From: Somniosus microcephalus
Taxonomy: Eukaryota
Assembly: GCA_052327205.1 (NCBI GenBank)
Contig: CM126210.1
Span: 184,264,001-184,328,000, forward strand
Direction: 5' to 3'
DNA length: 64,000 nucleotides
Every line of letters starts with the position of its first letter. Positions within the stretch are counted from its first letter, which is position 1. This document shows, one piece after another, positions 1 to 64,000 of the stretch. A program made the position numbers and the translations under genes. A model generated the notes under the pieces. The model worked only from the letters and a program-made list of their open reading frames with translations. It was not told the DNA's origin and ran no database searches.

Positions 1-585
1 TGGAAGCACACATTAGTATACAAGCACATAACTGATATGCATAAACAAATTTAGGTACGCTGGAGCAACACAGTACATTTGGCATGTAACTTACCAAACA
101 CGTGGAAACACAGCTTACTGTGAATATACATTTAGCAAACTGGAAGGCATTCTCTTTAAATTAGCCCTGTACATAGTGCATCAAAATACAGCTACAAGTT
201 AACCAGCTAGACAGAGAGCGAGCACTTCACGGCTAGCTGTGTAAGTTTGCTTACAAAGAAAAGTTACAAACTAAACATTTTCTGCAAAATATAGTGTACA
301 CTAATCATCTATAATATTCTCAAGTACTTACAGACAAATAGTGTCCAAGGCTGAAGCGTGACAACAATATAACTTCCCAGACCATGTGTGGCTGCAGATC
401 TGTGATATACAGTAGTTTACTTTACTGCACTTTACTGTGCTTTACTGCACTTTACTGTGCTTTGCTGCAGTTGCTAGGTACCAAATATCCACTAGGTGGC
501 GGCACACAATGGGAATCGACCCAAATTACTCAAACCCCTGAATTAACTGGAAAACTAACATAAATTCCTAAAGAAAGACAGCACA
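1..585 (-). mobile_element. Unclassified insertion, probably an LTR end, truncating the CR1 ORF2
   Basis: CR1 RT reading stops abruptly after ...ESIIKD; the adjoining sequence starts TGTG on the minus strand; the other end is outside the window. Confidence 0.35.
421..470. repeat. 10-bp tandem repeat (tttactgcac/tttactgtgc) x5
   Basis: Directly visible. Confidence 0.9.
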
Positions 586-2290
586 TATATCCTTAATAAT
601 GGACTCCAACATTTTGCCAACCACAGATGTTAGGCTAACTGGTCTATAGTTTCCAGCTTTTTGTCTACTTCCCTTCTTAAATAAGGGTGTTACATTAGCA
701 GTTTTCCAATCTGCCGGGACCTTTCCTGAGTCCAGGGATTTCTGGAAAATGATCACCAATGCATCCACAATCCCTACCGCCACTTCTCTCAAGACCCTAG
801 GATGTAGGTCATCAGGTCCGGGGGATTTATCCGCCTTAAGTCCCATTATTTTACTGAGTACCATCTCCTTAGTGATTTTAATTGTGTTTAGCTCCTCCCC
901 CCCCCATTGCCCCCTGTTTGTCCAGTGTTCGGATATTTTTAGTGTCCTCTACTGTAAAGACTGATACAAAATATTTGTTCAGCGTCTTTGCCATCTCCAT
1001 GTTCCCCACCACTAGTTTCCCGGTCCCATCCTCTAAGGGACCAACGTTCACTTTAGCCACCCTTTTTCTTTTTATATAGCTGTAGAAACTCTTGCTATCT
1101 GTTTTTATATTTTTTGCTAGTTTACTTTCATAATCTATCTTCCCTTTCTTAATTAATCTTTTAGTTATTGTTTGCTGGCTTTTAAATGCTTCCCAATCTT
1201 CTATCCTCCCACGAGATTTGGCTAATTTATATGCCCTTGTTTTCAGTCGAATACTATCCTTTATTACTTTACTAAGCCATGGATGGCTGTCTTTTCTTTT
1301 ACTCCCCTTTTTCCTCAGTGGAATATATTTATCTTGAAAGATGTGAAATATCTCCTTGAATGTAGACCACTGCTCTTGTACCATCTTACACTTTAATCTG
1401 TTTTCCCAGTCCACTTTAGTCAATTCTACTCTCATACCTTCATAGTCTCCTTTATTTAAGCTCAGTACGCTGGTTTGAGATCCAACTCTCTCACCCTCAA
1501 ACTGAATTTGGAATTCAACCATATTATGGTCACTCATTCGAAGGGGATCCTTTACTAGGACATTTTTTATTAATCCTGTCTCATTACACAGGACCAGATC
1601 TAAGATTGCCTGCCCCCTGGTTGGTTCAGTTACATATTGCTCAAGGAACCCATCCCTAATACACTCTATGAACTCTTCCTCAATGCTGCCATGCCCAATT
1701 TGATTAGTCCAGTCAATATGAAAGTTAAAATTCCCCATGATTATAGCTGTTCCCTTATTAGAAGCCCCAACTATTTCCTGATTTATACTCCGACCAACAG
1801 AGTTGCAACTGTTAGGAGGCCTATAGACTATGCCCACTGGTGACTTTTTCCCCTTATTATTCCTTATCTCCACCCAAACTGTTTCACTATCCTGATCCTT
1901 TGACCCAATATCATTTCTGACTCTTGCAGTGATTCCATCCTTGATTAACATAGCAACCCCACCTCCCTTTCCTTCCTGTCTGTCCTTACTAATTGTCAAA
2001 TACCCTTGTATGTTTAGTTCCCATTCATGATTATCTTGCAGCCATGTTTCCGTAATGGCCACCAGATCATACCCATGTGTAGTTATTTGCACCGTCAACT
2101 CGTCAATTTTGTTACGAATGCTGCGTGCATTCAGATAAAGAACTTTCAAATATGTTTTCTGACAATTTATTCCTGCTTTTACCCCTTTTACTACTTTACC
2201 TTTATCATTATACATTCTGTCCCTTCCTGACATGCTCTGGTTTTTAATTCCCCCACTGCTACCTTGCTCTATTGCCTTCTCCGCTGTCAT
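586..2290 (-). pseudogene. CR1 ORF2 (APE endonuclease, linker, RT N-terminus); frameshift at poly-C ~896-906
   Basis: YLNARSI, ITETWL, GIVYRPP, ILDLVL, SDHN endonuclease motifs; continues in ORF 568..864. Confidence 0.93.
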
Positions 2291-2328
2291 TTTTATTTTT
2301 AGCTCTCTTAAAACCTCCCCCCCACTAA

Positions 2329-3279
2329 TTAGTTTAAAGCCCTCTCTACAGCCCTAGTTATTCGATTCGCCAGGATTCTAGTCCCAGCACTGGCCAAGTG
2401 AAGTCCGTCCCACCGGAACAGCTCTCGCCTGTCCCAGTACTGATGCCAGTGTCCCAGGAAGCAAAACCCATTTCTCCCACACCAGTCTTTGAGCCACGCA
2501 TTTAACTCTCTAATTTTATTCACCCTAGCCAAATTTGCACGTGGCTCAGGTAGTAATCCAGAGATTATTACCCTTGTGGTTCTGCTTTTTAATTTGGCCC
2601 CTAGCTGCTCAAACTCCCTCAGCAGAACCTCCTTCCTTGTCCTATCTATGTCGTTGGTACCAACATGGACCACGACAACTGGATCCTCCCCCTCCAAGTT
2701 TCTCTCCAGCCCAGAGGAGATGTCCTTAACCCTGGCACTGGGCAGGCAACACAGCCTTTGGGACTCTCGCTCTCAGCTGCAAAGAACTCTATCTATCCCC
2801 CTAACGATACTATCCCCTACCACTACAACATTTCTTTTAACTTCCCCCACTTGAATGGCCCCCTGCTCCACGGTGCTGTGGCCAGGTTGCTCATCCTCCC
2901 CGCAGTCCCCGTTCCCATCCTCACAGGGAGTAAGAGCCTCGAACCTGTTGGACAAGAGCGAGGGCTGCGGCTGCTCCAACACTACCTCCTGGATCCCCGT
3001 ACCTGCCTCACTTCTAGTCACACCATCCTGACCCTGGCCACGGACTACATCTGAATTAATTAATCTAATTGGTGTGATTACCTCCTGATACACAGAGTCC
3101 AGGTAACTCTCCCCCTCCTTGATGTGCCTCAGTGTTTGAAGCTCGGACTCCAGCTCTTCAACACGGAGCTGGAATTCCTCGAGCAGCCAACACTTACTGC
3201 AAATGTGATCACCGTGAGCATCAATGGTGTCCACCAGCTCCCACATATTGCAGCAGCAACACATCGCCTGATCTCCCAT
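2329..3279 (-). pseudogene. CR1 ORF1 (zinc finger/leucine zipper + SGNH esterase); one in-frame TGA at 2773-2775
   Basis: CxxC...CSKC, heptad LRVEELESELQTL, VVVGDSIVR, VHVGTND, DGLHL. Confidence 0.92.
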
Positions 3280-3501
3280 TCTATGTAATTAATTAAATTT
3301 ATTAATATTATTTTTAAATACCCTCTGCCCCGATTCTAGATGATGAATATTGCACCTTAGAAACTATAAACCACAGAGTTTAAGCTTAAAAAGAGAGAAA
3401 TACTTACCAACCAATCACTTACCCACTTTCTGATGACGTCACACTTGGATTACTTTTTACCTCTCTCCTTCCCTCTGACTTCGGAGACTGGAGATTGGTA
3501 C

Positions 3502-3682
3502 GCCTTAACTGGGTCTCTGAAGCCTTTTTAAGCTTCCCGCTCGCGCCTCCCGCCGACACTCGCGGTGTGAGGCCTTACCTGGGTCTCTGAAGCCTTTTTA
3601 AGCTTCCCGCTCGCGCCTCCCGCCGACACCCGCAGTCTGAGGCCTTACGTGGGTCTCTGAAGCCTTTTTAAGCTTCCCGCTC
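3502..3682 (-). repeat. 70-bp tandem monomers (~2.5 copies) at the CR1 5' end
   Basis: gggtctctgaagcctttttaagcttcccgctc at 3511, 3581 and 3651. Confidence 0.9.
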
Positions 3683-3898
3683 CACAGAGCAGAATAACAT
3701 CGGGGCACGGCGGGATCAGAGAGAGTAAATAACAACCCTCAATTTTATCTGCTGCCACTGCACCGCCACCTCCCGCCCACCCAGCCCGTCTCGTCCGATT
3801 ATCACCAGCCAGGAGGGAGTTAAAAGCAGGGCCAACATAATATAAAGGAGGCATCAGATAATAGATGTGAACTACCTTATGTGTAGCCTGCAGGAGTT

Positions 3899-4501
3899 TT
3901 CTGGAGACGCTCCATGGCATCAGTTTACCACTTGACAATAAGGCACATTCCATTCCATAGCCAGTGAAATGTGAGATAAACTCCACACTGCTGTACATGA
4001 GGCCAAAAGTTTGAAGTCTACTGATTAGAAACAGGATCCACACAGATAAAATCAGCTCATCAGGGATTTTAGAAATGATTTTTTTATCGGCCTGAGTTAT
4101 TAAATCAACAGTAAGCTAGCTATCATTCTTCCTATTTAATTTCCTGCAGCCAGTTGAGTTATGTGTATGTTTCTTTGGTGCTTTCTCTCATACCTGGTGT
4201 CAGAATTGAAATTGGTCTTAAGAATGAGAGTTTGGTGGTTGCGCAAGAATGTACAGGAAATTAATTTTTCGAGCACTTAACTTTTGGAATTAACTAACTT
4301 GAGTTAAGCCTGATTCTAAGTGTTGCGAAATTAGTCACACTACGAAGCCTTTGAACATTAAATTGTGCTTTATAAAAATTTTAAGCTGATCATTAAGCCT
4401 CATGTACAGCAGTGTGGCGTCTGCCTCACATTTCACTGGCTATGGAATGGAATGTGCCTCATTGTCAAGTGGTAAGCTGATGCCATGGAGTGTCTCCGGA
4501 A
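3899..4501. repeat. ~105-bp inverted repeat pair (3899-4003 / 4397-4501) around a ~390-bp AT-rich spacer
   Basis: ctccatggcatcagtttaccacttgacaat...gtacatgaggc is the near reverse complement of gcctcatgtac...attgtcaagtggtaagctgatgccatggag. Confidence 0.85.
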
Positions 4502-4724
4502 CAGGAAAATAACATTTGGATTAACAATCCTGTCCCTTTTTGTTAGATCAATGCTACCTACCCTCCTTCAATCTGTTTTCTCACAATCTGATTGCCTTAT
4601 GAACCCAGTTTTCCTGCCTACTTCAATAGCTTGGCTAATAACGTGTCACACAAGTTTAATAATCCTTTACCCTTTCGTATATAAAAATTCCGACCTTGAT
4701 TATAACTCAGTTAAAATCAGGGGC

Positions 4725-5232
4725 AGTTAAGAAGCAGCGGGGGACTTACCCATTACTTTCCCAACCCGATCTGGCCAACTGTAATTTAAAATTGCAGGCA
4801 GCACAGCCACAGGCCCCAAGTTGATGAGGTCCTCTATAAATATGCTAATTACGACATCAGAGCCCGATCTGCCATTTTAACCTGAGGCCTGAGCAGGGGC
4901 TTCATGCTTCGAACTCACCCATTCCCTCCTCCCCCTTGACGGGGATTCCCCTCTCGCAGCCCTCCGATGGACCTACCTTGTGCCGGGGACCATTCCGCAG
5001 CTCCCCGGCAGCGATCTCATGCCGCTCAAATTCCCCCTCCCGCCCGTCGGCCAGGCAGTGATTCCTGCTGAGTTTGGGTGGGTGTCCAATCTCGCATATG
5101 TAAATGAGGCCCAGGAGCTAAAATCTCTCCGGGCCTCGGCATGCGAGCTTGTAGCTCACCCTATTTCCCCTACCCCACACCCCCCACACAATGTCCCAAT
5201 CCCAATCCCACTGCAAGGTAAATTCAAGGCCT
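4725..5232. mobile_element. Probable Harbinger-type MITE remnant (right part)
   Basis: GC-rich; ends aaattcaaggcc like other TIRs in the window; left TIR not found. Confidence 0.35.
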
Positions 5233-5419
5233 CTGATTTACTTTACCTCTTATTCCGAGCTTCCTAATTTTTAACTTGTGCATTTGAATCATTCACCACA
5301 GTGAACAATTTACCTGAATCAACTTTGTCAAAACATTTCACAACCTTGACCATAAATTGATGAATTCTTCTTCTTATTAGCCACATCACTAACTTTGAGC
5401 AGATTGTTGGTTCTTAAGG

Positions 5420-5930
5420 CAGTTAGTGTGAAAGAGCTGGGTGCTCTGCAATGAATAACTCACATCCTGGTCCCTCAAAGCCTCTCCATTATCTATAGGG
5501 CTCAGGTCATGAGTGTGATGGAATACTCACCATGCGCCTTGACGGGGGCAACTGCAACAACACTCAAGAACCTTGACACCATCCAGAACAGAGCAGTACT
5601 ATGTATTATCTATGGGTGCACCACAGTTACTTTGACAGCACTTCCCAGCCCTGCAATTTCTGCCACTGTGGACAAGAGCAGGAATGTCATGGGAACACCA
5701 TCACCTCCAATTTCCCTTCAAATCAACACCATCCTGACTTTGGACATATGTTACGCTTCCTTCGTCATCATTGGGTCAGAATCTTGGAATTAGCGTTCCT
5801 ACGATAGTGTTAGAAAGGTATCAGCACAAAGAAAGCAGCAGTTATAGGAAAAGGCCCACCACTATCTCAGGGAAACTAGGAATGTATATTAAATGTAGCC
5901 TTGCCAGTGTCAACTACATCCCAAGAACAC
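5420..5930 (+). mobile_element. Degenerate 3' end of a CR1/L2-group LINE
   Basis: YRAQVMSVMEYSP...LKNLDTIQNRA resembles the post-RT region of CR1-group ORF2. Confidence 0.6.
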
Positions 5931-6108
5931 TTTTTTTCAAAAAATACCCTCCTGCGAGCAATAGCAGTAAATGTGAAGCTGCTCCAGGTTCTCAGGTCAA
6001 AGACCAACCATAGACTGAAAAGTGAACAGAAGCATCAACGATCGGCTACTTTCTTTGTACATGTAGATTGTGGATGGCCCTTTACCATTGGATTACAAAA
6101 GATGGTAT

Positions 6109-6478
6109 TGTGGCGGAGCCACTGAATGACTCTGGGCAACTGTACATAATTCCCTTTAACGATGTTCTAACACCAGCCTAAGCCTGTGCCATTGTGTTAG
6201 ACATTACTTTGTTTTGTATATAGTGTTTGTATGCACGGGGCGTGGCCCCTTTAAGAGCATGGGAAAACGCGGGCAAACGCGATGACGTCACGTCGCAAAC
6301 CACGTGACTGCCCAGGCAGTCCTCGTGGAATCTCCATCTTGTTAAGACCTGTTTTCGTGGTTCTCCTGTATCGATCTCATCAAACTGTTTGAACTCGTTT
6401 AGTCTTACATTAAAGACCTGTTTGATTGATCTCCTGAGTCGACCTCAGTTATTAGTTAGGAATTCGTCAATTCCTACA
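6109..6478 (+). repeat. 5' LTR
   Basis: Near-identical to 10345-10698 apart from a 16-bp indel and a few substitutions. Confidence 0.97.
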
Positions 6479-6525
6479 TTGGCGACCCCATTTTTTGTGA
6501 ACGTTTTTCACAATAAGGACACAGC

Positions 6526-9500
6526 ATGGGGGCCAATGCCATTTCGCTGAAGCTACCGCAGTTCTGGGAGCAGCAAGCGACCTCGTGGTTCATTCAGGTC
6601 GAGGCCCAATTCGTCCTGAGGGACATCGCTGCGGATCAGACCAAATATCTCTATGTGGTCTCCGCACTCGACAGCTCTACCGCCTCGTGGATCGTCAGCC
6701 TCCTCGAGAACCCTCCAAGGGAGCGCAAGTATGAAACCCTCAAGGCGCGATTGCTGCAAGTTTTCGGGCTCACTAAAGCGGAACGTGCCCGTTGATTGCT
6801 TGCTATGCCCGGGCTCGGGGACTCCAAGCCTTCGGAGTTAATGAGACAAATGCTCACACTCCTTGGCTCCGAACCGGAATGCTTCCTATTCCGTGAAATA
6901 TTCCTCAGCCAGCTACCGGAACAGGTGCAAGCCGCCCTGGCCAGATCCAAAGTTGAGGACTGCACAGCACTCGCGGCAGAGGTGGACAAAATTTTCACGG
7001 TTACTCAGCAGTACTGCGCCGCCACGAGGTGCCCATCCCCCACAGATGCCGCCCCAGCTCGTCAGCCTGCTGGGCTGTGTTTCTACCACGCGCAGTTCAG
7101 CGCGAAAGTGAGACGTTGCCACCCTCCCTGCAGCTTCTCCCAAAAAAAACAACTACGACCACCGAGGAACGGGTCTAACGGGCGCCCCGCGGCCGCGATG
7201 GCGATCGGCAATGCAGGCAAGTTGCTGTTTATCACCGATACTCTCTCCGGTCGTCGTTTTCTGTGCGACACCGGGGCGCAGTGCAGCATATTACCCGCAT
7301 CCGCCCTCGATGTGCAGACCGGAATTAACGGCCTCGCCCTTGAAGCGGCCAATGGCGGAGCAATTCGGACCTTCGGCAGACGGCGGGTGCAGTTGTGTTT
7401 CGGGGGCCAACGTTTTTACTGGGAGTTTGTGACAGCCAAGGTTTCGCAACCCACTCTCGGCGCGGATTTCTTGTGCGCCAACAGCCTTCTGGTTGACGTG
7501 AGGAACCGACGGTTGATCAACGCGGCAACTTTTCATTCTATCCCTTGTTACCGCAGTAACACTGCATCGCGCACCATCGCCTGTGCTTTTCCGCCTCCGG
7601 AGGAGTTCGCTCGCCTGCTCGGCGAATTCCCTGACCTGACAAGACCCACGTTCTCCTCCACAGCCACGAAACATGGTGTGGAACACCACATCACCACGAA
7701 CGACCCCTCCGGTCTACGTGCGGGCCCGGCGCCTGGAACCCGGCAAGCTGGCGGTCGCAAAAGCGGAGTGCGCGACCATGGAATGGTTAGGGATTATTTG
7801 CCAGTCGAATAGTCCCTGGTCTTCACCCCTCCACATCGTCCCGAAGCCTGGCGGCAGTTGGCGGCCATGCGGCGACTATCGACGCCTAAACGATGCCACC
7901 ACTCCTGATCGGTACCCAATCCCCCACATCCAGGATTTCTCCACCCATTTGGCAGCGAACACAGTCTTCTCAAAAGTCGACCTCGTCCGGGGCTACCACC
8001 AGGTCCCCGTTCATCCCCAAGACGTCCAGAAGACTGCAGTCATCACCCCATTCGGCCTTTTCGAGTTTTTAAGAATGCCGTTTGGGTTAAAGAACGCCGC
8101 CCAGGCTTTCCAACGCCTGATGGACTCCATGCTGCGGGACCTCAAGTTCCTCTTCGTCTACCTGGACGATATTCTCATTGCCATTCCCACTAAAGAAGAA
8201 CACATCTGTCACCTTCGCACCCTTTTTCAACGTCTCAGCCAACATGGCCTGATTATCAATCCGGCCAAGTGTCAGTTTGGCCAGCAACAAATTGATTTCC
8301 TGGGGCATCGCATCACTTCAGAGGGAGCGGTTCCTTTACAAGCGAAGGTAGAGGCGGTGACGTCCTTTCCACGCCCGCAAACCATTAAGGCCCTGCAGGA
8401 ATTCCTAGGCATGGTAAACTTTTACCACCGTTTCGTGCCTAAGGCAGCACTACTCATGCAGCCCCTGTACGAGGCCCTCAAGGGCAAGACTGGCAAAGAT
8501 ACGGTAGACTGAACGGTTGACATGGCCCGGGCGTTCGCCGACACCAAAAGCGCCTTAGCCAATGCGACTATGCTGGCGCACCCGCTGCCAGGAGCCACCA
8601 TCGCCCTCACCACCGACGCGTCAGACTACGCAATCGGCGCCGTGCAAGAGCAGTGGGTGAACAGGATGTGGCAGCTGTTGGCATTCTTCAGCCGTCAACT
8701 ACGGTGGAACGAGAGAGCGTATAGCACGTTCGACCGGGAGTTGCTCGCTCTTTTTCTGGCCATCCGCCATTTTCGCTTCCCCCTGGAAGGACGTCCCTTC
8801 ACCGCCTTCGTGGACCATAAGCCGCTCACCTTCACCATGGCCAAGACCGCCGAACCGTGGTCATCCCGACAGCAACGTCAACTGACCTACATATCCGAGT
8901 TCACCACAGATATACAGCACGTGGCCGGTAAGGACAACCTGGTGGCCGACTGCCTCTCCCGCGCGACTGTCAATACGGTTCATTTAGGCATCGATTACGC
9001 CCTCATGGCAGCGGATCAAGCCTCAGACCCAGAAGTCCAGGCCTACAGAACCACCGTCACTGGCCTCCAGTTGGCCGACGTCAAGTTCCATGCGGCAGGT
9101 AACACGCTCTTGTGTGACATCTCCGTACGGAACCCTCGCCCTGTCGTACCGGCCGTCTGGCGCCGCAAAGTGTTCGACGCCATACATGGGTTGTCACACC
9201 CAGGAATGAAGGCCTCTCAGAAGCTGATGTCAGCGAAATTCGTATGGCACGGCATGCACAAAGATGTCCGCGACTGGACCAACACCTGCGTGGTCTGCCA
9301 AAAAGCCAAAGTACAGCGTCACATCAAAGCTACATTGGCCACCTTCACAGTGCCACAGCGACGGTTTGACCATGTCAATGTGGACCTGGTGGGTCCACTC
9401 CCACCCTCCCATGGTTTTTCACACATCCTGACCATGGTTGACCGCACCACCAGATGGCCAGAGGCGGTTCCCCTATCATCCACTACTTTGGCAGACGTGG

Positions 9501-10330
9501 CCAGGGCGTTCATTTCCACCTGGGTCGCCCGTTTCGGAGTGCCCGCTGATATTTCTTCAGACAGGGGACCACAGTTTTCCTCTGAACTCTGGAATGCAGT
9601 GGCCCAAGGACTCGGTGTCAAATTACACCGCACCACAGCCTACCACCCACAGGTGAATGGTCTCTGTGAACGTTTCCACCGGTCACTGAAAGCCTCCCTG
9701 AGGGCCAGCCTCCAGGACGCTGGATGGGCAGATAAGCTACCGTGGGTCCTGTTGGGCCTTCGCACGGCCCCCAAAGAAGACCTTCACTCTTCATCCGCGG
9801 AGCTGGTGTACGGTCAACCGCTGTGAGTCCCAGGGGATTTCCTACCAGAATCGGCGAAGCCTTGGTCCGCGTCTGACCAGCTTACTAGTCACCAAGAGGC
9901 GGCCAGATGTTTCGCGCCAGTGCCCACTTCGCACCACGGGCTGCAGAGTTTGCACTTTCCAACGGAGCTTCACAAGGCAGAATACGTCTTTATTCGCCAC
10001 GATGCTCATAGGGATCCACTCAAGGCCCCATATACTGGTCCCTTCCGTGTGTTGGAGGCAGGGGACAAAACCTTCAAGGTAGATGTCGGTGGTAAACCGG
10101 ACCACATTTCAGTCGATCGATTAAAGCCGGCACATCTGGACCTCGACCACCCCGTCGAGACAGCACAACCGCCGAGACAAGTTCAGCCGCCCATCGCCGT
10201 TACGGCAGACCAAGCGCAACTGCCCGCCAGACCGCCAGCCGCCCAGCAGCCTCCACCTCAGGAGTACAGGAGTCATTCCGACAGGCTCATCAGACCCTCT
10301 CGCCGTTTGACTTTGTCCGTTAAAGTGAAT
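6526..10330 (+). pseudogene. gag-pol (Gag, protease, RT, RNase H, integrase), disrupted
   Basis: LKLPQFW, CFYHAQF..C..C, LCDTGA, YLDD, TTDASD, HPG..C..C, SDRG, NGLCER; TGA at 6793, 8510, 9824; frameshift near 7700. Confidence 0.95.
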
Positions 10331-10344
10331 TCTGGGGGGGCGCA

Positions 10345-10698
10345 TGTGGCAGAGCCACTGAATGACTCTGGGCAACTGTATATAATTCCCTTTAACGATG
10401 TTCTAACACCAGTGTGTTAGACATTACTTTGTTTTGTACATAGTGTTTGTATGCACGGGGCGTGGCCCCTTTAAGAGCGCGGGAAAACGCGGGCAAACGC
10501 GATGACGTCACGTCGCAAACCACGTGACTGCCCAGGCAGTCCTCATGGAATCTCCATCTTGTTAAGACTTGTTTTCGTGGTTCTCCTATATTGATCTCAT
10601 CAAACTGTTTGAACTCGTTTAGTCTTACATTAAAGACCTGTTTGATTGATCTCCTGAGTCGACCTCAGTTATTAGTTAGGAATTCGTCAATTCCTACA
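10345..10698 (+). repeat. 3' LTR
   Basis: Pairs with 6109-6478. Confidence 0.97.
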
Positions 10699-11188
10699 GT
10701 ATCACAGATGGGAGTGAGCAATAACAATGATAGTTAATTGTTACTATGGTTTTATTCGACACCACATCCTGTTTTAGACTCTGAGGCCCAGCTGTGAGTT
10801 CAATGTTTGTAACCCATTTTACAGGAACCGTTTTCACTGAATGCAAAAGGATCCACACTTAGGTGTTTACAACTTCATTTGAAAAGCCTTAATTGAGGTC
10901 ACCTCAGGTCTGCATTCTCAGCCATTCATCCCTAATATCACTGTACTAAAATCCAGCAGCTGTAAAAAAAAGTCAATGCTCAGTATTGTAGATAAATAAA
11001 AGAAAAAAATAACTTGCATTTCTATAGCACCTTTCAGGACTTCAGGACATCCCAAAGCGCTTTACAGCCAATAAAGTACTTTTGAAGTGTAGTCACTGTT
11101 GTAATGTAGGAAACGCAACAGCCAATTTGTGCACAGCAAGGTACCACAAACAGCAATGTGATAATGATCAGATAATCTTTTTAGTGAT

Positions 11189-11839
11189 ACAATAGTAAAA
11201 TACTGTGGATGTTGGAAATCTGAAATAATAACAGAAAGTGCTGGAAACACTCAGCAGGTCCGGCAGCATCAAGGAGAGAGAAACAGAGTCAACGTTTCAG
11301 GTTGAATCCTTCGTCAGAACTGGAAAAGGTTAGGGAAGAGAGATTTTTAAGCAGGGGCAGGGAGGAGGGGAGGAAAGAACAAAGGGAAGGTCTGTGATGG
11401 GATAGCAGGCAGGAGAGATTGACTGACAAAAGGGATGATGGTGTAAGGCAAAAGGAGAGGTAATGGGACAAGTTAAGAAACAAAAGATGGCTCTAGATGA
11501 GGTGTGAATGATGATGGCAGCAACATTAACAACTACCATGTGAGGAAACAAGAGAGAAAAAAAGAAATACAGGGGCCAATTTATAGTCTGAAATTTTTGA
11601 ATTCGATGTTGAGTCCAGAAGGCTGTAAAGTGCCTAATAGAAAGATGAGGTGCTGTTCCTCGAGCTTACGTTGAGCTTCGTTGGAAAAATGTAAGAGGTC
11701 GAGGATGGAGAGATCAGAGTGGGAGTCGGGGGGAGAATTAAATGACAGGCGGGGTCACGCTTGCAGACTGAACGGAGGTGTTCCACAAAGCAGTCACCCA
11801 ATCTGCGTTTGGTCTCCCCAATGTAGAAGAGACCGCATT
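11189..11839 (-). mobile_element. Penelope-like element 3' fragment (GIY-YIG endonuclease remnant + pseudo-LTR)
   Basis: QCGLFYIGETKRRLGDCFVEHLRSV in ORF 11634..11921; flanked by gtgat/gtgat. Confidence 0.85.
11287..11321 (-). ncRNA. Minimal hammerhead ribozyme motif in Penelope pseudo-LTR
   Basis: Minus strand AGTT-CTGACGA-AGGATTCAACCT-GAAAC-GTT-GACT: core CUGANGA/GAAA, short stem II, palindromic AACGTT. Confidence 0.65.
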
Positions 11840-12787
11840 GTGATGTTGGTTTGATGGATAAACATTGGCCAGGATACCGGGGAGAACGCCCCTGCTCATC
11901 TTCGAAATAGTGCCATGGCATCTTTTACCTCCACCTGAGAGGGTAGGCGAGGCCTCGGTTTAACATCTCATCCGAAAGGCGGCACCTCCGACCATGCAGC
12001 ACTTCCTCAGCACTGCCCTGGAGTGTCAGATTTTGTGCTCAAGTCTTCTCTTATCGGGACCAGCACTTAATATAAGAGCGAAGGAGTAAGGAAAAGTAAT
12101 TGGCAGCAGAAGGTTAGGAACAAACGCCTTACACATACAGCAAACCTAAATGGAATTCAGCCCGCTTAGTTTGTACACTTGCAGCTTTCACAAAGATAAG
12201 TGTAGATGCAGGAGGCTGTTTTGCCCACCCAGCCTAGCCATCCATAGAGACTCAGTTTCCTGCACTTTGGTTTCATTCACTTTCTTTTTCCTTTTCACAT
12301 TGTGCTCCCAGTTTAGCTTAGTTTCTACTTTCAGTTTCAGTTCAGATCCAGCTTTATTTTATGCTTTTTCTTTTGTGTTTAGGGGGCTTGGCAATCAAAT
12401 CCGATAATTCAGCTATTTATTCTTACTCGCATGAATCCATCTCCTTTCCTTCCTCCTTGTTTTTCTGTGTATAGTTGTTCAGCTCACTCAAATACAAAGC
12501 TGTTGAATAGTCACCTTAAAAAAGGAATTCTCTGAACCAGAGCAGCGCATATTCAGAGACTGTGTGTATATATTGCGAGAAAGAAAGACGGCGCCTGTGT
12601 AACACCATTTTTATTTTCATGAATGAGTTAGTAATTGGTCTCAAGAGTGGATAAAACTAACGGGGGAGAAACTGGGCCATGTCGCGCCCGATTCCAGGGG
12701 GTGAAATGAGTGTAACAGGGATAGATTTCGGGTGGCGGTATCCCGCGCCCAATCTTCCCCAGAAGTTCAACAGTCACAATAACTGAA

Positions 12788-12816
12788 TTATTATTATTAT
12801 TATTATTATTATTATT
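12788..12816. repeat. (TTA)n microsatellite
   Basis: Directly visible. Confidence 0.9.
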
Positions 12817-13757
12817 GCTCTGAGTGCTGGGGCAATTAGAATATGTAAATAATAATGGTGCTTTACCTGGTGAAAGGCCCTCTTCCCAAATCAGATTGTG
12901 GGAACGCCGGATTCGCTGGCTCCTAGGCTCACACAGTGATTTTGGCGCCAACATTCGGCAGACTGCAGCAGCTTGGCGTCGGCCAGAGCAGCCTGGTCCA
13001 GGTGGCTGTTTGGCACTAACTCAAGCACTGTTTCAGAGGCTGGCAGGAGAGCAGGAAAGCAGTCATCCTAACAGAGAACAGCATCTGCCTCTCCCATGCA
13101 GCCAATGCCAGTATTTGGGGCTGTGCTTCAGCACCCGCACTGCTCTGCGCAAGAACAGGAATGAGATAATGCTTTGGAAGATCTTTATCCCAACCTCTTC
13201 CAATTGGGGGAGGATGTAGATGAATGATCTCCCTCCTCCTATTCGCTTCTGCTCCCTTGTTGTCTGCCAACTTGTCTTGCCAGAAGAAAGGGAGTGTGTT
13301 AGTGTGTGGGCTGGTGAAAGTTGGTAAAAAGGCTGCTGTCAGGGTAGAGTAGTGTTGCTAGTGCATGGAAGATGGCACAGGGGCAAGGATGTGAGCGGCA
13401 AGGGGAGCAATTAAGAGGACAACAGACAAGAGGTGCAGAGTGTGCCAGTAGCAGCAGAGGTGGGTTAAGAGGAGTGTGCACCTGTGATTGGAGGAGAGTG
13501 ATGAGAAGTGGAGTAGGGAAGGCTTGTGAGTGCTGGGACTACAGATGGTGCAGGACTGAGGAGAGAGTAAAAAATATGAGTAGGAGTCTCACCTTAGCAG
13601 CTCTGGTGAGATCACTGAATTTGCTCTGGCATTGCATTCAGGTCCTGGGTGCAATGCTCCTGCCATTCACCTACCACTCCACCCCTGACCACTGTTCTTC
13701 TTCTTAGGCAGTCCCTCGGAAATGGGGATGACTTGCTTCCACACTAAAAATGAGTCC

Positions 13758-15929
13758 TCAGGTGGCTGAGGAGTCCAATGCGGGACCTACAGTCTCTGTC
13801 ACAGGTGGGGCAGACGGTGGTTGAAGAGGCGGGTGGGTGAGGTACTTGGGCTGACGTGTGCTCCTTCCACTGTTTGTGCTTGGCTTCCGTTTGCTCCCGG
13901 CGAAGAGACTCGAGGTGTTCGGCGCCTTCCCGGATGCTTCTCCTCCACTTTGTGCGGTCTCAGGCCAGGGATTCTTTGAGGGCGTCATTGAGGCATTTCC
14001 TCTGCCCACCTGGGGCTCTCTTGCCGTGTCAGAGCTCCGAGTAGAGCGCTTGTTTTGGGAGTCTCGTATCGGGCATGCAGATGATGTGGCCCGTCCATCG
14101 GAGCTGATCGAGCATGGTCAAAGTTTCGATGCTGGGGAAGTTGGATTGAGCGAGAACACTGACGTTGGTGCGCCTATCCTGCCAATGGATTTGCAGGATC
14201 TTGTGGAGGCAGCATTGGTGGTACCTCTCCAGTGCTTTGAGATGCCTGCTGTATGTGGTCCATGTCTCTGAAGCATACAGGAGGGCGGGTATCACTACTG
14301 CTCTGTAGACCATGAGCTTGGTGCTGGGTTTGAGGTCCTGGTCTTCAAACACTCTCTTCCTCAGGCGACCGAAGGCTGCACTGGCACATTGAAGGCGGTG
14401 TTGGACTTCGTCATCGACATCTGCCCTTGCTGACAGTAGGCTCCCGAGGTGTGGAAAGTGGTCCACGTTGTCCAAGGCCTTTGATAATCGGGGGGCAGTG
14501 CTGTGTGGCGGGGGCAGGTTGGTAGAGGACCTTTGTCTTACGGATGTTTAGTGTAAGGCCCATGCTCGCGTACGCTTCAGTGAAGGTGTTGACGCTTGTT
14601 TGGAGTTCGGCCTCAGAGTGTGCAGAGATGCAAGCGTCATCTGCATACTGTAATTCAATGACAGAGGATGGGACGACCTTGAATCTGGAGTGGAGGCGAT
14701 GGAGGTTGAACAGTTTCCCGTTTGTTCTGTAGATTGGCTCCACTCCAGCGGGGAGCTTACTGAGGGTGAGATGGAGCATTGCAGCCAGGAAGATCGAGAA
14801 GAGCGTTGGTGCAGTGACACAGCCTTGCTTGACCCCGGTTCGTACGTGAATTGGGTCTGTGGTGGATCTGTTGGTCAGGATCACGGCTTGCATGTCGTCG
14901 TGAAGCAGGATGGTGACAAACATTTGAGGGCAGCGGAATTTGAGGAGGACACTCCATAATCCCTCACGGTTGGCGGTGTCAAAGGCCTTTGTGAGGTCAA
15001 AGAAGGCCATGTACAGCGGTTGGTGCTGTTCCCTGCATTTCTCTTGTTGTTGATGTGTGGTGAAGATCATGTCCATTGTGCCACTTAGTGGGCAGAATTC
15101 ACATTGCGACCCTGGGAGGAGCTCTTCAGCCACTGGGAGAAGGCGATTGAGGAGAATTCTTGCGATTACTTTCCCTGTGGCAGACAGCAGGGAGACTCCT
15201 CTGTAATTACCGCAATCGGATTTGTCACCTTTCTTGAAGATGGTCACGATTACGACATCTCTGAGATCCCCTGGCATGCTCTCCTCCTTCCAAATAAGAG
15301 AAATGAGTTCATGTATTAGCGCCTCGACAGGGATTCCATCTGCCCCTGAAGCCTTGTTGTTCTTCAGTTGTTGGATGGCCTTTTCAAATTCATGCCGGGC
15401 TGGGGTTGTGCTGAGGTGGTGGCGGGTAGCATGCAGCGGGATGGAGTTGAGGACACTCGTGTCGAAGACAGAGTCTCGGTTAAAGAGATCTTCTAAGTGC
15501 TCCTTTCAGCGGGCACTGACTGCCTCTCTGTCCTTGATGAGTACCTCTCCATTCTTGGCCCACAGTGGGGTAGAACCTTGGGTGCTTGGGCCATAGGTGG
15601 TTTTGACTGCGCTAAAGAATCCATGCACGTCGTGGTTGTCGGCTAGCTGCTGGATCTCCAGCGCTTTCTCCACCCACCATCTGTTCTTAAGTCGTAAGTT
15701 TTTCATTGGACCTCGGCATTCAGGCGTCTGTAGAGCTGCTTTCTTGCTCTCGAGTTCTGTTGCTGTTTCCAGATCAGGAATGCCTTGCGCTTGCGTCTTA
15801 TTAGCTCTTGGATCTCCTGGTCGTTCTTGTTGAACCTGTCTTGGTGATCCCTGGTCAATTGACCGAGTGTCTCTTCACAGGTGCTGATTATGGAGGCCTT
15901 GAGTGCAGAGCAGGCGCTGTTGGCACTCT
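13758..15929 (-). pseudogene. RTE ORF, RT and C-terminal part, frameshifted
   Basis: Fragments 15506..15706, 14411..15277, 14029..14475. Confidence 0.9.
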
Positions 15930-16459
15930 GGGCAGGATTTTCATTGGGCCGTGGAGGTGGGATTGGAGGCGTGTGGGGGGTTAAAATTGCAAAAACTGGC
16001 AGGTGGGTCCAACCCCACCTCCATCCCACCTCCAAGCAATTTTCATTAATTCATGTCTAATGGTTCCGTCTCCGGCCCACCTCCAAGTCGCGGGATAGGC
16101 CGTTAACGCCCTTAACAAGCACTAAATTGCCTCTATAATGCCATTTTGAAAGGCCTTTGCGATTTTAAACCTTTTCCCACATGAAACACGCCTGTTCTGA
16201 AACACGACGGTGAAACCTGGCGGGAGCACAATTGGATTGCTGACTATCAGCTGCAGCTCAACCAGTAAAGAGGAGATTTGATCAGCCATCATTTGCAGGA
16301 GGCAGGACTTTTTTGTCTCAAGTCTGGGGGAACTTTTAGAAGGCATAACCACAGCTGTGGAAGTTTGGAGCCTGACACCCATCTCCAGTGTGACCTCCTG
16401 GGAAACACCTCTCGCCACCTTCACTGAGCACTTCCTCAACTGAGGCATACACCAGAAGC

Positions 16460-17695
16460 ATGGGAGCCATTTATTTCCTTCCCTTCTGGGCATTAGATGA
16501 GGACGAAGACCAGCCGCAGCACCAGCAGAACCAGGAACAACAGCACCAACAGCAGCAGCAACAACAGGAGCGCCAAGCTGCTGCTCACCCACCTGAAGCT
16601 GCACAGGCCGGAAGGGGCCAGCGCATGGGAGTCAGTCGGCGCAGGAGATACCCCCCAAACAGGGTCTACAGACACAGGGTCAGCTACCTCAACATGTCTG
16701 AGCAGCAGTGCCAAAGGCGGCACTGACTTTCGCGAGAAGTAGTGGGTGACATCTGCGCAATGCTGCAACAAGACCTGCAGGCCAGAGGACCAGGTGGACA
16801 ACCCTTACCAGTGGCCAAAGTCACCACCGCACTCAAATTTTTTGCCTCAGGCTCATTCCAGGGATCAGCAGCAGACATCAGCGTCATCTCCCAGGCAGCC
16901 GCACACACTTGCATCACGCAGGTAACCGATGCCCTCTTTGCCATCGCGCACAATCACATCCAATTCACCAAGGATCAAACAAGTGTCACAGCGCGTGCGG
17001 TTGGATTAGCTAATCTGGCAGGCTTTCCAAGGGTGCAGGGCATTGTTGACTGCACACATGTGGCCCTTAAGGCACCCCATCGCAATCCAGGTATTTTTGT
17101 CAACCGCAAGGGCTTCCACTCCTTTAACGTTCAGCTGGTGTGTGACCACAAGAAGGAAATTTTGCATGTTTATGCCAAGTACCCTGGCAGTTGCCATGAC
17201 TCCTTCATACTGCACCAGTCTAGTGTGCCTCCACTATTCAGTCCGCCAGACCAACTTAACGGATGGCTACTTGGAGACAAGGGCTATCCCCTGAAGACAT
17301 GGCTAATGACGCCGTTGAGGAGCCCATCCAATGAAGCTGAGGAGAGCTACAACTCCAGCCACATGTCCACCAGTGCGAAAATCGAGTAAACCATCAGTTT
17401 GCTGAAGATGTGCTTCAGATGCCTGGATAGATCAGGTGGAGCCCTGCAATACTCAGCAGCCAGGGTCTCCAGAATCGTCGTGGTTTGCTGTGCACTTCAC
17501 AACATGGCACAGCGTCGTGGCTTGCAGAGTCTTGAGGATGAAGTGGCTCGTCACATATCCTCCTCAGATGAGGAGGAGGAGGAGGAGAGCGAAAACGAAC
17601 ACCTTGCAGAGGCCCAACAACCAGCGGCAGCAGTATGCGAGAACATTGCTGCCAGGGATGCAAGGAACGCACTCATCTTGGCCAGATTTGCTTAG
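16460..17695 (+). pseudogene. H1 HARBI1-like DDE transposase; frameshift ~16725, TAA at 17387
   Basis: [51 protein letters not shown]. Confidence 0.92.
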
Positions 17696-17951
17696 CCTAG
17701 CCAATCAAGCACTTTTGCCTCGCAGCTTCTTACCCGAGCATCGACAATGGCCAAGGACCAGTGGATTCCTAGCAATTTGACCACCATACTGACAATTGCA
17801 AGTAATCCTAAGCCCTCAATGTGAAAGCCCCAATCGCGAAATGACACACGCCACAACTACAGCAGTAGCTATCAGATTTTTTATTTACATTATTCATCTG
17901 ATGGCTTTTTCACAGAAATCATCAAATTTCACCCAAGTGACTACCTTGTGA

Positions 17952-20181
17952 CTATTTATGTCGTATCTTCCTCTTACACATGCTCCTACGTGGTGCTTCC
18001 CCTGTGGCTTCAGCAGATGTGGAGGCCCCTTGCTCAATTTCCTGCTGCTCCTGTCTCAACACCTTTGGCAGGCATCCTCTGGGGTTGTGAGCCTGTGAGG
18101 GCTCGCCAACAGTCTGCTGCTCCTGCGGCTGTGCAGGGGTTGAGACGCCGATCTCAGTTGGGTGTGGACTCTGGTGGGGCTCTGACCAAGGGCTCTGCAG
18201 TGGCATGGTAGTGTGAGTGCTTGGAGAGGAGCCCCCACTTCCTTGATGTCTGCCACCAACCTCCCTCTCATGGGTCAGGTCCCTCTCAGTGCTTGAGAGC
18301 ACCTTGCTGCACATCAGGGAGGCCATGGGGACCCGTATCTGCACTGGCAGTCCTACTCAGAAGGACTTCCATGAAGGTCTGATTTCTCTGTTCAATAGCT
18401 GACCATTGCTCCTCCAGAGATGTCATTCTATTCTGAACTCACCATGTTTTCTGCACTCTGGCGACTTATCACCTCCATGGAGGTTGCCATCCTTTCCATG
18501 GTGATGCATTCATGCGCCAATGATTCCACAAAGGCTCTGCTCAAGTTCGCTATGGACTCCTCCATTCGCTCCACACTCGCAGTGATTCTGGAGACAAAAC
18601 CTGCCAGAGACCCCTGCATCTGTTCCTGGAGTTCCAGCACCGCTGATCTTATGGATGGACCCAGAGGCAGAGGGTCGACATGCAGCTGAGCCGAGCTGGC
18701 AGAGTCCTGCGCCCTCCGACTAGGACTCTCCATTGCTGTCCCTGTCTCCACAATCTGCTGATGCTCACTTGTGAGCTGTGATACACCAGGTGACAACACT
18801 ACTCTATGACCCGAAGGTCCCACCGAGGTGTGAGTGTCTGCGCTGGTGCTGGATGCACTGAATTCTGCTGACGCTGCGCCCTCAGAGGTTGCAGCTTCCT
18901 CTTGAGGCTCATGCTCTTCCTCCTGGCTAGTGGGGACGGGTGCTTGCGATGGTCCTTTGGGGGAGTAAAGGAAAGAGTCAGAGATGTAATGCCAAGGTTA
19001 CATGCACATTGCATATTGCAGATGATCATAAGTCCGTCTGTTAGAGCTTCAGAATCATTATCAGTGACTTATGCAATGTCAATGAGAGAGATGGAAAACA
19101 ATTCTGTCACCAGCTTGCTGTGATGCACCCCTCTGTCCGTCCCCCACTTGTGCATCTTCCTCCACTCCTACGATCTCCAGGACCGCCTACTCCCAGGGGG
19201 TGAAGTGGGCTACTGAGGGTGGCCCTCCTCCTGTCCTTGCTCTTTCTCGCTTATTGTGAGCTCTCTTTTCCTGCAATGAGGGAGACAAGTGGAGTTTGAG
19301 TGAGAATGAAGGAGTGAGTGTAGAGATTGCATAGCATAGATACTTAGAAGGAGACAAAGATGGAGTGAGGTTGCAAGACCAAGGGCCCTCCCTGTGTGTT
19401 GTCAGTTGTGTTCAAAGCATCAGAGTGATAGGGAGTGTGAGGGTTGCATAGTCGAATAGTTAGGTGAATGTGACCATAGAGAGAGAGGGAATGGGTAAGG
19501 GTGCATGGATGTCAGTGTCAAGTGGGATGCGGAGGAAGAGATTGCTAAAGCTGAGCGCTGGTGAGGAAAGGCAATGGGGATCAGATTGAGGGTGATGGGA
19601 AATTCATACTCACTTTTCCAGTGCGCAGAAGGTCATGAAATCTCTTCCTGCATTGAATCCAGGTTCTGTGGGTTACTGATAATGAGTTGACCTCCTCTGC
19701 CACCTAGATTCATGATGTGCCTCAATAATTCCGAGACTCGAAGTTAGCAGAACAAAAACAAGGCTTTTATTAACTTAGAACGTAACACGTAAGAGAGAGA
19801 GATGTCTTCCTTCTGGAGACTGAGGCCAGACTGAAACTAGCTTACAAACGGGGCCAGGTATGGGCGGAGCCCTACACACAGCACATTCCAGCACATTCCA
19901 GTATACAATACAGCACATTCCAGTACACAATACAATGAGGTCTGGGGGAAGGGAAATGACACTGAAACCGATCTCAGTCACAGGCAGTGGTGAATGGAAT
20001 ATTTCATCACAATTCACCCAGCCTTGGTCTGCTGGGGAGGCTTCTTCCTCCCTGAAGAAGGAAAGAGCACCTCTTTATGAGCTCTTGTTCCCTCAACTAA
20101 AGCCTGCAGGGCAACGTCATCAAACCTGGGAGCAGACCTAAGTCTCTCGCTGGTTATTCTTCCTCCAGGTCCCTGTAGCAT
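17952..20181 (-). pseudogene. H1 Myb/SANT-like gene, 3 exons, exon 1 split by solo LTR
   Basis: APRFDDVALQALVEG...VLFP, then WIQCRKRFHDLLR and GT donor; C-terminus ATGEAPRRS. Confidence 0.8.
19713..20011 (-). mobile_element. Solo LTR
   Basis: TG...CA ends; 5-bp TSD ATTCA/ATTCA; AATAAA on minus strand. Confidence 0.85.
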
Positions 20182-20436
20182 GAAAGGCCAACAGGTTGGC
20201 AGTCTGCAGAAGAAGCAAGGCTTGTTGCAGACCTTAAATGCAGCAGCAATGATGACGTCATCGGAGGCGACTTTCAGACTGGAAAAATTCATTTGCCATG
20301 GGTTCCCACACGTTGGAACTCAATCGGCCAACTAAGTTAAAATCGCATCAATCTCCCACATCGATTTCGATCCAGTTGGATAACATGAAATGCGGATTAC
20401 ATGACCCCAGCCCGCCCCTGAATTAAAATCCAGCCC

Positions 20437-21348
20437 TCTGTGTCTCTGAATCACTGGGAGTCATCAGGTTGGTTGTGAGGCGCAGGCTGAATAGACTTTC
20501 TTAGCGAGGTCTTTGAGTGCGCCAGCATTGATTTTCCTGTGGCATTGTTTCTGTTGCCGCCACTGTTTTGGGGCTACGTTGATGGAGATGACAGAGCGGA
20601 TTAGGCGGTGGTCTGTCAAGCAGTCGTCAGCTCCTGTCATGGTGCGGGTGAAGCGGGCGTCCTTGCGGTCCATCGCTCGGACGATGACGTAGTCCAGCAG
20701 ATGCCAGTGCTTGGAGCGAGGGTGTTGCCATTAAGCCTTGTACTTGTCTCTCTGACGGAACAAGGTGTTGGTTATGACAAGGCCATGTTCTAAGCATTTC
20801 GACAGGAGGAGAGTACAGTTGGAGTCGGCTTTCCCTACCCCCTCTCTGCCGATCACACCTCCCCAGAGGTCTGTGTCCTTTCCAACTCTGGCGTTAAAGT
20901 CGCCAAGGAGGATCAGCTTGTCGCTCGTTGGGACTCGGGACAGGGATTGTTCGAGGCTGGAGTAGAATTCCTCTTTGGTCTCATCTGTGGCTTCCAGTGT
21001 TGGGGCGTACGCACTGATGACCGTAGCGCACTGGTTCCGGGCTAGGGTGAGCCGTAGAGTCATGAGGCGTTCGTTTATTCCACGAGCTGTTAAACTAAAT
21101 CATTTTTTATGGCGAAGTCTACCCCATGGAGGCGGCATTATTCTTCAGTTTTGCCTTTCCAGAAGAAGGTGTAACCACCGCCTTGCTCCTTGAGTTGGCC
21201 TTCCCCTGCCCGCCAGGTCTCACTTAGGATGGTGAAGACAATGTCGAAACGTCTGAGCTCCCAGGCAACGATAGCAGTACGGCGTTCCGGCCTGTCGCTG
21301 TTGGAGTTGTCCATGAGGGTCCTGACGTTCCAGGTCCCGAACTTCATT
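20437..21348 (-). pseudogene. RTE ORF, APE endonuclease part
   Basis: Fragments 21138..21407, 20731..21063, 20464..20673. Confidence 0.9.
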
Positions 21349-21622
21349 TTAAAGGGTGGAAGATGCCTGTGCGTGAATTCTTTTAACGTGGGGTGGCCGT
21401 TGCACACCAGCTACCACACAGGCTTGACAGAGCAAGGTCTTGGTCAAATGGCAAGGGGATCCAAGATGATTGGAGATCAGGCTGTGCTACATCGGCCTAG
21501 CACACTCACACAAACATACTCCTACTGTCCTCCTCCCTCCTTCCCACAGGTCCTCTCTGCCTGGGTTTCATAGGCTGCAGTGTGGTCCTTCCGACCCCGC
21601 TGCTGGTCCACGCTGCACCACT

Positions 21623-22600
21623 CCTGGGCCTCGACCTTGCTGCTGGGCTCGTCCTCGCTCATGGGTCCCGTCCTCGCTCCTGGGCCTCGACCTTGCTGCT
21701 GGGCTCGTCCTCGCTCATGGGTCCCGTCCTCGCTCCTGGGCCTCGAGCTCGCTCCTGGGTTCCGTCCTCGCTCCTGGGCCCCGTCCTCACTCCTGGGCCC
21801 CGTCCTCACTCCTGGGTCCCAACCTCGCCCCTGGGTCTCGTCCTTGCCCCTGGGCCTCATCCTCGCTCCTGGGTCCCGACCTCGCCCCTGGGCCTCGAGC
21901 TCTCTCCTGGGCCCCAACCTCGACCCTTGGCCTCGTCCTTGCCCTTAGGCCCCCTCCTCGCGCCTAGGTCCTGACCTCGCTCCTTGGCCTCGAGCACTCT
22001 CCTGGGCCCCGACCTTGCCCCTGGGCCTCGTCCTTGCCCCTGGGTCCCGACCTCGCCCCTGGGTCCCGACCTCGCCCCTGGGCCCCGTCCTCACTCCTGG
22101 GCCCCGTCCTCACCCCTGTCCTCACCCCTGGGTCCCGACCTCGCTCCTGGGCCCCGATCTCGCCCCTGGGCCTCGTCCTTGCCCCTGGGCCTCGTCCTCG
22201 CTCCTGGGCCTCAAGCTCTCTCCTGGGCCCCGATCGCGCCCCTGGGCCTCGTCCTTGCCCCTGGGCCTCGTCTTCGCTCTTGGGTCCCAACCTCGCTCCT
22301 GGGCCTCGAGCTCTCTCCTGGGTTCCATCCTCGCTACTGGGCCCCCTCCTCGCTCCTGGGTCCCGACCTCGCTCCTGGGTCCCGACCTCACTCCTGGGTC
22401 CCGACCTCACTCCTGGGCCTCAAGCTCTCTCCTGGGCCCCGATCTCGCCCCTGGGCCTCGTCCTCGCTCCTGGGTCCCGACCTCGCTCCTGGGCCTCGAG
22501 CTCTCTCCTGGGTTCCATCCTCGCTCCTGGGCCCCCTCCTCGCTCCTGGGCCCCGTCCTCGCTCCTGAGCTTCGACCTCGCTCCTGGGCCTCGACCTCCT
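21623..22600. repeat. 19-bp GC-rich minisatellite (~50 units) in the RTE 5' region
   Basis: ctcctggg recurs at 21733, 21752, 21771 etc.; unit ~cgctcctgggcctcgtcct. Confidence 0.95.
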
Positions 22601-23973
22601 TATAGTGTGTCTCCTTCCAGTGAGTGTGACCCATGGTGTCTCCTTCCAGTGAGTGACTGACCACTGTTGCACGTGACTTGACTATACATCCTTCTGCCAT
22701 CAGAGGGAAATAGCAGCTCCACCCTTCTGTTGGCCTCCTGCTCCATCACCTTCGGTGCAGTGTTGAAGAACCCGGGGATGGGGGCCTTTGCTGCAGCACC
22801 TCTGCTTGCCATTTTTCACTGTGTAAAGATAAATCAGCTCACAGCAGCCAAAGTGTACCTCCCCTTTAAGAGGCACAGGCTCGCTTTCAATGGTGTCAGT
22901 GACACCCGATTTCCAGACCTCCCAATTGTTGAGCTGTCAATCAACAGTGCAAGGAACACTGGCAGTTCGCCAGCCATATTAAAATGAGGCACAGGCTCCA
23001 ATTTCACGCACGCCTCTCGCTCGGCTCTCATTTCAACACAACGCCGATTTTGCACCAGTTCCTGGCAATAACCAAATTTGTTGGCCGACATTAATACAAA
23101 ATTCCTTGATACAATATTCTATTGCTCAGCACTTTCTTTTGCTTTTTACATTTAGAAATTTAGAATTTGGTGCTTATTTTTGGGCTCAGAAATAAGGAAC
23201 TATTTATTGTGGAGTGGTATTCAAGGACTTCTATAATGGGGTCAGTGCTGGACTCATGCCACAAGTTGACTTGTCTTATCATGTTTCGTCTGAGTTTTGT
23301 AATGCTGCCATCGAGGCAGAATTGGACACGAGGTTTGGCTGCCTGAATGGGATCTGTAGGGCAGTCATTAGTTGTGGAAAGGATCTGGAAATTGTCTTTG
23401 TGTAAATACAGGGTCTTGATAGTTGAACAAAAAATGCAGTGTGAGAAGGGCAAGCTATATGACGTCAGTTAAGCTTTCTTGAGATAGGTCAACTTAACAG
23501 CTCACTGGAGAAAATAGCAAATGTTACTTCAATTAGGTAATCACATTGGTGCTCTGGAATCCATCATGCAATGTAAAAAGGTCAATTGCGGAGCACCAGG
23601 AGCTAAGACATATAGGAGGAAAAATTCAGTATCGCCCTGTTTGGGGCGCCGTTATCAGCCGTGCGCAAAATTTAGCGCCTGGCGCTAATTATCGCCTCCG
23701 ACAGCAAACTTGGCTTTTATTGCCCCTGGAGGTGATTGGAGCGCTAAATCAGCTGCAACACACCTCTCAAGGCGCTAAGGCCGAGGAGCGAGGCGCTACC
23801 TCAGAGGGCGGGTGCAGTGCAGGTACTGTCAGTTACCAGTTGAACACAGACACACTGGCGCTGGTCAGTTCTTAAAGGGGAGGGTCGATCTTGCTCTCCA
23901 GCCACACCCTGCTCATTGGAGCCTTGAATCTCGGCTTGGACAGACCTGTGGCTAAATCTTGCAGGCAAGGACT

Positions 23974-26009
23974 ATGGGGAGGTCCAGGGAGCGAGCACAT
24001 CGCTTCAGCGAGCGGGCCTTGGAGGCTATGGTTGGCGCGGTGGAGCGCAGAAGATCTATACGGTACCCAGAGAGTGGCAGGAGGCCTTTGCCACGCGAGT
24101 ACAGAAGAGTGTGGAGGAAGGTGGCTCAGAGCATCTCCTCAAGGAGCATGGTGCCCAGGACCCATATCCAATGTAGAAAAAAGTTCAACGACCTCACTCG
24201 GGTCGTCAGGGTGAGTGACTTCTTTTCAAAACCTCTCCATCTCTCCATCTCAACCTCACTCTATGGCCAGAGGGTCTTAAAAGCCCCAATGCCCAACACT
24301 CATCCAACACCTATGGCCCTTTCATCAAAGACACATGCACATTCCACATTTTGCATACAGTAAGGGCTATTCAACTATGGGATGCACATCAGGCAAGACC
24401 ATGGTTGCATACAGTAAGGGCTATTCAACTATGGGATGCACATCAGGCAAGACCATGGCTGCATACAGTAAGGGCTATTCAATTGTGGGTGGCACATCAG
24501 GCAAGACAATGGCTGCATACAGTAAGGGCTATTCAACTATGGGAGGCACATCAGGCAAGACCATGGCTGCATACAGTAAGGGCTATTCAACTATGGGAGG
24601 CACATCAGGCAAGACCATGGCTGCATACAGTAAGGGCTATTCAACTATGGGAGGCACATCAGGCAAGACCATGGCTGTATATTTACTCAGAAGCCGTCCT
24701 TTTTCTTGCAGGCCAAGCTATCTCATAATAGGAGACAGCAGCAACAGACGGCTGGAGGGCGGCCTCAGCTGCAACCCCTCAGCGATCTTGAGGTGCGCAT
24801 CCAGAGGATTGTGGCAAGCCAAGTGATTGGTCCCGTCGCCACTGGAGACGCCGACCCCGTTCTGGACAGCAATGGTAAGGTCATCACCTTTTTGTTATCT
24901 CTCCTTCCACTTGTTCCTCATAACACCAGCTTTTGACACTTTCAACCCAACTTACTAAATCGCTGCATTCATTCCTCCCTTGCTGCCACCCTGTCCTCAC
25001 GCTAAAGCCACTCTTGTATCTCCCTGCTTTCAGATGGCGATTCACCAGTTGAGGAGACGGGCCCTCAAGCTGCCAGTGGGAGTGAAGCTGCAGGCGAGGA
25101 GGAAGAGGAAGCCGGAGCATCAGCGCCACCCTCTCCCGAGGAAGCCCATGCCCACACTGGGAACACGCCTTCCCTGGAGGGCAGCAGGGGGGAAGGGTCC
25201 GATGAGGGTGGAGCTCCAGGACCCAGCGGGCTGCAGCAACGCGATAGGAGTAGGGAAGCTCAGGGGCCTTCTCCCCGGGGGGAGAGTATGCCAGCGAGTC
25301 CTACTGCACTGATGCAGAGGAGGAGCGGCTCCTCGCTGAAATGAACACCAAAGCAGTGCACAGGCACACTGAGCTCATGGGTGCAGTGGGAAGCGTGCCC
25401 GAATCAATTGAATCACTGGCAAGGAGTGTGGAGCACTTCGCAGTAGCACAGGTGGATGCCACGCAAATGCTTAGTGCTGCAATTCAGTCACTGGCTGCCA
25501 TGAGCCCATCTCTGACTGTTCTCATGCAGACTCAGATTGAGGCCACGCGAGCACTGACTGCTGCCATCCTCGCTGGTTTGGACACATTTCCCCGGGGCTC
25601 TCACCGCGCCGCAGCAGGCCAGCAATCTGTGCTCCAGCAGGTTGCTCCGGATGCTGAAGTACTGCCCTGTGGGAGTGCCAGTGTGTTGGTCGAGCAAGGA
25701 GTTGCTGTCCTCTCTCAAGATGACAGCATTCCTGCTGCCACCACTGTAACTTCTCCACTGCACTTGCCACCACCTGTAGTACAGACTGCTGCCGCCCATG
25801 CAGAGTTGGTGCAGTCTGCAGCCAGGCCCTCCAGGTCCAGAGCTGGTCGAGGCCGTCCTTCAAGGGCATCTGCAGTCTCAGGTTGTGATAATCAGCAGCC
25901 TTCCACCAGCCTTGCTGCAGCCACTGGCGTCCCATTACGGAGAAGCTGTACGGTTGGAAGGGGAGAAGTGCGCAAGGGAAGGAGATCACCCTCGAAGGGC
26001 AAAAAGTAG
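23974..26009 (+). pseudogene. H2 Myb/SANT-like gene; exons 23974-24210, 24712-24874, 25034-26009; frameshift in exon 3
   Basis: RFSERALEAMV...VWRKVA...QCRKKFNDL; GT-AG boundaries. Confidence 0.88.
24352..24675 (+). repeat. 54-bp tandem repeat x6 in Myb intron 1
   Basis: Unit tgcatacagtaagggctattcaactatgggaggcacatcaggcaagaccatggc. Confidence 0.97.
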
Positions 26010-26317
26010 GAGGTGTGACAAAATGTTGTTCATTTTTTTACTAAAGGCCAATGCTCGTGGTCAATTTTTTTTTAGTGTTTTGGACATTATCTCCAGGTTG
26101 TGAGAGCCAGTTATGTTAATGACTGTTTTTTTTTGTGTTTCTTTCTATTAGTTTGTCATGCAGAAATGACACAGAGTTTGTAAAATAAAAAAGTTTCTGT
26201 ATTCAAAATGTACATGTATGGTCTTTGGAATCATTGCTGCCTTGGCCGGCTTAGGGGTTGCGGGTTGGTTTCATTCATGTTGTTCTCAATGGCAGAAGCC
26301 ATTTCCTCAGCAGGGGC

Positions 26318-27547
26318 CTAGAAGCAGCTTGCTATCAGCCGTTGACGGACGGCCCTTCCAGTTTCAACATTGTGTGCCTCCCTCCCGCCTTGGTGCTGCT
26401 GATGGTCATCCTCCTCCTCTTCCTCCTCCTCTTCCTCCTCCTCTTCTGGTGGTGCTCCAAGGCCTGGTGGCATTGGCTGGGTCCTGAGGATTGCCAGGTT
26501 ATGCAGCATGCAGCACACAACAACGAAGTGGGAGACTCGCTCAGGCGAGTACTGCAGGGCTCCTCCAGAATGGTCCAGACAGTGGGACCGTTGCCTGAGT
26601 ACGCTGATTGTGTGCTCAACGATGTTCCTGGTAGCTTGATGGCTCTCGTTGTACTGCAGCTCAGCAGGGGTGTTGGGCGTACGGAGCAGTGTCATCAGCC
26701 AGGTGCACAGTGGATATCCCTTGTCCCCGAGAAGTCAACCACCTGGGTGATGCGGTGCCTGGAAAAGGTCTGCCACAGTAGTCTGGCGCAGGATGAATGC
26801 ATCGTGGCTGCTGCCAGGATAGTGGGCATTGACAGCAAGTATCAGCTGTCTGTGGTCACAGACCATCTGAACGTTTAAGGAATGGAAGCCCTTTCGGTTG
26901 CGGAAATCCTTGGCATTCTCATGCAGAGGACGCAAAGCCACATGCATGTAGTCAATGGCGCCCTGCACCATGGGGAAGCCCACTATCCTAGCAAAGCCCA
27001 TTGTGCGTTCTTGCTGCTTGTCCAGGGTCATGGGGAAAGAGATGTACTCTCGTCTCCTTTTATAGAGGGCATTTGTGACCTGACGGATGCAGCAATGCAC
27101 CGCGAACTGGGAGATATTGGCGATGTCCCCAGTAGCTGATTGAACTTAGCCAGTGGCATAAAAGTTCAGAGGCACTGTTATCTTCACTGTCACCGACAGA
27201 GACGTCCTGCTCCTCAGTTGAGGCTGCAGATCTGGCTGCAGCAGGTGGCAGAGCTCAGTGACCACCTCCTTGCTGAAGCGCAGCCTTCGCAAACACTGCT
27301 CCTCAGACATATTAATGTAGGAGAATTGTTGGTGAAATACCCTGGGAGGGTACGGTCTCCCGTACAGAGGCCTGTTGGCCCTCCTCCATCTGGCCATGAT
27401 TGCCACTCTCTCTCTGCATCTCTGTGCCCTCCGAATCTGATGGCACAGGACAACGCCCCCATTCATTGCAGCCCTCATAGTATCTTGGCAATCAAAGTAA
27501 TGAAGGTCAAAAACCAAAGTACCTGCAAAGTTATAGTCAGAAGCCAA
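26318..27547 (-). pseudogene. H2 HARBI1-like transposase, disrupted
   Basis: Fragments 27146..27547, 26735..27100, 26318..26695 with GAIDYMHV, GSSHDA, CCMLHN. Confidence 0.92.
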
Positions 27548-28214
27548 AACTATTTCAGACAGCGTTGACTTAATGCAGAAGTCCCTCTTTCTCTCTCTCT
27601 CAAAATCTCTCTCTCTCTCAGAACGAGTGGTGCAAAAATGTCTACCACAGAAAAAGCCAGGAAGAGGCCACCTTTAAATAGCGCCCCCCCAGCCCCACAG
27701 CGACTGTGTAGCGTTCCAGTTTACCTGTCGTTGGTAGTGCCAGGTGGAAAGGAGGGGGGCGCCACTCAATTTCCGTTCCAGGGTGCCCCATGGGCATTGC
27801 ACGCTCGAATGACGTCAAGATCTGCGTGCGCAGGAGATTGGGCGATAATGTTTAGTGCCGCCGCAAAATGTCCGGTCAATTCCATGAGAGGTGCAGATAT
27901 CACCTCGCCCGGGCGCTAGTTGCTTTGCGCCCCATTCGCGCCCTCTTAAGGCGCTAACGGGAGGCGCAAACCAACTGAATTTTTCCCCCATAGGACCCTT
28001 CCCATTTAATGTAGTTCAGTATATTATAAATGTACTGTAAATATTCCTTGCTGACCCCAAGTCACTCCCTAATATTGTTCTGAGTCCCAGAGCAGCCTGT
28101 CACTCAAATCTATTTGCCATTTTCTTCGCTGGGCTGTTACGAAGGAGTGCTGCATCCAAGCAGATGTGATCTATCTCAAGGAAGCTAAATGTGCAATCTT
28201 GCACATACACAGCA

Positions 28215-28362
28215 AGGGTAGAAATCCGTCTTGGGTGGTGGTGCAGAACAGGCAATAGTGAATCGTCAGGTCATTTTACACTCCGCCCAATGGAAAAAGA
28301 AAATTGGACAAAGTGTAAAATGGGCTGACAATCCACTATTGCTCAAGACAAATTTTTACCCC
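28215..28362. mobile_element. ~148-bp Harbinger-type MITE
   Basis: AGGGTAGAAATCCGTCTTGGG / CTCAAGACAAATTTTTACCCC inverted termini. Confidence 0.65.
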
Positions 28363-28729
28363 ACATTTGTTTAAAAATTGATGTTGCAACTTTGAATATT
28401 TTGGCCTTTCCATGCTGCCTAACATGAAAACAACATTTCTGGTCCTTTCTTTGCAGGCTTTGTGTGCAAATCCACTCAGAACCAGAAAAATGATGCCCAA
28501 CGACAGCTGGAATCACCAGTGACATCTGTTTATGTCACTGCACTTATTTTATTTCTGCTGGCAGCACAAGAATATACATTTCTTGAGGTGATACTCCATG
28601 CTTCAAGCAGAGGCAGAACCATCTTTAATGTAATGGCACTCATATAGAGGCAACTGCAGCTGGGAAGGCACGTATTCCCCTTGGTTGCTCAGGAAGTTAT
28701 AGAAGAACTCCAGTTCATAACATTGATCA

Positions 28730-30267
28730 TGCAAATTGACATGCGAAACTTCTTCCGTTGGGAGTATGTATCCAGAAATCAGAAATGGAGGTCAGCGTGC
28801 CCTGCAAGATTTTCTGTTCACAATGTAAGGAGGTGAGAGATAGGAGAGAGAGAAGAGACAATAGATAGTGGCCACCGGACACAGAAAGACAGACGTATGC
28901 AGACAGGAATAAAACCAATAGCAGGGAGAGAAAGATCTGACAAAAACAACAAAGAAATACTGAAAGGGGAGTTAAAACTGGTGAGGAATAGCCAGAGAAG
29001 AGGTTACAACCACAGCAGCTGGGTTAGTTCAGCTGGTATGTATCATGGTGCTCTTCAGCACTATGCTTTGAAATGTCTGAGGAGGAGGCCCTGGCTCTGT
29101 TATATCCAGAACTACATGGAGAAGACCATCAGGATGACATGCACTCAGAGGAGTCTTCGCTGACTGCTGCAAGGGTCATCCAAGGACAGATCCTCTTGCA
29201 AGTCTACTTCTCCGTCTAACTCAGTCTACCATGGACACCACTGCCTTCTCCTTCTCTCCCACTTGCAAATAAAGAGATATTCCCTCAACCCATTACCTAT
29301 CCTACCAAATGACAACTCGGCAGCTCTCTTCACCTTGACAGGACCAGTAATCATCGCCTGAGTGAATAATTCAGCAGCAAATGTATGACTGTTCAATAAA
29401 GCACCAGGTCAGTGCACAGTCTATTTTAATATAATATAATTGCAAAGTGCAAAGAAGCAATCACCCTACGCTTTCCTACAACTATGCTTTCCCTGGGTGC
29501 CTACATGTTCCTTTTTTTCACCTATTCAAGTGCACCTTCTGAGGCCACCTGAGGTGGTGGGCTTCTTGTGCCATATAGAAGGATAATGGGGCGGAGGTGG
29601 CCCTCATTCCTGGCATGGAACCACTCCTGGCTGAACCTCTGGACAGTGCTACTGGACAGCCTGGTCTCTCCTCCCCACGCTCCACTGGTGTCGTGCTCTG
29701 AGAGGCCTGACATGCACTGCTGTTGTGAGAGACAGCAGCATCCTGCAGCTGGGAGTCCTGGAAGGCTTGGTACTCATCATCTCTTCGCCATCATCATCAA
29801 TAAGATCGCCTTCCTCCTCCTGCGCTACCTTTTGCTCTGGTAGATCTGCAGGAAAGGAGGGTAGAAGCTAAGAATGGGGGAAGCATTGATATTAAGGGAG
29901 GGGAGGAAGGTTGTGGCTGTGTAGTGATAGGGATACCAGAGTGACAATGCAAGACACCACTGATCTCACCATCCCCCACTGCAACAGGCACCTCTCCAAG
30001 AGCTCCATTGCTTTCTCCTCAAACGGGGTGAGGTATTTATGGTCTTGCCTCTGTTGGGCATTGCACACTCATTTGTCCTGCAATAATAACTGCACCAATG
30101 GCAATGCAAATGAAGAGACCCAGGAAACCCTCAAACCCAAAAAAGATCCATGTATAAACACAAACTGCTGTCAAGGTTTGTATAAGACTGATAGCGGGAG
30201 GGATGTAAAACGGGTTGCCGATTCGCTGTCACCCGTTTTGCACTACCACACAGTCATAATCTACCTC
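28730..30267. mobile_element. Highly degenerate Harbinger remnant (H7)
   Basis: Myb exon-2-like VAVGDGEISG on minus; transposase-like N-terminal trace near 29070; TIR-like right end; left end uncertain. Confidence 0.4.
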
Positions 30268-30657
30268 ATGTTATTAACCAAACAAGTAACAGCAATAGTG
30301 GTGGAGAAAGTGATCTCTTCTTCTCACACTTTTCTATAAATGGAGTCTGTTAAATCCGTGAATCTTGATGTATGGTGTCCTTCAAGAAATAGACAGAGAC
30401 TGCAGAGGAACAATCAACAGGTGTTTACTGGATGAGGGTTACTCTAAAACTAATAGAACAGATCCCTACTCAGGGTTTATATACAGGTGTGGTCACTGCC
30501 GGTACTACAGTATGCAGGAGCTGTAAAAAGTCATTCTCCCCTTAAAGGTACATACACTACAATTCCTCCCCTTTTAGATTAACAGTGCCATAACTTTCAT
30601 TTAAACAATTAACACATTTAACATGCAACATTAACTGAAAATAGTCCATTTATAAAT

Positions 30658-33600
30658 TCAGTCTTTGGGGCGGCTTCCTGATCCTTTCTGGATAGCGCCT
30701 TGCTCTTGGTGCGGAGGCGATTCTGGCCCCCTGTCATCGGTTGGTTCATCAGCTTCCGATGCTACTGTTTCTGGGGTAGATGCTACATGTATATCGGGTT
30801 CATCACCAGGTACGCGAGACATGGGGTTGACTCGTTCCTGTGACTCTAGGATCTGGTCGACATGGCGTCTCACAATGTTCTCCCCAACATCCACTGTGTA
30901 CATTAGTGGCCCCTGCCGTGTGCATATCGTTCCTGGTTGCCATTTCTCTGTTCAGTAGTCGCGGGCCAAGACTGGTTGCCCTACATTGAAGCTCCTTGTC
31001 GGCTTCTCATTGATGTGCTGGAATTGCTTATTCTCAACATCTCTTCGTACACTTGGTCTGAGCAAATCCAGACGAGATCTCAACCTTCGGTTAAAGAACA
31101 TCCTGGCCGGGGTCTGGTTGGTGACTGCATGTGTCGCATTTCTGTAGGCTAACAGGAAATTGTCCACCTTATGCTGCAGTGGAATGTCGTCATCGCACAT
31201 GGCCCTTACTGCCTTTTTAAAGGTTTGTACAAACCTCTCAGCCAATCCATTATGGCTGGATGATACGGGGCGGATGTGTAATGCCTTACCCCATTCCTTT
31301 TCATAAATTTCCGAAACTCTTCGGACACAAACTGTGGTCCGTTATCAGAGCAAATCTTCTCTGGCAAGCCGTTCCTGGCAAATATGGTCCGTAGGACTGC
31401 AATCGTTTTCTCCGTGGTGGTGGAGGACATTTTGATCACCTCAGGCCATTTCGAGTGCGCATCCACGGCTATTAAAAACATTGAGTCCATGAATGGACCA
31501 GCAAAATCAATATGCACCCGTTGCCATGGAGAGGAGGGCCACTCCCATGGGTGTAGAGGGGCCTGTGGTGGTGCATTTTGGACCTTCTGGCATCCTGAGC
31601 AGCTCTTTGTCAGGTCATCGATTTGCTGATCGATCCCCGGCCACCACACATAAGCCCTAGCAAGGCTTTTCATTTTCACCCCTCCCAGATGGCCTTCGTG
31701 AAGCTCATTGAGCACTCTCTCCCTTAACTTGGGTGGAATTACCACTCGGGATCCACACATCAAGGTCCCCTGGCACACTGACAGCTGTTCTCTTCTGGAT
31801 GAGAATGCTGGCAACAGTGAGTCGCCATGTGTTGGCCGTCAAGTCATATACCCGAGACAGTGTCGGGTCATTTCGGGTCTCCTTCTCTATATCCACGTTA
31901 GTTACTGGCAAGCGTTCAATTATAGTCGAATAAAATATTTCGACAGGGTCCACTGCTGGTGGTTCCTCCGCCGTAGGCAGTGGCAGGCGTGATAGCCCAT
32001 CAGCGTTTCCATGCTGTTTCGTGCCCTTATACTCGATTTCATATTGGTTCGCCCCTACAAAAAGGGACCATCTTTGTAACCGTTGCGCAGTCATCACCGG
32101 AACGCCCTTCTTTGGATTAAAGATGGAGACAAGTGGTTGGTGGTCAGTCAGCAAGGTGAACTTCTGCCTGTGCAGATAGTGGTTGAACTTTTTCACTCCC
32201 CACACTGGGCTGAGGGCCTCCCTGTCAATCTGGGCGTAGTTACGCTCGGCTGAGTTTAGTGACTGAGACGCAAAGGCTACTGGCCTCTCCGAGTCGTCCG
32301 GGAATTTGTGCGACAGCACCGCTCTAATACCATAGGGTGATGCATCACACGCCAACCGAATTGGTAGTGCTGGGTTGAAATGAGCCAACACCTCTTTTGA
32401 TGTGATTAATTATTTGCACTTCTGGAAAGCTCGTTTACATTCGTCATTCCACTTCCATGGTACCCCCATTTGCAGTAGGGTGTTCAGTGGGTGTAGTACT
32501 GTAGACAAATTCGGCAAGAACTTATGGTAGTAGTTCACCAGCCCGAGGAATGACCTCAGTTGTGACACATTTTCCGGTGCTGGAGCCTTGTCTACGGCCT
32601 CAATCTTTTCAGGGACTTATGTAACCCCTCTTCATCAATAACGTGGCCACAATACGAGATCTGCTTCTGGAAAAACTCGCATTTGTGGCGATTAGCTCGT
32701 AGCCCATATTCCATCAATCTAGTGAGCACCTGCTCCAGGTTGGCGAGGTGATCACTGTCATTTTCGCCAGTGACCAGGATGTCATCCAAATAACACTGGG
32801 TCCCTGGAATCCCTTGCAGGAATTGATCCATTGCCCTTTGACAAATAGCCGGAGCTGATGCTACCCCGAACACCAGCCGGTTGTATTGTTAGAGACCTTC
32901 ATGAGTGTTGATCGTGAGGTACTATTTCGAGGCTTCTTCTACCTCCATTTGCAGGTACGCCTGGGCCAGATCAATCTTAGTGAAGCATTTTCCTCAGGAT
33001 AGCAAGGCAAAAATATCTTCAATCCGCGGAAGCGGATATTGTACCGTGTGAAGGATTGGGTTCACTGTCACCTTAAAGTCCCCACAGATGCGAACCTTCT
33101 TTGGTTCCCCAGGCGTATTACTCAACGACCTCTTCATTACAGGAACGATGGGTGTGGCCCACTCGCCCCAGTCCACTTTGGACAGTGCTCCAGAACGTTC
33201 CAAACCTTCCAGCTCTGCTTCGACAGCTGGGCGGATCTCATAAGGTACCGGTCTGGCCTTCAAAAACTTTGGGCTTGCATTTTCCTCTATTTTGATCGTC
33301 GCTGTTATGCCTTTTAGTGTTCCGAGTCCCTCCTGGAACACTTCTTGTGCATCAGTTAGCATTTTTGATAGTCGTCCAGGTGCGACGTCGTCATCCTTTT
33401 TGGCATCTACAGTCAGTGCTTGTATGGAATGCCAATCTAGCTGTATCTTCTGGATCCATTCACATCCTAGTAGTGGTGGTCCTCCATCTGGCAATACATA
33501 CAGGTCCATTTTTGGTGTTTCCTTGCCGTTATATATAACGTTCACCCTTATTTTTCCTTTGGGGTAGACTTTGTGCCCCGTGTACGTCTTCAAGACAATC

Positions 33601-34569
33601 TCTATCTCTCAAGGGTATATGTGAGAATAGCCGCTTGTAATCCCTTCGGTTTATGACTGTTAGGGCTGATCCTGTGTCCAATTCCATTTTCACTTGGACT
33701 CCGTCTATCTTGAGCGTGACCCAGATAGTTTGGTGATCCTCCATTTTGATTACATTATGTAGTTTCAGACAACCCAGCTCCTTGCTTCCGGAGTCTGTAT
33801 CACTTTTCTGTTCGTCTGAACTACTCTCCGTCACCTTATGTACCTTTTTGTACTTCTCCTGTGGAGATTTCTTGCTGCTGGTTTCCTTTCCCGACCGGCT
33901 GACTCTTGCTATGTGTCCTACTTTTCCACACTGTCTGCACACTTGGTCCTTGAACCAACAATCCTTATGGTCGTGTGTTGTTCTGCCGCAGCGATAACAC
34001 TTCACTGCTCCATATGACATTTCATTTGTGCCATATTCTTGCAGTCTCCGTTGTATCTCTGCACCGCCCCGTGCGGCTGCTTCGTGAGATACTGCCATGC
34101 TGAAAGCCTTGTCCAGCGTAAGATCCTTTTCTGATAGAAGCCGTTTCTGGGTTCCTTCACTTTGAAGCCCACACACAAACTTGTCCCTTAAAGTATCTGC
34201 TAGTCCCGTTCCAAACTGGCAGTGTTTCGATAGCTTGCGCAGTTCCGTTAAATACTCAGCATTACTTTTGTCTTTATGCTGGTTCCTTTTGTGAAACTTA
34301 AATCTTTCTGCTATCAGCAGCGGTGTGGGGTTTAAGTGGTCCTGTAGGATTGCCACTATGCTTTCAAAATCCTTTTCCACTGGCTTCTCTGGGGTTACTA
34401 GGTTTCACAGTAAGCCATACGTTTTTGCACCCATGGAATTCAACAATACCAGTGCTTTCCTGGCATCTGGCACTTCATTCGCCTTGCAGTACACTTCTAT
34501 GCGTTCTACATATGTCGCCCAATCTTCGATTTCATTGTCGAACGCTGTGACACTGCCACTCTTCGGCAT
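30658..34569 (-). pseudogene. gag-pol with multiple frameshifts and stops
   Basis: IAERFKF, LDTGSA, RICGDFK, YLDD, ACDASPYG, LHEGH..C..C, HIDFAGP, SDNGPQF. Confidence 0.94.
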
Positions 34570-34596
34570 CCCTGGGTGTGGTTAGACTGGCTATAA

Positions 34597-34775
34597 ATGG
34601 CGTCTCCCGCACTCTCCCTTCTTCTCCGCTGTGGCTCAAAATGGCGTCTCCTGCGCTCTCCCTTCTTCTCCGCTGCGGCTCAAAAATGGCGTCTCCCACG
34701 CTCTCCCTTCTTCTCCGCTGCGGCTCAAATGGCGTCTCCCACGCTTTCCTTTCTTCCCCCGCAGATGCTGCTCAG
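34597..34775 (-). repeat. ~44-bp tandem repeat (~4 copies) in the Gypsy leader
   Basis: atggcgtctccc..ctctcccttcttctccgctgcggctcaa repeated. Confidence 0.9.
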
Positions 34776-35350
34776 CCCTTGAACACCGGCCGCGCTCTGC
34801 GTGTTTTCCTGCACGCCTCTCGTTGACGCCGCTCGGTCCTGAACCCCGGCTGTGCCCTGTGCGCTTTACCCTCCCTCTCTGCTCCCGTCGACGCTGCTCG
34901 GCCTTTTCCTGTGCCGTCGGTCGGCTCTAGCCGCTGCTGTGCGGGAACGGTCTGCGCCGTACCTGTTGCCAGCCCGCCTCGCTGGAGTCTCCGTCGGATG
35001 GTCGACGCCCGTGTCTGTGGAATCGGCCTTCCTCTGCAGAGTTGCAGGTAGGTTCGAATCGCCTCGTCGCCAATGTTAAACCCGTGAATCTTGATGTATG
35101 GTGTCCTTCAAGAAATAGACAGAGACTACAGAGGAACAATCAACAGGTGTTTACTGGATGAGGGTTACTCTAAAACTAACAGTACAGCTCCCTACTCAGG
35201 GTTTATATACAGATGTGGTCACTGCCGGTACTACAGTATACGGGAGCTGTAAAAAGTAGTTCTCCCCTTAAAAGGTACATACACTACAGAGTCGACCCAA
35301 AACAATTTCATACAACGAGGCAAATGTGCCAAGAGAACTATCCAGCATTA

Positions 35351-35504
35351 GTGTGGAGATGCCGGAGTTGGACTGGGGTGGACAAATGTAAGAAGTCACA
35401 CAACACCAGGTTATAGTCCAACAGCTTTATTTGAAATCACCATGGTGTGGTGTGTCAAATAAAGCTGTTGGACTATAACCTGGTGTTGTGTGACTTCTTA
35501 CATT
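35351..35504. mobile_element. Short foldback insertion, probably Penelope-derived
   Basis: Perfect 51-bp inverted arms 35384-35434 / 35455-35505; flanking direct repeat TATCCAGCATTA. Confidence 0.75.
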
Positions 35505-36612
35505 TATCCAGCATTAAGCATTGCTGGGCTGTTTACAGTTACACGGAGCTTTTCTTAGTTACACAATGCTGTGCTTAGGTAATGGTTTTTACAGAATGTT
35601 GGCCTAGAAATTGGACAGTGCTCAAAAACGGCCGTGGGGATCACGATGCGCGATCAACTCGTGTCCTTTCCTTCCAATGCAGGCAGCATGCAAACATCAT
35701 GCTGTCTGCTAATTTAAGTCACAGTAGCGTGCAGCCCAGCACTGAAGGCGCTGCTGAGTGGCTGCACACCTCAGCAGGGGGCTCAAGTTCGTGCAAGGCT
35801 AGCACCACTTAAAGCTAGCCTGCACTACTGAAAGCCAGCTTGCACCTCTTAAAGGGGAGGTGCATTCTGGCTGCAGCAGGTGCTGGAAGTGGGTGGGGAA
35901 GACATTCTGAACAGGAAGTAGACATAGTGATGGCGCAACAGGGGAGAGAGCAGGCTCCAAGATTTTCCAACGCAGCACTGGAGGCTTTGGTGCAGGAGGT
36001 GGACAGGAGGAGAGATGTCCACAGGAGACCATGAAGCCCTCCAGACAAACTGAGAAGGCAATGGGATAAGATAGCCATCGCGGTCAATGCCAGCAGTGTA
36101 GCCCCAAGGACCTGGATGCAGTGCTGCAAGAAGGTTAATGACCTCACACGAGTGGTCATGGTCAGTGAATTCATCTTCAAATGCCATATCCTTACAACTG
36201 AACCTCTAGGCTCAGACGCTGCTCAAATCACCACACCCCCCTTCACTCACCTACCAACAATCTCTATCAATCACGGCTCATACCTCACACTCATAGCTTC
36301 ATCTCACCCTCACATGCTTAGCACTGCTGCAAGCCTCATACCCACATCTCACAGCTTGCATACACTGGCAGCTATTCAACCATGACAGGCACATCACCTA
36401 AACACATTGAACCACACTCACTGATACACTTCCCTCACTCTTGCAGGACAATTTGGATACAAACTAATGCACCCATGTCTGGGAGCAACTGGTCTGAGCA
36501 GAAGCCTTGAAGTAAACTCCCACACCACTCCCTAGCGACTTCAGCAACTTCAAACAAGATAAAATACCAGTAGAAATCAATCAGCAACTAACCTGAAAGT
36601 AGTTGATGATCC

Positions 36613-39600
36613 TCATGTAAGAAAAAGGAGTCTCACACATCAAGTAACTTATAATCACACTATATACAAGAGAGGTCTTCACCATGCCTCTGGTAGAAGC
36701 CCCTTACAATACTGAGCAGTTCAGTATTTATACCAGTCCAACAGGAAGTGATGTATGACAGGAAGTGATGTATGTACAAAGTTCACAGTTCACAGGAAGT
36801 GACACATAACTTCCCGGAAGTTATCATTATTATCACATTCTTCCCTCCTGCAGGATTAGAAGGCTGTGGTCTTCCTTTTGTTCTGCAGCCGCCGAACGGG
36901 GAAGAGTCGCACCCATTTGGGTTCCCGTCGTAGAGGGTCGCTGGTCCACTTACATGCGGTTGGCCATTGGTCAGAGTCTGTGTGGCCTGGATTACCCTGT
37001 GAAGGGTCGGGGAGATCATGGCTTCGTGTACGAGCCCCAATAGGTTCAAAGTCGGTCTGCCTCTGTTCAGAGGGAGGTGCAGAGCTGGTCTGTGGTGGAT
37101 CAGTACTTTCGTGCGCGGTACTGGGAGGGTCGCAACTTTGAGTATGGGGTTCTACCGGCACCAAGCTAGTTGGTGTCCGATCAGGATCCTGGAGAGGGGT
37201 ACCCGATCGGTTCCAAGAGTTTCCTGGTAAAATACCATCTCCCGATGTCCCACTAGGTCCTGGTGGGCAGGGAGCCAGATCCCGTAATGATACGGTAGAT
37301 TCTCGGCCGTCGGGATATCGTATGTTTGCATAGGTGGGGTTGGCATTGGTTAGTTCGACCTCGTCTACGAGAGGGTCATTTTTAGACGTCCGAACGTATC
37401 TTCGGAGTAGAACAGGTCCAGGAGTAGTTAGCCATGATGGGAGTGATGTCCCATGAGATGAGCGACGCTGGAATCCAAAGAACCGCTCATGAGGTGTAGT
37501 ATTTGTGGCTGTAGAAAGAAGGGACCGTATAGAGTGCAATGCATCCGGAAGCACTGCTTCCCATTGCTGGTCTGGTAGGCCCCGAGATCTTAAAGCAAGA
37601 CGTACGGAATTCCAGATGATACCGTTATACCTCTCTACCTGCCCATTTCCGATGGGATGGTATGGTGTTGTTTTGCTTGTAGCAACTCCCTGTTCTGAGA
37701 GGTAGTCCTTGAGTTCCTTTGACATAAAGGATGGACCCCGATCTGAGTGAATATAAGCCGGCATGCCACAGAGAGAAAATACCTGCTCAAGGCAGCAGAT
37801 TACTGTGGACGCCAGCATATTGGAGCAGGGGAAGGCAAACGGAAAACGTGAATATTCATCAATCATGGTGAGCAAATATGTGTTCCGAGTGGAAGAGGGC
37901 ACTGGGCCCTTAAAATCGATGCTAAGTCGTTGCATCGGTTGGGTTGCGTGTATGAGCATACCATCTGAGGGGCGGAAGAACTGAGGTTTTAATTCCGCAC
38001 AAAGCCAGCATTCTGAGCATATTTTCTTTACATCTCCAGTAGAAAAAGGGAGATTCCGTGATCGTACGAAATGTAGCATGCGCGTAACGCCAGGATGACA
38101 CAATCCATTATGGACATCTATAAGAGTAGAGGACGACATAGCGGAGCAGAATGCCCGTGTGAGGGTGTCCGGGGCCACATTCTCCTTGCCAGGTCGATAG
38201 TGAATGGTATAACCAAAAGAGGCCAGTTCCATCCTCCAAAGTTGTATTTTATTATTCTTAATTTTGGTTCGTTTTCGATTATCGAGCATGAAGGCGACTG
38301 ATCGCTGGTCCGTGATTAATGTAAAGTGCTGGCGAGCTAGAAAATGGTTCCACTTCCGTACTGCCTCTATGATGGCTGTGGCTTCCTTCTCAACCGGAGG
38401 ATAATGTAGCTCGGCACCTTGTAAGGTCCTGGACGTATATGCTACAGGACGACCTTCTGATTTAGAGTAGCCGAGATCGCCACCTCCGAGGCATCACATT
38501 CGACTATGAAAGGGAGATTCTCATCGATGGAGTGAAGAGCCGCTTTCTCCAACTGTTTTTTGAGAAGGTTAAAGGCTGCAACAGCCACTGTTTCCAATGG
38601 AAATGATCTAGCATGCAGCAAGGGTTGGATTTTGTCTGAAAAATGAGGAATCCATTTAGCGTAGTATGCAAACAGACCGAGAGCCCAACGTAAAGAAGCC
38701 GGATTCTTAGGTGACGGGAGCTCTTGGAGCGGGCGAAGTCTTTCTGGGTCTGGCTTAATGATACCATTGCCTACGCAGTAGCCAAGGATGTTGATGGTCG
38801 GTTGCGACTCAACAGACTTAGATTCATTCAAGGTTAAGTTACGGCGATGGAGGGCATCCCGAAATTTTTGGAGGTTGGCGTCGTGTTCCTGTTGATTGTG
38901 ACCTGCAATAGTAATGTTATCAAGATAGGGAAAAGTGTCCCTTAGGTTTTCCTGTTTAACCAGGCCATCCATTGCCCGTTGGAAGACAGCCACTCCATTA
39001 GTAACCCCGAATGGGAGGCGACAAAATTGGTACAGCCGTCCATTAGCCTCAAAGGCCGTGTACTGCTTATCTGAGACCTTCAAGGGTACCTGATGATAGG
39101 CACTTTTTAAATCGTAAGTTGAGAACACTTTGTATTCGGCCAGTTTATTAACCATATCATCAATGCGTGGCAATGGGTAGGCGTCCAAGTCAGTATATTG
39201 ATTGATGGTTTGCGAATAATCAATGCATAGTCGTTGTTTGTGAGGTTTTAGAGGGTTCTTGACAATGACGACTTGAGCCCGCCAGGGCGACGAACATGTT
39301 TCAATGATATCCTCTGCTAGAAGTCGAGAGATTTCAGCCTCAATAAAAGATTGGTCTTCCTGATTAAAGCGCTGCGATTTCGTTATTATTGGTTTGCATC
39401 GAGGCAGAATACTGGCAAATAATGAGGGTTCATCAAGTGAAGCTGCTGACAATGCACGAAACGGTAATTTAGACGGTATATTAGAAATAGTAAGTCCAGG
39501 TTTGGATCCGCCGAACTCAATGGTGAGTTTCTTATGCTGTTTTTGGAAATCCAGCCCTAAGAGGAGATCACTACATAAGTCCTTGAGCACCGAAAGTCGG

Positions 39601-41124
39601 GTGGAGGGATACAGGCGACCATTAAGTGTCATATCAACAACACAAAAGCCGGAGGTTCTGGTATTAAGTGATGACTGAGCCATCGCAATTGCCTGGTCCG
39701 ATGGGAAGACATGTAGTTTCAATTTCGCAACAATCTGTTCTTTAATGAAACTATCAGTACTTCCTGAGTGAATTAAGGCATCTAAGGTATGCCCTTTAAT
39801 TGAAACTTTTGTAGCTGCATGAAACAGGTTCTGTGGGCAAGCAGCTGTAATTGGTGTCGTTGCACAGAGAGTGGCTGAAACTCTCGGTGTGCTTCTTCGG
39901 GAGAGAGCTCGAGAGGAAGCTTGATAGGCCCTAGCTGGAGCATCTTGATAGGCCCTAATTGGGGCAGTTCGGTAGGCCTTAGCTGGATAGGCCCTCGTAG
40001 AGGCTTTTGATTGGCAAACTTTAGCAAAGTGTCCTTTTTTTTGCAATAACTGCAGATTGCATTGCGAGCAGGGCAGAATTTCCTAGGGTGAAAAGCATCT
40101 CCACAAAAGAAGCATTCCTTCCTAGATTGCCAAGAGGCTGCTAAAGTGGGGTCATCCTCCTCTTCTTCATCAGAATTATCAGAATTAGATTCCTCCATGA
40201 TAGGGTTCACCTGAGACCACTTGAATTGTCTGGTTGCAGTTACAGCAGCAGATCGAGATCTGGGCAGCTGATAGAGGTCTGCATTTTTCTTTGCCAAATC
40301 CAGAGAACAAGCTAGGTCAAAAGCTTTTTGTAGCTCAAGTGTTTTACTTTCTAGTAGACGCTGGCGTATAAATGGAGAGGCAATCCCGCAGATGAAAGCA
40401 TCACGAATCATTTCTTCGCGGTACAGCTCAGCTGAGGCTGCCTGAAAGTTACAATCTATGCTGAGCCTGCGAAGTTCTTGAAGGAATTCGTTAATCGATT
40501 CCCCTGGCCCTTGTCGGGCTGTGGCCAGTAGATGTCTAGCATAGACCTCATTTGGAGTCTTGGCATACAGTTTCTTAAGTGCCCGAATCACCTCATCGTA
40601 ATTATCCCATTCATCAACATATTCAAACACTGTTGGGGTCACATAGTTGATAAGTATCCTCAGTTTAGTAGGAGCATTCGCTTTACATTCATCCAGAAAA
40701 TTCTCAAAAGTACGGTACCAATGCTTCCATACCCTGCCAGCTGCTGGTGTGTTCGGGTCCAAGTCCAGACAAGTAGGTTTAAGGATGTTTTCCATGATGG
40801 GTGGTTCCCTGGATCCTTAACTCCGAGTTTGTCCGAAGGTCTAGTATTTGTGAGTGTAAATACTAAGTTGCTTAAATTGATGTAAGAAAAAGGAGTCTCA
40901 CACATCAAGTAACTTTAAAGTAAGCTTTAAGCAACTTATAATCACACTATATACAAGAGAGGTCTTCACCATGCCTCTGGTAGAAGCCCCTTACAATACT
41001 GAGCAGTTCAGTATTTATACCAGTCCAACAGGAAGTGATGTATGACAGGAAGTGATGTATGTACAAAGTTCACAGTTCACAGGAAGTGACACATAACTTC
41101 CCGGAAGTTATCATTATTATCACA
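36613..41124 (-). mobile_element. Full-length Ty3/Gypsy LTR retrotransposon without a tRNA-type PBS
   Basis: LTRs 36613-36837 and 40878-41124; TSD GATCC/GATCC; PPT AGGAGGGAAGAA. Confidence 0.96.
36856..40795 (-). pseudogene. gag-pol with two frameshifts; protease DSG motif reads HSG
   Basis: ORFs 39782..40795 (Gag), 38442..40046 (PR-RT-RH; YLDN, ECDAS), 36856..38289 (IN; IDFKGP, SDRG, NGQVER). Confidence 0.94.
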
Positions 41125-41927
41125 GATCCCTTTAAATAGCACTGGTGGAAGGGGTCCTTCCTGCTGCTGAACGCGTGTTCAGCTATACGTCTTTAAGAGA
41201 GGGTGTTAGCTGGAGCGTTGAGGTTGAAAATGACAGCGCTGGTATCAAATCAGCATTACACGCTGACTGACGTGACGATCTGTCAACTCTGTATACTTCT
41301 GGCGCATGCTCCATGCTAACAACTTTACCAAAATGGCGTCTGGCGTAACCTGCACCAGAAGTGTGCGCACGTGATGCGGATGCCATTTTGGACACAAAAC
41401 AACACCCGTAGTGTTTGGTGATATCGATTTGTTGTTATCTTCTGTTGGTTGGATAATAAGAGTAATGGGGATACTACAAATTATGTGATTCTGTCCTTGT
41501 GAGATGGGACTTTTTCTAGTTACACAAAGCTATGCTTGGGTGATGGGGCTGTTTCTAATTGCATGATTCAGTGTTTGGAAGATGGAACCGTTTATCGTTA
41601 CTTGGTGGCGTGTTTGAGGTCATAGCTGTTTCCTATTACCTGATGGGTGATAGATATTTCAAGTTACACGATTGCATGTTTTGGGTCGTAGCTGTTTCCA
41701 ATTACAAAGTGGCTGGAATTCATTGACCTTTCGCACCATTCAAGTACCCAGGCAGTGTGACAATGCTCATTCAATATGGATTTCAAAGCAAAACTACATA
41801 AATGGGTCAAATATTTTGTCTAACCTTTGATTTTTAACAAATGTAGATGTAATTCTATTAGTTGTAATGATATCTTAGCTTGAGTATCAGCATTTGAAAA
41901 TGTTTGCTTAACTTTTGTTTCAATAAG

Positions 41928-41996
41928 GCAACCAGTTAGAGTCAGACTGGAGAAGTCAGTCAGTTTGCAAGATGGAGTTTGGAAGCTAGCAGTCAG
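41928..41996 (+). other. Candidate 69-nt host exon (QPVRVRLEKSVSLQDGVWKLAV), unidentified
   Basis: ttttgtttcaataag acceptor, cag|gtatt donor, one open frame, unique AT-rich context. Confidence 0.2.
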
Positions 41997-43447
41997 GTAT
42001 TAAATGTGAAGTTGTTTAAAACTATAACAAATATATTTGCTATCCCTTTGTCATTCAATGTTGAATAATTAGAAACCCTAGCAACAATATAACACACATA
42101 AATATAATACATATTACTTTATGACCTAGTTAGTTAGTCTACAGTTAATTCTATTTTTCATAAACAAAAATGCCATCAATATCTCCATCAATCTAAAATT
42201 TGCTGTCATCCCTGAGAACCATCTGGAGGAAGTGTCATATTATGTCCATGTTACTAAAACATCTTAATCTTGTTAGGATTTTCTCTTACTTTTTAAGTCT
42301 GTTTTTCTTGGCGGGGGGAGGGGGTGGGGTCATTTGCTTTTCAATTAGTTGACCAGCTTATTTCAGATTTTTAGATAAATACAAATTTCTTTCTGTTCTG
42401 CAGGCAATAAAACTTTTTTTAAGGAGTTTTATTCACACTTGCCTTTGTTCCTTCAGTTTATTTCTCTCTCGCAACAATTTCACCTCTCCTTTTACATTCT
42501 TATTTGTATTTTTTCTCTGTTTCCTTTTTAAGTGTACCATTTTCATATAACAAAGTATGGTAAACCTTTCGTTATTACTTATACAATGCAATGATGTGAA
42601 CAGCTCCTAAACATACTGAAGCATGACTTGGGTGTGATTTCATTGTGATGAAAGTGTAGCACGAGACTTCAGGCTTTCCTCCCTCAACTAAAAAATGAGG
42701 TTGGTCGAACAATTTGTCATGAAGATATTTAATGCCATTTCTTTTCATTTTCCACGAGCAATTGAAAATAGCCAGTTTTTTGCTTCAACAGCAGAAAATG
42801 CTGGCAACACTCAGCAGGTCAGGCAGCACCGTGGAGAGAGAAACAGAGTTAACGGGCCAGTAATTCCGGTCCCAACGCGTGAGTACGGACGGTGTACTCA
42901 CGCGTGGGCCCGTTGGAAGTGCCGGATTCCAGCATGCACTGCGCGCACGCGTTGAACTTCCTTCGTTTCGACAGGTTTGCGCGTGTGCAAGGGCCTGGAC
43001 TTTTTGGAAATTAAAAAAGGAGGCGTAAGGAGTGGATTCTTGAAGGTAAGTGGTCTATTATTTAAAATTATTACATTTTTTCCACAGCTTCATTGGCCTA
43101 GAAATTCAGTTTTGCCAGTTTTGGGGCGCTAACGTTAGCACCCGCCTGACTTTAGCGCCCGCCCCAAAGTTGCGCCCCCTTCGCCGAAATTCAGTTGCTT
43201 CGCCCTAAGAGGTTGCTGGAGCGCTAAAAGAGGCGTTACACGACTATCTTTAGGCGCTAAGCCGGCGGTGCAGAGGGATAGCGCCGAGGCCGGGCGCAGC
43301 GCGGGTGCGGTCATTTTTTGATTGACAGCAGACCCCGTGGCGCCGGCCAGCTCTTAAAGGGGGAAGGGACGATTTGGTCTGCTGCCACGCCCTGCACACT
43401 GCAGCTTTCAAACTAGGCCTCAACACTGCTGCTGAGCCCAATGAGCC

Positions 43448-45397
43448 ATGGCAACGCATGAGAAGGCCCGTGAGCGTGCCCTGCGCTTCTCAGAGCGTGA
43501 TCTGGATATCATGCTGACAGCATTGGAGAAGAGGCGCAGGATCTTGTTCCCAGACAATGGCAGGAATCCCACCCACCGTGTCTACACCAAAGCCTGGAGG
43601 GAGATCGCCACCAGGGTGTCATCCTACGGCGATGCCCCCAGGGACAAGGTGCAATGTTGGAAGAAATACAATGACCTGACCAGGATTGTCAGGGTGAGTA
43701 CCCTTTCCACTCTCCTCCTCATTCTTGCATGTACACCTGACATGATGGGCAAAGGGACCTGAAAGGCCTAATGGCCAGCCCTCAGCCAGCAGCTTTGGGA
43801 CAGTCATGGGCATCAATTGCACATTCTGCACTTTACACACTGGCCAAGCTATTCCACCATGAGAGGCAGTGCACACTAGATCAGAGCTACACTCTGGCCA
43901 AGCTATTCCACCATGGGAGGCAGTGCACACTACGTCACGGCTACACACCGTACTTAGAGCCCGTCCTTTCTCTTGCAGGCTAAACTTGTGAATAATCGCA
44001 AGCGCCGCGACATCACCGGGGGAAGCCGCGCCAAGTTCCAGAAGCTCACTCCCCTGGAGGAGCGCGTGAGTGGCCTCATGGGAGGCCACGTGATTGTGCC
44101 CAGAGCGTGCGGAGAAGCTGACCCTCCGCTGCCCGGCAGTGGTCAGGACCTCGCCTTTTGGCCCTCTCTCGTCGCACTTGCGCATCCGAGCTACCTCCTT
44201 TGCCACTGTGCCACCAATGCGCTGAATGCCACCAGTCATGACTCCCTCGCTGACGCCCTCTCCTCACTCTGAAGCTACTCTCGTGCCTTTCTGCTTTCAG
44301 CTGGTGATGAAGAGCTCCCTGAAGCTGCCAGTGACAGCCCCTCCGAACAGGAGGAGGAGGAGGAGGAGGAGGAGGAAGAGCAACCCGGACCATCAGGGGA
44401 GGACTCAGGTCCCGCAGCAGAGGGCGAAGTGTTGGACACATCTTCCCTGGATGAGAGCCTGGAGCAACTTTCGGAGGGGAGTGCAGCTGCTGGGACCAGT
44501 GGCATCCAGCCACCCAGGAGGGCTGCGGGTGGGCCGCGGCCTTCCCCCCAGAGGGGGGAAGGATCGGAGGGGAGTGCAGTTGCTGCGGACATTCGGTGCC
44601 AGCAACGTGCCAAGGGTCGCCTAGCTCGGACCCCTGCTCCCCAGCGGGAGAATCCCGCCTCCAGTCCGCCCACCTTCACCTCGGAGGAGGTGCGCCAGCT
44701 GGACCAAATGGCTTAGGATTCGGACCGCCGCCACACAGAGCTCATGCAGATGGTGGGACAGATGCCTGAGGCCATCGAGTCGCTGGCGACCAGTGTGCGG
44801 GAGTTTGCGGCATCAAATGCCGAGAGTGGCCGGATGATGATGGAGGTAGTGGAACGGATGCCTCCGGCGATGGAGTCGCTGGCTGATGCCGTCAAGTCAG
44901 TGGCGGATGTGATGCGGGAGCAGACCAGGGCAACAGGGGCACTCACTGCTGCCACACGCGCTGCCTCAGCCAGGCATCGCCAGGACACCCGCCGCGCTGC
45001 AGCAGCACAGCGATCCGCCCTTCGGCTGATTGGTGCGGATCGTGCAGTGCGTGCCCGGGCGAGTGCCAGCGTGCGACATCACCAGCCAGCGCCTCCAATA
45101 CGCCAGCTTGCCCACATTGCACCATCCGTCGCCGCCACTCCCCCAGTGGAGCATCAACGGCAAGCGGCTGGAGCTGATGGTGGGCATGCACATGTGCGCC
45201 AATCAACAGCCGGCCCCTCAAGGCCCAAAGCCCGTGTAGGCCGCCCCCCAAGGCCATCTGGCGGAAGGACATCTGACCCTCAGGCGCCTTCCCCCAGCCT
45301 CGCAGCAGCCACTGGGCAGAGCTTGCGGAGGAGCAGTAGGCCGGGCAGGGGCACCAAAAGGCTGGACAAGGTCTCGCCCTCGCGGGCCACTAAGTAG
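43448..45397 (+). pseudogene. H3 Myb/SANT-like gene; exons 43448-43693, 43979-44141, 44301-45397 (~500 aa); single in-frame TAG at 44714
   Basis: RFSERDLDIML...KAWREIA...QCWKKYNDL; frame preserved across predicted introns and across the TAG. Confidence 0.88.
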
Positions 45398-45759
45398 AGG
45401 GTGTGGCCAGCTTTCATTTTATATGGCGGTGGACATCTTTATTTTGCCCATGGTTGTTTTGTTTATGGGTATGTTTTTTGCGTTAAGGCCGAGGTTGAGG
45501 CCTGGTTTGTTCAAATGTGGAGTTACTCCTCCCCAGGTTGTGGGAGTGAATCGTTTGTTGCACTTTTTGTGGGGGCCGTTGATTGTTTTTGGGATTCATG
45601 TGGGAAGGGGTTTCATTTTTGTCAAATATAAATTTATCTTTATTCAGACAGTGTCCATGGTTGTTCTTGTTAGTCTTTGTTGCCTTCGCCGGCTGAAGGC
45701 TTGCGGAGTGGCTGCATTCATCTTGCTTCATGGCCACAAGGCATTCCCTGACAGGGGGC

Positions 45760-46908
45760 TTAGAAGTTACGTTCAATAAGCTGGCGACGGACGGCCCTTG
45801 GACCTTGTCGCTCCCTCCTGGGAACGTACTCCTCCTCCTCCTCCTCCTCCTCCTGCTCCTCCTGCTCCTCCTCCTGAGGTGGTGGTCCAACGTCAGGTGG
45901 CAGTGCCTGAATCCTGCGGAGAGCCAGGTTGTGTAGCATGCAGCAAACTACGACAAATTGGGAGACCCGGTGCGGCGAATACTGCAGAGATCCGCCGGAA
46001 CGATCAAGGCAGCGGAACCGCTGCTTGAGGACCCCAATAGTTTGCTCGATGATGTTTCTGCTCCTTTGATGGCTCTCGTTGTATGCCTCTTCAGCAGCGG
46101 TCCTGGGCGCGCGGAGCGGGGTCATGAGCCAGGTACACAAAGGATAGCCTTTGTCCCCGAGTAGCCATCCTCTTGGGGGAGGCTGTGCCGTGAACATGTC
46201 ATGCACAGTACTCTGCCGCAGGATAAAGGCATCGTGGCAGCTGCCTGGAAAGCAGGCATTGACAGCCAGGATGCGCTGCTTGTGGTCACACACCAGCTGC
46301 ACATTGAGAGAATGGTAGCCCTTCCGGTTGCGACACTGCTCGCCAGGCTCCAGAGGTGCCCGCAAAGCCACATGCGTACAGTCAATGGCGCCCTGCACCA
46401 AGGGGAAGGCTGCGAGTCTAGCAAATCCCACTGCACGCTGATGTTGGTTCTCCAGGGCCATGGGGAAGGAGATGAATTGGCGTCTCCTTCTGAAAAGGGC
46501 ATCGGTCACCTGGCGGATGCAGCGATGCACGCCGAACTGGGATATGTTAGCTATGTCCCCAACAGCGGATTGGAAGGAGCCGGTGGCATAGAAGTTCAAT
46601 GCCACCGTCACCTTCACTTCCACCGACAGAGACGTCCTGCACCTGAGCTTTGGACGCAGATCTCTGCGAAGCAGGTGGCAGATCTCTGCAACCACCTCCT
46701 TTCGGAATCTCAGCCTTCTTACACATCGCGCGCCACTCATGGTGAGGTAGGAGCACTGCTGGCGGTATACCCTGACTGGGTAAGGCCTATGTTGCCGATG
46801 CCTGTTGCCCCCTCTGCCTCTAGCCAGGGCTGCCCCTCTGACCCCGCGTCTGCGAGCCCTACGCACATGGCGCTGAAACTCCGCGTTGGCACCCCATGCA
46901 GCCCCCAT
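45760..46908 (-). CDS. Intact HARBI1-like DDE transposase (~382 aa from ATG 46908)
   Basis: Uninterrupted ORF with GAIDCTHV, GSCHDA, LLGDKGY, IEQTIGVLKQRFRCL, CCMLHN. Confidence 0.95.
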   Translation of the reverse strand: MGAAWGANAEFQRHVRRARRRGVRGAALARGRGGNRHRQHRPYPVRVYRQQCSYLTMSGARCVRRLRFRKEVVAEICHLLRRDLRPKLRCRTSLSVEVKVTVALNFYATGSFQSAVGDIANISQFGVHRCIRQVTDALFRRRRQFISFPMALENQHQRAVGFARLAAFPLVQGAIDCTHVALRAPLEPGEQCRNRKGYHSLNVQLVCDHKQRILAVNACFPGSCHDAFILRQSTVHDMFTAQPPPRGWLLGDKGYPLCTWLMTPLRAPRTAAEEAYNESHQRSRNIIEQTIGVLKQRFRCLDRSGGSLQYSPHRVSQFVVVCCMLHNLALRRIQALPPDVGPPPQEEEQEEQEEEEEEEEYVPRRERQGPRAVRRQLIERNF

Positions 46909-47854
46909 CAAATGCTGGCAAACAGTCACATTTCCAACAGGGCACTTGCAGCGCTTTGGCCTGAGTCCAAAAATACCTGAGCTATTGCTGCACGAAACCA
47001 GTTAGCTCTCCTCCTTGTTGTGTGTCCAGAAATCCGTTGCACAAGAGTGTTTGCTGCAAAATGGCTGCCCTTTATACTGCAGGGTACGTGCCCTTTAATT
47101 TGCGATCCCCGGGGCCCGCGTCGGCTGTGTTGCGTTCCATTTTACAAACGCTCTGGCCGCCAGCCGCACAATGGGGCGGTCCGACTGAAGTTTGGAATCG
47201 GGGCGCGCAAAGGGCATTGCACGAGGATGTGACGTCATTTTCTGCGCGCGCAGCCGGGCGGCGCTAAACTTTGCGCTGGTGCTAAGGGTCAACTTAATTT
47301 GGGGCGAGGCGCAAACTGCGCTGCGCCCGGGCGCTACACGCATAGCGCCCGAAATTCACTTCTCTTAAGGCGCTAACTGCTGGCGCAACCAACTGAATTT
47401 CTAGGCCATTGTTTTTAAGGACTTTACAGTAAGGTAAGTTTATTTTTAGACCCGAATTCGTAAAAAAAAAAAATTTCAAAAATGTTATTAATTGTTTTAA
47501 ATAGTTTTTTAAAGTTATTTATAGTTTATTTAATTATTGGGATGTTTTTTAAAATTTTTATTAAAGTTAAACTAGTCTTTTGGGCGCCCATACTTTTCAT
47601 GAGTTTGACAGTCTTTACTATCAAACTCATGAATGAGTTTCCCTCCCCTGATTGGCTGCAGAGTGCTCACCTGATCCCAGCCGGCACATCGCACTAACTA
47701 CGCCGCTGGATCAGGTAAGCACATCGCGCCGACATCTGAACCGGGCCAGTGACAGGAAATGCAAACAGGTCCGGGATTCAGATGTCAGCGCGCAGGGTGA
47801 GTGCAGATCGGGGGCTTGCACGCGCGGCAAGCCCCCGATCCTAATTTCTGGCCC

Positions 47855-47919
47855 AACGTTTCAGGTTGATGACCCTTCATCAGAACTCTGACGAAGGGTC
47901 ATCGACCTGAAACATTAAC
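47855..47919. ncRNA. Two back-to-back minimal hammerhead motifs (minus 47855-47887; plus 47888-47919), both damaged
   Basis: CTGA(T/C)GA-AGGGTCATC(A/G)ACCT-GAAAC(G/A)TT on each strand. Confidence 0.6.
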
Positions 47920-49352
47920 CCTGTTTCTCTCTCTCTCCACGATGCTGCCTGACCTGCTGAGTATTTCCAGCATTTTCTGTTGTTGTTTCAGATTTCCAGC
48001 ATCCGCAGTATTTTGCTAATGTGAGGTTTTTTGCTTGCAAGGTATCCTTTATCAATTGTTTTATCTCACTCATTGTGCATACCTTCCATTGTTACATATC
48101 TTAATCTATTTTGCTTGCTTTATATTTAGCTGTATTTTTAACACATCTTTAATATTCTCAGTATTTGAAATGAGCCTATAATTTCTGATGTGAGATATTA
48201 CCATATGTGCATTTAACAATTTAGTACAGATCCCCTATTTCCTGGTCACCCTGTTCACCTCTTTGCCATACATTCAATTTACCACTGATTTGAACCTGAT
48301 ATATTTGATAGATATACTCAATGGGATAAATTAGACGATTTATTGTTCCCAGTGCAAGGTATGTATGAAGCAAGAACTTGGATGCAGAGGTTAGCGTACC
48401 CGATTCACAATATTGTATTCCCATTACACAAAACTCTGCTGCAAGAGCACTACATTGGAAAACTTACCCAAGTGTGTAAATGGCACAGTATTGGTTCATG
48501 TGACAAAAATGTAAGATTCTCACTAGTTTGTCTCTGCTCCACAACTCTAAGATGGAGTGAACACTCACTCTTTCAGTTCAGCCGATTGAGCACAAAATGC
48601 GCTAGAGACAGGTGCATGACCCAGCTACATTAAAAAGTTTAGCAAATTCCAATTAATTTCAGGGTCAATTTTACTATGTGGCACAGAGCTTTACATGGAT
48701 GATTCAAAGCCCACAGGATCTTTCTTCCCTCCCATCATGCAAAGCTCTGCACTGAGAGCACGAACTCAATGGGCCATAATTTGCCGTCAAAGTAATGGTG
48801 AGGCTAATGGCACTCACCGTTATTTATGCGCAAATACTACAGCGACTTCAGGCGAGAGATATAGGGGGAAAAATTCAGTTGGTTAGCGCCTCCCGTTAGC
48901 ACCAGCAGCTGGCACTAACAGGGCGCTGATGCAGTAGCGCCGGGGCGAGGCGAATCCAGTGACGCTCAGCAAATCCGGACCCCCTGTTGCGCCGCCAGTA
49001 CGAGTTACCACTGGGAACTTCAACACTAGGCAGATTGTGATGTAAGCGACGGCGCCCGATCTGCAAAATTCATTTTCGCCAACTACCTTAGCACCTCAAA
49101 CAAACAGCGACAGGGAAAGGAGGCATCAAGCAGGCGGAAGCCGGCTCCAGAGATGTTAATTAAAGGGACCATGAGTAATGAGTCGCAGCTGTCAGTTTAA
49201 TGGAATTTCAGTGCTCTCTTATCAGTTTGATATTGTGCAACAGTTTAATTCAGGAATATAAAGTTTCATTTGTATCAGGAGTGTTGGGGTAACTAAAAAG
49301 TAGTCTCATTTATTCTTAAAACATATCAAAGTGCTACACTTGGCTTACATTA

Positions 49353-51458
49353 ATGGGGGCTGTACTGGCAGTCTACCTGGCCTTCCAGGATCTACTGCGG
49401 AGGGAGCGGAGGCAGCGACAAAGAGTGGAACATGTGGCCGGAGGGAGGAGGAGGGCCATCAGTGTCCTCAACAGGAGGCCCTACCCTCCGAGAGTATTCT
49501 GAAAGCATTTCCCATAACTCCAATTAAGCAAGGAGCAGTGTATTAGAAGCAAGACGAACATGCATGTGTCTTTGCCAGGATAGCAGGGTTCCCCATGGTG
49601 CAGGGCACCATTGACTGCACCCATGTGGCTTTGCGAGCACCGCATAACAATCCTGAGATCTTCCGTAACCGCAAAGGCTACCACTCTCTTAATGTGCAGT
49701 TGGTGCGACCACAGACAGTGAATCCTCAATGTGAATGCCCGCTATCCTGGCAGCAGCCATGATGCCTTCATTCTGCACTAGACCAGTGTGCCAGCACTCT
49801 ACCAGCCACCACATCAAGTTCGCGGCTGGCTGGTCGGAGACAAGGGCTATCCGCTCTTCACCTGGCTCATGACTTCCCTGCGCAACCCCAACACTCCTAC
49901 CAAGCACTCATATAATGAGAGCCATGCCACCACCAGGAATATCATCGAGCAGACCATCGGGGTGCTCAAGCAATGGTTCCGCTGCCTTGTCCGCTCGGGA
50001 GGAGCCATCCAGTACTCGGCTGAGCGGGTGTCCCATTTCGTGGTGGTCTGCTGCATGCTCCACACCTTGGCCATCATGAGGGCTCAGCCCTTGCCACCAG
50101 TGATTGTGGGACCACCTCAGGAGGAGGAAGAGGATGAGGATGAGGAGGAGGACACGGAGGAGTTAGTGTAAAGCTAAGGCACATGGGATTGGGGGCAAGG
50201 TATTGACTTGGATAGAGAACTGGTTGGCAAACAGAAAGCAAAGAGTTGGAATAAACGGGTCTTTATCCGAGTGGCAGGCAGTGACTAGTGGGGTACCGCA
50301 GGGATCAGTCCTAGGACCCCAGCTGTTCACAATATATATTAATGATCTAGACGAGGGAACTAGATGTAATATCTCCAAGTTTGCAGATGACACAAAGCTG
50401 GGTGGGCGTGTGTGCTGTGAGGAGGATGCTGAGGAACTCCAGGATGATTTGGACAGGTTGGGTGATTGGGCAGAAGCATGGCAGATGCACTATAACGTGG
50501 ATAAATGCGAGGTTATCCACTTTGGAGGCAAAAACAGGAAGGCAGATTATTATCTGAATGGCAATAGATTGGGAGAAGGGGAAGTGCAACAAGACCTGGG
50601 TGTCCGTGTGCACCAGTCACTGAAGGTAAGCATGCAGGTGCAGCAGGCAGTTAAGAAGGCAAATGGTATGTTGGCCTTCGTAGCGAGAGGGTTTGAGTAC
50701 AGGAACAAGGATGTCCTACTACAGTTGTACAGGGCCTTGGTGAGACCACACTTTGAGTATTGTGTGCAGTTTTGGTCGCCTTATCTGAGGAAGGATGTTC
50801 TTGCCATGGAGGGAGTGCAGCAAAGATTCACCAGGCTGATACCTGGGATGGCAGGAATGACGTATGAGGAGAGATTGGGTCGATTGGGCTTATACTCGCT
50901 GGAGTTTAGAAGAATGAGAGGGGATCTCATTGAAACTTATAAAATTCTAACAGGACTAGACAGACTGGATGCAGGAAGGATGTTCCCGATGGTCGGGAGT
51001 CCAGAACCAGGGGTCACAGTCTAAGAATAAGGGGTAAGCCATTTAGGACTGAGATGAGGAGGAATTTTTTCACCCAGAGAGTGGTGAACCTGTGGAATCC
51101 TCTACCACAGAAGGCAGTGGAGGCCAATTTATTAAATATATTCAAGAAGGAGTTGGATATATTTCTTAAGGCTAAAGGGATCAAGGGATATGGGGAGAAG
51201 GCAGGAACAGGGTACTGAGTTTGGATGATCAGCCATGATCTCATTGAATGGCGGAGCAGGCTCGAGGGGCTGAATGGCCTACTCCTGCTCCTATCTTCTA
51301 TGTATCTATGTGTCTATGAAGAGGATGAGGATGAGGAGAAGGACGAGGAGATGATGATGAGGAGGAGGAACAGGAGCGAGGGAGGAGGCAGCCACTCAAT
51401 CGGCCTTGCGGAAGGGCGGTCCGTGATCGCCTCACCAGCCTGCGGTTCGAACGAATGA
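49353..51458 (+). pseudogene. H4 transposase, internally deleted, CR1 inserted in the Glu-rich tail
   Basis: [42 protein letters not shown]. Confidence 0.88.
50154..51317 (+). mobile_element. 5'-truncated CR1 LINE (RT C-terminus + 3'UTR)
   Basis: SGVPQGSVLGP, KFADDTK, LVRPHFEYCVQFWSP; tail cctactcctgctcct...ctatgtatctatg. Confidence 0.95.
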
Positions 51459-51618
51459 AACCCCAGATCCCCGTTGGTCACCACATCCCCATCATTCCAT
51501 CCCTGTCGCAGACCATATTACAATGCAAAGCTGAAATGAGAGACACCACAAAAGAATCCAAACTGAATTAATAAATTTATCAATAATCAGTGAACACATA
51601 TTTACAAAAAAATATTAA

Positions 51619-53774
51619 CTATTCACCCTTGTGCAATCCCTTAGTGCTCCTCGTTACTGTGCCTTTGCCTACTCTAGTGCTCCTATGAAGTTTTGGCCCA
51701 GTGGCTGCAGCAGGGCTGGTGGAAAGCTGCTGAGTGTCCGTGCGGGAGACTTCAGATGGCCTTGCAGGACGCCCTCGACCAGCTCTGGGCCTGGAAGGCC
51801 CGGCTGTGGACTGCACCACCTCAGCATGGGCGGCAGCAGTCTGGGCTGGCTGGATGACAGGTAGCGACTGTCTTGTTTTGCACACTTTGTACAAAAATAA
51901 TAAATTGCAGGACAACGGAGTATTACAGTTTAAACTCTTTTAATGAAGCATCAGGTCTGTAAACTTTCTCAATCAATACAGCACCGTGTGGACAAGATGG
52001 AGTCAGGACCCTGGGTCCTCCAAAACAATAGCAGTCCTTACAGATGCCTGCAGGCCAATGACAATTCAGCATGTGATCACATGTGAATATAATAGGCATT
52101 CCTGACAGATGCCTGCGGGCCAATGATAATTCAGTGTGCAAATCTTACAGCGACAAGGGTAATGGCGGAGTGGCAGTGGTGGGAGCAGGAATGCAGTCAT
52201 CCTGAGAGAGGACAGCAGGTTCCTGCTCCACTGACCCCCTGCCACTCCCCCGGGGCAGCACCTCATCATCCCTAATAAACTGTTGGAGCACAGATTGCTG
52301 GCCTGCTGCGACACCGTGAAAGCCCTGGTCGACAGTGGTAGACCCAGTCACGATGGCAGCAGTCAGAGCTTGCGTGGCATCAAGCTGAGACTGCATGAGA
52401 GCAGTCCGAAATTGGATGTCACCAAGCATAGACTGCATTACAGCACTAATACGACATGTCGCTTCCGCCTGTGCTGTAATGGAAGCTGCCAGATCGCCCA
52501 TCACACGCGGTATCAGGTCTGGGTCACCACGGTCTCTCTGGGAGTCTACCATCCTTTGCAGACTGGAAATGATGAGCTCCATTGTGTGCGCAGAGCCCTG
52601 TGCAATGTTGGAGGTGGACTCCTCCACGCTCCTTACCATTGCGAGAGGCTCTCGGGCACCCTTGCCATTGCACTTATCATCTCCGTGTGCATGCCCATCA
52701 CCCTTCTTCTAAAGACCTCCCTATCGAGGCTCTCATCTGAGTCCTGTGCAGCAGAACTCGCCCTCCGGGGAGCTGCCCCCAAGCTACCCTTTCCCCCGGA
52801 TTTGCTGCAGCCCACTTGTCCCCGGTGCCTCTCCCTTTGCTGATCCCGCTACTATACTATCCTCTAAAGAACACGTAGTGCCAGTATCTGAGATGATGCC
52901 TGCGGGTGAGACATGCACTGACGCGGTGTGTTCTTCCTCGTCCTCTTCTCCCGCCTCGCTCTCTACGGTGCCCTCAGGGACAGGATGCTTAGGTGCTTGC
53001 TCATTATCTGAAAGCATAAAGGCACAAGAGTCAGGTTAAGGTGAGAGGAGGGGGGCAGGAAGGGATTAGCTGGAAAGTGCAAAACACTTGTGCAGTGAGG
53101 AGGAAGTGGGATGTGAGAAGGAGGAGTAGGGATGAACATACCGTTGTTGTCCCCAAGGGGGGTCAACGTCGCCAGTGGCCATGGTGCCCACCACCTGCGC
53201 CCAATAATCTGCAGCACTCTTTCCTCCAGCGCAGACGGTGGTTGGGTGTCGGCTTGTCCCCCACCTGTGCACTCCTGCTCCCTCCTGTTGTGAGCCACCT
53301 TGGCCTGCAATAGAAAGGAAATTATGTGAGTGATTGTGGAGCAATGTGTTTGGGTGATGTGCCTGCCATAGTTTAATAGTTGTCATTGTGTGCAAAATGT
53401 GAGGTGTGTGTGTGAGTGTTGGCAGGTATTGATTGTTAGTGGGTGATTGCTGGGGGTGTGGTGCTTTGGGCAGTGTGTGAAGACTGTGCTTCGGATGGTA
53501 GTATGTAGCATTTGTTGAAGCATTGACTCACCCTGACCACCCGAGTGAGGTTGTTAAATTTCTTCCTGTACTGTGTGTGGGTCCTGGAGACCTCAGTGCG
53601 GCCCGAGACATGCTGGGCTACCTCCCTTCACATGGTGCGGATGACTTATGGTGAGGGCCTCCTGCCACTTGCTCGGTAGAGCACCGCCCTCTGTCTCCCC
53701 ACAGCGAACACCAACGCCTCCAATGCGTGATCGCAGAATCTGCAGGCTCTCTCCCTGGGGCGTGGATCTGCCAT
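51619..53774 (-). pseudogene. H4 Myb/SANT-like gene (exons ~53774-53532, 53304-53142, 53007-51619)
   Basis: RFCDHALEALV; AKVAHNRREQECTGGG; C-terminus AATGPKLHRSTR. Confidence 0.85.
51869..52149 (-). mobile_element. Solo LTR
   Basis: TG...CA ends; 5-bp TSD GCGAC/GCGAC; internal direct repeat cagatgcctgc.ggccaatga. Confidence 0.85.
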
Positions 53775-55100
53775 CAGTACAGCTGCTTGAGTCATCCAGG
53801 CTCCTTCTACTTGACCTGCTGCTGCTTGCTGAGGCAGCTGCACAGCTAGCAATGCTGAGAATGAGGTTCTACAGCATCAATGAACCTCCCCTTTATGAAC
53901 TGGGAAAAGCCTATGGCAATGATGACTTGCGATTGAACTGCACCTGATATTGGGTCACCCTTTGAATGTAACGCCAATGAGCTTGGGCTTTAAGGCTTGA
54001 ATTAGCGCCCCAATCATTTCTTTGAGCAATGAGACATAGTTTTGCGTGCAGTCTAAAGCATTAGCGTCTGGCGCTAATTCTGCAGCTTTTCTAATTTTAT
54101 CGCCCATTCCTGGGCTATAATGAATTTCTAGCCCTAGCATCTTCAATGGTGAGCCAGAAATCGAGATGCGATTTCACAAAATGTATTGAATGGCGCGAAG
54201 TTGCTGTATTTGCGTGGTAGATGTGCATTAAACTCATCACAGAAAGTTAAGTCTTGTCCATTTCAATCTCAGTACCCTTTCAATGATGTGATAAATGTTC
54301 ATTACTGCCAGTCAACCCCCGTGGCACAAAAAAATAACTATTTCTTCAGGTTTCATTCCTTCAGGTTTTAATTGCTGTTGGAGATTTTTTTTTTAATGTA
54401 ATTTTAAATCAAAAAAATGTTTTTTTTTACTTTTCCTTTCTGTCGCTTTTTTTTCTCTCTCTTTCTTTCCCCCTCTTTATTTCTCTTTCTGTACCTGATT
54501 TGACATTGAATTAAGTATTCTAATTTACACTTCCTTCTCAGTCCTGGCGCTGTTAATTTCACAATCCTTCAACCTGATTGGTGTAGGAGACACAGAGTTG
54601 CTTGCCCTGTTCACTCCGGTCCCAGATGCCCGGGTTCCCTCGCTGCGCCGCTATCAGCTCGCGCTTTCAGCAACTTGTGGCGCAAAATATCATCGCAATT
54701 AAATGAGCAAAGGGCAAGTCTAAATAACAGCAGACGCCATTCGTTGCCCTGGTACAGCAAATTATGGCCTGTTAAATTTATTCCTGTGTGACTGATCTTA
54801 TGTGGAACCAGTGAAGCATCATAAAGAGAATTAACACTGGTTTAATGCATTTTAAGCATGCAAAATGGAATTTGACCTCTTTAAGAGTACCATTGAGAAA
54901 TCTCTGCATGCCTTGTTATTGCAACATTCAATAAAAATATTACTATAAAAATGGCAAATCACTATAACAGACACTCAGGATTTTTGAGGTTAACTGACTT
55001 TTTAACCCTTTGAGCCCTGCAGTAGCATTTCAGTACCAAAATCAAACAGAGCAAGATCACAATTATTTTATTAACTCTGATACAATGAGTTAAGGAATGA

Positions 55101-55248
55101 AATAAAAACAGAAAATGCTGGAAACACTCAACAAGTCAGGTGGCATCTGTGGAGAGAGCAACAGAGTTAACACTGCCTGACCTGCTGAGTGGTTCCAGCA
55201 CTTTTAATTTTTATTTCAGATTTCCAGCATTTGCAAGGTTTTATTTTG
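55101..55248. mobile_element. Short Penelope-derived foldback insertion
   Basis: Same pseudo-LTR sequence as 42786-42853 in inverted arms; 14-bp flanking direct repeat GAGTTAAGGAATGA. Confidence 0.8.
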
Positions 55249-56429
55249 GAGTTAAGGAATGACATTAGTACAGCTCTTCGATTATATTCACAACACTCTG
55301 CATTAGGGACCCACGGAAACTTATTTGAAGATGAAAGAAAGAGCATCTACCCAGCACTGGAGGGGTTAAGAGTCCACCAGGATCCATGCGTCACATCTGT
55401 GACTCAGGCTAACACATTACAATCCTCAGCCTCCTTTGGAGCTTTACAAACAGGTACATTCCCTTTCTTCTGGTCTGCACTTTGCCCTTCATTGCTTCTT
55501 TGCTTTGACTAACTTGTCAATGGTAGCTTCATTTATTAAATTGACTATCAGTGGGGGTGTGGGGGTGGAGGGGCGGGTGGAGAATTGTTTCAGTGTACTC
55601 AGTTACCCCTCAGTTGGTTTCTGCTGGTGCTTTGTCTGGGCTTTAGGGCTGCCAACTCTGGTTGGGCCTAGTCCTGGAGGTTCCACCACATGACCTCCCA
55701 CCTCCAGCCACCCCGCCCAGTCAAACAGCATTTTATCCCCAGCTCCAATGCTTTGACAACTAATAAACAAGCATATTTGAAGGGAAAAAATTGCAGGGCT
55801 ATGGGAAAAGAGTAGGATTCCCAACTCTCCCGGAATGCCCGGGAGTTTCCCGGAATCGATGGTTCCTCCCCACCGAGCGTTACCCCCAGCAGCCCGGGAG
55901 ATCAGAGCTTTAAATTACCCGCCGAGGTGCACCCCCCTCGCGCTCCGCGACGTCACCAGCTCTTGTTGGAGAAGCCTCCAGCTGAGTGACGACTCCCGCA
56001 GAGTCGCGACCGCAGGAGCACGGTCGGGAGGGGGCTGGGGAGTCGGCAATCGCAGGTGTCTCAGCTATTGGGGTGTTGGTATGAGGGGAGTCTTAGCAAA
56101 CAGTGGCGGGGGATCTGAATCTCTGAAATGAGCGGAGGCTCTGAAATTGGTGGAGTCTCTGAAATCGGGGTTTTTTCTCGGTTTCCTCTCTTCGCATGGT
56201 CACAGGCAGCCTCCTGGTTCTTGGAACGTCTCGCACAATAGCGGCTTGTGCGAAAGCACGAGCAAAGATACTCGACTATAGGGGACCCAACCTTTGTAAG
56301 GTAAATGCAATAGCATTTGTAGAAGTCACGTGATCAGATATCACTTGGTCAGATGTCGCGTAATGAAACCTCCGGGAATGCCCCCAACCAGCGTTAACAA
56401 TGCTCGGAAAGAACAGATGAGCGGGTGTA

Positions 56430-56513
56430 ATTGGGCAGCTCTTTCAAAGAGCCGGCACAGGCATGATGGGCCGATCGGCCTCCTACTGTGCTGCATCATT
56501 CAACGATTCTATG
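56430..56513 (+). mobile_element. CR1-type 3' tail (SINE or very short LINE end)
   Basis: gatgggccgatcggcctcctactgtgctg...gattctatga resembles the CR1 3' stem-loop and tail. Confidence 0.55.
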
Positions 56514-56546
56514 AAAACTGTTCAAATAAAATGAAAACAACACACA

Positions 56547-57170
56547 GGCCTAGAAATTGAATCACACTCGAACTGGAGGAAGATCCTGGTGCAACACAGG
56601 CTGCACACGCCTAATGAGGCCAGCGATAGGAACTCGGCAAACTGGTTGACCGTCCTCAGTAATATAGTACCAGCGAGTCACGAGCGCCAGTCGTGGCCCC
56701 ACAGGCAGCTCGCTGGTCACGGGAGGGTAGCAAGATCGGCTAGCTGGAACACCAGCTGAAGGCCCAAGGTTAAATGGGAAGAGGAGGAGGCAATCGGTGG
56801 GGTGGGGGGATGGCTGGCAGTGGCTCATGGTTTTAATGTAGAGCCTGGAGGGGCACCCTTGCTCCTCCTGACTCCACATTAAGTTAAGTATTATTTAAAA
56901 AGCTTACCTTTTGGGTGTCAGCCTCCAGCGGTCCATTTAAGGACCGCTAGTTAGGCCACCTGTGGACCAGGTAATTCTGAACACAGCAGGTCTGATGCTG
57001 AGGCAAGCCAATTTCCAGTTTGGATCCTGAAACAGACATTAGGCCTCTTATTAGCATACTCAAGGGACCTAACACCATATTTTAGTCGCCCGGCAGGAAC
57101 ACCTCCAACACATCCGGACCAATATGGCATTGGACGTGTCTCCAACACTGCTCAGGCGCGGGAGGTTGGC
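56547..57170. mobile_element. Probable Harbinger-type MITE remnant
   Basis: Starts GGCCTAGAAATTG as H3/H6; right TIR not found. Confidence 0.4.
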
Positions 57171-57363
57171 CCCTTAAATTGAACGTCTTTTTTATAAAAA
57201 GCACATCAGAAAATATGGAATGAGAAAAGTCCATTTTGTGCACAAAGCCTGCTTCCTCCAAGTGCCATGTACACTTTGCCCTTTCATGAACTCAGTCCAA
57301 CTGATTCAATCTTCTGGGAGAAGCAACTAACCACAGGCACGTGAGCAATTAGATGAAACTCTA

Positions 57364-58112
57364 GGGGTGGAAATTCGGTTGCTTTGTGCCTCCCGTTAGC
57401 ATCCTAAGAAGCGCAAAGCAACTAGCGCATGGGCGCAGCACCGTCAACGCCTCCCGTGAAATTCAGCATGAGGTTAGCGGCGGCGGTAATTGTTAGCGCC
57501 CTGCGGCGCTGCGCCGCCGGCGATGATGTCATCGCCATGCGCAGCACCCCACTCGCACCCCGGGCGCGATCTTCGGTATTGCCCCCTGAGTTACTGCCGG
57601 ACGCTATGTCCGACGGGGTCAGGGGGATCAACCTGTGGCCCGGGCAGCGCTGATTAAAGGCGAGGTGCCAGGTGGCCATTTTTGTTGCTGGCCGCCTGCC
57701 AGCACCTGCACCCGTTGCCATCCCTGGTCCCTCATCAGCAGCCCCCCCCCCACAGAGTGCTGGCTTCGCTCTGTGAGCTCGGCACTCCTCTTGAGTGTCG
57801 GGCTCTTTTGCTGGCACTCCGATCCCTGGTGGCCCAGCTGGGCCCCGGGTCGTGCTGCGCAAGGCGCCTCCCTTTTAAGAAGGGGAGGAAGGCCTGCAGT
57901 ACCGTGGCGCGATGTGCTGCAGCACCGTGATATTCACTCACAATGCCCCAAGAGGGAGGCGGGACGCTTCCAGTAGAAAGTAGAACCCCGCTTCCCTCTT
58001 GGGGCACTACCGATGAATTTCGGCCGATGGGGTGTGAATTTTTTCGGGGCGCTACAAGTAGCTCCCCGGCGAAGATAGCGCCCCAAAGTGGATGGGACTC
58101 AATTTTTCCCCC
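57364..58112. mobile_element. Non-autonomous Harbinger (MITE) related to H2/H4 ends
   Basis: TIRs GGGGTGGAAATTCG / TCAATTTTTCCCCC; left ~80 bp matches the reverse complement of the H2 right end. Confidence 0.85.
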
Positions 58113-58860
58113 TAGGAGATTTCCTCCCACTCTCCAAGATACCCAAGCAAAATTCCAGAATATGAATCCATCCAGTCTAAACCACACTTGCAGCTATGAC
58201 CTCTTGCATCCCATATGTGACTCATCATCATTGCTCCTAGCAGCGCTTGAACGATTGTGTCTTGTAGAGCATTTCATCACCTGTATCCAGTTCGGGGTTT
58301 ATTCAGGTGTTTATCTAGCTGTTTTTCATAGAATCTTATCATACATAAGGAGCCATTCGGCACCAGCATTTGGAAGAGTTTTTTTAATTAGTTCGTTGAC
58401 CCAAAATTAACTGCTTTGTGTTGTCTATTCCACATATCCACTGATCTGTTGATGTGGCCTTTCCTCAGGGTCTGTCAGGCATTTTATTTGTAACAAATGG
58501 GAAATTGTTAGCTTTGATAAGTTAAATTATTTTAATTTTTAATAATCCATTGGCCACTTCGCCTAGTCCCATGCATGATGTTGTTTCTCTGCTCTCAAGC
58601 ACTCAAAAAAACAATGTACTATGACACAGAAGTGCCTAATACTGAGTCTAGTACTCTCTAACATATGTATTGAGCCAAACACTGAGGTCACAATTTTCCC
58701 ACATGCGGGTTTGGAGGTGGGTCGGCAGTAAAAATTGCTGAAATTGCGAGCACGTCAGGAACCCGGCGTCACCCCGCCTCCTCGCACCTTTAACTTGGGC
58801 GTGTTTGCCAGCGCGCCACAGACCCGATCAGGAGACGATGGTGACCTAATTAAGCTCATC

Positions 58861-59344
58861 GGGGCAAAAATTGGGTCGTGCCCCCTTATTAAATGGGAGG
58901 GGCCTAGCACAGCGTGAACCGGGGCCCGGCTAGGCAACCAGGGAGTGGGGTGCTGGCAAAAGAGCCCGGCACTCCTCTTGAGTGCCAGGCTGCCCGATCG
59001 CGGCCGGCACCCCACGGGGGAACGGCAGAGGGGGCAGGTGCTGGTAGGCGGCCAGCAAAAAAATGGTGGCCCGGCACCCCCCCTTTAAATAGCACTGCCC
59101 TGGCCGCACGTATGCCCCCCCTGACCCTGTCAGGCATAGCGTCCAACGTTACATCAGGGGGGCACAACCAAAGTTTGCGGCCGAGGCGCAAGCGGGGCAC
59201 TACCGGCTACTGCCGCTGCTAACCTCCCGCTGAATTTCACGGGAGGCGTTAGCCGTGCCACGCCCGGGCACTAGTTGTTTTGCACCCCATTCGCGTCCCC
59301 TTAGGCCGCTAACGGGAGGGGCAAAGCAACCGAATTTTACTCCC
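58861..59344. mobile_element. MITE related to 57364-58112, opposite orientation, nested in H5
   Basis: TIRs GGGGCAAAAATTGG / CGAATTTTACTCCC; flanks atc/att. Confidence 0.85.
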
Positions 59345-59711
59345 ATTAAATCCTTGTTGTGAGACCCTTAACAGGGTTTTTAACCAGACCTTTTGATTTT
59401 TACTAAATGACCACGGAATCACGCAGCTCGGGAACCACATCTGTCAATGTGAGGCAAAATCTCAGTGGTCGTTGAGCGAGGTCATTAATGGAGAGCATGC
59501 AAATCCCAATAATACTCCCACATGACACCTGCTTACTTGACAAAGGGAAAGGCTCTTGCTGACTCCATTTTGAGCACAGATTTAGGTATCTAGAAATTGC
59601 AGGTCTTTTCTGCAAACTCGGAAGCCACTCTCACCACATTGCTAGTGACTATCACAACATTGACAGATTGGTCCTCTGATCACTACTTGGCATGCCATCT
59701 ATTACATCAGC

Positions 59712-60926
59712 ATGGGTGCCACTTATACTGTCTCACCTTGGTCCTCAGAATCGGACCAGGATGAGCCCCAACACCAGCAGTAGCAACAACACCACCAACA
59801 ACCTTCTCCTCAATGACCTGATGCTCTATAGGACAGGGGGCATCAGCACATGGCTGCACCACGCCGGAGGCGATCCCCCCAACACAGGAAATACAGGCAG
59901 AGGATGAGCTTCCTCAACATGACTGAGCAGCAGTGCCAAAGGAGGCTCAGGCTATCGCGTCAGTTCATCGCAGACATTTGCAGCTTGCTGGAGCAACAGC
60001 TGCAGCACAGAGGAGCGGGTGGACACGCCTTACCAGTGGCTGTCAAAGTTACCAGCGCCCTCAACTTCTTCGCCTCAGGCTCCTTCCAGGGATCTGCAGC
60101 AGACATTTGTGGCACCTTGCAGTCATCCGCTCACAGATGCATCACACAGGTCACCGATGCCATGTTTAACACGTCAGCTAATTATGTGAAATTTTCCACT
60201 GATGAAGCCAGTGTTACTGCATGCGCTTGACTTTGCTGCTCTGGCTGACGTCCCATAGGTGCAGGGCATCATCAACTGCATACATGTGGCCATCAGGGCA
60301 ACCCATCATCACCCAGGAGTGTTTGTGAACCACAAGTGCTTTCACTCCCTCAATGTGCAGCTCGTCTGTAACCATAAAAAGATCATCATGCAAGTGTGCG
60401 CCAAATTCCCCAGCAGCTGTCATGACTCTTTCGTCCTGCACCAGTCCACCCTCCCTCAGCTCTTCGCACCACCAAACACACTTACCGGCTGGCTGCTTGG
60501 AGACACGGGCTATCCATTGAAGACGTGGCTCATGACACCCTTGAGGAGGCGAAGTACTGAGGCCGAAGAGCATTATAATGACAACCACACCTCCACCTGA
60601 TGTGTCATAGAGCAAACAATAGGGATGCTGAAGATGCGCTTCAGATGCCTTGACTAATCTGGAGGAGCCCTTCAGTATGCAACAGCCAGGGTCTCCAGAA
60701 TCGTCGTGGTCTGCTCCGTGATGCACAACATAGTGCAGCAGTGAGGATTAGCGCTGCATAGGGAACAAGGCACAGATCGTACAGCCTCTTCAGAAGAGGA
60801 GGAAGAGCATCAGCTGGAAGATGAGGAGGAGGAGCAGAAGGAACCTGAGGTCCAGATGGCACCAGCACTGAGCACATTGCTGCCCGGGAGGCCAAGGATG
60901 GCCTCATCATAGCCAGATGTACTTAA
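59712..60926 (+). pseudogene. H5 transposase with several stops and frameshifts
   Basis: [36 protein letters not shown]. Confidence 0.88.
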
Positions 60927-61232
60927 CTTCCTGCATTGCACCCATGTGGCTGCCACATGCTGTGCCAAGTTTCCCCCTCACTGCCACCCAACACCATAAA
61001 GCATCCCTATAATGACCAAGCCATTCATTTCACACTGACCCCCATTGCTGGAGGTTATGTAATGTCTCACCATTTACTCCCACTCACAAAGTCACTTCCA
61101 AGGTAGCAGACAAAAATGGGCGTGAGCGGAAAGTGGTGAAAATAAACACTTTCATATGTGTGATAACAGTAATGGAACCTTAACAATAACACTTCTTTAT
61201 ATACCCATAATAATATGCTTACCCTTGTGCAA

Positions 61233-62848
61233 TTAGGATTGTGGCTTTTTTCTTTTACGCCTGCTTCTACAAGGTGCAACCCCTGTGGCTTCAGCAGAGG
61301 TAGAGGCAGCCTGTTCACTTCCTTGCTGCGACAGCATAGACACTCTTGGCAGATGTCCTCAGGGTTTGGAGCCTCTGATGGACCTGCTAATGTCTGCTCC
61401 TCCTGCGACTGTGCAGGAGCAGACTCGACCATTGCGATCCGTGGAGGCATCTGGGGCTCTGACTGAGGGGGAAGCAACAGGGGAGAAATGTAAGTGCTTT
61501 GAGAAGCGACCCCACTTCCATTTCCCCTCTCATCATCATCCCTCTCATGAGCCAGCCGCACTTCCCTGCTAACAAGGAGCTGGAGAACACCTTGCTGCAC
61601 AGCAGTGCGGCCATGAGGACCCAAATCTACATTTAGATCCCTCCTATAGAGGAGGTCTATGAGCCTCTGCCATCTGTTGTCCTTAGCTAGCAAGTGCTCA
61701 TGTGAGTGGCGTATTAGCTGCTCCATGCAGGTGGCCATCCTTTCCATGGACGAGCCTAAAGTCGCCATCGCCTGCAACACAGTAGTGCCCTTGTTCGAGA
61801 TAGACTCCTCCATTCTCTGAACATTTGCAGACATCATGGCTGCAAAACCTGCCAGAGCCCCCTGTTGCCCCTCCAAGATCACATTCTTTCTCGATGGCCC
61901 CCAAGGCTCAGCGTCTGCATGCCGCTCAGAAGAGCTTGGAGCATCCTGTGTCTCCAATGCTGTCCCTGTCAACACCATCTGCTCTTGCTCACTTGTGAAG
62001 TGTGAGACACCAGGTGATAACACTACTCTATCTCACACAGGACCCACCGAGGTGTGCGTATCTGCACTGGTGCTGGGTGCACTTGGGTCTGCTGACAATG
62101 CACCCTCAGAGGCTGGAGGCTCCTCTGAGGAGCCATCTTCCTCCTCTAGCTGGGCAGTGGTGGGGGCTCTTGATGGACCTGTGGGAGAGTAAAGAGATGA
62201 TTTAGAAATGTTATAATAAAAATGGGAAATGATACCATTATGCACATGATGAACGTTCACTGGCTGCTGCCATCAGTCACCATATGAGTGACTGCTGTAT
62301 GCCATGTGGCTGTATGAGATATAATTCTGTCACCAGGTTGCTGAGAGGAACCCTCTCCATCTCTCACCAATGCCAAATGGCCTCTTTCTGTGGTGTTACT
62401 TGGTATGATTGCATTAGGATGAGGGTGAATGTGAGGGGTGGTTAGTCAGATGGGGATGTGAGTATGTACATAGAGAGAGAGGGATGGGTGGATGTGCAAG
62501 GTATGTTGGGGTGAGTAAGGATGTGCATTAGTAGGCTTGGGAAGGCAGAGTGATAGGGATGTGATGAGAGGCACAGCAGGATGAAGGTGAGTGTGACATT
62601 GCACTCACCTTTCCTGGTCTTATCAGATCATTGAATCTCTTCCTGCACTGTACCCAGGTCCTCCTGACAACATCCCTGCTGTTGACCTCCTCAGCAATTT
62701 GGAGCCAGACTCTTTCAGTCTCCTGGGGAGGTCTCTTCCGCCCATCAGCAGGGAAGAGGACCTCCCTGCGTGCTCTGACTCCCTCCACAAGAATATGTAA
62801 GGATTCATCTGAAAACTGGGGTGCAGCCCTCTGTCTTTGTGAACTCAT
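61233..62848 (-). pseudogene. H5 Myb/SANT-like gene, exon 2 partly deleted
   Basis: APQFSDESLHILVEG...VWLQIA...QCRKRFNDL then GT donor; exon 3 similar to H1. Confidence 0.85.
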
Positions 62849-63267
62849 TTTTATAATTCTCAGCAGCAACACACTCCTCTCCAATACTTCCTCCACACTC
62901 CTACATCAACCTCAAATGCGATGTGGCCAAGGCTGCTTTAAATATCCCTGCTGGAAATGAGCCATCGATGATGTCATCAGACCCGCACCATTTAATAGGG
63001 CCAGCAAATGCGCATGACTTGTTTAATAGGGGCCATTAGCTGAAAGTTGCAGTGGAGAACAGGCTGTTCACTTTTAGGGCTCCCAACCTACTACGCGGCT
63101 CGCACCCACACAGCCCGTCTTGAAGGTACAAATTCCGGCCTAAGTGTCAAAAAATACAGCCCTCCCACAGGGCAGAAGCTTTCTACTTTCCATGAACTGA
63201 AAAGTGTAAACGTGTTACCTGATGGGAGGATGGTATACTGCTGTCGTTAACTTTTATTGTTGCACAG

Positions 63268-63300
63268 GGATTGGCTCCATGCTGACGTCGGGTCTGTGGG
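63268..63300 (+). other. Candidate 33-nt host micro-exon, unidentified
   Basis: ttttattgttgcacag acceptor and gg|gtaaga donor in unique sequence. Confidence 0.2.
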
Positions 63301-64000
63301 GTAAGAAATATGTGCTAGATCCAATACGTAGCATTTCATTGCATCTCAGTTGCAACCAGCCTGGAGTGCAGGACACCTGTCGGAATATCAAATGATATTT
63401 TGCTTTAAAAGAATTATAGGCTATAAAGTGTTACGGCAATATTAGGGGGCAATGCCTCAGTTAAAAAAGCAGACAGAGGAATGTCATATAAACTCATTTA
63501 AGTGTTTGCCTGGCAATGCTGCTAACAGTAATTCGTAGCCTAATATGTCTTGGCCGTGAAAATTCATGGGACTATCTGTGTTAGCTTTGCACCCTGGAGG
63601 TGACAGGTCCACCCAATGGTCATCTCCAGGGTTGACTCCTCTGTACATTGCAAGATCTGCTCGTTTGTGTATCCACTGGCATTGGCTCAGCACAACTGTT
63701 GTGTAATGCAGGAGGAGTATTGCGGTGGGGGGGGGGGTGGCCGGAGGGTGCACGAGGGGGGGGTGGGGGTGGAGTACGAAGTTGCAGCTACAGGTCTTTT
63801 AAAAATCCTAGCTTTAAAATTGCTGCGAAATCTCATATGAGTCGTCAATTACAGACACTTGAGTGCAGCAAACAAACTGCCAGTGGTTTATTAAAAATTA
63901 AAATCATTGAACTACTGACCTGCTGCTCCCCCCCAGTCTTCTCTTGTATCTTACATTACATTGCCGTTCAGCCTGACCAGTCCATGTTGGTGTATATAAT

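Follow-up and report, generated by a model that had tools for sequence, protein, structure and literature searches.

Introduction

Is the 54-nt unit that is tandemly repeated in the first intron of a shark Harbinger Myb gene a functional module whose number matters, or an ordinary repeat expansion around a much smaller conserved element? The question is raised by a 64-kb stretch of Somniosus microcephalus DNA (the window) in which seven Harbinger copies or Myb remnants (H1–H7) lie amid retrotransposon pieces, two of them, H2 and H3, carrying arrays with the same period. A preliminary description of the locus proposed a functional, copy-number-variable cis module without known counterpart in PIF/Harbinger elements. 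According to the available text of two published accounts, vertebrate Harbinger elements combine a transposase with a Myb-like gene between inverted repeats and a target site duplication (TSD) of 3 bp, and the Myb protein is required for transposition (PMC9179366, PMC2836001). The features discussed are listed in Table 1.

Table 1. Positions in the window of Harbinger copies, Myb gene parts, 54-nt units and element ends
Feature	Position	Strand	Remarks
Harbinger copy H2	23615–27989		4375 bp; terminal inverted repeats of 16 bp, matching at 15/16; TSD ATA
H2 Myb/SANT gene, coding exon 1	23974–24210	+	Pfam Myb_DNA-bind_5, E 4.2e-07
H2 Myb intron 1 (predicted)	24211–24711	+	501 nt; GT..AG; phase 0
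H2 array	24352–24681	+	period 54; 6.1 copies; 96% matches
21-nt core, last H2 unit	24636–24656	+	76 to 56 nt upstream of acceptor; recurs in each unit
H2 Myb exon 2	24712–24874	+	contig of run X18 departs at 24874 into exon-3-like letters
H2 Myb intron 2	24875–25033	+	159 nt; one loose end in X18 is the spliced form
H2 DDE transposase	26321–27478	−	62% identity to H3 transposase over 386 aa; 2 in-frame stops
Harbinger copy H3	43095–47407		4313 bp; 16-bp inverted repeats, 16/16; TSD ATT
H3 Myb intron 1	43694–43978	+	285 nt
H3 array	43834–43948	+	period 54; 2.1 copies; 88% matches; perfect 7-nt direct repeat at boundaries
H3 Myb intron 2	44142–44300		159 nt
H6 intron 1	36161–36446	+	single homologous unit; separate 58-nt duplication further upstream
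H6 single homologous unit	36357–36410	+	in intron 1
H4 intron 1	53531–53305	−	single homologous unit
H4 single homologous unit	53341–53394	−	in intron 1
H7 (seventh Myb remnant), intron 1	13276–13592	−	degenerate core at homologous distance from 3' end
H1 intron 1	19271–19613	−	343 nt long; contains an internal duplication of 118 nt; copy resembling the core at 19460, at 190 nt from acceptor
TAGCGCC-bearing ends, examples	23673–23792, 27679–27950, 43125–43279, 47260–47369

Results

Harbinger copies and their Myb gene

H2 and H3 each comprise a DDE transposase and, convergent with it, a Myb gene of three exons, bounded by the inverted repeats and 3-bp TSDs characteristic of PIF/Harbinger ends, a layout shared with the vertebrate Harbinger elements in the accounts available. 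The H3 transposase matched Pfam DDE_Tnp_4 (E 3.7e-37) and also Plant_tran, identifying it as a Harbinger-type DDE transposase, and a Myb_DNA-bind_5 domain was present in both exon 1 translations (H2 and H3), identifying the second gene as Myb/SANT. H2 is a decayed copy with two stops in the transposase frame and a broken Myb frame; H3 is nearly intact, with an open transposase (382 aa) and a single stop within Myb exon 3. Ten of the best Myb relatives carry, without exception, the names of sharks or rays. In annotated relatives from these groups a DLT..R motif passes directly into K-[LV]-A-H-[NK], joining the exon ends predicted here; together with the X18 contig that departs at 24874, this supports the H2 gene model.

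The TSDs were ATA (23612–23614/27990–27992) for H2 and ATT (43092–43094/47408–47410) for H3 rather than TAA/TTA, and in this they differ from the TAA given in the available descriptions of vertebrate Harbinger. The heptamer TAGCGCC occurs in both orientations near the ends of H2, H3 and H4, which account for 19 of its 24 matches in the window, and is a candidate Myb binding motif.

Period, register and number of the 54-nt units

Within intron 1 six head-to-tail units were found in H2, two in H3 and one each in H4 and H6, a variation between copies typical of a variable-number tandem repeat (VNTR). Six tandem units before the 3' splice site of H2 intron 1, two of equal period and position in H3 and single copies in H6 and H4 had been reported previously, and each of these observations was reproduced. 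The H3 array lies in register with that of H2, and a core pattern allowing up to three mismatches matched the window 10 times, against 0.00 expected from 100 shuffles: six matches in H2, two in H3, one in H6 (36371) and one in H4 (53360–53380, minus strand). Units of H2 and H3 aligned without gaps and were more alike within than between elements, again as first described, with 48–54 of 54 positions identical within H2 (15 pairs) and 48 of 54 within H3, against 29–34 of 54 between the two (12 pairs).

The units of H2, H3, H4 and H6 all occupy one homologous phase-0 GT..AG intron, and in all four the core extends from 76–77 to 56–57 nt upstream of the 3' splice site. In H2 the array stops 36 nt short of the acceptor, immediately upstream of a branch-point-like hexamer, and starts 737 nt inside the element within Myb intron 1, a position that is not subterminal in the manner of the Medicago MtPH-A6-4 repeats discussed below. 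Both arrays of the window are tied to an element; free arrays could contribute to the high array depth in runs X1 and X18.

Four types of unit were distinguished in H2, units 4–6 being identical, units 1 and 2 having a two-base variant in common and unit 3 carrying four private changes. Identity of units 4–6 is what an assembly artefact inflating the array would produce, and because these units are identical their exact count could be mis-assembled; the four distinct types in H2, the two in H3 and the looped units in the independent run X1 make such an origin of the array scarcely credible. Elsewhere in the window, a GC-rich minisatellite with a 19-bp unit repeated 52 times lies upstream of H2 (21621–22598) and further short arrays lie at 3502–3682 (70 bp) and 34595–34756 (45 bp), tandem duplication being frequent in the region.

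Conservation of intron, unit and core

When the arrays were cut to one unit, the H2 and H3 introns measured 231 nt each and were 68% identical over 225 columns, the H4 intron measuring 227 nt. All non-coding parts of H2 and H3 were 64–68% identical, including intron 2, which is 159 nt in both and aligned gaplessly at 67%; the identity of 0.56–0.57 obtained with shuffled sequences comes from alignments in which numerous gaps are allowed, and these near-gapless ones cannot be measured against it. By part, H2/H3 identity in intron 1 was 71/100 for the body, 15/26 for the 26 nt preceding the unit, 33/54 for the unit and 27/36 for the stretch between branch point and acceptor, and the earlier impression that the rest of the intron is poorly conserved was not upheld. 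Within the unit, the matches were distributed as 5/14, 19/21 in the core and 9/19.

When four elements were aligned over 217 gap-free columns, pairwise identity averaged 0.84 in the core, where 15 of 21 columns were invariant across the four, against 0.54 in the intron body and 0.54 and 0.58 in the parts of the unit outside the core. The suggested comparison of motif with flank thus distinguished the 21-nt core but not the remainder of the unit, and the conserved entity is the core only, not the 54-nt unit as a whole. A column-permutation scan gave p 0.004–0.022 with a window of 21 nt, a length chosen post hoc, 0.11–0.44 with 15 and 0.01–0.08 with 30, and one window, the core, ranked best in H2/H3, H2/H4, three-way and four-way scans alike. 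In H7, which had no part in defining the core, 10 of the 15 invariant core columns matched against 4 of 21 columns elsewhere (p 0.0014), corresponding to match levels of 0.58 and 0.30. The equivalent scan of intron 2 was not significant (p 0.13). The core was not recognisable in the H5 intron, and in H1 it was missing from the canonical place and found only in the upstream duplicate, where its match (12/15 versus 10/21) is circular because the place was picked by the motif.

These data could reflect a wholly neutral history, in which a homologous intron evolves slowly along its whole length, the core is no more than an accidental cold spot and the arrays result from mere slippage. Such a history accords with a unit that is no better conserved than the body (33/54 versus 71/100), with the even 64–68% identity of all H2/H3 non-coding parts and with the loss of the core in H5. 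Comparable peaks also occurred elsewhere, as blocks of 18–19/21 in all five H2/H3 non-coding regions and as 20/21 blocks at other places in intron 1 in H1/H5 and H4/H6, and a peak of 0.84 was reached in 44–66% of simulations with rates varying in 10–20-nt blocks, though in only 0.8–2.9% without blocks. Given the simulations with blocks and the similar blocks in every H2/H3 non-coding region, the apparent constraint on the core may be illusory. Neutrality throughout accounts less readily for the core window being best in four scans and again, independently, in H7, or for the lack of a significant peak in intron 2, and on balance it appears an unlikely, if still weighty, alternative; real constraint on the 21-nt core is fairly likely.

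H1 (about 19470–19495) and H5 (about 62465–62490, minus strand) have in common a 20/21 block, distinct from the core, that ends in a CT run plus ATG and lies just upstream of the core position. The introns of H2 and H3 were identical at 260/385 positions (68%) versus 75/147 fourfold-degenerate sites (51%; Fisher p 0.0006), and those of H1 and H5 at 65–66% versus 45/86 such sites; a contrary case is Myb exon 3, outside the pool of 147 sites, with fourfold sites identical at 32/60 (H2/H3) and 32/41 (H2/H4). Codon periodicity was sought in intron 2 of H2 and H3 and was absent. The wider puzzle may be why the introns of these elements have diverged less than their fourfold-degenerate sites.

Structure, coding potential and protein binding

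The unit might alternatively act as a structured RNA, as a short peptide or alternative start, or as a site to which the Myb protein of the element itself binds. The hairpin described for the H2 unit can indeed be drawn, with 10–12 of 13 pairs in all six units, but it is peculiar to H2, since only 5–7 of 13 pairs form in H3, H4 and H6 (4/4), and its stability is no better than that of shuffled sequences (z −0.89 to +1.28 for all six unit windows, +1.26 for the array). Covariation, proposed earlier as a check, offered no support either: the unit consensus fold was weak at −0.41 kcal/mol with a structure conservation of 0.06, and 37% of column shuffles were as good. Rfam returned no match in the window at the gathering score and a single chance match (E 1.5), at the intron donor, with none below that E value in the intron. 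These results contradict a stable conserved RNA structure. In a whole-intron consensus fold the donor and the branch-point hexamer form 6 bp, both sides of which are changed in H6; this fold is likewise weak (−3.0 kcal/mol). Donor and branch-point consensus motifs are near-complementary in any case.

With respect to coding, the core contains an ATG with A at −3 in all four elements, and in three of the four its opening 12 letters translate as Y-S-T-M. The frames opened by this ATG are inconsistent (59, 14, 42 and 15 aa, the phase differing in H3), no codon periodicity was detected in four intron alignments, and for the array frames neither Pfam families nor proteins gave a match. Used in protein word searches, the array frame, the exon 1 read-through and the exon 1 alignment all yielded no matches (0 in 3/3), and no translated intron pieces occurred in the 150 Myb relatives covered, of 352. 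Of 235 candidate stretches in a metagenome scan one locus was retained, the Myb of which is distant (33%) and intronless at the homologous position, and the core-plus-acceptor pattern had no match in viral contigs and three in prokaryote genomes, which were taken as chance. On the opposite strand of H3, a stop-free antisense frame of 214 codons extends across intron 1, exon 2 and intron 2 (43619–44263, minus strand); it is probably due to chance, since the homologous frame is stopped in the H2 units.

A protein-binding site resembling the repeated motif of the element ends was also discounted, as none of the 24 TAGCGCC matches in the window falls in intron 1, an argument that depends on the heptamer being a Myb site. 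Taken together, the structure and coding readings of the unit are largely refuted, and the whole group of structured RNA, peptide or start, and own-Myb site is highly improbable.

The position of the core, about 30–50 nt upstream of the branch-point-like hexamer, would make a splicing or expression cis element its most natural role; it may also be a factor site at the DNA level. The core contains G, and the H4 and H6 introns are 9–10% G. A donor-like site was found in each of the six H2 units and, in a scan of H2, H3 and H6 that left out the minus-strand H4, nowhere in intron 1 of H3 or H6 beyond the true H3 donor. Conserved pseudo-donor sites of the P-element type were therefore not seen, the donor-like site being limited to H2 among these three.

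Expansion history and contigs of other sequencing runs

The unit is bounded by a direct repeat that is preserved at 7/7 positions in H3, 5/7 in H2, 5/7 in H4 and 4/7 in H6. Other lengths of the homologous intron 1 have been duplicated in H1 (118 nt) and H6 (58 nt), both duplications being degenerate (p 0.005 each). A search for hidden ancient periodicity in the single-unit introns of H2, H3, H4 and H7 was not significant (p 0.12–0.28).

Relative ages of the arrays were indicated by their divergence. H2 differed by 3.6–8% (6/166, 37/450, 17/219, 13/164) from four high-depth contigs of X18, a run of another organism, and the absence of any change in the 162 nt of H2 units 4–6 has a Poisson p of 0.003 or less. 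As these units are identical despite the stops and the divergence of the copy, the latest expansion or homogenisation in H2 probably followed most of its decay, although conversion from other copies could equally have made them identical. In H3, a near-intact copy, the two units have diverged from each other by 11%, and a pair has on that account probably long been carried by an active lineage; such persistence is also as expected of a selected module. At the six positions where the H3 units differ, H2 agrees with unit 1 at three, with unit 2 at two and with neither at one. Occurrence of the 54-nt period in two families can be attributed to one old, inherited and homogenised duplication or to repeated slippage at the boundary repeat, and selection on unit number is not needed for either. 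The boundary repeat itself could be a remnant of an old array rather than a cause.

Contigs of other runs, which do not span the locus, were compared with positions 24568–27600, a stretch that includes the last two H2 units only. Matching contigs numbered 53,739 in X1 and 20,456 in X8, indicating a very abundant family. The X1 figures that follow derive from 12 of 53 rows and from 24 of 3054 loose ends, among the matches listed. All five X1 loops among these matches lay inside the array, with lengths of 54, 54, 108, 53 and 95 nt (54 + 41), and three of the five thus showed the 54-nt period (54 or 108 nt). Their junction letters were unlike all six H2 units. Loop lengths and junction letters together indicate that other copies hold diverged tandem units, mostly of 54-nt period, in agreement with the family-wide amplification first proposed. 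Breaks at the core edges (24582, 24656) were observed in two of the five loops and one of the two array loose ends, also among the matches listed. The intron 1 junction did not occur among the 24 loose ends listed of 3054, which speaks neither for nor against it, since exon 1 lies beyond the stretch compared and a joint with it could not arise.

Of 30 bins, the one containing the array had the highest depth in X1 (11.5x the median of the other 29) and in X18 (11.2x), while its rank in the two organism D runs was eighth or ninth (1.3x and 1.4x), a weak hint, summed contig depth being no copy number, that array load differs between lineages. Intron retention as a reading of the X18 array depth was rejected: these are contigs, their RNA nature is guessed, and read-through of a very high-copy family is involved. 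Tens of thousands of contigs in shark-type runs match the Harbingers of the window.

These observations bear on the module as initially conceived, a dosage-sensitive unit whose number tunes Myb output and whose ancestral array was selected and then homogenised within families. An identical register in two families about 63% identical in transposase, tandem units of new sequence with a period of 54 or 108 nt in three of the five X1 loops among the matches listed, a constrained core beside the branch point and an H3 pair that is old relative to the decay of its copy all suit this proposal, as does the P-element third intron, an established precedent for transposon control by splicing in the available text of PMC7776569. 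Single-unit lineages exist, however (H4, H6), the newest H2 expansion seemingly came later than decay, lengths of 118, 58, 53 and 41 nt have been duplicated too, and the donor-like site present in all six H2 units is missing from H3 and H6. The preliminary description had named unrelated periods in other copies as grounds for refutation, and these duplicated lengths bear that out in part. A selected unit number is accordingly improbable. The same low standing applies to its widest form, in which an elasmobranch Harbinger clade would keep the core in a fixed 54-nt frame across divergent families and species, with unit number a heritable, fast-mutating dial on Myb splicing or expression and hence on transposition rate.

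Discussion

The explanation that we prefer, with somewhat better than an even chance of being correct, is an intronic minisatellite that is carried by the transposon and built around a mildly constrained core present once in the simplest copies, the number of units being tolerated. Intron 1 of the Myb gene in this shark-type Harbinger clade contains a 54-nt segment just upstream of the branch point with a short direct repeat at its boundaries. Misalignment at this repeat, during replication or during gap repair after excision, could then duplicate exactly that segment. From two copies on, slippage or unequal exchange would add, remove and homogenise units, dead copies included. Whether the first duplication was single or repeated, inherited boundaries and few indels would give the 54-nt period that is common to the families. 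The 21-nt core would be under mild purifying selection in active lineages, as the conservation scans weakly suggest, and is most likely a protein-binding cis element for Myb splicing or expression that would work as a single copy. Extra units would be tolerated, since branch point, pyrimidine tract and acceptor remain intact downstream, and unit number would not be under selection. The additional units have the look of a common repeat expansion, not of a control dial. What survives of the functional, copy-number-variable module of the preliminary description is therefore a number that varies, a common register and a constrained-looking 21-nt core; the 54-nt unit is not a conserved module.

Variable repeats are not new to PIF/Harbinger elements. 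In the available text on the Medicago subfamily MtPH-A6-4, an imperfect 60-bp repeat occurs in 2–35 copies in 18 of 23 members, the variation being ascribed to gap repair during proliferation, and a variable (TA)n tract (27, 8, 21) is found in a Medicago transposase intron (PMC2213677). The superfamily, the similar repeat size and the variation in number between copies are points of likeness. The MtPH-A6-4 repeats are, however, subterminal, restricted to one subfamily and built on a triplicated motif, whereas the shark unit lies in Myb intron 1, crosses families, is single in some copies and contains a 21-nt core. The supposition that nothing comparable is described in PIF/Harbinger thus fails for variable repeats as such, and holds for a repeat that lies in an intron of Harbinger Myb genes and crosses families, of which no report was found in the literature covered; supplements, Repbase reports and most subscription journals lie outside that coverage and could describe it. 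Neither tandem repeats nor splicing are mentioned in the available text of a fish Harbinger survey ('tandem' 0, 'splic' 0; PMC9179366), and the same applies to that of a 2026 nematode study (PMC13668399). The available part of the fish survey records no Harbinger in elephant shark and calls for examination of other cartilaginous fish. Already known, then, are variable-number repeats in PIF/Harbinger, and new is the intronic, cross-family form with a probably constrained core.

Two further systems are relevant. As far as the available text of PMC7776569 goes, third-intron control in the P element limits the transposition protein by splicing through an experimentally demonstrated, exonic, single-copy silencer with pseudo-donor sites. 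A donor-like site in each H2 unit recalls these pseudo-donors; the shark element differs in being intronic, in that its donor-like site is not conserved and in its regulatory role being hypothetical. In human intronic variable-number repeats, repeat number can modulate splicing (PMC13196383 and PMC8239992, in the portions available), but those repeats sit in host genes and the shark arrays in transposons.

The locus provides a clean natural case of a minisatellite that arises within a transposon at a fixed register and turns over family by family, and it points to a candidate cis element in a gene that has received little study, the Myb partner of vertebrate Harbingers. If unit number were functional, it would represent a transposon that tunes its own activity by a repeat counter.

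Follow-up and report, generated by a model that had tools for sequence, protein, structure and literature searches.

Is the Harbinger copy in this 64-kb stretch of Somniosus microcephalus DNA (the window) a member of a young, perhaps active family that a single substitution separates from a complete two-component transposon, as the original prediction held? Our analysis favours a different reading, with a probability of about 0.68, namely that a full-length elasmobranch Harbinger inserted into an older Harbinger-type MITE, has undergone light neutral decay (about 0.3-3%, an estimate which presumes that a premature TAG postdates the insertion and is genuine sequence) and is now non-autonomous.

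The anatomy agrees with that predicted for a complete two-component Harbinger, i.e., terminal inverted repeats (TIRs), a target-site duplication (TSD), a DDE transposase gene and a Myb gene are all present within or beside the 4,313 bp of the element (Table 1). The TIRs are perfect as claimed (17/17), with pairing lost from base 18 on; they begin with GG, and both this start and their length fit PIF/Harbinger in the broad sense, whose ends start with G or A and remain below 60 bp. The ATT on either side likewise fits the 3-bp TSD of this superfamily, and the clean duplication that had been proposed is thus apparent in the flanking letters. A scan of the whole window for perfect 11-mer inverted ends starting with G and flanked by a 3-bp duplication returned this end pair alone, and exact 17-mer inverted pairs occurred in 1 of 20 shuffled windows. 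The end pairs 35601/36198, 12718/15396 and 38622/39557 were dropped for a poor end match or for want of a duplication, the last also falling within the ORF of an LTR element.

Table 1. Features of the Harbinger copy and its insertion site (window positions).
Feature	Position	Strand	Remarks
Insertion host, older non-coding Harbinger-like element	42854..47854	.	about 0.7 kb minus insert; ends 12/16 alike; AAC duplication
Left TSD, ATT	43092..43094	.	flanking letters
Left 17-bp TIR	43095..43111	+	matches right end 17/17
Left subterminal region	43112..43447	+	GCGCTAA motifs at 43126, 43152 (reverse), 43221, 43254; putative function
Presumed Myb promoter TTAAAG	43354	+	also in sisters H2 and H4; putative function
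Myb exon 1	43448..43693	+	Myb/SANT trihelix domain, 82 codons; PF13873 E 1.2e-10
Myb codon 71, TGG (Trp), candidate lesion	43658..43660	+	recognition helix (helix 3); relatives mostly Arg/Lys
Myb exon 2	43979..44141	+	donor GTCAGG, weaker than sisters' GTAAGG, GTATGT
Myb exon 3	44301..45397	+	acidic linker, long helix (codons about 277-391), disordered basic tail; acceptor kept in H2, H4
Premature TAG, codon 275/501	44714..44716	+	directly ahead of long helix
DDE transposase, intronless, 382 aa	45760..46908	-	stop-free; convergent with Myb gene; PF13359 E 3.7e-37
Transposase codon 192, TGT (Cys), probable second lesion	46333..46335	-	two residues ahead of NRKG; homologues F/Y
Right subterminal region, presumed transposase promoter	46909..47390	-	TATAAA at 47076 (minus strand); putative function
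TGACGTCA motif, right subterminal region	47230		common to element and H2; putative function
Right 17-bp TIR	47391..47407	-	matches left end 17/17
Right TSD, ATT	47408..47410	.	flanking letters

The transposase had been described as uninterrupted with its catalytic motifs, and indeed no stop was found and the acidic residues D176, D226, D252 and E288 are all intact. Its PF13359 match of 127.8 bits (cut-off 24.8) is to DDE_Tnp_4, the domain of PIF/Harbinger transposases. A structure model (pLDDT 83.7) aligned with generic DDE folds only, piggyBac (Z 10.2, rmsd 4.7, 230 residues aligned by VIA-align) and Tn5 (Z 9.2) being the closest solved ones; residue 192 was not placed in this alignment, and a closer structure may exist. 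The PDB sequence search gave no real match for the transposase or the Myb protein, and Foldseek returned nothing with an E value of 0.001 or lower, so that a Harbinger transposase was found among solved structures neither by sequence nor by fold. Pfam gave no match for the antisense ORFs at 46165-46980 and 45240-45779. On the opposite strand, the spliced Myb/SANT gene of about 500 aa with a TAG at 44714 was recovered as predicted: three exons, common to sister elements of the window, splice in frame into 501 codons with a single internal stop, and the exon 1 donor GTGAGT lies at an equal position in sisters H2, H4 and H5. The PF13873 match of its product (41.6 bits, cut-off 21.7) identifies the Myb/SANT second gene of PIF/Harbinger.

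A domesticated host gene pair resembling HARBI1/NAIF1 would also present an open transposase frame, and database matches do carry the name 'putative nuclease HARBI1'. Domesticated HARBI1 and NAIF1 are single-copy host genes without transposon ends, whereas this locus has TIRs, a TSD and a nested insertion, lies in a neighbourhood made up of repeats only, and shares 64 kb with four more two-gene Harbingers, being the best preserved of the five. Because only 43 of 102 HARBI1-named proteins keep all four acidic residues, we take these names for labels given automatically to copies of transposons, and domestication is hardly credible here.

The host element itself sits within a palindromic repeat. 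Once its flanks are brought together by coordinates, they agree at 88% over the junction with an uninterrupted copy at 11232-11321, and this identifies AAC as the duplication of the host. A second copy of the host element, providing an empty site for the ATT, was not found within the 64-kb window, nor was a close copy or MITE of the inserted element's family beyond partial end matches. Rfam gave no match over the window at gathering score, and a hammerhead ribozyme in the flanking palindromic repeat was a guess that we discarded as unsupported. Related ends in the window bear ATT, ATA, AAC and TA duplications. One might envisage a family with intact masters still moving in this shark or ray lineage, with a relaxed AT-rich 2-3-bp target that would contrast with the fixed TSDs defining the PHIS groups, and with truncated Myb proteins from copies like this one damping it; we regard this scenario as rather doubtful.

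We then consider whether the TAG matters to the Myb protein, whose Myb domain it leaves whole. Sister H2 is open at this position with ACC (Thr), the residue of relatives at codon 275 being taken from H2 alone, as 49 matches without names from a profile-library search were left out of the comparison, and it shows 41% identity across the 226 codons 3' of the TAG. The dN/dS values against H2 were 0.24-0.56 over both sides of the TAG and 0.49-0.56 downstream, which points to purifying selection, and the part after the TAG is predicted to fold as a single helix of about 115 residues. With the exons confirmed by the sister copies, the TAG is seen to interrupt genuine coding sequence. A word-index search for Myb homologues found none, either for exon 3 translated across the TAG (0 of 8000 candidates) or for exon 1 compared with longer proteins (0 of 38). 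The gene would nevertheless be functional if the TAG were bypassed by alternative splicing or read-through, or marked the point where a shorter Myb protein naturally stops: the Myb proteins of published teleost Harbingers often have about 230-350 aa, GT sites in frame occur ahead of the stop (44429 and 44579), and the last two letters of the TAG are AG. Splicing around it was rejected, as just 8 of the 18 bases before that AG are pyrimidines, below the 13 set for listing acceptors; H2 is moreover open and colinear over the site with selection acting downstream, and the conserved helix would go missing, which renders any bypass very improbable.

The TAG is not the only evident lesion, as had been claimed, since two further residues depart from strongly conserved positions. 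Column 192 of the transposase, which ranks third for class conservation in the alignment, holds Phe or Tyr in 110 of 113 named homologues and Cys in none, and Cys192 is the sole break of the element among 110 class-conserved columns (0 breaks in 2 and at most 1 in 7 of 109 named homologues). Judged from this alignment, Cys192 is a probable second lesion; two divergent zebrafish copies (DR_copy20 and DR_copy22, PMC9179366 supplement) also have Cys there. Trp71, in the Myb recognition helix, is a candidate third lesion: the position is Arg in 4/5 window sisters and Cys in the remaining one, and a by-eye count of readable published Myb sequences gave Arg or Lys in 22 of 27 and Trp in none. Our first guess that Trp71 is a CpG decay product was dropped, as the sisters carry AGA or AGG at that codon. 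Cys192 and Trp71 might both be family traits, because homologues reach 66% identity at most.

Under a neutral decay model, 22-30 missense changes are expected per nonsense change, and given one nonsense change and no frameshift the probability that no other coding change accompanies the TAG was 0.1-16% over all settings tried. With a probable lesion in the transposase, a candidate one in the Myb protein and a lone nonsense change this improbable, the view that the element is one substitution from complete is unsupported; at least one of its changes is damaging, and the total is probably two or three. The sister transposases show a like pattern, with 9 stops and 14 class-breaking changes over the four stretches scored, compared with 1 stop and 1 break in the element. 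Decay of the extent estimated above would, at the rate at which sharks mutate, have taken millions of generations, and with mutation this slow, good preservation is a weaker ground for calling the copy recent. Against decay stand the unmutated TIRs and TSD and the place of the copy among the best-preserved ones.

The opposing reading, a very young copy of an active family, would make the TAG the sole real defect, with Cys192 and Trp71 family-specific and tolerated and intact masters elsewhere. It would explain the perfect ends and the 2,649 coding bases free of frameshifts and insertions, and it would suit the finding that, of 6 departures at columns which at least 70% of homologues conserve, 5 cannot clearly be called damaging. 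The CpG content, claimed to be high, is the highest of the five window elements (O/E 0.66, versus 0.29-0.46 in four sisters and 0.47-0.55 in the window flanks), although it is exceeded by that of the older host element (0.99-1.25). The low probability of no missense change (0.001-0.16), the conservation of column 192, the lack of a near-identical protein among the 120 matches listed (best 66%) and the window's want of a close copy or family MITE beyond partial end matches all make such youth unlikely. More generally, a single visible stop implies many unseen missense changes, and where mutation is as slow as in sharks, an element that is 'nearly intact' is not thereby 'recent'.

The lesions could alternatively have been inherited from a defective master and amplified in trans, in which case the copy would perhaps be recent, yet never autonomous, with a 274-aa Myb protein as repressor. 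A stop in the last exon is expected to escape junction-dependent nonsense decay, so a truncated protein retaining its Myb domain could bind the TIRs without recruiting the transposase. Multi-copy single-gene variants are indeed described for Harbinger-Snek in the accessible text of PMC8437027. Trp71, on the other side, may spoil the very DNA binding that repression requires, and we consider such an origin distinctly improbable.

By analogy with published Harbinger work, in an intact family the trihelix domain of the Myb protein would bind the TIRs, its C-terminal part would bind the N-terminal half of the transposase and bring it into the nucleus, and the DDE transposase would excise and reinsert the element, making the 3-bp duplication. 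According to the available part of PMC7282668, the C-terminal part binds the nuclease in Ping Myb, ALP2, HDP2 and NAIF1. In the decayed copy that we favour, the TAG would cost the Myb protein its long C-terminal helix together with the basic tail, likely the transposase-binding part, while the transposase is probably impaired by Cys192 and DNA binding may be impaired by Trp71; the perfect ends should still allow mobilisation in trans, provided that the genome has an intact copy of the family at another site. Were an intact, polymorphic family to stand behind the copy, it would offer a two-component Harbinger natural to vertebrates for assays and structural work. In its present state, the copy can serve as a good template from which to build the consensus of an elasmobranch family that is so far undescribed.

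The nearest protein matches are to Harbingers of sharks and rays, with at most 66% identity among the 120 listed. In a tree without Nuwa or teleost reference sequences, the transposase nests among shark and ray transposases in a 25-row clade (support 100/99) that includes proteins labelled 'putative nuclease HARBI1' from Pristiophorus japonicus (65-66%), Heptranchias, Mobula and Narcine; the relative P0005 has a Myb domain too (37% identity over 118 aa). These relatives form separate families, most with more breaks (median 9/110) than the element. Genome papers list shark Harbingers only as a repeat class, and PHIS is reported absent from sharks in the accessible text of PMC4482050. Sharks are shown here to carry many two-gene Harbingers, which the published accounts, as far as available, had as absent or untested.

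Zebrafish Harbinger3_DR is described as having the same two genes (DDE_Tnp_4 transposase and Myb), short TIRs and a 3-bp TSD, and the transposase motifs of Harbinger-3_DR (PMC9179366 supplement) align with ours by eye. In agreement with the original prediction, both proteins are required for transposition (PMC2836001, accessible text) and Harbinger3_DR was reconstructed (Sinzelle 2008, as cited in PMC2836001 and PMC3016246). Its TSD is CWG rather than ATT, the element's site has no evident match to the 15-bp palindromic target described, and the element's 501-aa Myb protein, with its predicted long helix and tail, is unlike that of Harbinger3_DR. NuwaI, NuwaII and strict PIF-Harbinger (PHIS) share DDE and Myb/SANT genes, a size of about 4.1-4.7 kb and a TIR start of GG with the element, as reported in the available part of PMC4482050; ATT fits neither the TWA of strict PIF/Harbinger nor the CWG of NuwaI, and for NuwaII (C|TNA|G) the flanks of the site C|ATT|G fit and the core does not. 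It does fit the ANT of Pangu, whose second ORF has no known motif in that account, whereas the element has a Myb domain. Large, diverse Harbinger loads like that of the window are described for slow-evolving or large vertebrate genomes (coelacanth LatiHarb1, Pleurodeles Myb-Harbingers).

The accessible text of a 2010 paper names rice Ping and Pong as the only naturally active Harbingers. The implied rarity of intact vertebrate ones is wrong, because fully intact examples are already published (PMC8437027, PMC4482050), including 88 + 11 + 22 families with both ORFs intact in the PHIS groups. Two intact ORFs mark a potentially active family (Han 2015), and this copy lacks one through the TAG at codon 275. 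Harbinger-Snek (PMC8437027, in the part available) is likewise a Harbinger of vertebrates with two genes, present as full-length copies and as single-gene variants; it came by horizontal transfer, whereas our element falls among relatives from sharks and rays. With 269 fully intact copies in the sea krait Laticauda colubrina and reads covering both ORFs in L. laticaudata, Harbinger-Snek is more likely to be naturally active than the element, which is a new, well-preserved and probably non-autonomous member of a known superfamily.

The focal element is real and well preserved; it belongs to a so far undescribed Harbinger family of elasmobranchs, and we consider this copy probably non-autonomous. 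The perfect 17-bp TIRs with an ATT duplication, the uninterrupted transposase with its catalytic motifs (D176, D226, D252 and E288 all kept) and the spliced Myb/SANT gene of about 500 aa with a TAG at 44714 were all recovered as in the original prediction, with ATT on both flanks. When the whole window was scanned for perfect inverted 11-mers that start with G and are flanked by a 3-bp duplication, the element was the sole match, and exact 17-mer inverted pairs arose in 1 of 20 shuffled-window controls. The older element that it interrupts had itself split a palindromic short repeat, a junction confirmed by an unbroken copy at 11232-11321; the repeat gave no Rfam match. The high CpG content claimed for the focal element held relative to four sister elements and the window flanks (O/E of 0.66 versus 0.29-0.46 and 0.47-0.55), but not relative to the older host element (0.99-1.25).

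Features of the focal Harbinger and its surroundings (window coordinates)
Feature	Position	Strand	Remarks
Focal Harbinger	43095-47407		4,313 bp; ends identical at 17/17 bases
Myb gene	43448-43693, 43979-44141, 44301-45397	plus	joined exons, 501 codons; PF13873, E 1.2e-10
Premature TAG	44714-16	plus	codon 275, sole internal stop of Myb gene
Tandem pair, Myb intron 1	43834-43941		54 bp, 89% alike
Spaced repeats, Myb exon 3	44471-44606, 44744-44883		93 and 96 bp; latter within long helix
DDE transposase ORF	46908-45760	minus	382 aa, stop-free; DDE_Tnp_4, E 3.7e-37
Poly-Glu tracts, both converging genes	44349-44380, 45829-45876		long imperfect inverted repeat, 1.45 kb between
Older non-coding Harbinger-like element	42854-47854		AAC duplication; interrupted by focal element (parts 42854-43094, 47408-47854)
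Its internal palindromes	42867-42912, 47596-47633, 47806-47840		
Palindromic short repeat, 3 copies	42786-42853/47855-48022, 11189-11321, 55098-55230		central hairpin
Sister H2	23615-27989		4,375 bp; orientation and size like focal element; ends 15/16 alike; ATA duplication
Other two-gene Harbingers	about 15.9-20.4, 23.6-28.0 (H2), 48.9-54.1, 59.9-63.1 kb		decayed: 15930-20435, 48864-54134 (H4), about 59.9-63.1 kb
LTR-type retroelement pol regions	6796-10420, 31206-34404, 36856-40816		
Endonuclease ORF and LINE-type reverse-transcriptase ORF	878-2353, 14411-15505		

Among the 255 transposase matches, the best 120 came largely from sharks and rays and bore the label 'putative nuclease HARBI1', the closest of these 120 belonging to Pristiophorus japonicus at no more than 66% identity. 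One protein of that species, P0005, is annotated with both Myb and transposase domains, presumably a gene-prediction join. In a tree of 26 named proteins from those 120 and four window sequences, the focal transposase lies inside a shark/ray clade (support 100/99), adjoined by H2 (support 92/91, not starred; 64% identity), which has two stops in its transposase and is frameshifted in exon 3 of its Myb gene. This placement makes an elasmobranch the most likely host. Nine stops and 14 class-breaking changes were counted across four sister transposase stretches versus 0 and 1 in the focal transposase, and just 7 of 109 homologues showed at most one break in the 110 columns conserved at >=85% by residue class. 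By that measure the focal copy is in very good condition.

Repeats crowd the window, among them four further two-gene Harbingers, every one with stops, as well as LTR elements, LINEs and Myb fragments at about 13.6 and 36.0 kb. The five two-gene Harbingers (focal, H2 and three others) make up about one third of it. A domain scan of 19 ORFs found retroelement domains in nine and none in the other ten, and recognised no host gene among them. H4 contains a reverse-transcriptase ORF (50167-51024), and its transposase-side end (48864-48900) is near-identical over about 35 bases to that of H2 (27950-27989) while the opposite ends differ; this may reflect end swapping or shared descent.

The TAG is a real lesion. 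H2 is open over the site, where its codon is ACC, and is 41% identical to the focal Myb across the 226 codons that follow; the exon 1 donor is common to sisters H2, H4 and H5, and the exon 2 and exon 3 junctions to H2 and H4. Myb dN/dS was 0.49-0.56 past the TAG versus 0.35-0.39 for exons 1-2, and 0.24-0.34 in the transposase. Splicing around the TAG is unlikely, with 8 of 18 pyrimidines before its AG. The region lost was predicted to form a single helix of about 115 residues and then a disordered tail (from an alignment of two sequences; pLDDT 62.8 on average, mostly 73-92 in the helix blocks). Nuclease binding lies in the C-terminal part of Ping Myb, ALP2, HDP2 and NAIF1 (PMC7282668, available text), so the TAG would delete the transposase-binding arm. 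Available passages on the superfamily (PMC2836001, PMC9392472, PMC9179366) describe a Myb protein that attaches to both TIRs and transposase, carrying the latter into the nucleus, and a 3-bp duplication as product; they bear out the original statement that both proteins are required. The focal copy would be incapable of moving itself, and its ends could still serve as substrate in trans. As the stop lies in the last exon, the transcript should escape nonsense decay, and a truncated Myb of 274 aa might then be produced and sit on the TIRs.

The TAG had been called the only evident lesion, a claim that three further departures speak against. Residue 192 of the transposase, the third most conserved column by residue class, is Cys in the focal copy and its sole break among the 110 columns; the 113 of 119 homologues with a residue there have Phe (88), Tyr (22) or another residue (3), and never Cys. 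By eye count, 30 of 31 readable fish and amphioxus consensus transposases in the available PMC9179366 supplement have Phe/Tyr, and two divergent zebrafish copies there carry Cys, which counts against a lesion. The predicted structure is confident (pLDDT 83.7) but matched generic DDE folds only. Myb residue 71 is Trp, versus Arg in four and Cys in one of five window sisters, Arg in P0005 and Gln in the 13.6-kb fragment; an eye count of 27 readable sequences in the same supplement gave Arg/Lys 22, Gln 3, Leu 2 and Trp 0. The exon 2 donor is GTCAGG versus GTAAGG and GTATGT in sisters. Weaker departures (His236, Ala167, Gly126, Ser283) may be family traits, given distant homologues.

The TAG is therefore probably not the sole lesion, and mutation arithmetic agrees. 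Of all point mutations that the 2,649 coding bases can undergo, 2.3-3.3% are nonsense, or 22-30 missense per nonsense. Presupposing neutral decay after insertion, every mutation model and prior tried put the probability of no missense, given one stop and no frameshift, within 0.001-0.16; the divergence to be expected came to 0.3-3%. The sister transposases, with their 9 stops and 14 class-breaking changes, follow this pattern as well. Together with Cys192 and Trp71, these values make it unlikely, at a probability of roughly 0.14, that the element is one substitution from complete, as originally proposed. If the host rate is similar to that of the epaulette shark (7e-10 per base per generation, CI 1.4-14.1e-10; PMC10587355, available text), 0.3-3% corresponds to 4-43 million generations, an age that no longer holds if the lesions are errors of the assembly or were passed on by a defective master. 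That a still active family, relaxed in its choice of target, stands behind this copy is likewise unlikely.

Intact vertebrate Harbingers are not rare, to judge from accessible passages reporting 269 fully intact copies in Laticauda colubrina (PMC8437027) and, in 2015, 121 eukaryotic families with both ORFs intact, in groups including bony fish, turtle and amphibian (PMC4482050). Harbingers are reported missing from elephant shark or sharks in the available text of PMC9179366 and PMC4482050, and appear among the repeat classes in that for whale shark and grey reef shark; our search of the open-access literature found no description of elasmobranch two-gene families. Related ends in the window carry ATA, AAC and 2-bp TA duplications, the last flanking 48864/54134 and 57364/58112 (the latter in a CTAG context), and across the focal clade the target site may differ in length as well as in sequence. 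On sequence, the focal element bears all four hallmarks of the broadly defined PIF/Harbinger superfamily (TIRs, a 3-bp duplication, a DDE_Tnp_4 transposase and a Myb/SANT gene). Han et al. (2015, PMC4482050, available text) give TWA, CWG and C|TNA|G as the duplications of their Myb-bearing groups, and the focal ATT fits none. Taken with the other duplications in the window, all from a few old insertions, this is a hint that target choice is relaxed.
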